Shown: positions 1 through 34,494, numbered from the stretch's first letter. The stretch: DNA of 34,494 nucleotides from an uncultured bacterium (GCA_965372715.1 CBDVDH010000003.1:1-34494); one strand, 5' to 3'. Notes: generated by a model not told the origin, from the sequence alone. Translations and numbers: made by a program.

Positions 1-828
1 AGTTCGCCGACGATTGAGAACAACACGATCTCGGACAACGCCGGCGGCGGGATATTATGCCAGTCTTGCAGTTCGGCGACGATCGCAAACAACACGATCT
101 CGGCCAACACTGCCGTCGGCTGTGGCGGCGGGATATTATGCCACTCTTGCAGTTCGCCGACGATCGAGAACAACATGATCGAGGGCAACACTGCCAAGCG
201 CGACGGCGGCGGGATATACTGCGATGAAAGCTCGCCAGCGATCGAGAACAACACGATCTCGGACAACTCGGCATACTACGGCGGCGGGATATACTGCGAG
301 GACAGTTCGCCGAGCATCTCAAACAACACGATCTCAGACAACTCGGCCACATATGCCGGCGGGATATACTGCGATGAAAGCTCGCCAGCGATCGAGAACA
401 ACATGATCTCAGACAACTCGGCCGCCTACGGCGGCGGGATATCCTGCTGTTGGAGCGGTTCCCCGACGATCAGAAGCAACACGATCACGGGCAACTCGGC
501 GGAACAAGTCGGCGGGGGGATATACTGCTACGAGAGTTCGCCGACGATCATGGATTGCATCATCTGGGGCAACGGCGACGACCTCCTCAACTGCTCCACG
601 ACGTATTGCTGCATACAGGACGACGACGGGGGCGAGGGCAACATCCACGAGGATCCCATGTTCGTCATTGGCCCACTGGGCGAATACTACTTGCACCCCG
701 ATAGCCCCTGCATTGAGGCCGGCAGCCGATCAGCGGCCGAGGCGGGCCTTTCTGATCGCACGACGCAGGCCGACGGCACGCCCGACACGGGCACGGTCGA
801 TATGGGCTTCCACTATCCTGTGCCCTGA
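1..828 (+). CDS. Right-handed parallel beta-helix repeat protein, 5'-truncated by the window edge, probably secreted or surface-located
   Basis: Frame is open from base 1 (SSPTIENNTISDNAGGGILC...) to TGA at 826-828. About 8 repeats of ~23-27 aa, consensus SSPxIxNNxIxxNxAxxGGGIxC. C-terminal cap GNIxxDPxF...LHPDSPCIEAG...DMG. Confidence 0.85.
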   Translation, partial: SSPTIENNTISDNAGGGILCQSCSSATIANNTISANTAVGCGGGILCHSCSSPTIENNMIEGNTAKRDGGGIYCDESSPAIENNTISDNSAYYGGGIYCEDSSPSISNNTISDNSATYAGGIYCDESSPAIENNMISDNSAAYGGGISCCWSGSPTIRSNTITGNSAEQVGGGIYCYESSPTIMDCIIWGNGDDLLNCSTTYCCIQDDDGGEGNIHEDPMFVIGPLGEYYLHPDSPCIEAGSRSAAEAGLSDRTTQADGTPDTGTVDMGFHYPVP

Positions 829-881
829 TGTCGGCTCAGTGGGTGAATAGGGGAAAGGAGGGAGGCGTTGGCCGCCCCAAT

Positions 882-1276
882 TCCCCCGAATGAATTCGGG
901 GGATAGGACAATGGTAGCCTTCTGAATCGCCTCGGCTGAAGCCGGGCGACGGTGTAACCCGGATGGCCTCCACGCACCGGGGAATGAGCTGCCCGGTATC
1001 GTGTCCCGTCTGGCGATGAGGTGGCATGTGCTCGCACTCCACCCTACGAATCACCGCGTTTCAACGCGGTGATATTGACGGTTCTCGTTATATTAGCACC
1101 CGATTTCAATCGGGTGAATTGCAGGACCTCGGCGACCCCCCTTCCCTCCTCCTCTCCAGGATCCTCATCAGAGGGGGATCGGGAGGAGGGCTCTTCGCCG
1201 CCCGACCGCCCCAGCTGGAGCAGGGGGTTATTATAATCATAGCCCGGTGCATCGCCTCGGCTGAAGCCGGGCGACG
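882..1276. repeat. Cluster of REP-like GC-rich hairpins with TGAA/TTCA loops, including a 26-bp direct repeat
   Basis: Hairpins TCCCCCGAA-TGAA-TTCGGGGGA (882-903), ATCACCGCGT-TTCA-ACGCGGTGAT (1050-1073) and CACCCGAT-TTCA-ATCGGGTG (1097-1116). ATCGCCTCGGCTGAAGCCGGGCGACG is identical at 926-951 and 1251-1276. Lies between convergent genes. Confidence 0.75.
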
Positions 1277-1319
1277 AAGTCAAACAGTGGGATGCTAGAA
1301 GCAGTCCTTAGCCGTGATA

Positions 1320-1541
1320 TCACTCGCCGCGCAGCGCCATGAGAGTCATCGTGTGGCTAACGCCCTTCGTCTTCTGGATCTCCTGGATCACGAAATCGCC
1401 AAAACCCTCGGAAGTGTCTGTCTCTACAATCAGCATCAGGTCATACACCCCGGCGACCAGATATATTGATACCACCTCTGGACGCTTCTTCAGACTGCTA
1501 TAGACGTTGAGCGCCTCACCCGTGGCAGCGTTGACGGCCAC
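1320..1541 (-). CDS. Stand-alone Lrp/AsnC ligand-binding (RAM) domain protein
   Basis: 73 aa with V..IYLVAGVYDLMLIVE and GVSHTMT patterns typical of AsnC C-terminal domains. No HTH. GTG start is uncertain; AAGGAGG lies 15 nt upstream. Confidence 0.8.
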   Translation of the reverse strand: MAVNAATGEALNVYSSLKKRPEVVSIYLVAGVYDLMLIVETDTSEGFGDFVIQEIQKTKGVSHTMTLMALRGE

Positions 1542-1657
1542 AAACCCCTTGGGGCGCCTCCTTCTTCAACCTTGCCCCGGAAATCGTGTTTTGAGGAGGA
1601 GAGAGGGGCTGGCGGTGCTTGTCGGGATCTCCCGATTGATACCGGGGCCTAATGCAG

Positions 1658-2755
1658 TTATACCCGGTTCCCTCGCCTCGGCTGAGGACAGGCGATGAGG
1701 TCGAAGAGCAGGCTGCGGAGTAGCTGATCAGATGGGGCGAGGCTGCGCTTGATGGCGGCGTCGGCGTCGGAGACCTTCATCAGGGCGCGGGCGAGCTCTT
1801 TGTGGTCGAACTTGGCGGCGAGCTGGAGCGACTTGTGGATCACGAATGGGTTTTTGGTCAATAGGTTTGCGGCGCCTGAGCCGAACGCGGGCAAGAGCGG
1901 GGCCAGGTCGTTGAGAGCACTATCCTTGAACGTAAAGAAGCTCATCGAGGCGATCTTCGCTTCGTCCAGGTGTTTGGAAAGGAGTATCCTAGCCTGCAAC
2001 AGGAACCTGAACTGGCTGGCGAGGCTCTGGATGACGAACAGCGGCGGCGTACCCTCCTGAAGCAGGTTCGCGAGCGCCCGAAAGGCCGAGGCAACGTTCT
2101 TCTTCGCGACAGCGTCCGTCAGCTCGAACACGGCCTGCTGCCTGGCCTCAGGGACAATTGCCTCAACGTCTTTGGTGTCTATCCTGCCCTTTTCGCCCAC
2201 GAACAGCGACAGCTTCTCGAGCTCGCCGCATATCGATCGTAGGTCGGTTCCGACGCTGTCCTTGAGCGCAAGAAACGCATCTGACGTGATGGTCTTGCCC
2301 TTCTCGGTCAGAAGCTCGTTCACGAACGTGAAGACCGGGTCACGATGAACCTGCATCCCGGGGAAGCTCCTGAGTTTGGGGAAGTTCAGGACGTCAGCCT
2401 GCTTGAGGCTCTTGGCGAACGAGGTTATGCCCGGCCCCGACTCGCAGACCGAGAGTATGAGGAACTTACCCTTCGGCAGGCCGGCTGCGATTCTGCTGAC
2501 GAATTCCGTCAGCTGCGCCTTTGCCTGCGCGCCCTTCTCAAGAGCGGCCGTAAACTCCGGGATAATCACTACCTTGTCCGACGAGAAGAGCGAGCCGCTC
2601 AGGAGTTCAGTCAGTATCAGCTTTAGGTCTAAGGCCGCGCCGGGCAGCGAAACAAACTCCGCGGAAGCCCCCAACCGCTGCCTGAGCGCCTCGACAATGC
2701 GCTGCCTCGCCTCGGATACGAGGAACTCCTCCCCACCGTGAATGAAGTAGGTCAA
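1658..2755 (-). CDS. holA: DNA polymerase III delta subunit
   Basis: N-terminal YFIHGGEEFL, SLFSSDKVVI, ELEKLSLF and VFELTDAV motifs; 365 aa. Confidence 0.85.
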   Translation of the reverse strand: MTYFIHGGEEFLVSEARQRIVEALRQRLGASAEFVSLPGAALDLKLILTELLSGSLFSSDKVVIIPEFTAALEKGAQAKAQLTEFVSRIAAGLPKGKFLILSVCESGPGITSFAKSLKQADVLNFPKLRSFPGMQVHRDPVFTFVNELLTEKGKTITSDAFLALKDSVGTDLRSICGELEKLSLFVGEKGRIDTKDVEAIVPEARQQAVFELTDAVAKKNVASAFRALANLLQEGTPPLFVIQSLASQFRFLLQARILLSKHLDEAKIASMSFFTFKDSALNDLAPLLPAFGSGAANLLTKNPFVIHKSLQLAAKFDHKELARALMKVSDADAAIKRSLAPSDQLLRSLLFDLIACPQPRRGNRV

Positions 2756-2847
2756 GGGGCCGTTCCCCGCCTCAATTGCCGAGACAGCGGCCCTTATCTG
2801 GGCGAGACCTGAGCCTGTGGGCTTAGCCGAGGCGATTAGTCAATCTC

Positions 2848-4320
2848 CTACTCGTATTCCCAATCGACGGAGTATATGTCTCCGACGAAGTTAAACGTCC
2901 CGGGTTCTGTAATGCCTATGTACCAGCGGCACTGGGGATACGGAAACCTGTCATCGAACCTGTACTCAAACAGCGTCCCGGACCGCTTCGTTGATAGCGG
3001 TTCGACAGAGACGCGAGCGTCGAGGGTAGAGGGCAGCGTTGAGAGCGTCGGGTAGTAGAGCAGCTCATTGCCCGTCCAAAGGGCGAGGTAAACGTCGGCC
3101 TCAAGCGGTGAGTACATTGGGTTGATGATGTAATAGAACCCGAGCATGGTGTCGTCAAGCGTGTAGGTGGTCTTGTTGAGATGGAGCCCGACTCTGGGTG
3201 TGTAGTCGGTCGAGCCGCCGCCTATTGCGTAAATCGCCCCGTCCATCGTGCCAAAGTAGAGCGTGCCGCTTGCGTCGAGCGCGAGGGACGACACAATTTC
3301 GCTTTCTGTCTCGAACGTCCAACGCATGGCGCCCGCCGAGTCGAGACTGTAAAGGCGCCCGTCGAACGCGCCGAAATAGCAGTTGCCGTCGATGTCGAGC
3401 GCGCACGATGAACGGACCTCGGAGCCAACGTCGAAAGACCACCTAGTCTTGCCCTCGGGGTGGATGCAATAAAAATACTCGTCGTAGGAGCCAAAATATA
3501 TCGAGCCATCGGCATAGACCGCCGGGGATGACGTAATGTCGTCGAACACCTCGTATTGCCAGAATATCTCGCCATCGTCGGGCGTCAGGCACGTAATCGT
3601 ATTGTCCCAGCAGGGCACGTAAATCATCTCGTCAGGGCCGATTGCGGTCGCGCCGCTTATCCAGTCGTAGCCAACGTAAGACCATTTGAGGGCGCCAAAG
3701 GGCGCAAAGGCATACAGCCGGCGGTCATCCGCGCCCACATAGACTGTGCCGTCATCCGCGATTGCGGGCGCCGACACGATCCAGTCGTATGCGTCGTAGC
3801 TCCAGTTGAGCGTGCCGTCGCTTCTGAACGCGTAGAAGCTCTCGGAGCGCGAGCCGAAATAGATGCTCCCGTCCGTGCCTATCGTCGGCGGGCCGTCGTT
3901 GTATTCGTCCGTGTCAAACTTGGCCACGAATTCGCCGTCCGTTGTCAGCCAATAGAAGTAGTGATCGTAGGAGCCAAAGAAGACGCCGAGGTTCTCCGAG
4001 ACCGCAGCCGTGGAGGAGATGTCATCCTCCGCTGTGAATGTGAACGCCTCGCTGCCGTCGGGGTTGAGGCAGTAGAACTTGTCGGAGCCGATGTAGATTC
4101 GCCCGTGAGAGTCGATGACCGGCGAGTTTGGGACCTCACCGTCAGTCTGATAGACCCATTTGAGCTCCGGCGTTTCGGGGCCGAGCGACATCGCCATGCC
4201 GCTGTGCTTGACGTCGTGCATGAAGCACGGCCACTGCTCCTGTCCCAGGCCGTGCGAGCTGCTTACGCCGAACAGGATGACGGAGATTAAGAGGACGGTC
4301 TTCTGGGCATAGAGCTTCAT
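2848..4320 (-). CDS. Secreted PQQ-binding-like (BamB-type) beta-propeller protein with an extra C-terminal domain
   Basis: Signal-peptide-like N-terminus, WPCFMHDVKHSG motif, repeated SSPAI..DG.IY.GS.D..LYA...G..KW units, and ~120 aa non-repeat C-terminus. Confidence 0.85.
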   Translation of the reverse strand: MKLYAQKTVLLISVILFGVSSSHGLGQEQWPCFMHDVKHSGMAMSLGPETPELKWVYQTDGEVPNSPVIDSHGRIYIGSDKFYCLNPDGSEAFTFTAEDDISSTAAVSENLGVFFGSYDHYFYWLTTDGEFVAKFDTDEYNDGPPTIGTDGSIYFGSRSESFYAFRSDGTLNWSYDAYDWIVSAPAIADDGTVYVGADDRRLYAFAPFGALKWSYVGYDWISGATAIGPDEMIYVPCWDNTITCLTPDDGEIFWQYEVFDDITSSPAVYADGSIYFGSYDEYFYCIHPEGKTRWSFDVGSEVRSSCALDIDGNCYFGAFDGRLYSLDSAGAMRWTFETESEIVSSLALDASGTLYFGTMDGAIYAIGGGSTDYTPRVGLHLNKTTYTLDDTMLGFYYIINPMYSPLEADVYLALWTGNELLYYPTLSTLPSTLDARVSVEPLSTKRSGTLFEYRFDDRFPYPQCRWYIGITEPGTFNFVGDIYSVDWEYE

Positions 4321-4333
4321 AGTTGTTACTCCG

Positions 4334-5002
4334 TTATGAGGCGCGGTCGATTGCGGTGATGAAATCTCTTGTGGCCCGGGCAGGGTCGGGGGCGTTCACG
4401 ATGGCGCTGCAAACTGCGAAGCCGAAAGCTCCAGCGGAGAGCACGTCGCCCACACGGTCAAGGCTGACGCCGCCGATTCCGAACACTGGTATCTCGACGC
4501 TGTCAGCGATTGTGGCGAGGCCATCAAGCCCAAGCTTAGCAGCGTTCTGTTTCATGCCAGTCGAGAACACCGCGCCGCAGCCCAGGTAGTCTGCGCCAGC
4601 CGACTGCGCCAGCAGCGCCCCATCCTTGGAGTGGGCAGACAGACCGATCATGACATTATCCCTTCCACACGCAGAAAAGAGGCTCCGCGCATCGGCGAGG
4701 ACAAGATCGCTTTGGCCCAAGTGCACACCGTCCGCGCCGGCAAGAATCGCCAGGTCCACTCGGTCGTTCACAACGACCCACGCGTCGTGCGTTCTCGCCC
4801 GGTCTATGACGAGCCTAAGCAGGGCGAGTCGGTCTCTATCGCTCATCGACTTTTCACGGACCTGAATGAACCTGCATCCCCCACTCAGAACTCGCTCCGC
4901 AACTGTGAGTGAATGCTCAACTCCCGCGCTGCCTGAATCGAGTATGATGCAGAGCCTCCGTGCGCTGAAATCGCCATCGCGCCCCACCCTCTGCAACCTC
5001 AT
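4334..5002 (-). CDS. thiE: Thiamine-phosphate synthase
   Basis: [35 protein letters not shown] and FGIGG motifs. Confidence 0.92.
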
Positions 5003-6393
5003 GCGCTGTGCGCTGTTCTGACGCGCTTCCCTTCACGCTCCCGCTCGGCCTGCGCCTTACCCAGAAAGCGCTCGACGAAGGCTGTCGAGAACCGGCCGAC
5101 GATGAATTCAGAGTCCTTCATTACTTCCATGTGGAACGGAATCGTTGTGTCTATTCCCTCTATCACAAACTCCTCGAGACTGCGCCGCATCCTGGCAATG
5201 GCTTCATTACGGGTCGGGGCATGAACGATGACCTTTGCGATCAACGAATCGTAGTATGGCAGAACGACGTAATCCTTGTAGATTGATGTATCCACTCGAA
5301 CGCCTATTCCGCCCGGGAGATTGCACGCTGTTATCTCACCGGGCGACGGGGCGAATGTCTCAGGATGCTCGGCATTGATGCGGCACTCCAGGCTGTGGCC
5401 GTTAAACTTGACGTCTGACTGCTTTAAGCTGAGCTTCTCCCCGGCTGCGATGACGATCATTTCCTTGACGATATCGACGCCGGTCACAAACTCCGTGACC
5501 GGATGCTCAACCTGAATCCTTGTGTTCATCTCGAGGAAGTAGAACTGCCCACGCGGGTCCATCAAGAACTCCATCGTTCCGGCCGACGTATAGCCGAGCT
5601 TGCTTGCCGCTTCAGTAACAATAGAACCTAATGAATGGCGGCGCCTCGAGGTCATCACCGGGGACGGCGATTCTTCGATGAGCTTCTGATGGCGGCGCTG
5701 AATCGAGCATTCGCGCTCACCGAGGTGAATGACATTGCCGTGTTCATCGGCGAGGACCTGAAACTCTATGTGCCTGGGCTCTCCGACGTATTTCTCGATG
5801 TATGCCGCGGGGTTGCCGAATGCGGCACCCGCCTCGCCCCGGACCAACTCGAAGGCCCTGGGCAGGTCATCTTTGTCGTGGACAATCCTCATCCCCTTGC
5901 CGCCGCCGCCGCCGGACGCCTTGATAAGGACCGGGAAGCCAATCTCGCACGCTACTTCGAGCGCCTCCTTGGCGTCCTCGACCTCTCCGTCTGAGCCCGG
6001 CAGAACCGGCACGCCGAGGCTCCTCATCGTAGCTCTGGCCACCGCCTTGTCGCCCATCAGCCGTATCAACTTCGGAGACGGGCCAATGAACTTGATCTTG
6101 TGATCCTCACAGATGCGGGCGAAGCCGGGGTCCTCAGCGAGGTAGCCGTAGCCGGGGTGGATGGCATCCGCGCCGGTAACGAGCGCAGCGCTGATTATAC
6201 CGGTTATATTCAGGTAGCTCTTGTCGTTTCGGGCGGGACCGATGCAGACGCTCTCGTCAGCGAAGCGAACGTGCAGGGAGTTCTCATCGACGTTGGAATA
6301 GACCGCGACCGACTGAATCCCCATCTCCCGGCACGCGCGAATAATCCGTAGCGCAATCTCGCCACGGTTGGCAATCAGGATTTTGCTGAACAT
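4999..6393 (-). CDS. accC: Acetyl-CoA carboxylase biotin carboxylase subunit
   Basis: [58 protein letters not shown]. Confidence 0.97.
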
Positions 6394-6411
6394 CAGAGAA
6401 CCTAACGGCTC

Positions 6412-6867
6412 CTAGGCCGGCTCGATCCACATCAGAGGCTGGCCATACTCTACCGGTTGAGCGTCCTCCATCAGAATCTTGATGACCTTACCGTCGAAAT
6501 CGGACTCGATCTCGTTCATCACCTTCATCGCCTCAACGATGCACAACGTCTTCCCCACGGTAACATAATCGCCCGTGCTAACAAACGGCTCAGCGCCAGG
6601 CGCAGGCGCTAGATAAAAGGTTCCGACGATCGGTGATTTCACAACCGCAACCTCCGGCTCTGCAACCTCACCCCCACGAAGCTCCGGCGCCTCAGTTCCG
6701 CCAAAGGCGAGGTCTGGAAGAGCCACCTGCGAGGCCTTCCCCGCGTCCAGCGGGCTCGCACCATCTCGCCTGAGCTTAAGACGCATGTCGCTGGCCTCAT
6801 ATTCCAGTTCGCACACGTGGCACGAGGCCATCAGCTCCATTAGCTGCCTTATCAATTCAACGTCCAT
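6412..6867 (-). CDS. accB: Acetyl-CoA carboxylase biotin carboxyl carrier protein
   Basis: SPIVGTFY and EAMKVMN biotinylation motif. ATG at 6867 chosen because it follows the efp stop; the ORF track starts at 6879. Confidence 0.95.
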   Translation of the reverse strand: MDVELIRQLMELMASCHVCELEYEASDMRLKLRRDGASPLDAGKASQVALPDLAFGGTEAPELRGGEVAEPEVAVVKSPIVGTFYLAPAPGAEPFVSTGDYVTVGKTLCIVEAMKVMNEIESDFDGKVIKILMEDAQPVEYGQPLMWIEPA

Positions 6868-6869
6868 GG

Positions 6870-7454
6870 CTACTCCCATCGGGACTCTTTTGTTTCCTGG
6901 ACCCTCTCACAATAGCTCTTGGTTCTGGTGTCAATCTTCAACAGTTCCCCTTCCTCAATGAAAAGAGGCACCTGGCAAGCGGCCCCTGTCGAGAGGACCG
7001 CGGCTTTAGTCGCACCGGATACCGTGTCGCCCTTTATCCCAGGCTCGGTCTTGGCAACTTTTAGGTTCACGAATATCGGCAGCTCTACGCCCGCCGGACG
7101 GTCCTTGTAGAACATCATCTTGACCTCGATGTTGTCGGGCATGAACCCACCTGCGGCGCCGACAATCTCCTCAGACACCTCAACCTGCTCATAAGTCTCC
7201 ACGTCCATGAAGTAGTAGATGTCCTGCTCCTTATATAGGAACTGCATCTTGCGCTCAAACACCTCCGCCTCAACGAGCTTCTCGCCGGCGCGGAACGTCT
7301 TATCCAAAACGGCGCCCGTGAAAAGGTTCTTGAGCTTCGTCCGAACGAAAGCCTGCCCCTTCCCGGGTTTGACGTGTTGAAACTCCACAACCGAGTAGGG
7401 ACTCCCATCAACCTCTATCTTAGTGCCGGGCCTCAAATCGTTCGATGAGATCAA
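6870..7454 (-). CDS. efp: Elongation factor P
   Basis: HVKPGKGQAFVRTKL, PGIKGDT and VPLFI motifs; TTG start after GGAGG. Confidence 0.97.
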   Translation of the reverse strand: MISSNDLRPGTKIEVDGSPYSVVEFQHVKPGKGQAFVRTKLKNLFTGAVLDKTFRAGEKLVEAEVFERKMQFLYKEQDIYYFMDVETYEQVEVSEEIVGAAGGFMPDNIEVKMMFYKDRPAGVELPIFVNLKVAKTEPGIKGDTVSGATKAAVLSTGAACQVPLFIEEGELLKIDTRTKSYCERVQETKESRWE

Positions 7455-7547
7455 TCCATACCTCCCATACCTCCCGAAATCTTATTCAGCCGACGTAGCT
7501 CTGCGAGCTACTATGGCGAAGTCTGCCTCCCGCTAATCATGCACAAC

Positions 7548-7576
7548 AGATTGCGCCCAAACTGCCGCAAAGTCAA
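7548..7576 (-). promoter_or_regulatory. Possible sigma70-type promoter for efp-accBC
   Basis: On the minus strand TTGACT-N17-CAATCT in the gap between the peptidase and efp; pattern match only. Confidence 0.3.
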
Positions 7577-7600
7577 AACACACGCCGCATCAATCATACT

Positions 7601-8716
7601 TCAAGCATACCTCAAGACGAAAAGCTCCTGCGCGAGGCCATCAGCAATCCGAACCGCGCCCTCCTCCGCAACGATGAAATCATCCTCGAGGCGCAGTCCA
7701 CCCTCGCCGGGGAAGTATATCCCAGGTTCTATTGTCATCAGCATGTTCAGCTGAAGCTTCGTGTCCGACATGGGGCCAAGCTGAGGCGCCTCATGCACCA
7801 AAAGCCCGATGCCGTGGCCAAGGCCGTGCCCGAACTGGTCCCCGTAGCCTGCTTTCTTGATCACGTCCCGTGCAACCGCATCGACATCCTTGCAGACTGC
7901 GCCTGGCACAGCAGCTCTTGCGGCTTTGCGCTGCGCCTTCTTCAGAACTGAGAACAGCTCTTGCTGCTTCGCGCTCGGCTGGCCGACCACGCAAGTGCGC
8001 GTGAAGTCCGAATGGTAACCCTTATACACAGCCCCAAAATCGACGACGACAAGGTCACCGGGCTTGAGCTTGCTGTGGGACGGCTTGCCGTGGATGAGCG
8101 ACGACCTCGGTCCAGAACAGAGAATGATGTCAAACGCCGACTTCTGAGCCCCGAGCTTCAGCATCTCGTATTCAAGATGTGCGGCCAGTTCACGCTCAGT
8201 TTTACCCCGAACGTTCAATTCAACCAGCCTCAGGAACGCCTCGATCGCTATGTCACAGGCTTTTCTTATCAGACCGATCTCTTCCTTAGATTTGACGATC
8301 CTCAGGTCTTCGACGACGTTGGGAAAGGCCTTGAGTTCGACGTCCAGGAGTGCATTCGCCAGCTTCTGATGAGAGGAGTAAAGCGTATGATTGGGATCGA
8401 AACCCAGGCTCTTGACGCCCAGCTCCTTAATCGTCTCGTTCAAGAAATCACCATACCCAGCTCCCGGCGGAAGCTTCCTCAGCTCGAAGCCCACAACTTC
8501 CTGCTCCACCTGCTCGAAGTATCGCCCGTCGGTGATGATGAACGCGTCCTTCTTGCCGACCACTATGATGCCGGTTGAGCCAGAGAAGCCGGACAAGTAC
8601 CTCACGTTGGGATTCGGCAGATTCTCGCTGTGCGTTGCGAAAACGGCATCCACCCCCTGCCGAGCGAGCTCCTGCTTAACCTTCTTGAGCCTGCTGGCCA
8701 CCAGCTGCTTTGTCAT
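7601..8716 (-). CDS. Xaa-Pro aminopeptidase/dipeptidase (M24B)
   Basis: YLSGFSGS, TDGRY, DFGA..GYHSDFTRT, HGLGHGIGL.VHE and EPGIY..GGLRLEDD metal ligands. Conserved neighbour of efp. ATG 8716 is preceded by AGGGAG. Confidence 0.92.
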   Translation of the reverse strand: MTKQLVASRLKKVKQELARQGVDAVFATHSENLPNPNVRYLSGFSGSTGIIVVGKKDAFIITDGRYFEQVEQEVVGFELRKLPPGAGYGDFLNETIKELGVKSLGFDPNHTLYSSHQKLANALLDVELKAFPNVVEDLRIVKSKEEIGLIRKACDIAIEAFLRLVELNVRGKTERELAAHLEYEMLKLGAQKSAFDIILCSGPRSSLIHGKPSHSKLKPGDLVVVDFGAVYKGYHSDFTRTCVVGQPSAKQQELFSVLKKAQRKAARAAVPGAVCKDVDAVARDVIKKAGYGDQFGHGLGHGIGLLVHEAPQLGPMSDTKLQLNMLMTIEPGIYFPGEGGLRLEDDFIVAEEGAVRIADGLAQELFVLRYA

Positions 8717-8922
8717 CTCAGTCTCCCTAGAACAAAAAACTGTCATACTCGTTAATTGGAAGCACCAATACTACGATTGGCATCCCTTCCCCTCAACCCG
8801 TAATTTTGGAGGGCTTTGATACTGGATGGTTCTTATGTTCGTAGTTGTTATGTTAAGGTATCAGAGCATTGTGCTTGAAGCGAAAAGAGGAGCGGGCGAT
8901 TTTGTGCTGCGGTCTTGATTTG

Positions 8923-11223
8923 ATGGTTCGGGCCAGGGTCCGGGGCGAGGGTATCGTGCAGGGCGTGGGCTTTCGGCCGTTTGTTTACTCGCTAGCGACC
9001 GAGTATGGCCTGGGAGGCTGGGTCCTGAACGATGGCGAGGGCGTGCTGCTGGAGGTAGAAGGGCCGAGGGAGCAGGTCCAGCGATTTGTGGACTCGCTGG
9101 CCGATAGCTGCCCGCCGGTAGCGAGGCTCGAAAACCTGACGACAGAACTCCTTGAGCCTTTCGGATACAGGCAGTTCGAGATACGGCAAAGTAGGGACGC
9201 CGAGCACCGAAGCGTTCTGGTCTCGCCGGACCTTGCCGTGTGCCCCCAGTGCCTAGAGGAGCTCTTCTGTCCGACCGACAGGCGTTTCCAATACCCGTTC
9301 ATCAACTGCACCAACTGCGGCCCGCGCTATACAATCATCCTCGATCTTCCCTACGACCGGAAGGCGACCACGATGTCGGCGTTCACGATGTGCGACGCTT
9401 GCCGACGGGAGTATGAGAGCCCTGCTGATAGGCGATTCCATGCCCAGCCGAACGCCTGCGCCGACTGCGGCCCCTGCGTATCGCTGCTCGATAGTCAGGG
9501 CCAGCGAGTCCCGTGCGACGATCCGATTGGAGGGGCAGCCCAGCTGCTGAAGGAAGGGAAGATACTGGCGGTCAAAGGCCTGGGCGGCTACCACATCGCC
9601 TGTGATGCTACCAACCAACAGGTTGTGGCCGAGCTTCGCAAGAGAAAATCAAGGCCGTCTAAGCCGTTCGCGGTCATGTGCCGGGACCTCGCCACCGTCC
9701 GAAGCACGTGTGTCCTCGGTGTGCAGGAGGAGGAGCTGCTCTGCTCCGCCAGGGCCCCCATAGTGCTGCTTCAGCGAAGGAGTGAGAACGGCCTCGCGCC
9801 TAACGTCTCGCCAGGCCAGAGATGCCACGGCTTGATGCTCCCATACACGCCGCTTCACCATCTTCTTCTTCGGAAGTGCGGGAAGCCCTTAGTCATGACG
9901 AGCGGCAATCGAAGAGACGAGCCTATACGCTTTGCGGACGATGACGCAGCGAAGTCCCTTTCCGACGTTGTCGATTACTTCCTGACGCACGACCGCCCGA
10001 TCCAGGTCCGGTGCGACGATTCCGTGGTCCGAGTGTTTGAGCGTGAGCCGCTTGTGCTTCGCAGGTCAAGGGGATACGTGCCCAAACCCATCGAGCTTGC
10101 GTTTGAGGCGCCTCATGTGCTCGCCAGCGGCGCCGACATGAAAAACACATTCTGCGTGACGAAGGGCCGGCGCGCCTTTTTGAGCCACTACATCGGCGAG
10201 CTTTCAAGCCCTGAATCGATTGAGGCGCTTCACGAGGGCGTGCAGCATTTCCTGAGGGTCTTTGACGTAAGACCGTCGTGCGTCGCGCACGACGCCCATC
10301 CAGACTACCTATCCACCGGATACGCGCTATCCTTCCCAACGAACCAGAAGGTCGCAGTCCAGCACCATCACGCCCACGTAGCAAGCTGCCTCGCCGAGCA
10401 CAAGCTCGACGAGAGAGTGATCGGTGTGGTGTTTGACGGCGCCGGATACGGGACCGACGGGGCGGTCTGGGGCGGCGAGTTCCTGGTCTGCGACCTCTGT
10501 CAATACGAGAGGGCGGCGCACCTATCCTACATTCCTCTTCCTGGCGGCGATGCGGCGGCCAAGGAGCCGTGGCGGATGGCGGTGGCATATCTCTGGGCGC
10601 TTCTAGGAGATGATGTCGCGACATCGCAGCTTGTCCCGGAGCACATTAGACACCAGCCGCTTGAATTCGTGGTTCACGCGATAGAAAGAGGTCTAAACAT
10701 GCCGATGACCTCCAGCATGGGTCGGCTTTTCGACGCCGTCTCCGCGCTCTTGGGCATTTGCGAGAAGGCCAGCTACGAGGGCGAGGCGGCGATACTGCTT
10801 GAGATGGCTGCAAGTTCCCACACCAGAACCGAATATCCGTTTGACACTGACGTAAATTGCGCGCCTATGCAGATCGACGTGCGAAGGACGATTGAGGCAG
10901 TTCTTCGCGACAAGGCTCGAGGCGTGGCGCCCGACGAGCTTGCGGGCCGGTTTCACAACACCGTTGCGGCAATCGTCCAGAACGTCTGCCGGCTCCTGCG
11001 TGAGGGGACTGGGATTGGCAAGGTCGCGTTGAGCGGCGGCGTTTTTCAGAACTGCCTCCTCCTGGGCAAGGTAACCGAGCGTCTCCATTCGATTGGCTTT
11101 GCGGTTCTCACCCACTCTGAGGTTCCGCCCAACGACGGGGGCATCGCGCTTGGCCAGGCCGCGATTGCCGCGCGTCGCATGAGCCTTGAACAGGCCAAAG
11201 AACAACCAGAGGAGAGACAATAG
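8923..11223 (+). CDS. hypF: Carbamoyltransferase HypF
   Basis: Acylphosphatase GIVQGVGFRPFV, zinc fingers CPQC/CTNCGPRY/CDAC/CADCGP, KGLGG, HHHAH, NDGGIALGQ. ATG 8923 is preferred over GTG 8869. Confidence 0.97.
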   Translation: MVRARVRGEGIVQGVGFRPFVYSLATEYGLGGWVLNDGEGVLLEVEGPREQVQRFVDSLADSCPPVARLENLTTELLEPFGYRQFEIRQSRDAEHRSVLVSPDLAVCPQCLEELFCPTDRRFQYPFINCTNCGPRYTIILDLPYDRKATTMSAFTMCDACRREYESPADRRFHAQPNACADCGPCVSLLDSQGQRVPCDDPIGGAAQLLKEGKILAVKGLGGYHIACDATNQQVVAELRKRKSRPSKPFAVMCRDLATVRSTCVLGVQEEELLCSARAPIVLLQRRSENGLAPNVSPGQRCHGLMLPYTPLHHLLLRKCGKPLVMTSGNRRDEPIRFADDDAAKSLSDVVDYFLTHDRPIQVRCDDSVVRVFEREPLVLRRSRGYVPKPIELAFEAPHVLASGADMKNTFCVTKGRRAFLSHYIGELSSPESIEALHEGVQHFLRVFDVRPSCVAHDAHPDYLSTGYALSFPTNQKVAVQHHHAHVASCLAEHKLDERVIGVVFDGAGYGTDGAVWGGEFLVCDLCQYERAAHLSYIPLPGGDAAAKEPWRMAVAYLWALLGDDVATSQLVPEHIRHQPLEFVVHAIERGLNMPMTSSMGRLFDAVSALLGICEKASYEGEAAILLEMAASSHTRTEYPFDTDVNCAPMQIDVRRTIEAVLRDKARGVAPDELAGRFHNTVAAIVQNVCRLLREGTGIGKVALSGGVFQNCLLLGKVTERLHSIGFAVLTHSEVPPNDGGIALGQAAIAARRMSLEQAKEQPEERQ

Positions 11224-11442
11224 ATGTGCCTCGCGATTCCAGGCCGAATACTCAACATCGAGGGGACGACAGCGGCCGTTGACTTCGCTGGGACGACTAT
11301 GCCGGTGAGCCTGCTTGCGCTCGAAGGGGCGCGCATCGGCGAGTACGTCCTTGTCCACGCTGGTTTCGCCATCGAGCGACTCGACGAGGTCGAGGCGCAG
11401 CGAACGCTGGAGCTCCTGTCGGAGGCCTTCGAGCAACCGTGA
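11224..11442 (+). CDS. hypC: Hydrogenase maturation chaperone HypC
   Basis: MCLAIPG N-terminus and VLVHAGFAI. Confidence 0.96.
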   Translation: MCLAIPGRILNIEGTTAAVDFAGTTMPVSLLALEGARIGEYVLVHAGFAIERLDEVEAQRTLELLSEAFEQP

Positions 11443-12554
11443 GCATTGCCGCACAGTTCCGCAGCAAGGGCTTGGTGTCCCAGCTCGCCGCGAAGATACG
11501 TGAAATGGCCCCGCGTGTTGCCGCCAGACTGGGACGAACTGTCAGCATAATGGAGGTCTGCGGGACCCATACGGTGGCCATCTACCGATACGGGCTCAAA
11601 CACCTGCTGCCCAAAGAGCTCAGGTTGATCTCAGGCCCCGGCTGCCCAATCTGCGTCACCGAGACCTCGTTCATCGACCATTCTATTAAGATAGCAATGA
11701 CAAAAGGAGTGACGGTCGCGACATTTGGGGACATGGTGAACGTGCCCGGTTCTGTGGAGAGCCTCGCCGACGCAAGGGCAAAAGGCGCCGCGATCAAGGT
11801 CGTCATCTCGCCCCTTGACGCACTGAAGCTGGCTGCCAGCGACTCCTCGCGGCGCGTCGTGTTCCTGGCGGTGGGCTTCGAGACCACGGCCCCGTCCGTC
11901 GCGGCGACGGTCCTCGAGGCCAGAACACAGCGGCTCGATAACTTCCATATCCTGTGCGCCCACAAGCTGGTGCCTCCTATACTGGACGCTCTATTGCAGC
12001 AGCCGGATGTCGAAATTGACGGCCTTATCCTTCCGGGCCACGTCAGCACAATCATCGGCAGCAACGCGTATTCCCAGCTGCCTGAAAGATACGGTGTCTG
12101 CTGTGCGGTGACGGGATTCGAGCCTGTCGATGTCCTCGCGGCCATGCTGATGCTTCTAGACCAGCTTGTGTCCAACAAGCCCACCGTGGCCAACGAATAC
12201 ACGAGGGCCGTGAGGCCGGACGGCAATGCCCAAGCACTGCGCCTGATGCGTCAGGTCTTTCAGCCCGCGGACGCGAATTGGCGTGGGATCGGACCTCTCG
12301 ACAAGAGCGGGCTTGCCCTCCGTGAGGAGTTCGCCGAATTCGATGCAGAGCATCGGTTCGCATTCGACCGATCTGAGGCGAGGGACGACCCGAATTGCAG
12401 GTGCGGCGATGTTTTGCTCGGCCGAATCGAGCCGGAGCAGTGCCCTCTTTTCGGCGCTGCCTGCACGCCCGAATACCCACGTGGGCCGTGTATGGTCTCA
12501 TCAGAGGGAAGCTGTAGCGCGTGCTTCAAATACGGGAGGTTTGCAGCTGGATAG
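11439..12554 (+). CDS. hypD: Hydrogenase maturation protein HypD
   Basis: MEVCGTH, GPGCPICVT, GFETT, PGHVS, C-terminal CRCG..CPLF..C..GPCMVSSEG.C. Confidence 0.97.
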   Translation: MSIAAQFRSKGLVSQLAAKIREMAPRVAARLGRTVSIMEVCGTHTVAIYRYGLKHLLPKELRLISGPGCPICVTETSFIDHSIKIAMTKGVTVATFGDMVNVPGSVESLADARAKGAAIKVVISPLDALKLAASDSSRRVVFLAVGFETTAPSVAATVLEARTQRLDNFHILCAHKLVPPILDALLQQPDVEIDGLILPGHVSTIIGSNAYSQLPERYGVCCAVTGFEPVDVLAAMLMLLDQLVSNKPTVANEYTRAVRPDGNAQALRLMRQVFQPADANWRGIGPLDKSGLALREEFAEFDAEHRFAFDRSEARDDPNCRCGDVLLGRIEPEQCPLFGAACTPEYPRGPCMVSSEGSCSACFKYGRFAAG

Positions 12555-12558
12555 GGAT

Positions 12559-13557
12559 ATGATTACTCTGGGACACGGCGCCGGGGGGCGATTGAGCCGC
12601 GAGCTGATCGAGCAGGTCTTCGTCTCCGCGTTCGGCAATCCCGCGCTCGCCGCCCTTGACGACGGCGCCTGGGTCAAGGCCTCAGACCAAGACTTGTGCA
12701 TCACGACCGATGCGTTCGTCGTCAAGCCGCTCTTCTTCCCCGGCGGCGACATCGGCACGCTCGCAGTTTGTGGAACTGTCAACGACCTCGCGGTGATGGG
12801 GGCAAGGCCGATAGCTCTTTCCTGCTCCTTCGTGCTTGAGGAAGGTCTAAAACTCTCCATCCTGAAGAGAATCGCGGCGTCGATGGCCTCGGCGTCCAAA
12901 TCCGTCGGTGTCCCGATAGTTGCAGGCGACACAAAGGTGGTTGAAAAGGGCGCGGCCGACGGCGTCTTTATTACTACCACGGGAATCGGCCTGCGAATAG
13001 CCGACGTCAATCTCGGCCTCGAGCGCATCGCTCCGGGAGACAAAGTAATAATAACCGGAACCATCGCCGACCACGGAACCGCCGTCCTCCTGGCGCGGGA
13101 GGGCTTTCAAATAAGCTCGCAGATCGCCTCCGACTGCGCGCCCATTCACGGTCTTGTGGCAACGGCACTGACCTCTGGGGCGGGCGTCAGGTTCATGCGC
13201 GATCCGACCCGGGGCGGGCTCGCGACGGTCCTAAACGAGGTCGCCTCAGGCTGCCGGATGTGTATCAGCATAGAAGAAGCCAAACTCCCCATAAGAACTG
13301 ATGTGTCCGCGGCGCTTGAACTCCTGGGACTCGACCCCTTTTACGTGGCAAGTGAGGGCAGATGCGTAATTATAGTAGCGGCATCAGACGCAGATAGGCT
13401 TGTTGCGACGCTCAGACAGGACGATCAGGGCAGACAAAGCGCCGTTATCGGCCGCGTAGAAAAGTCGCCGGCAGGGATGGTCTCGCTCGAATCAAGCGTC
13501 GGCGGGCGGCGCATACTGCCCATGCTTAGCGCCGACCAGCTGCCGAGGATATGCTAG
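12559..13557 (+). CDS. hypE: Carbamoyl dehydratase HypE
   Basis: HGAGG, FFPGGDIG, GDTKVV, RDPTRGG and C-terminal PRIC. The track ORF at 12283 overlaps hypD, so the start is placed near ATG 12559. Confidence 0.96.
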   Translation: MITLGHGAGGRLSRELIEQVFVSAFGNPALAALDDGAWVKASDQDLCITTDAFVVKPLFFPGGDIGTLAVCGTVNDLAVMGARPIALSCSFVLEEGLKLSILKRIAASMASASKSVGVPIVAGDTKVVEKGAADGVFITTTGIGLRIADVNLGLERIAPGDKVIITGTIADHGTAVLLAREGFQISSQIASDCAPIHGLVATALTSGAGVRFMRDPTRGGLATVLNEVASGCRMCISIEEAKLPIRTDVSAALELLGLDPFYVASEGRCVIIVAASDADRLVATLRQDDQGRQSAVIGRVEKSPAGMVSLESSVGGRRILPMLSADQLPRIC

Positions 13558-13631
13558 GCGCTGGGAGGGTCCGCGCCTGTGCGGGATTCTGATGACCCCT
13601 ATACTGGGTCACGATTACGGGCCGGGCCTGT

Positions 13632-13705
13632 TGTAGGGGCGGTGCTTGCCCCGCCCTGTGTCCATTCGATGAATTGAGGAGGGCACAGCAAGCGGTGCCC
13701 CTACA
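13632..13705. repeat. Inverted GTAG-type REP doublet between hypE and hypA
   Basis: TGTAGGGGCGGTGCTTGCCCCGCCCT (13632-13657) ... AGGGCACAGCAAGCGGTGCCCCTACA (13680-13705); the ends TGTAGGGGC/GCCCCTACA are perfect inverted repeats. Confidence 0.75.
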
Positions 13706-13719
13706 GATGGGAGGTCTTT

Positions 13720-14061
13720 TTGCACGAGGCGAAGGTAGCAGCAGGGATTATCGAGACAGTCGAGCGCGTCGCCAGGGAGAACGGCGGCTCGCGGATAACG
13801 GGCATAAGGCTTCAGATAGGCGAGTTCACGTGTGTCCAGCCCGACACGCTGCGGTTCTGCCTCCAAACGCTGGCCGAAGGCACGATCGCGGACAGCGCGG
13901 CCATTTCCATATCAAGAATAAGAACCAGGGCCCTTTGCGCTGAATGCAATAACGAATTTGACGTTCACGAGATACAATTCCACTGCCCGACGTGCGCCTC
14001 GACCGACATCGAGGTCGTCTCGGGCAGGGAACTCATAATAGAATCAATTGAGGTAGAATAG
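13720..14061 (+). CDS. hypA: Hydrogenase nickel metallochaperone HypA
   Basis: MHE Ni motif (TTG start after GGAGG), CAEC and CPTC zinc motifs, GRELIIESIEVE. Confidence 0.95.
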   Translation: MHEAKVAAGIIETVERVARENGGSRITGIRLQIGEFTCVQPDTLRFCLQTLAEGTIADSAAISISRIRTRALCAECNNEFDVHEIQFHCPTCASTDIEVVSGRELIIESIEVE

Positions 14062-14070
14062 GAGAAGAAG

Positions 14071-14733
14071 ATGGAGATTAAGGTTTATGACCGGATATTG
14101 CAGGCGAACATCAGGATAGCGGAGCGCAACCGCGAACTCTTCAAAGACAAAGGCGTTACCGTCCTCAACCTGATCGGCGGCCCCGGTGTGGGCAAGACGG
14201 CCCTTCTGGAAGTGACAATCCCGCGGCTTCTTAAACGGTTTAAGGTCGGCGTCATCGAGGGCGACATCTACACGAGCCGCGATTCAGAGCGGATTCTCGC
14301 GCTGGGCGTCCCCGTTGTGCAGATAAACACCAAAGGCGCTTGCCACCTCGACGGCAACATGGTCGAGAGCGTCCTTTCAGACCTTCCGCTCGAGGAGCTC
14401 GACGTAGTCCTGATCGAGAACGTGGGCAACCTGGTCTGTCCCGCCGAGTTCGACGTCGGCGAGGACGCTAAGATAGTCGTCATGAGCGTTACCGACGGCG
14501 ACGACAAGCCGCAGAAATACCCGCTCATCTTCCGCCTCGCCAAGGCGCTCGTCATCACGAAGTCCGATATGCTCGAGCCTGCCGGCATCGACCTTGACCG
14601 CCTCAAGAGCGACGCCCTCTCCGTCAACCCGAACCTCAAAATCTTCCTCACCTCAGCAAGGAAGCATCAGGGCCTCGACAACTGGGTCGATTTCGTCGCC
14701 TCGCTGACGAGAACAAGTCCAAAAACCGCATGA
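14071..14733 (+). CDS. hypB: Hydrogenase nickel-insertion GTPase HypB (short form, no His-rich leader)
   Basis: GGPGVGKT, IEGD, GACHLD, IENVGNLVCPAEFD, DKPQKYP, TKSD. Confidence 0.96.
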   Translation: MEIKVYDRILQANIRIAERNRELFKDKGVTVLNLIGGPGVGKTALLEVTIPRLLKRFKVGVIEGDIYTSRDSERILALGVPVVQINTKGACHLDGNMVESVLSDLPLEELDVVLIENVGNLVCPAEFDVGEDAKIVVMSVTDGDDKPQKYPLIFRLAKALVITKSDMLEPAGIDLDRLKSDALSVNPNLKIFLTSARKHQGLDNWVDFVASLTRTSPKTA

Positions 14734-14892
14734 GCATCGGCCATGATGCCGTGGTTGTGTCTGAGCTTCCCGCTGTTGAATTGGGGCGTGCGAGGCTGTA
14801 GTGTCATCCTTACTCAAAGATATGTCTTATTCCAGATATCGAGAACGCGTCCATAGACGGAGACTTAAGGTTGATCAAAACAGGCTGCTAAT

Positions 14893-15855
14893 ATGACAAG
14901 TTACAAAGAGGATTTGGTGAACGGGTACTGGGATTATCAGCGGAGGTTCTTTCCCGACGTTCAACGCTACTTTGAACGGCCGTTCGCTCCCGATGGACGC
15001 CCGCCAGTGTTCCTTAAACACCACGCCCGGCTAAACATTATCGTCAATCCCAACGCCACTCAAAACGAAACTAGGCGCCTCTTTGACGTGTTAAGAGGGC
15101 TGCAAAGACATAGGTGGTTTGGCAGCATGAATAGCTCTCAAGCCTTGGCCTGGAGTGTGCTGGCCAACCTAAAAACCCATTATCATCTGAACCTTCTAGC
15201 CGAAATCAACGGTGATGACGGGGAGCCGCTTTTAGGGAAGGCCCAAGTATCACCAGAAAGCCTCGTTATCGAGCATAAAATCAATTACCTTGGTGAACCG
15301 CGCCCGACGAGTCTAGATGCTTTGGTCTCTGGACCCTACCAAGTCGCGATAGAATGTAAGTTTACAGAGGCGCAGGTCGGAGCTTGTTCGCGGCCCAGAT
15401 TGAAGCCATGGGATCCAAAATATAAGACCGAGTTTTGTAACGGATCCTTCTCGCGGCAACTAGGCCGCAAAGAAAGGTGCTCGTTGATCGGAATCAGGGT
15501 TTTGTACTGGAAATATGTCCCGGAACTGTTTACCTGGAACAGCAATATTGACCTAAACTCGTGTCCTTTGCATGAGAATTACCAGTTAGTGCGTAATATC
15601 CTGGCTGCCTGTGTTCGGTCCAAAGGGACAGTCTCCGCTGAATACGGCCATGTGGCAGTCATTTATGATGAACGTAACCCGGCTTTTCGAACAGGCGGGC
15701 ATTGTTTCTCTGCCTTTAGGAGAACCCAGCAGGCATTGAAAGTTCCCGGTTTGCTAAAGAAGTGCTGTTGGCAACGTATCATTAGACACCTGAAGGAAAG
15801 AGACGTTCTTCCCTGGCTGGTGGAACTGCTGCGGGTAAAGTACGGACTGCTGTGA
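14893..15855 (+). CDS. PD-(D/E)XK putative restriction endonuclease (resembles PGN_0703 family)
   Basis: SMNSSQALA, PTSLDALV...VAIECKFTE catalytic pattern and YQLVRN. Visibly more AT-rich than the flanking genes. Family name is from recall. Confidence 0.7.
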   Translation: MTSYKEDLVNGYWDYQRRFFPDVQRYFERPFAPDGRPPVFLKHHARLNIIVNPNATQNETRRLFDVLRGLQRHRWFGSMNSSQALAWSVLANLKTHYHLNLLAEINGDDGEPLLGKAQVSPESLVIEHKINYLGEPRPTSLDALVSGPYQVAIECKFTEAQVGACSRPRLKPWDPKYKTEFCNGSFSRQLGRKERCSLIGIRVLYWKYVPELFTWNSNIDLNSCPLHENYQLVRNILAACVRSKGTVSAEYGHVAVIYDERNPAFRTGGHCFSAFRRTQQALKVPGLLKKCCWQRIIRHLKERDVLPWLVELLRVKYGLL

Positions 15856-15869
15856 GAAAAAGCGTGTGA

Positions 15870-16100
15870 TGCAGCGTAAACCGCCCAGATCAAGTCGCTC
15901 GACCTTATGACCTAATATTAGCCCTTGGCGAGGAATGCACAGCGAAGGTGAAGCATTGGGTGCAGCACGACAGGCCGCAGAAGATCAAGAGCATCGGCAA
16001 GTTGCGCGGCTTGGTGCGAGAGATGCTGAAAGAGGAGCTGTGCGAAATTAACGCTCTAGTAGAGGAAATGCTCAAACCGCGCGGACATGAACGCGGATGA
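15870..16100 (+). pseudogene. Start-less fragment resembling the extreme C-terminus of a type IIG-like restriction/N6-methyltransferase enzyme
   Basis: Reads ...LGEECTAKVKHW...IKSIGKLRGLVREMLKEELCEINALVEEML... to TGA at 16098-16100. In-frame TGA at 15867-15869 upstream and no convincing start. Family resemblance is from memory only. Confidence 0.35.
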
Positions 16101-16169
16101 GTTTGGCCTTGACTGTATTTGTGCAAATATGCACTGTAAATGCACAATTACACGTTTCGGAGATCAGCC

Positions 16170-16277
16170 GTGACTCGAAAATACATCAAACGCACCCTGG
16201 AAACAGTTCTGAAGCAGGCCGTGCAGGAGTTCCCGGCCAGCAGGAGATTGCTTGACATGGATGCTCCCCAACTCTAG
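16170..16277 (+). pseudogene. Truncated N-terminus of an AAA_14/DUF4143-type ATPase
   Basis: GGAG then GTG: VTRKYIKRTLETVLKQAVQEFPA. Resembles the usual start MYI.R.LE..L......FP.V.LTGPRQ.GKT, but similarity stops at ~16238 just before Walker A; TAG at 16275-16277. Confidence 0.55.
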
Positions 16278-16430
16278 TTTATGCGATGGGCTACTAACGA
16301 CCGGGATGTAACACGATCTCACGACATGTAAGAAGTGTTAATCCTGAGTCAGTTTGCTCTCGGTTTGTGGGTTGAATGGTCAATTCACACTGTGAATATG
16401 GGTGAAAAGCGAAGACATAGAGGGGTAATC

Positions 16431-17663
16431 ATGAGCATAAACAAGAAAACCTGGCCTATCGCAACCGTATGTGGCACCAAGAATCGAATCAACACCGATC
16501 CGGACTACCAGCGCCCCGCAGTCTGGAGTACGGCTCAGAAACAACTGCTCATTGACACTATTCTGAGAGGGTATGATATTCCCAAGCTCTATTGGAGACA
16601 GACTGGCTCAAGGCCGGATAAATATGATGTCGTTGATGGGCAACAAAGGCTGCGCGCGATCTGGGACTTCTTCGACGGCCCCTTCAAACTTCCTGACAAT
16701 GCTGACGCTATTGAAGGTCAGCCAATAGCAGGATGTTCATACAATGACCTGCCGGATGACCTCAGAATAAGATTCGATATCTATCCTCTTGACATCGTTG
16801 TTCTTTCAGAACTTGATGAAGACGAGGTGAGGGAGATGTTTCTTAGGTTGCAGAATGGCACTTCATTGAAAGCACAGGAGAAACGTAACGCGTATCCCGG
16901 GAGGATGCGTGATTTCGTGAAAACGCTGGCCGGGCATAGATTCTTCAGTTGCGTCGCCTTTGCCAACTCTCGATACACGCATGATTTGGTCGCGGCACAG
17001 ATGGTTTGCATGGAGCTTGCTGGCGGTCCGACAAACGTCAAGAATGCAGACCTCAACAAGATGTACAAGGCCCACGAGGACTTCGACTTCAATTCGCCAG
17101 AAGCCAAGTCAGTACGGAAGAAACTTGACTTCTTAGCTGAGATATTCCCCGATAAAACTCCTGAACTAGAGCGATTCAACGTCATTGCACTTTACTGCGT
17201 CGTATCTGAACTCACGAGTCTCTACGCCGTCGCACAGGTCGAATCTGAGTTGCGGAACTGGTTTATCGAGTTCGAGAAGCAGCGGCGCGAAGAGGAACAG
17301 AGGCCTGAGGATGAAGCCAATGCTGAATGGATTGCCTACAAGGACAGGATAAGCCACAGCACAGACGCAGCAGACTCAATCAGGCACCGGATGCAATTCA
17401 TGCTCAGAGACCTACTCTTGGCCTTCCCATCATTACCGTTAAGGGACAGTCAACGAGGTTTCACCCACGAGCAAAGAATGGCCATTTTCCGGCGTGACCA
17501 AGGCGAGTGTCAACTGAGAATCAAATGCAGCGGCGCCAGGCTCACGTGGGACAGCTGGCATTGCGATCATATCGAACCTTGGGAAAGAGGAGGAAAGACG
17601 ACGGTTGAGAATGGCCAAGTCTCCTGCCCAGACTGCAATCTTTCCAAGGGAGCTCGCGCGTAA
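16431..17663 (+). CDS. DUF262 + HNH endonuclease protein (GmrSD-like, putative type IV restriction)
   Basis: DUF262 motifs PDYQR..VW, LIDTIL.GYDIP, VVDGQQRL and MFLRLQ. C-terminal C..C, DHIEPWERGGKT..NGQVSCPDCN..KG HNH. ATG 16431 follows AGGGGT. Confidence 0.88.
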   Translation: MSINKKTWPIATVCGTKNRINTDPDYQRPAVWSTAQKQLLIDTILRGYDIPKLYWRQTGSRPDKYDVVDGQQRLRAIWDFFDGPFKLPDNADAIEGQPIAGCSYNDLPDDLRIRFDIYPLDIVVLSELDEDEVREMFLRLQNGTSLKAQEKRNAYPGRMRDFVKTLAGHRFFSCVAFANSRYTHDLVAAQMVCMELAGGPTNVKNADLNKMYKAHEDFDFNSPEAKSVRKKLDFLAEIFPDKTPELERFNVIALYCVVSELTSLYAVAQVESELRNWFIEFEKQRREEEQRPEDEANAEWIAYKDRISHSTDAADSIRHRMQFMLRDLLLAFPSLPLRDSQRGFTHEQRMAIFRRDQGECQLRIKCSGARLTWDSWHCDHIEPWERGGKTTVENGQVSCPDCNLSKGARA

Positions 17664-18020
17664 ATTTGGAATGAGGCTTTTCCCCGCCCCGGGTGATATT
17701 GACATTCGCCATCTCGTTCAGGGCCTTCACTGCCGTTCTAGACTTTCCTGAACCGGCATAGCGGAACGAACTGCCTCATCTGAATCTCCTATCGGCGGCA
17801 CGATTCATCGCCGGGCCCAGGCCCAGGCTGAGTCGCCTACGGGGCAGAATCTCCAATGGCCTGAGCGTCGAAGATGCGCCAAGCGGCCAAGGCAACACAT
17901 CGAAGCACCCGATAGGTGCCAGGAACGAACGTTAAACACAGCTCCCAGACCGCCAAGACAGGCAATGGCCGCGGGGGAGGTGCGGTCTTGGACAGGGGGA
18001 GTCTTGACCTGCTCACGAGT

Positions 18021-18065
18021 TTGTGAAAAAAATAGCTTGCAACGGAATCCGTGCTGCGATATGGT
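18021..18065 (+). promoter_or_regulatory. Putative sigma70 promoter of the hydrogenase operon with an adjacent Rex-like half site
   Basis: TTGCAA (18037-18042)-N17-TATGGT (18060-18065). TTGTGAA-AAAA-ATAGCTT (18021-18038) matches one arm of the Rex consensus TTGTGAA-N4-TTCACAA. Confidence 0.35.
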
Positions 18066-18163
18066 GGCGTTCAACGTAGTAATCTCTGCGCTCTCCAATG
18101 TAGATGTTAGAGGTCTGATTATTCTGGTCAGGATACTTAAGCTAAATCTTGTCTGAGAATTCA

Positions 18164-19186
18164 ATGAGTAAGAAGATCGTTTTCGCCAGCGACAAGGCAC
18201 TGCTGCACATCATAAGAGGTGTCGCAAAGGGGCGCGAGGTCTGGGGTCTCAAGAAAGATAACGACGAACTGCACGTTGTGAGGCCGGAGAACCTCGAGGA
18301 CCTGGACCAGGGTTCTTACCGCGCCGTTGAGCCGATCAAATCGGTTCTCTTCCCTGCCAGGGAAGACCTGGGCTCGTGGCCTGGGCCGGAGAAAGAAATA
18401 GAGGCGCCCGGAAGGCTCCTTGTCGGGTTCAAGGCGTGCGACCTTGGGACCTTCGACTTCCTCGACCACGTGTTCTTGGCGGGCGATTTTGTGGACCCAT
18501 TCTACAAAGCGGCCCGGGAGAATGCGTTCATCATTTCTTCGGACTGCACGGCGGCTAAGGAAGTCTGCTTCTGCACCTATCTGAGCCGCAAACCGCATCC
18601 CGAGAAGGGCTACGATCTAAACGTCTCTCCCATCGACGGCGGCAACCTGATCGAGGCGGGCAGTGAGGCGGGCGAGCAGGCGCTGAAGGAGTTCGGCGCG
18701 GGCCTTTCCGAGGCTGACAAGGAGCGGTTAGCAGCTAGGGATACCCGCCGAGCGGAGATGGTCGAGCTAGTGCAGGGCCAGGTGAAGGAGGCGGGCCTCT
18801 CGACGTGGGAAGACGCTTCCCACGATTTCGACAAGAAGTTCTCGCACCCTGTCTGGCATGAGCAGGCCGAGAAATGCGTGGAATGCGGGGCGTGTAACTT
18901 CATCTGCCCGACTTGCCACTGCTTCCTGCTCTGCGAGCTCGAGGAGAAGGAGGGCTTCAAGCGATTCAAGAACTGGGACGCGTGTTTATATCCGGCGTTC
19001 GCCAGGGTGGCTGGCGGAGCGAATCCTCGCAAGCGGAGGTCAGAGAGGCTGCGCAATCGGTTTGACAAGAAGTTCTCATTCTTCGTACAGGAGCTTGGGA
19101 TCCCCGCGTGTACCGGTTGTGGCAGATGCACTGAGGCCTGCGCCGGTGAGATTGACATAAAAGAGGTTCTGCGGAAGGTCTGCTGA
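18164..19186 (+). CDS. AsrA/sulfhydrogenase beta (HydB)-like iron-sulfur protein
   Basis: GFKACD, C....CFC, CVECGACNFICPTCHCF, WDAC and CTGCGRCTEAC. Start is ATG 18164 or TTG 18149. Confidence 0.88.
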   Translation: MSKKIVFASDKALLHIIRGVAKGREVWGLKKDNDELHVVRPENLEDLDQGSYRAVEPIKSVLFPAREDLGSWPGPEKEIEAPGRLLVGFKACDLGTFDFLDHVFLAGDFVDPFYKAARENAFIISSDCTAAKEVCFCTYLSRKPHPEKGYDLNVSPIDGGNLIEAGSEAGEQALKEFGAGLSEADKERLAARDTRRAEMVELVQGQVKEAGLSTWEDASHDFDKKFSHPVWHEQAEKCVECGACNFICPTCHCFLLCELEEKEGFKRFKNWDACLYPAFARVAGGANPRKRRSERLRNRFDKKFSFFVQELGIPACTGCGRCTEACAGEIDIKEVLRKVC

Positions 19187-20004
19187 TGCTAGATCCATAT
19201 CGTCCTGTTGCAGCAAAACTCGAGCGGGTCATCGATGAGACGCCGAACATCAAGACGTTTACCATAAAGCCGGAGCAGCCAATAGAGTTCAGAACCGGTC
19301 AGTTTGTCGAGCTGGCCCTTCCTGGGTTTGGCGAGGCGCCGTTCACGCCGTCCTCTTCTCCGTCCGTGTCCGAGCGGATGGACCTGACGATAATGGATGC
19401 TGGAAGCGTGACATCGAGGCTGCACAAGCTGAAGGCCGGGGCGATGGTAGGCGTCCGGGGGCCTTATGGCGCGTGTTACCCGCTGGACGAGTTCGCCGGC
19501 AAGACGGTCCTCATCGTCGGCGGCGGCGTCGGGCTTGCGCCTTTGCGGTCGCTTCTTTTCGCGCTGTTCGAGGACGCTAAAGGCCGGTTTGAGAGGATTG
19601 TCCTTTGCTACGGCGCTCGGTCGCCGCAGGACTTGGTTTATAAAGATAGCCTCAAGCGGTGGGGTGAGAAGAAGCAATTGGAGCTGCACGTCTCCGTCGA
19701 TGTGGGAGACGATACCTGGACGGGCAAGGTAGGCGTTGTCACTATTCTCTTGGACGACGTGCAAATAGACATTAAGAAGACCGCCGCGGTCGCGTGCGGG
19801 CCGCCGGTGATGATGTTCTTCGCGACCAAGAAGCTGCTGGACATGGGCTTTGCGGACAGCGACATTTACCTTTCCATGGAGAAGAACATGAGCTGCGGCT
19901 TGGGCAAATGCGGGCACTGCCGGTTAGGGCCTTATTATGCGTGTAAAGATGGGCCGGTATTTACGTATGACAAGATCAAAGGCTTGCCTGGGATTTGGGA
20001 CTGA
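19186..20004 (+). CDS. AsrB/sulfhydrogenase gamma (HydG)-like FAD/NAD(P)-binding [2Fe-2S] subunit
   Basis: GQFV...GEAPF, RGPYG, GGGVGLAPLRS, YGARSP, CGPPVMM and MSCGLGKCGHC...C.DGPVF. Confidence 0.9.
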   Translation: MLDPYRPVAAKLERVIDETPNIKTFTIKPEQPIEFRTGQFVELALPGFGEAPFTPSSSPSVSERMDLTIMDAGSVTSRLHKLKAGAMVGVRGPYGACYPLDEFAGKTVLIVGGGVGLAPLRSLLFALFEDAKGRFERIVLCYGARSPQDLVYKDSLKRWGEKKQLELHVSVDVGDDTWTGKVGVVTILLDDVQIDIKKTAAVACGPPVMMFFATKKLLDMGFADSDIYLSMEKNMSCGLGKCGHCRLGPYYACKDGPVFTYDKIKGLPGIWD

Positions 20005-20007
20005 GAA

Positions 20008-20502
20008 GTGAGTAAACGGCTCATCATAGACCTCGACAAGTGGCGAAGCACGCCGGACTGCACGGCCTCGTGCAGCTACTACTACCATCCTGACAACGAC
20101 GGTGTGCTCAATGTTGTCGAGCTCGCGTCGTTTGAGGTCTTCTGCCGCCGGTGTGAGCTGAAATCCTGCGTCAACGCGTGCCGCTACGACGCTCTGAAGA
20201 CGACAGAAGATGACGGCATGCCCAAGCGCTCGAATATGCTGTGCACGGGGTGCAAGTCGTGTTCGCAGGCCTGTCCGTTTGGGATCATTATTCCTACTAC
20301 GCTGCGATACATAGCGAGCATCTGCGACGAGTGCATCGACAGAAGGGAAGGTGTGCCTGAATGCGTTCAGACCTGTTCCTGCGATGCGATCAAATACGAG
20401 GAAGTCCCTGAGGAGGCGGAGGACGTGCACCTGATAGGCGACTTCATTGCGGCCAAGTCTCGGGCGTGGCAGAAGTCGGAGCCCCTGGAAGAGAAAAAAT
20501 GA
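20008..20502 (+). CDS. DmsB/HycB-like polyferredoxin electron-transfer subunit
   Basis: CRRC...CVNAC, CTGCKSCSQACPFG and CDEC...PECVQTC; first cluster motif is degenerate. Confidence 0.8.
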   Translation: MSKRLIIDLDKWRSTPDCTASCSYYYHPDNDGVLNVVELASFEVFCRRCELKSCVNACRYDALKTTEDDGMPKRSNMLCTGCKSCSQACPFGIIIPTTLRYIASICDECIDRREGVPECVQTCSCDAIKYEEVPEEAEDVHLIGDFIAAKSRAWQKSEPLEEKK

Positions 20503-21434
20503 ACGTCGGACACGCATTACTGCTTTTCCTGATATTCCCTGGCTTTCTTTTCACCGCCGTGCTAGGGCTTCTGGTCTCCTGGCTGGATAGAAAAGTCACG
20601 GCTCGCGTCCAGTGGCGCGTCGGGCCGCCGTTTTATCAAGGTTTCGCTGACTTCTTCAAGCTACTGGGCAAGGAGACGATTATCCCAGAGGGCGCTTCGC
20701 GCCTCGCTTTCCTGGGGGCGCCGCTTATGGGTGTGGCAGCAGTTACGCTGGCCTCGACAATCTTGATTGCGGGGATGGTCTGGCCGAATCAGAGCTTCGC
20801 CGGTGACCTGATCGTCGTTTTCTACCTCTTGGCCATCCCATCACTCGCGATAATTATTGGAGGCGCGGCATCGAAGAACGCGCTTGCCTCGCTGGGCGCA
20901 AGCCGGGAGATGAAGCTGGTGTTGAGTTACGAGCTGCCGCTTATTCTGGCGATTCTTGTGCCCGTGATACAGAGCGGCGGGCGGCTGCGCATCGGTGAGC
21001 TCGCTCAGTATCAGATGGCGCACGGCTCGTTCGCCTGGTCTCTGTCCGGGGTGATCGCGCTTCTGGTCTGCATTATGTGTCTTCAGGGGAAGCTCGGGCT
21101 TGTGCCGTTTGACCAGGCGGAGGCGGAGACGGAGATAATGGGCGGCGCGTTGATCGAGTATTCCGGGGCGCCGCTTGCGATGTTCAAGCTTCAGAAGGCG
21201 ATGATGCTGGTCGCGATGCCGGTTTTCATACTTGCGGTGCTTTGGGGCGGCTTGGGCAATACAGTTTCTTCTTTCATACTGGGGCTCATCAAGTATCTTG
21301 TCTTGATTGTGCTCGTTACTCTGATCAGAAACACCAACCCCAGGGTAAGGATCGACCACGTGATGAAGTTCTTCTGGGGCCTAGTGAGTGTATTCGCCGT
21401 GCTGGCGGTTATTTTGGCCGTGTTGGGGGTCTGA
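20499..21434 (+). CDS. Membrane anchor subunit, NuoH/HycD/MbhM family
   Basis: DRKVTARVQWRVGPP, DFFKLLGKE, GASRE, SYE and PFDQAEAETEIMGG..EYSG; ATGA overlap with the upstream stop. Confidence 0.92.
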   Translation: MNVGHALLLFLIFPGFLFTAVLGLLVSWLDRKVTARVQWRVGPPFYQGFADFFKLLGKETIIPEGASRLAFLGAPLMGVAAVTLASTILIAGMVWPNQSFAGDLIVVFYLLAIPSLAIIIGGAASKNALASLGASREMKLVLSYELPLILAILVPVIQSGGRLRIGELAQYQMAHGSFAWSLSGVIALLVCIMCLQGKLGLVPFDQAEAETEIMGGALIEYSGAPLAMFKLQKAMMLVAMPVFILAVLWGGLGNTVSSFILGLIKYLVLIVLVTLIRNTNPRVRIDHVMKFFWGLVSVFAVLAVILAVLGV

Positions 21435-21435
21435 C

Positions 21436-21858
21436 GTGAGCTTACTCTTGAAGGCACTCACGAAATCACTCTGGGTATTCCACGCCTGCTCTGGTTCGTG
21501 CAATAACTGCGACATAGAGATTCTGGACCTCTTGACGCCGCGGTTCGACGTGGAGCGCTTTGGGGTCCTTTTGGTGGGCAGCGCGAGACACGCGGATGCC
21601 CTTCTGGTCACTGGGGCGATGAACAGGAAATCGGCCAAGAGGATAAGAACCGTATATGAGCAGACGGCCAAGCCTTGCCTGGTCATTGCGTTCGGGGCGT
21701 GCGCGCTGGGTCAGGGCATTTTTCGGGATAGCTACCCGATCACGGTTCCGCTGGATGAGATCATCCCAGTTGATGTTTATATTCCGGGCTGTCCGCCCAA
21801 ACCTGAGGCCATGATCGCCGGAATAGTCAAGGGTCTTGAGAAGCTAAAGGGACTGTAA
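21436..21858 (+). CDS. Group 4 hydrogenase small subunit (NuoB/EchC/MbhJ family)
   Basis: GSCNNCDIE (CxxC rather than the complex I CC), RHADALLVTG, GAC and IPGCPPKP; GTG directly after the upstream stop. Confidence 0.92.
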   Translation: MSLLLKALTKSLWVFHACSGSCNNCDIEILDLLTPRFDVERFGVLLVGSARHADALLVTGAMNRKSAKRIRTVYEQTAKPCLVIAFGACALGQGIFRDSYPITVPLDEIIPVDVYIPGCPPKPEAMIAGIVKGLEKLKGL

Positions 21859-21859
21859 G

Positions 21860-22321
21860 GTGCAAGAAAGCGTTCTGGACAAGCTGATTGAGGACCTGGG
21901 GCCAAAGCTGAAAAACGTCTTCAAGAAGTCCCCACGAAGGGTCTATCTTAACGTTGAGCCAGACGGTCTATTGGACGTCGCCAGATACATTCTCAAGATG
22001 GATGGCGTTCGATACGCCATCGCTACTGGGATCGACACTCCGGCGGGTTTCGAGGTTTTGCACCACTTCGATTTCGACAAGCATAATATGATCGTAAGCG
22101 TTCGTGTGTTGGCCGATCGTGACAATCCGATTCTTCCGTCTGTGGCCACGATAACAAAGGCGGCGGAGTGGATAGAGCGTGAGATGCACGATATGTTGGG
22201 AATAAACTTCGAGGACCATCCTGACATGCGGCGTCTTCTTCTGCCTGAGGATTGGCCCGACGATGTCTTTCCGCTCAGACGCGGCAAACCCTGGGAAGGT
22301 AAGGTACCCAAGAAGATATGA
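21860..22321 (+). CDS. NuoC/EchD/MbhK-family subunit
   Basis: TGIDT, A.WIEREMHDMLGINFEDHPDMRRLLLP.DW..FPLR. Confidence 0.92.
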   Translation: MQESVLDKLIEDLGPKLKNVFKKSPRRVYLNVEPDGLLDVARYILKMDGVRYAIATGIDTPAGFEVLHHFDFDKHNMIVSVRVLADRDNPILPSVATITKAAEWIEREMHDMLGINFEDHPDMRRLLLPEDWPDDVFPLRRGKPWEGKVPKKI

Positions 22322-23502
22322 AATCTGTCATCCCAATCGGGCCATATCATCCGCTCCAGGAGGAGCCGGAGCTGTTCCGACTCTACGTCGATGGCGAGAC
22401 GGTCGTGGACATAGACATCGAGATCGGCTGGAACCACCGAGGCATCGAGAAGATCTGCGAGTCGAAGAGCTTCGACCAGGTAACATTCGTAATCGAGCGG
22501 ATATGCGGGATATGCTCGACCTCCCACCCGATCGCCTACGTTCAGGCGGTCGAGGACGTTGGCGGGGTCGAGGTCCCCGAAAGGGCCAAGTATATCCGGA
22601 CCGTAATCGGCGAGCTGGAGCGCATCCATAGCCACCTCTTGTGGGCCGGGCTTGCGGGACATTTCCTTGGATACAATACTGTCTTCATGTGGGCCTGGAA
22701 GTATCGCGAACCTGTCTTAGACATCTTTGAGGAGCTGACCGGCAACCGGAACCACTACGCAATGATGAAGCCGGGCGGCGTGCGAAGGGACCTGGACGAG
22801 AGCAAATTCGAGAGCGTGGCAAAGCGGCTGGACGAGCTGGTGCCCAAGCTGGACCTTCTGGCCGGCGCGTTTCTGGACGATCCGGTCCTTCACGCGAGGC
22901 TCAAGGGCATTGGGATTTTGACGCCGGAGAAAGCGCTCGAATATGCCGCGCTGGGGCCGACGGTGCGCGCCTCAGGCATCGCCAAGGACATCAGAAGGGA
23001 TCACCCCCACGCCGCTTACGACAAGATCGACTGGAAAGTGATCACGTTGCCGGAGGGCGATGTCTTCGCGAAAGCAATCGTCAGGGTTCTTGAGATGTAC
23101 GAGTCCGTCAAAATCATCAAGCAATGCCTGGAGAAGATGCCCCAAGGCGAGATCGACGCCAAGATTGAGGAGGTGCCGCCAGGCGAGGGCATTGGCCATT
23201 ACGAGGCGCCTCGTGGCGAGACTTTCCACTACGTTCGTTCGGACGGCACGAACACCCCCGTTCGGCACAAGGTCAGGGCGCCAACCTTCATGAACCTTCC
23301 GACGGCAAAGGCAACCGTGGTCGGCGGGACCATAGCGGACGCTACAATAATTCTGGCCGCGATTGACCCGTGCTACTGCTGCACGGAGCGGATGGCGATG
23401 ACGTTTGACTACAAGAGCAAGAGACCTATTATGACGGGCATGGACCTCGTCAAACTCTCTCAGGAAAAGACGGCCAGGTTGCGTAAGGAGATGGGAGTGT
23501 GA
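22318..23502 (+). CDS. Group 4 [NiFe]-hydrogenase large subunit
   Basis: GPYHP, HRGIEK, L1 ERICGICS, ELERIHSH, EAPRGE and L2 DPCYCCTER followed by a ~36 aa extension. Confidence 0.95.
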   Translation: MKSVIPIGPYHPLQEEPELFRLYVDGETVVDIDIEIGWNHRGIEKICESKSFDQVTFVIERICGICSTSHPIAYVQAVEDVGGVEVPERAKYIRTVIGELERIHSHLLWAGLAGHFLGYNTVFMWAWKYREPVLDIFEELTGNRNHYAMMKPGGVRRDLDESKFESVAKRLDELVPKLDLLAGAFLDDPVLHARLKGIGILTPEKALEYAALGPTVRASGIAKDIRRDHPHAAYDKIDWKVITLPEGDVFAKAIVRVLEMYESVKIIKQCLEKMPQGEIDAKIEEVPPGEGIGHYEAPRGETFHYVRSDGTNTPVRHKVRAPTFMNLPTAKATVVGGTIADATIILAAIDPCYCCTERMAMTFDYKSKRPIMTGMDLVKLSQEKTARLRKEMGV

Positions 23503-25376
23503 GCGGCGGCGTTCTCTGGTATCCGATTCTCATCCCGCTTGTCGCCGGCATAGTCTGCCTCGTGCTGCCCAGAAAGCTCTCAGTCCTTACGAAGCTACTC
23601 GCCTTCGTTGCGACCGGCTTGGCGTTTGGATACTCCATTTTCCTGTTCACAGCTGGCAAGTTGAGCTACGCTTGGCCGAGCACGCGCTTCGCCCGGTCCT
23701 GGGCCGGCACGCAGCTGCTAGCCTGCGACCAGCTGACTGGCTTCTTATCGCTCGCGGCCGGTTTCTTCGGCTTTGCTATTCTTCTTTATTCGCTCGGCTT
23801 CCTAGCGAGAGAGAACCACAGCCCAAGCGCCTACTACGGCAACTACCTGCTGGCCCTGGGGGCCACATTCGGCGCGCTGCTATCCACCAACCTCATCCTG
23901 CTCCTGATGTTCTGGGGCTTCCTGGGCATACCGTTCTTCTTACTCATCAATATGGGCTCGGAGAAGGCCGCCGCCGCCGCCAAGAAGACGTTCATCATCC
24001 TGGGCGGAAGCGATTCGCTGCTCATTATGGGTGTTGCGATTGTGTGGGTGCTCACGGGCAGCCTCGACATGGGCAATATCACGATTGCAACCACGTCTGG
24101 CGCAGGAACGTTGGCCTATATCTTTTTTGTCGTTGCGGCATTCGCCAAGGCCGGCGCCGTGCCGGTGCAATCCTGGGTCCCAGACGCCGCGGAGGCCTCG
24201 CCAGCGCCGGTCGCCGCATTCTTGCCAGCCTCCTTGGACAAGCTCTTGGGCATCTACCTCTTTGCACGGGCCACACTCAACCTCTTTGAGGTCACGCCTG
24301 GCTTGAGATCGCTAATGATGATTCTGGGAGCTATCACCATTATCGCCGCGGTTATGATGGCATTGGTTCAGCACAATCTCAGGCGCCTCTTGGGCTTTCA
24401 CGCCGTAAGTCAGGTCGGCTACATGGTGCTGGGTATTGCGACCGGGACGCTTGTTGGCGTGGCTGGCGGGCTGTTCCACATGCTGAACCATGCTCTTTAT
24501 AAATCGTGTCTCTTCTTGACCGCTGGGGCGGCAGAGCAAAGGAGCAAAAGCGGGGAGCTGTCGGACATGGGTGGCCTGGCGAAGGCAATGCCGCTCACGT
24601 TCTTCTCCGCGGTAGTTGCTGCGCTTGCCATCTCGGGAGTTCCGCCACTGAACGGCTTCTACTCCAAATGGATGGTCTATCAAGGCATTGTCGAATTCGG
24701 CAAGAGGGGCGGATTGCTGTGGGTATTCCTGCTTGTTGCAGCCATGTTCGGAAGCGCACTGACGCTTGCTAGCTTCGTCAAAGTGCTTCATTCTGTCTTT
24801 CTGGGAAGAACTAAGGAGGGCGAGGCCGAGGTCAAAAGGGGGCCTACGCCCAACTTCGCAATGAAGCTGCCCATGGTTGTCATCGCCCTAATCTGCGTAG
24901 TGTTCGGCGTTTGGGCATACAAGGTTCCAATCATAAACTTCATCAACCCTGGACTTGCGGGGCTGGGTCTTTCTGAGGCTTCAGAGAACCTGCTCGGGTT
25001 CTGGGCGCCGGGCCTTGCAACCATACTGCTCATTGTGGCGCTCGTGGTTGGCGCCTTGATCTATGTATTCACAAAAGCGCTCAAGGTTCGCGAGGATGTA
25101 CCATACGTTGGCGGCGAGGTGGGAGCCAGGGCAAAGGAGTATCAGTTCTCGGGCCTGGACTTCTACAAGACCGTGCCCAAGATCGGTCTGCTTTCGGGCC
25201 TCTATCGTGCTGCCGAGGCCAAATGGCTTGACTTGTATGAAGTAAGTCGGCGCCTCGCCTTTTACATAACCGGGATACTAAAGACGGCGCACTCAGGAAT
25301 ACTCCTCTCGTATGTATCATGGTGCGTTCTGGGACTTGTTGTGCTCATCTGGTTCTTGGTCTGGCGAGCATGGTGA
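23499..25376 (+). CDS. Antiporter-like subunit (NuoL/MrpA-type with long C-terminal tail)
   Basis: KAGAVP..SWVPDA, LDKLLG, FHAVSQVGY, HALYKSCLFL.AG, GVPPLNGFYSKW and C-terminal AHSG...Y plus TM. FWG replaces the usual FWE. Confidence 0.9.
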   Translation: MSGGVLWYPILIPLVAGIVCLVLPRKLSVLTKLLAFVATGLAFGYSIFLFTAGKLSYAWPSTRFARSWAGTQLLACDQLTGFLSLAAGFFGFAILLYSLGFLARENHSPSAYYGNYLLALGATFGALLSTNLILLLMFWGFLGIPFFLLINMGSEKAAAAAKKTFIILGGSDSLLIMGVAIVWVLTGSLDMGNITIATTSGAGTLAYIFFVVAAFAKAGAVPVQSWVPDAAEASPAPVAAFLPASLDKLLGIYLFARATLNLFEVTPGLRSLMMILGAITIIAAVMMALVQHNLRRLLGFHAVSQVGYMVLGIATGTLVGVAGGLFHMLNHALYKSCLFLTAGAAEQRSKSGELSDMGGLAKAMPLTFFSAVVAALAISGVPPLNGFYSKWMVYQGIVEFGKRGGLLWVFLLVAAMFGSALTLASFVKVLHSVFLGRTKEGEAEVKRGPTPNFAMKLPMVVIALICVVFGVWAYKVPIINFINPGLAGLGLSEASENLLGFWAPGLATILLIVALVVGALIYVFTKALKVREDVPYVGGEVGARAKEYQFSGLDFYKTVPKIGLLSGLYRAAEAKWLDLYEVSRRLAFYITGILKTAHSGILLSYVSWCVLGLVVLIWFLVWRAW

Positions 25377-25384
25377 GGTAGAGG

Positions 25385-25963
25385 ATGTTTGATCTCATAA
25401 CGCTGCTCCTGCTTTTCATGATTATCGCCTCGGTTATTGCCCTTTTCACCAATGACCTTCTGTCGGCGGTGATTGCCCTGGGGGCCGTCGGGTTCGGCTC
25501 AACCGTGCTGTTTCTGCTCCTCAAAGCCCCGGACGTGGTCCCAACCCACATAGTGGTTGAAGTGCTTACCCTAATAATCCTGATCAGAGCCGTAGTCGGG
25601 CGCGAAACCGTGACTTTTACGGGGATCAGAACAATACCCGTGGCGGCGGCCTCGGGCGTTCTGGTTCTCATATTCCTGACGTTCGCGGTGATGAGCTTCT
25701 CAGACATGCCAGAGTTTGGCACGCCTTCAATGATAACCAATATCGACGCCCCTTCCAGAACCTATATCGCAGAAGGGCTCAAGGAGACCGGCGCCGCGAA
25801 TGCCGTGACGGCAGTGCTTCTGGACTACCGAGCCTACGATACCCTCGGCGAGGCGACCATACTGTTCACTGCGATCATAGGCGCTATGGTGCTTCTTAGG
25901 CGCAGGAGCAGAAAGAATCGGCAAGGCCCGCCGGACAGCGAGCAGGGAGGCAACGAGAAATGA
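25385..25963 (+). CDS. DUF4040/MbhD-MbhE fusion (MrpA C-terminal/MrpB N-terminal like)
   Basis: APDV...VE followed by NAVTAVLLDYRAYDTLGE. Confidence 0.85.
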   Translation: MFDLITLLLLFMIIASVIALFTNDLLSAVIALGAVGFGSTVLFLLLKAPDVVPTHIVVEVLTLIILIRAVVGRETVTFTGIRTIPVAAASGVLVLIFLTFAVMSFSDMPEFGTPSMITNIDAPSRTYIAEGLKETGAANAVTAVLLDYRAYDTLGEATILFTAIIGAMVLLRRRSRKNRQGPPDSEQGGNEK

Positions 25964-26439
25964 ACGGCGGCCTCAGCATAATAGTTAAGACCGCGACCCG
26001 CTGGGTGGTTGATTTCATTTTTCTGTATGGCCTCTTCTTAATCGCATACGGGCACCTCACACCTGGAGGTGGTTTTCCGGGAGGCGTAACCATCGCCAGC
26101 GCATACGTTTTAATTATGCTGGCGTTTGGCAAGGAGAAGCTCTATCAGAACTTAGCGTTCAAGACTGCCTCTCGACTGGACTGCGTGGGGGCGCTGATGT
26201 TCCTGGCAGTGGCTTTGCTGGGACTTGCCTATGCTGGTCCTTTCTTCGTCAATTTCATCGAGAAGCGCGTCCCTGGGGCCGACTTCCGACTCTTCTCCGC
26301 CGGCGTCATACCAATCTGCAACATCGCTATTGCGATCAAAGTAGCTGCCTCGCTCGTTCTAGTCGCTGTGGTTCTTTCGGCGGTGAGAGTCGTGCCAGGC
26401 GGCACCGATGAGCAGTTCCGCGCCGAGGAGGAGGAGTGA
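25960..26439 (+). CDS. MrpB/MnhB/MbhF-family subunit
   Basis: GHLTPGGGFPGG motif; four TM segments. Confidence 0.88.
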   Translation: MNGGLSIIVKTATRWVVDFIFLYGLFLIAYGHLTPGGGFPGGVTIASAYVLIMLAFGKEKLYQNLAFKTASRLDCVGALMFLAVALLGLAYAGPFFVNFIEKRVPGADFRLFSAGVIPICNIAIAIKVAASLVLVAVVLSAVRVVPGGTDEQFRAEEEE

Positions 26440-26786
26440 TGATCTATATCCTCTGCATAATCCTCTTCTGCGTCGGCCTTCTGGGCGTTGTTACACGGCG
26501 CAACCTGATCAAGATCATACTTGGCGTCAAGATCATCGAGTATGCGGTGAATCTGATGTTGATACTAGTCGGTTACAGAGCCGGAGGCATAGCGCCGATT
26601 CGTGATAGGAGCATGTCTGCCGCAACATTCGCTCAGAGCTCGGTGGACCCATTACCGCAGGCGATGGTTCTGACGGCCATAGTCATCGGGCTTGGCGTCC
26701 TTGCGCTGCTGACCGCGATCGCAATCAGGCTGTACCACAAATACGGGACTTACGACATAACCAGAATAAGAAGGCTTAGGGGCTAG
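26436..26786 (+). CDS. MrpC/MbhG-family subunit
   Basis: NLIKIILG and DPLPQAMVLTAIVIG. Confidence 0.92.
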   Translation: MMIYILCIILFCVGLLGVVTRRNLIKIILGVKIIEYAVNLMLILVGYRAGGIAPIRDRSMSAATFAQSSVDPLPQAMVLTAIVIGLGVLALLTAIAIRLYHKYGTYDITRIRRLRG

Positions 26787-26799
26787 GAGGAGCAAGCAG

Positions 26800-28326
26800 A
26801 TGGCATTGGTTCCGATAATGGTCGCGCTGCCGCTCGGCCTTGCCTTTATCTTCCCTCTTTTGCCCAAGCGGAGAATTCGTCTCTCCGATACGCTTGCTGT
26901 TCTGGGCTCAGCGGTCCTTGTTGTCCTATCGCTCTTTACGATAGGCAAGAGCTGCGTCTATGAAATCGGAGGCTGGCGACCACCGATCGGGATCAATCTA
27001 GTGCTGGACGGATTCTCAAGCCTTATGGTTATCGTTGTCGCGGTAGTAAGCTTCGCTGTGATCCTGTTCTCCTGTCGCTACATGGACACATACACGCAGC
27101 GACCCAAGTTCTACTGTCTCTTCATGCTGATGATTGCTGGGATGAATGGCGTCATTCTCACCGGGGATTTGTTTAATCTCTTCGTGTTTCTGGAGATAGC
27201 CGCGCTTTCATCATACGCGCTAGTTGCATTCGGGTGCCAGCACGAGGAGCTCGAGGCCTCTTTCAAGTATGGCATACTGGGGAGCGTCGCTTCGAGCTTC
27301 GTGTTGCTCAGCATCGCGCTGCTATACGCCCAGTTCGGGACGGTGAACATGGCGCACCTTGCAGAAAAGATCTCGATTGCAGGGGCCGCCGGGCCAACCC
27401 CCCCGCTTGTTACTTTCTGCCTGATGCTCTTCATTGCAGGGCTCGGCTTGAAGGCAGCGCTAGTGCCATTCCACGCCTGGCTTCCTGACGCACATCCGTC
27501 CGCCCCGGCGCCCATCTCGGCCATGCTCTCTGGCGTCTTGATCAAGGCCATCGGCGTCTATGCGCTTGTCCGTATTATTTTCAACGTGTTTGGTCTGGAC
27601 TCAAAGCTGTCCTACGCGCTCATGATTCTCGGGACGCTTTCGATGGTTATTGGCGTGTTCATGGCGATCGGCCAGTGGGATTACAAGCGGCTCTTGGCCT
27701 ATCACAGCATCTCGCAGATCGGCTACGTCATACTCGGTATCGGCCTGGGAACGCCGCTTGGCATCCTCGGCGGAATCTTTCATCTCGCTAACCACGCCGT
27801 ATTTAAGTCGCTGCTCTTCTTGACCGCCGGCGCAGTCGAGCACAACACCGGCACGCGCCAGCTGGACAAGATGGGCGGCCTCCACAAGAAAATGCCAACA
27901 ACCGGTGCAACGTCGCTTGTCGCATCGATGTCAATCGCCGGTGTTCCGCCGTTCAATGGCTTCTTCAGCAAGCTTATCATCATCGTAGCCTGCGTCGAGG
28001 CGGGACGATATGGCTTTGCGGCATGGGCCGTCGTGGTCAGTGTTATGACGCTGGCATCGTTTATGAAGGTTCAGAGATATGGATTCTACGGGAAACTGAA
28101 GGAGCAGTTCTCCAAGCTCCGTGAGGTTCCGGCCACTATGCAGGCCTCGATGATATTCCTCGCGGTCCTTTGTCTGGCGATGAGCCTCATGGTTCTTCCT
28201 TCCGTCAGAGCGCGATTGCTGCAACCTGCCAATCAGGCTTTGCAGCAAGGGCTGAAGTACTCCGAGACAGTGCTTTCAGAGAAGTGGGCGGCGGCGCCTG
28301 ATCATCCGGCGAGGCTACAAGAATGA
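26800..28326 (+). CDS. MrpD/MbhH-family antiporter subunit
   Basis: GGWRPPIGI, DLFNLFVFLEI, KAALVPFHAWLPDAH, LIKA, KRLLAYHSISQIGY and GFFSK. Confidence 0.92.
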   Translation: MALVPIMVALPLGLAFIFPLLPKRRIRLSDTLAVLGSAVLVVLSLFTIGKSCVYEIGGWRPPIGINLVLDGFSSLMVIVVAVVSFAVILFSCRYMDTYTQRPKFYCLFMLMIAGMNGVILTGDLFNLFVFLEIAALSSYALVAFGCQHEELEASFKYGILGSVASSFVLLSIALLYAQFGTVNMAHLAEKISIAGAAGPTPPLVTFCLMLFIAGLGLKAALVPFHAWLPDAHPSAPAPISAMLSGVLIKAIGVYALVRIIFNVFGLDSKLSYALMILGTLSMVIGVFMAIGQWDYKRLLAYHSISQIGYVILGIGLGTPLGILGGIFHLANHAVFKSLLFLTAGAVEHNTGTRQLDKMGGLHKKMPTTGATSLVASMSIAGVPPFNGFFSKLIIIVACVEAGRYGFAAWAVVVSVMTLASFMKVQRYGFYGKLKEQFSKLREVPATMQASMIFLAVLCLAMSLMVLPSVRARLLQPANQALQQGLKYSETVLSEKWAAAPDHPARLQE

Positions 28327-28829
28327 GAAGAATAGCGGTCTTCGTAGTATGTTACATTATTTGGTGCATCTACGTCTGGCCGTATAGCGCCACTTACGGC
28401 TGGGACGGCCAGAGCCTGATCGTGGGCCTCATAGCGTCATTTCTGGTCGCAGTCCTGCTCTCTGACACGCTGGCGAGGCACCCGGTCAAGTTCCTGCACC
28501 CCCACCGATACTTCTGGGCACTCGTGTATGCCCCCGTGCTCTTGTACCACTGCCTCAAGGCAAACTTCCACGTCGCATACATCGTGCTGCACCCCCAGGT
28601 GCCGATATTACCCGGAATTGTCAGGGTGAAAACCTCGCTCAAGACCGAGACCGCTCGAACCGCCCTTGCCAACTCCATCACCCTCACGCCGGGGACCCTT
28701 ACGGTCGATATCAAGGACGACGGGACGTTATTTGTCCACTGGCTTGTAGTTGAGGCCGAAAAGGACGAAGATGCGACAAGGCTCATCGTTGGCAAGTTCG
28801 AGGGCTTGCTCAAGAAGATATTCGAATAG
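28323..28829 (+). CDS. MrpE/MbhA-family subunit
   Basis: PGIV, LANSITLTPGTLTVD and LFVHW. Confidence 0.92.
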   Translation: MRRIAVFVVCYIIWCIYVWPYSATYGWDGQSLIVGLIASFLVAVLLSDTLARHPVKFLHPHRYFWALVYAPVLLYHCLKANFHVAYIVLHPQVPILPGIVRVKTSLKTETARTALANSITLTPGTLTVDIKDDGTLFVHWLVVEAEKDEDATRLIVGKFEGLLKKIFE

Positions 28830-28838
28830 GTGTAATCG

Positions 28839-29111
28839 ATGACAGAAAGCTCATTTCTCTATTTCGGGCTTGGCGTGTTGGTCGTCTGCGCATACCTTTG
28901 CCTCTATCGGATGGGTAAGGGGCCAACAGCGCCGGACAGGGCGGTTGCGCTTGATATGCTGGGCGTCATATTCGTCGGGTTTTGCGGTCTGCTCGCGATC
29001 TTAACCGGGCGCGATTTTTACGTTTATCTGGCCATTGCCTGGGCGCTCCTTGCTTTTATAGGCACGCTTGCATTGGCCAAGTTCCTCGAGGGGAGAGGCT
29101 TTGATGAGTGA
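28839..29111 (+). CDS. MrpF/MbhB-family subunit
   Basis: GPTAPDRAVALD and FIGTLALAKFL. Confidence 0.92.
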   Translation: MTESSFLYFGLGVLVVCAYLCLYRMGKGPTAPDRAVALDMLGVIFVGFCGLLAILTGRDFYVYLAIAWALLAFIGTLALAKFLEGRGFDE

Positions 29112-29448
29112 GACGGCAGCCTTCATCGTAATCGGTTTGGGCCTGGCTTTTGACGTCTTCGGGTGCGTCGGGCTGTTCCGGCTGCCTGATGTGTACACCA
29201 GGCTTCAGGCATCCACCAAGTGCGTAACTCTGGGAACCTGCCTCATCCTGTTTGGCGTCTTCCTATACTCCGGCTTCTCTGGAATGGGCGGCAAAGCAAT
29301 CATTTGTCTGGTCTTCGTCTTGATAACGCTGCCCACCGGCGCCCACGCGCTGGCCAGGGGAGCATACAAATATGGTATAGGCATGAAGAAACCCTACCTC
29401 CTTGACAAGTATGGCGAGGAGGAGGATAAGGGGATGCGCAAGCGATGA
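29104..29448 (+). CDS. MrpG/MbhC-family subunit
   Basis: GLFRLPDVYTRLQASTK and PTGAHALARG; ATG 29104 overlaps the mrpF-like stop. Confidence 0.92.
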   Translation: MSETAAFIVIGLGLAFDVFGCVGLFRLPDVYTRLQASTKCVTLGTCLILFGVFLYSGFSGMGGKAIICLVFVLITLPTGAHALARGAYKYGIGMKKPYLLDKYGEEEDKGMRKR

Positions 29449-30038
29449 GGCAGCCCAAATGGCGCGAGCTGAAGGAAGCGATGAGAGCGCTCTTCACCGG
29501 CCCATACACGAGCAAGTTCCCCGCCGAACCGCCGGTCCTCCCTGACGCCTTCCGAGGCGCGCCTCGCTTCGATTCGGACGAATGCGTCGGTTGCGGCGCC
29601 TGCGTCAACGTATGTCCTCCGGGCGCGATCATTCAGAAGGATGACAAGGACTCAAAGATGCGCCAGATCACCATCCTCTATGACCGGTGCATCGTGTGCG
29701 GGCAGTGCCACGCCAATTGCCTCACCGAAACTGGCGTCAACATGTCTCACGATTGGGACTTGGTTACCACCAACCGTGACGATCTGAAAGAGACGGTCGA
29801 AAAGGAGCTTTTGCTTTGCGAGACGTGCGACGAGATCATCGGAGCGCTCGACCACGTCCGATGGGTAGCCAAGCGCCTCGGGCCTCTCGCCTTTGCCAAC
29901 CCCACATTGTTCCTGACGGCGCTTCAGGACCTCTCACTGAGCCAAAAGCCGCCCAAGCCGGTCGAGCCGTTGAGGAGAGGCGACAAGCTCAGAATCCTCT
30001 GCCCCAACTGCCGCAACGTGACCTCATTCCTCGCCTAG
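29445..30038 (+). CDS. NuoI/EchF/MbhN-family 2x[4Fe-4S] subunit with extra C-terminal Cys pairs
   Basis: YT..FP...FRG, CVGCGACVNVCP, CIVCGQCHANC, plus CETC and CPNC. Confidence 0.9.
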   Translation: MRQPKWRELKEAMRALFTGPYTSKFPAEPPVLPDAFRGAPRFDSDECVGCGACVNVCPPGAIIQKDDKDSKMRQITILYDRCIVCGQCHANCLTETGVNMSHDWDLVTTNRDDLKETVEKELLLCETCDEIIGALDHVRWVAKRLGPLAFANPTLFLTALQDLSLSQKPPKPVEPLRRGDKLRILCPNCRNVTSFLA

Positions 30039-30072
30039 CCCATATTATTCATAAACTGCGGATGAGATGAGA

Positions 30073-30182
30073 TGTGGGGCGGGCTTTCCAGCCTGCCTTT
30101 TGTAGCGATTGCCGTATTCCTCACTCGCAACACTCTGTCGCGCGAGACCCTGTCTTTGGCAGGCTGGAAAGCTTGCCCTACA
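30073..30182. repeat. Inverted REP doublet between the convergent hydrogenase operon and hycI; may act as a bidirectional 3' stem-loop
   Basis: TGTGGGGCGGGCTTTCCAGCCTGCC (30073-30097) and GGCAGGCTGGAAAGCTTGCCCTACA (30158-30182) are 25-nt inverted copies with 3 mismatches. Confidence 0.8.
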
Positions 30183-30242
30183 CCTACCGGAGTCACGACC
30201 TCGAATTATTCGGACTAGCCGGGATGCCCCGCCTGAGGCTTC

Positions 30243-30752
30243 CTACCGTGCTGCGTCTTGCACGAGCACAGATTTAAGCACAGAGCACGCGTCCTCTATG
30301 GCCGCCTTGATTTGCGGAGATTGGGCCTCGCCAAACGCTACCGTCCCCGGCTGAGCGGCCAGCACCACGGTCTTTGCGCCGCATTCACTCATCAGGAACT
30401 GCTCAATTAACGAAAGCGACGGCGCGTGCGTCCCCAGACAATCGCCGGATAATTGGTCAATCTTGAGAAGTCTCAGTTCGCCGAGGCTCCCATCGAAACT
30501 GGCCGCGTCAACGATTATCACGAGCGCCGGACCAAGCTTCACGATAGGTCCGAGAAAATCCTCGGGCACGGTTCCGGCGTCAAACGCCCTATCCTGAATA
30601 AGCCGCGATATTCTATTGGCGACCTCAGGGCCGAAGCCGTCGTCGCCCCGCAAAGTATTGCCGATCCCAAGGACAACAACCTTATCCGCGCCTACCCGTG
30701 AGACCTCGGCCTTGAGCTCTTGTCTCAGCCGATGATGTTTATCTTCTGTCAT
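30243..30752 (-). CDS. hycI: Hydrogenase maturation endopeptidase, HycI type
   Basis: LGIGNTLRGDDGFG, GTVPE, IVDAA and THAPSL; start uncertain among ATGs up to 30776. Confidence 0.88.
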   Translation of the reverse strand: MTEDKHHRLRQELKAEVSRVGADKVVVLGIGNTLRGDDGFGPEVANRISRLIQDRAFDAGTVPEDFLGPIVKLGPALVIIVDAASFDGSLGELRLLKIDQLSGDCLGTHAPSLSLIEQFLMSECGAKTVVLAAQPGTVAFGEAQSPQIKAAIEDACSVLKSVLVQDAAR

Positions 30753-30925
30753 GGCTTCTACCATCCCGTGAACCATAGAACGGTCCCCTCAGAACCTCAA
30801 TACCCGGCGTGGCTCCCAATAATCACATTGGCGGCAAGGGACATGGTGGGGCGAACACGTTCTTCCGCTGCCCAAAGGTGATGAGTTTGACAGGGGTCGG
30901 TCTGCGAGTTGCACCCATTGGGTGA

Positions 30926-31104
30926 TTTTGGAGTGCGGCGGCCTGACGCCGCTTTGACCTGCCGCGGCTTGACGCGGCGTGAGCACTGTTTGAGGACGTT
31001 CTATTCTCTGGCTAGCGGCTTCCAAGTTCAAAATAGATGTCTATCAGAGGGTGGTGTCAAGCCACCACCGAAGAAATCCGCCGCGCGGCGGACGCAGTCC
31101 AAAA
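30926..31104. repeat. Composite GGAG-type REP element with inverted termini
   Basis: Termini TTTTGGAGTGCG and CGCAGTCCAAAA (1 mismatch). Internal hairpins GCGGCG-GCCTGA-CGCCGC, CCGCG-GCTTGA-CGCGG, GGTGG-TGTCAAG-CCACC and TCCGCCGCGCGGCGGA. Confidence 0.7.
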
Positions 31105-31341
31105 AGCCAGAACCTGCGACCGTCAATCTGATTCTTCGGGTGGCCAGCTTCGACTATCTGAGCGTTTCACGCAGTCCGTTGAGCGGCGGACCTGTTCGCT
31201 GACTGGCACGTGAAACAAGAAGCTAACGCATAACCGCTGACTCATGATTGGTTCTAGACCTGATTATGGTTGTTTTGATGTGTATAAGATACAGTATTCG
31301 CTTGGGTAGCCGATTGAGCAAAACAACAGGCGGGTCGTGAG

Positions 31342-32172
31342 TTGAGGAGTTCAGCTGTATCAGGAACAAGACATGCCCGGCCGAGGGGGTTGCCCAGCGG
31401 GCTGCACCTTGCGTTTACGGCGCTCGGCGGCCTGGTCCTGCTATTCATCGTCGCGCCACTTCTTGGGATATATCTGAAATCCACGTTCGGCGAGGTCGCA
31501 GACGCGGCACAAGAATCGGAGGTCTGGGAGAGTATATGGCTTACGGTCTGGGTGTCGATGGCGGCGACGCTCGCGTTCGCGGTTGCCTGCATCCCGTTCG
31601 CATACATCCTCGCCCGCAAGAGCTTCCCATTCAAAGGGGTGGTCACCGGCATCATTGACCTGCCGATAATCGTGCCGCACTCCGTTGCAGGGATCGCCAT
31701 CCTGGGCGTGCTTGCAAGGGACGGTTTCTTGGGCGGCGCAGCAGAGTCCGTGGGCGTTGAACTCATCGGCACACCATTCGGGATAGCCGCGGCCATGGCG
31801 TTCGTGAGCGTCCCCTTCCTCATCAACGCCGCCCGCGAGGGATTTGCGGCAGTCCCCGAACGGCTCGAGAAGGTGGCGCTTGCCCTCGGCGCCTCCCCGC
31901 TCAGGGTCTTCTTCACGGTCTCAGTTCCGCTAGCCTGGCGAGCCATCGTCTCCGGACTCATCCTGATGTGGGGCCGGGGCATGAGCGAGTTTGGCGCTGT
32001 CATGATCGTCGCATACCATCCGATGATTACTCCCATACTCATTTACGAGCGGTTCGGAGCATTCGGCCTGAAATACTCCCGCCCGGTCTGTGTGCTTTTC
32101 TTGTCCGTGTGCCTCGTCGTATTCATCATCCTCCGCGTGCTGGCTTGGAAAAGGAAGAATGCTGACAATTAG
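31342..32172 (+). CDS. Tungstate/molybdate ABC permease (WtpB/ModB type)
   Basis: DLPIIVPHSVAG, EAA-loop region LEKVALALGAS and RGMSEFGAV..AYHP; start uncertain. Confidence 0.85.
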   Translation: MRSSAVSGTRHARPRGLPSGLHLAFTALGGLVLLFIVAPLLGIYLKSTFGEVADAAQESEVWESIWLTVWVSMAATLAFAVACIPFAYILARKSFPFKGVVTGIIDLPIIVPHSVAGIAILGVLARDGFLGGAAESVGVELIGTPFGIAAAMAFVSVPFLINAAREGFAAVPERLEKVALALGASPLRVFFTVSVPLAWRAIVSGLILMWGRGMSEFGAVMIVAYHPMITPILIYERFGAFGLKYSRPVCVLFLSVCLVVFIILRVLAWKRKNADN

Positions 32173-33220
32173 GAACTTGTCCAAATCACTTGGCGCATTC
32201 TCCTTGCGAGGCGTCTCGTTCGATGTGAACGAGGGCGAATACTTCGTGCTGCTAGGGGCCTCAGGCGTCGGCAAAACCGTTCTGTTGGAGATGATCGCAG
32301 GCCTCACGAGGCCCGATTCAGGCCAGATAATCCTGGATGGCAAGGACCTCGCGAAAGAAAGTATGCAGAAGAGAAGAATCGGCCTGGTGTATCAGGATCA
32401 ATCGCTTTTCCCACATCTTTCGGTCCGTGAGAACATCGCCTACGGGCTTCGCTGCCAACGGCTCGGACGTCTGCAAATCCGCAGCAAAGTGAACGAGCTT
32501 GCCGAGAGCGTCGGCGCGCAGGAGCTTCTTGACCGGAACATCGAGGCCCTATCGGGGGGCGAGGCGCAGCGAGTGGCGCTTGCCCGGACGCTCGCCATAG
32601 AGCCAAGATGCCTCCTCCTGGACGAGCCTATCGCGTCGCTCGACGCTCAGTCACGCGGGGAGGTTCGCACGCTCCTTCGGAACCTGAATCGACATGGCCA
32701 GACGATGCTCCACGTTACGCATGACTACGAGGAGGCAATCTCACTGGCCACGCGGATAGCGATCATGGAAAACGGGACAATCGCTCAAACCGGGACCCCC
32801 GAATCGATCTTCCAGGGTCCCAAATCTGAGTTCGTCGCGAGCCTCGTAGGCATCAAGAATTTCTTCAAAGGGACGCTTCGGCCTCCGTGCCAAAACGGGC
32901 AGCTGTCGGAGTTCATTGGCCCCCGCGGCGTTCGATTCCAAGTCTTGACCCAAGAGATGCCAGGCCCAGGGTGCCTCATCTTCCGGAGCGAGGACGTCGC
33001 CATCTCCAATGAATGCCCACGAACCAGCGCAAGGAACGTCTTTCAGGGAAAGATACTCGACATCGTTCCTGCGAAACTCGGCGTCGAAGTGTCCGTTCAA
33101 ATAGGTGTTAAAGTCTCCGCGCTTGTCACGCAAAGCTCCATCAGGTCGCTGGAGCTTGAGATCGGCAAGGTTGTCTGGGTCAATTTCAAGGCGAGCGCGG
33201 GGCGATTCCTGAGTGAATAG
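32159..33220 (+). CDS. Tungstate/molybdate ABC ATPase with TOBE domain (WtpC/ModC type)
   Basis: GASGVGKT, LSGGEAQR, LLLDEP, HVTHD and TOBE motifs SARN and FKAS. Confidence 0.88.
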   Translation: MLTIRNLSKSLGAFSLRGVSFDVNEGEYFVLLGASGVGKTVLLEMIAGLTRPDSGQIILDGKDLAKESMQKRRIGLVYQDQSLFPHLSVRENIAYGLRCQRLGRLQIRSKVNELAESVGAQELLDRNIEALSGGEAQRVALARTLAIEPRCLLLDEPIASLDAQSRGEVRTLLRNLNRHGQTMLHVTHDYEEAISLATRIAIMENGTIAQTGTPESIFQGPKSEFVASLVGIKNFFKGTLRPPCQNGQLSEFIGPRGVRFQVLTQEMPGPGCLIFRSEDVAISNECPRTSARNVFQGKILDIVPAKLGVEVSVQIGVKVSALVTQSSIRSLELEIGKVVWVNFKASAGRFLSE

Positions 33221-33235
33221 CGCCGGAAACATGTT

Positions 33236-34494
<1,259 letters not shown>

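What the first reader, a model, noticed from the sequence alone, without database searches (positions are those of the whole stretch)
18164..30038. Putative NAD(P)-linked, ion-translocating [NiFe]-hydrogenase: AsrAB/HydBG diaphorase module co-encoded with a group 4 hydrogenase and Mrp module
Seen: 16 co-directional genes with overlapping or near-abutting stops and starts, in the order AsrA-like, AsrB-like, polyferredoxin, NuoH, B, C, NiFe large subunit, NuoL-like, MbhDE, MrpB, C, D, E, F, G, NuoI-like. Known: HydB/HydG normally serve soluble group 3b hydrogenases and AsrA/B serve AsrC; characterised group 4 enzymes (Ech, Mbh, Hyc, Coo) use ferredoxin, formate or CO. No AsrC, group 3b subunits, FDH or CODH is in the window. 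Inference: one membrane complex couples NAD(P)(H) and H2 (standard potentials about -320 and -414 mV) to H+/Na+ translocation. It could conserve energy from H2-driven NAD(P)+ reduction, or use an ion gradient to make H2 from NAD(P)H. I recall similar clusters in uncultured anaerobes labelled group 4g, so the layout may not be unique, but I know of no biochemical characterisation.
Basis: partly seen in the sequence, partly recalled or inferred. Interest (0 to 1): 0.85.

Follow-up and report, generated by a model that had tools for sequence, protein, structure and literature searches.

The report
Hun-type NADH-linked membrane hydrogenase operon
This is an intact copy of an already described but never purified 16-gene membrane hydrogenase of uncultured anaerobes; its built-in flavoprotein looks wired to burn NADH rather than ferredoxin alone, which published models do not assume and a bench test could settle.

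Summary
The 16-gene cluster is real and intact. It is a new copy of the 'Hun' supercomplex (hunA-P; Glass et al., bioRxiv 536078): same order, same CGIC/CYCC Ni motifs. The layout is conserved in 56 of 57 informative loci from many phyla, and this scan already met it in at least 8 other genomes. So the layout is not new. HunB keeps an invariant FNR-type NAD site with the NADH-selecting Asp (58/58). HunA is predicted to dock on HunP/HunC (0.90 vs best control 0.07). G000 has no AsrC or group 3 partner. In 121 Omnitrophota genomes Hun almost never co-occurs with other hydrogenases (1 of 19). Best reading: an NADH-oxidising, H2-evolving valve with weak or reversed ion coupling. Nothing is shown biochemically.

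The parts
18164..19186 (+). hunA: HydB/AsrA-like FeS subunit; predicted connector between the flavoprotein and the hydrogenase arm
   Evidence: PF17179; best PDB match SHI beta 9NEZ_B E 2e-39; 15 Cys invariant in 56/56; predicted interface with HunP/HunC
19186..20004 (+). hunB: HydG/AsrB-like FNR-family flavoprotein (FAD, [2Fe-2S], NAD-binding domain); predicted NADH-specific
   Evidence: PF00970+PF00175+PF10418; SHI gamma 9NEZ_C E 5e-50; GxGxxP, C237/242/245/253 and D172 invariant in 58/58; D172 aligns with the Asp of NADH-nitrate reductase and NqrF
20008..20502 (+). hunC: HycB/CooF-like polyferredoxin; three intact [4Fe-4S] motifs here, the first (distal) motif degenerate (W12, T15)
   Evidence: PF13247; ligand table
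20499..21434 (+). hunD: NuoH/MbhM membrane anchor
   Evidence: PF00146; start chosen from the -4 overlap
21436..21858 (+). hunE: NuoB-like hydrogenase small subunit, one [4Fe-4S]
   Evidence: PF01058; C22, C25, C89, C119 invariant in 69/69
21860..22321 (+). hunF: NuoC/MbhK-like
   Evidence: PF00329
22318..23502 (+). hunG: group 4 [NiFe] large subunit, L1 CGIC, L2 CYCC, cleavable C-terminal extension
   Evidence: PF00346+PF00374; best PDB match MbhL 6CFW E 3.5e-92; four Ni Cys invariant in 78/78, CYCC in 69/78
23499..25376 (+). hunH: NuoL/MbsH'-like antiporter subunit with C-terminal extension; TM5 Glu replaced by Gly140; K217, D247-K248, H327, K390 and D172 invariant
   Evidence: PF00361; G140 in 62/67, E in 5/67; aligned to MbhH
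25385..25963 (+). hunI: MbhD+MbhE (MrpA C-terminal part)
   Evidence: PF13244+PF20501
25960..26439 (+). hunJ: MrpB
   Evidence: PF04039
26436..26786 (+). hunK: MrpC/NuoK
   Evidence: PF00420
26800..28326 (+). hunL: MrpD/MbhH antiporter subunit with the full canonical axis (E132, K218, K249, H328, K391)
   Evidence: PF00361; all five invariant in 59/59
28323..28829 (+). hunM: MrpE
   Evidence: PF01899
28839..29111 (+). hunN: MrpF
   Evidence: PF04066
29104..29448 (+). hunO: MrpG
   Evidence: PF03334
29445..30038 (+). hunP: NuoI/HycF-like 2x[4Fe-4S] with a HycF-type extra Cys quartet; C-terminal part (143-197) is the predicted HunA dock
   Evidence: NF009053 HycF best hit; Cys conservation; interface list
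30243..30776 (-). hycI-like maturation protease, convergent
   Evidence: PF01750, TIGR00072 above cut-off; homologues flank 34 related loci
8869..14733 (+). hypF, hypC, hypD, hypE, hypA, hypB: [NiFe] maturation genes
   Evidence: NCBIfam hits above cut-off

Best explanation
The operon encodes Hun, a complex I-like membrane enzyme that works mainly as an NADH:H+ oxidoreductase. Inferred electron path: NADH -> FAD and [2Fe-2S] in HunB -> [4Fe-4S] clusters of HunA -> the two invariant clusters of HunC -> HunP -> HunE -> NiFe site of HunG -> H2. It is the cell's H2 valve for fermentative NADH, alongside Rnf and a Na+ ATP synthase. The membrane arm (HunD, H, L and the Mrp Na module) moves H+/Na+. 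Because NADH alone cannot pay for net ion export at ordinary H2 pressures, the coupling is most likely weakened or opposite in net sign to MBH, so that ion influx helps, or at least does not oppose, H2 release. Shown here: gene set, motifs, conservation, co-occurrence. Predicted: the HunA dock and NADH specificity. Inferred only: direction, ion identity and stoichiometry.
For: HunB FNR motifs and the NADH-type Asp invariant in 58/58. That Asp aligns with the Asp of NADH-nitrate reductase, NqrF, PyrK and NfnA, while NADPH-using SHI gamma has T-R there; D239T and S920D switch cofactor in this family (PMC5817062 table). hunA+hunB lie upstream of hunG in 56 of 57 loci long enough to tell. HunA docks on HunP/HunC: 0.90, best of 3 controls 0.07, runs agree at least 88%, partner pLDDT at least 86; the mark was reached by 116 of 157 solved and 2 of 215 mismatched pairs, counts only roughly valid with my alignments. 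The two HunC clusters at that dock are invariant (65/65); the two distal ones are both lost in 9/65. Those same 9 loci carry a divergent rex gene, and Rex-like boxes precede hunA in 21 of 53 regions vs 4 of 1060 shuffles. G000: Hun is the only NiFe large subunit, no PF01077, the only FeFe hit is a sensory-type protein. Omnitrophota sample: Hun 19/121, FeFe group-A-like 52/121, group-3-like NiFe 21/121, overlap with Hun 1; 6 of the 19 show neither RnfD nor any NuoF/RnfC-type domain.
Against: No biochemical or expression data. NADH to H2 is +18 kJ/mol at 1 bar, about 0 at 100 Pa, and reaches the cost of one ion only near 0.1 Pa, so a large pumping arm is hard to justify without reversed coupling, which has no precedent I found. 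HunL keeps a complete MBH-type pumping axis. 43 of 65 HunC keep all four clusters, leaving a free distal end that could take ferredoxin; a NIL-ferredoxin gene sits directly upstream in 4 of 55 loci. Rex also represses the ferredoxin-dependent Ech in C. bescii, the box resembles a CRP/FNR site (recalled), and this window has no box (5 mismatches). Exclusivity fails outside Omnitrophota: Hun genomes G042 and G043 have group-A-like FeFe enzymes. Kin are not independent, and any sole H2 valve would show exclusivity.
Confidence: 0.45

Rival explanations
1. Published model (Glass et al.; HydDB group 4g): Hun is an MBH-like ferredoxin:H+ oxidoreductase that exports Na+/H+. HunAB is a relay or a side branch (overflow to NAD+, or regulatory).
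For: Fd (-450 mV) to H2 yields -18 to -30 kJ/mol at 1 kPa to 10 Pa, enough for one ion, with the known MBH polarity. G000 has three POR-family genes and an AOR, which make reduced ferredoxin, and a Na+-motif ATP synthase. Distal HunC clusters are intact in 43/65.
Against: It does not explain why an NAD-binding domain and its specificity Asp are invariant in 58/58, nor why the putative free end of HunC is dispensable in 9/65 while the HunA-facing clusters never are. An ungated Fd to NAD+ branch would short-circuit Rnf (inference).
Confidence: 0.2
2. Confurcating pump: NADH (via HunB) and reduced ferredoxin (via distal HunC or HunA) are oxidised together, and the averaged potential drives H2 evolution with ion export in the MBH direction.
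For: A mean donor of about -365 mV gives -13 kJ per H2 at 10 Pa and -19 at 1 Pa. Hun replaces group-A-like FeFe enzymes, many of them presumably bifurcating, in Omnitrophota. The predicted wire is branched at HunC.
Against: HunB's flavin is of the HydG/PyrK/NfnA type, not known as a bifurcation site (recalled). The branch is lost in 9/65 homologues and half lost in this copy.
Confidence: 0.15
3. H2-uptake enzyme: H2:NAD+ oxidoreductase. Either it conserves energy at high H2 (first reader; needs reversed polarity), or it uses ion influx to scavenge sub-Pa H2 (MBH polarity run backwards).
For: With MBH polarity, ion-driven H2 to NAD+ needs no new mechanism and suits H2-poor subsurface habitats (inference). 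Williams et al. list a Wood-Ljungdahl pathway in Ca. Gorgyraea, which has an Mrp-linked group 4g enzyme (I did not check that it is Hun).
Against: Rex-type control in 21 of 53 loci would switch the operon on when NADH is already high. The hosts are mostly described as fermenters needing a sink. No CODH was found in G000; its PF03063 hit is Hcp.
Confidence: 0.12
4. HunAB is co-located but serves another enzyme (AsrC, Hdr, group 3b) and is not part of the membrane complex.
For: HydB/G-like pairs do serve such partners elsewhere (established knowledge); G000 is 96% complete, so a partner could be unassembled; one GltD-like protein with an FlpD domain exists.
Against: Overlapping genes, 56/57 linkage, predicted dock that collapses to 0.01 when HunP is replaced, no AsrC or group 3 large subunit found.
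Confidence: 0.04

Closest known systems
Hun [NiFe] hydrogenase-Na+/H+ antiporter supercomplex, hunA-P (Glass et al., bioRxiv 10.1101/536078; section 8 read whole)
   Same: 16 genes in the same order and roles, HunAB AsrA/B-like without AsrC, CGIC-CYCC motifs, optional molybdopterin-domain gene between hunB and hunC in some relatives, similar host range.
   Different: Nothing structural found. They propose ferredoxin as donor; the evidence here favours NADH. This copy has a degenerate first HunC cluster motif.
'Enigmatic' group 4 hydrogenase of Saganbacteria RX5A (PMC6349859; passages and Supplementary Note 5 passages) and 'Mbh-Mrp-oxidoreductase type' of Elusimicrobia (bioRxiv 10.1101/765248; passages)
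   Different: RX5A has the extra molybdopterin-oxidoreductase-like gene, absent here; no donor was assigned or tested.
Pyrococcus furiosus MBH (group 4d, PDB 6CFW) and MBS (6U8Y)
   Same: Best solved match of HunG; NuoH/B/C/D/I core plus Mrp Na module; two antiporter-like subunits as listed for MBS.
   Different: MBH/MBS take ferredoxin and have no HycB-like or diaphorase subunits; MBH has one antiporter-like subunit; HunH lacks the TM5 Glu kept in MbsH/H' and MbhH.
P. furiosus soluble hydrogenase I beta/gamma (group 3b, PDB 9NEZ)
   Same: Closest solved relatives of HunA and HunB.
   Different: Soluble, NADPH-using, partners a group 3 dimer; lacks the Asp at HunB 172.
E. coli formate hydrogenlyase (group 4a, PDB 7Z0S; bioRxiv 2022.03.21.484881, passages)
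   Same: HycB- and HycF-like relay, including HycF's extra Cys quartet.
   Different: Input is FdhF at HycB's distal end; no Mrp Na module, no diaphorase.

Membership tests
Hun supercomplex | 16 genes hunA-P in the order AsrA, AsrB, 4Fe-4S, NuoH, B, C, large subunit, NuoL-like, Mrp subunits, NuoI | tested here: met
   against the description (figure not seen; order inferred from the module lettering HunEFGP, HunDHILK, HunIJKLMNO)
Hun supercomplex | HunG L1/L2 motifs CGIC and CYCC | tested here: met
   C63-G-I-C66, C352-Y-C-C355
Hun supercomplex | AsrC absent | tested here: met
   none in the window; no PF01077 in G000, 96% complete
Hun supercomplex | Clusters with the reference HunG (RXG63129) in a tree | not tested
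   reference sequence not fetched; homologues at 62-76% identity come from phyla Glass lists (Omnitrophota, Bacteroidota)
Group 4 [NiFe] hydrogenase (not Ehr/Mbx) | Four Ni-binding Cys, small-subunit cluster Cys, maturation genes | tested here: met
   78/78 and 69/69 invariant; hypA-F and hycI in the window
HydDB group 4g | Assignment by the HydDB classifier | not testable with these tools
   HydDB not available; Glass reports 4g for HunG but distant from other 4g; the Ca. Saelkia MAG listed as 4g carries the full Hun order (L004)
HydDB group 4g | Ferredoxin-coupled H2 evolution (putative in HydDB) | not testable with these tools
   needs biochemistry; HydDB itself says undetermined
MBH (group 4d) | 14 subunits, one antiporter-like subunit, no NAD module | tested here: not met
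   two antiporter-like subunits plus HunABC
Anaerobic sulfite reductase AsrABC | AsrC siroheme subunit; AsrA/B above family cut-offs | tested here: not met
   TIGR02910 125 vs 323 bits, TIGR02911 209 vs 289; no PF01077
Group 3b sulfhydrogenase | Group 3 large and small subunits with HydB/G | tested here: not met
   only one PF00374 match in G000, HunG itself
FNR-family NADH diaphorase (HunB) | FAD domain, GxGxxP and CGP motifs, [2Fe-2S] Cys, Asp at the 2'-ribose site | tested here: met
   activity itself untested

The most novel reading that the evidence does not exclude
Hun is a complex I-family machine run with the opposite net coupling to MBH: Na+/H+ influx drives uphill H2 release from NADH (reverse electron transport through a diaphorase unrelated to NuoEFG). 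The loss of the TM5 Glu in HunH, seen in every 16-gene locus and in none of the 7 checkable loci that keep the molybdopterin-like input subunit, would mark the rewiring.
Probability: 0.2. Interest if true: 0.85.

Novelty: new member of a known kind. Interest (0 to 1): 0.42.

Why it matters
Metabolic models treat it as a ferredoxin-driven Na+ pump. If its donor is NADH, the ATP and H2 budgets drawn for these abundant anaerobes change, and the complex I superfamily gains an independently recruited NADH module and possibly a natural example of reversed ion coupling. The specific predictions (HunB D172, HunP 143-197 dock, HunH G140) make the question testable in a cultured host; Glass et al. report hun in Kosmotoga isolates.

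Tried and rejected
1) Categorically new system: rejected, the layout is published. 2) Ehr/Mbx without nickel: rejected, all ligands and maturases present. 3) Hidden partner in G000: PF01077 none; PF00374 only HunG; PF00384 one weak NuoG-like hit; PF03063 is Hcp; the other two PF10418 proteins are PyrK and NfnA in their own operons. My tblastn at 1e-5 missed those two, so it is not sensitive enough to prove absence. 4) Rex box in this window: best site has 5 mismatches, not found, though the genome has rex. 5) PF00374 at E 1e-22 over the Omnitrophota sample gave 0 of 121: threshold too strict, replaced by NF040828. 6) Promoter/terminator scan at chance level (5 vs 6.2; 16 vs 12.6); no Rfam match. 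7) Expression: no RNA holder listed, which says nothing either way. 8) The regex for the HunH TM5 motif matched nothing; redone from alignments. 9) The HunG tree is the quick version, midpoint-rooted; no origin or transfer direction is claimed. 10) Literature for biochemistry or an explicit NADH assignment of Hun: none found in searches (swamped by the surname Hung), 71, 72, 86, 115; no SHI structure paper found. The library misses most subscription papers; bioRxiv supplements and all figures were not seen, and 17 of 29 supplement files of PMC6349859 were not searched.
Full report
Observation. The sixteen ORFs are present, intact and packed with gaps of -8 to +13 nt. The large subunit carries both Ni motifs and a C-terminal extension; hypFCDEAB and a HycI-like protease are in the window, so this is a true hydrogenase and not an Ehr/Mbx complex. 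The window lies on contig C3 of a 3.56 Mb genome, 96% complete. I did not determine its taxon.

What it is. Glass et al. (bioRxiv 10.1101/536078; passages, section 8 whole; figures and supplement not seen) named this 16-gene operon Hun. They give HunAB as AsrA/B-like without AsrC, HunG as HydDB group 4g with CGIC-CYCC motifs, and an optional molybdopterin-domain gene between hunB and hunC. All of that fits. They propose ferredoxin as donor; the term NADP does not occur in their main text. Matheus Carnevali et al. (PMC6349859; passages, supplement passages) described the Saganbacteria version and noted the FAD/NAD-binding domain of the AsrB-like protein and a NuoE/F-like role. An Elusimicrobia preprint calls it 'Mbh-Mrp-oxidoreductase type', function unknown (passages). 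HydDB lists 4g as undetermined (passages). Earlier notes of this scan list look-alike stretches in 70 genomes and show eight that reached the same identification; these are leads, not support.

Conservation. Of the 80, 57 have at least 4.2 kb upstream of hunG; 56 of those show hunA and hunB there, and the exception (L049) has hunB at the edge of the fetched DNA. The 23 shorter loci were left out. Within the host's own family only the same-genus genome has a Hun-level match; five others do not with this query.

Is HunB a working NAD module? In 58 sequences the GxGxxP, RGP, CGP glycine-proline and four [2Fe-2S] cysteines are invariant or nearly so, and so is D172. D172 aligns with the Asp ending the corresponding strand in NADH-nitrate reductase, NqrF, PyrK and NfnA; NADPH-using SHI gamma has T-R instead. 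A review table lists D239T (cytochrome b5 reductase) and S920D (nitrate reductase) as cofactor switches (PMC5817062, passages); that these are the same position as D172 is my inference from the nitrate reductase alignment and recall. The prediction is NADH.

Is it wired in? A three-chain model of HunC, HunP and HunA scored 0.90 against a best control of 0.07, and 0.01 when HunP was replaced; runs agreed in at least 88% of contacts, partner pLDDT at least 86. The mark was reached by 116 of 157 solved complexes and 2 of 215 mismatched pairs, counts that hold only roughly with my own alignments. It supports binding and does not show it. The interface joins HunA's cluster loops (235-247, 321-329) to HunP 143-197 and HunC 47-53. 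The PDB sequence search gave HunA only SHI beta and one weak hit, so I know of no solved HydB-NuoI complex it could copy, but memory cannot be excluded. No cofactor distances were measured. HunC's two clusters near this dock are intact in 65 of 65; all four are intact in 43; both others are lost in 9; this copy has lost one. In FHL, HycB carries four clusters and binds FdhF (passages); that the lost clusters are the FdhF-facing ones is recalled from DmsB-type proteins.

Genome context. G000 has one NiFe large subunit, no siroheme reductase domain, one FeFe-family protein with degenerate motifs beside kinase-like and NuoEFG-like genes (sensory type, my reading), NfnAB, RnfDGEA plus RnfC, three POR-family genes, one AOR and an F-type ATP synthase whose c subunit has the Na+ motif (motif recalled). 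In 121 Omnitrophota genomes (120 drawn evenly plus the Hun-positive centre), Hun was in 19, group-A-like FeFe in 52, group-3-like NiFe in 21; one genome had Hun plus another, against about 10 expected (Fisher p 1e-6 overstates, since kin are not independent). Williams et al. made the same remark on 14 MAGs, where the alternatives were 3b, 3d and A3 (PMC8542988, passages). Twelve of the 19 have RnfD; six have neither RnfD nor a NuoF/RnfC domain, though each has 1-2 further PF10418 genes I did not resolve. Against this, the two Hun genomes from Cloacimonadota and Bacteroidales that I checked both have group-A-like FeFe enzymes.

Regulation. Following a lead from earlier notes, I counted Rex-like boxes (consensus seen in the abstract listing of PMC2883068): at most 2 mismatches in 21 of 53 upstream regions vs 4 of 1060 shuffles, but not in this window. 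A divergent rex gene abuts hunA in 9 of 55 loci, the same nine that lost both distal HunC clusters; they fall in two Bacteroidales subclades of a quick tree, so this is about two events. Rex also controls ferredoxin-dependent Ech (PMC6391272, passages), so it hints at H2 release under NADH excess but does not name the donor.

Membrane arm and energetics. HunL keeps the full charged axis (59/59). HunH has Gly for the TM5 Glu in 62 of 67 full-length sequences, while D172, K217, D247, K248, H327 and K390 are invariant. With partial sequences, Glu is kept in 9 loci: all 7 checkable loci that have the extra molybdopterin-like gene, and 2 whose upstream DNA is missing (two further 'E' rows are HunL-like paralogues and were dropped). 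These form two clades, so the correlation is suggestive only. The Glu/Lys pair is described as a coupling element in MBH, where H2 production powers pumping of about one ion per 2 electrons (PMC8679088, passages; PMC8165549, passages). With standard potentials, NADH to H2 costs +18 kJ/mol at 1 bar, +1 at 100 Pa, -5 at 10 Pa and -16 at 0.1 Pa; one ion costs 14.5-17.4. So with MBH polarity an NADH-only Hun can pump only at sub-Pa H2, or run backwards as an ion-driven H2 scavenger.

Verdict. A real, intact Hun operon: a new member of a known but uncharacterised kind. I put about 0.85 on HunB being a functional pyridine-nucleotide input or output of the complex, and 0.45 on NADH-oxidising H2 evolution with weak or reversed coupling as the main role; ferredoxin-driven pumping 0.2, confurcation 0.15, H2 uptake 0.12. 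Interest 0.42: the layout would not surprise a specialist, but the donor and the coupling sign are open and now have residue-level tests.

Noticed in passing
L092:8625-9587 (-) (G000 C54): F-type ATP synthase operon has, beside a normal Na+-motif c subunit, a 320-aa c subunit of four fused hairpins, only two of which keep the ion-binding Glu; could lower ions per ATP, as hybrid c-rings do (recalled).
   Followed up: partly
window 14893-17663: A REase-ARP nuclease and a GmrSD-HNH gene at lower GC (0.49-0.50 vs about 0.58) sit between hypB and hunA; likely an inserted defence islet. The same-genus locus L001 has different DNA upstream of hunA.
   Followed up: partly
window about 30072-30186; also 800-1280 and 30800-31200: Dispersed inverted-repeat elements with roughly 20-50 matches elsewhere in the genome; the one between hunP and hycI folds into a long hairpin (z -4.0) and may act as a terminator. 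An IS200-like transposase gene lies beside the rnf genes.
   Followed up: partly
L028, L030, L033, L036, L048, L058, L065, L073: Variant Hun operons with a 475-574 aa degenerate molybdopterin-oxidoreductase-like gene between hunB and hunC; every checkable one keeps the HunH TM5 Glu.
   Followed up: partly
L066:5205-5660, L075, L078: A 151-aa stand-alone cyclic-nucleotide-binding domain gene is inserted between hunB and hunC in three Bacteroidales loci.
   Followed up: no
L002:4106-5550: A DNA methylase and a second ORF are inserted between hunB and hunC in a Planctomycetota locus.
   Followed up: no
L082:6537-15647 and L087:13-10716 (G000 C5): Redox cluster: sensory-type FeFe protein with kinase-like neighbours, NuoE/F/G-like trio without H-cluster, NfnAB, a second NuoF + HoxU-like pair and a glutamate-synthase-like FMN domain protein.
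   Followed up: partly
window 31342-34426: Molybdate/tungstate-type ABC permease and ATPase (substrate from recall of the TOBE-domain family) plus moeA; the only clear pterin enzyme found in G000 is one AOR.
   Followed up: no
L024:1-3600: A soluble NiFe hydrogenase set (HydG-like, small and large subunit ORFs, protease) lies directly upstream of a Hun operon in a Verrucomicrobia MAG, an exception to exclusivity.
   Followed up: no
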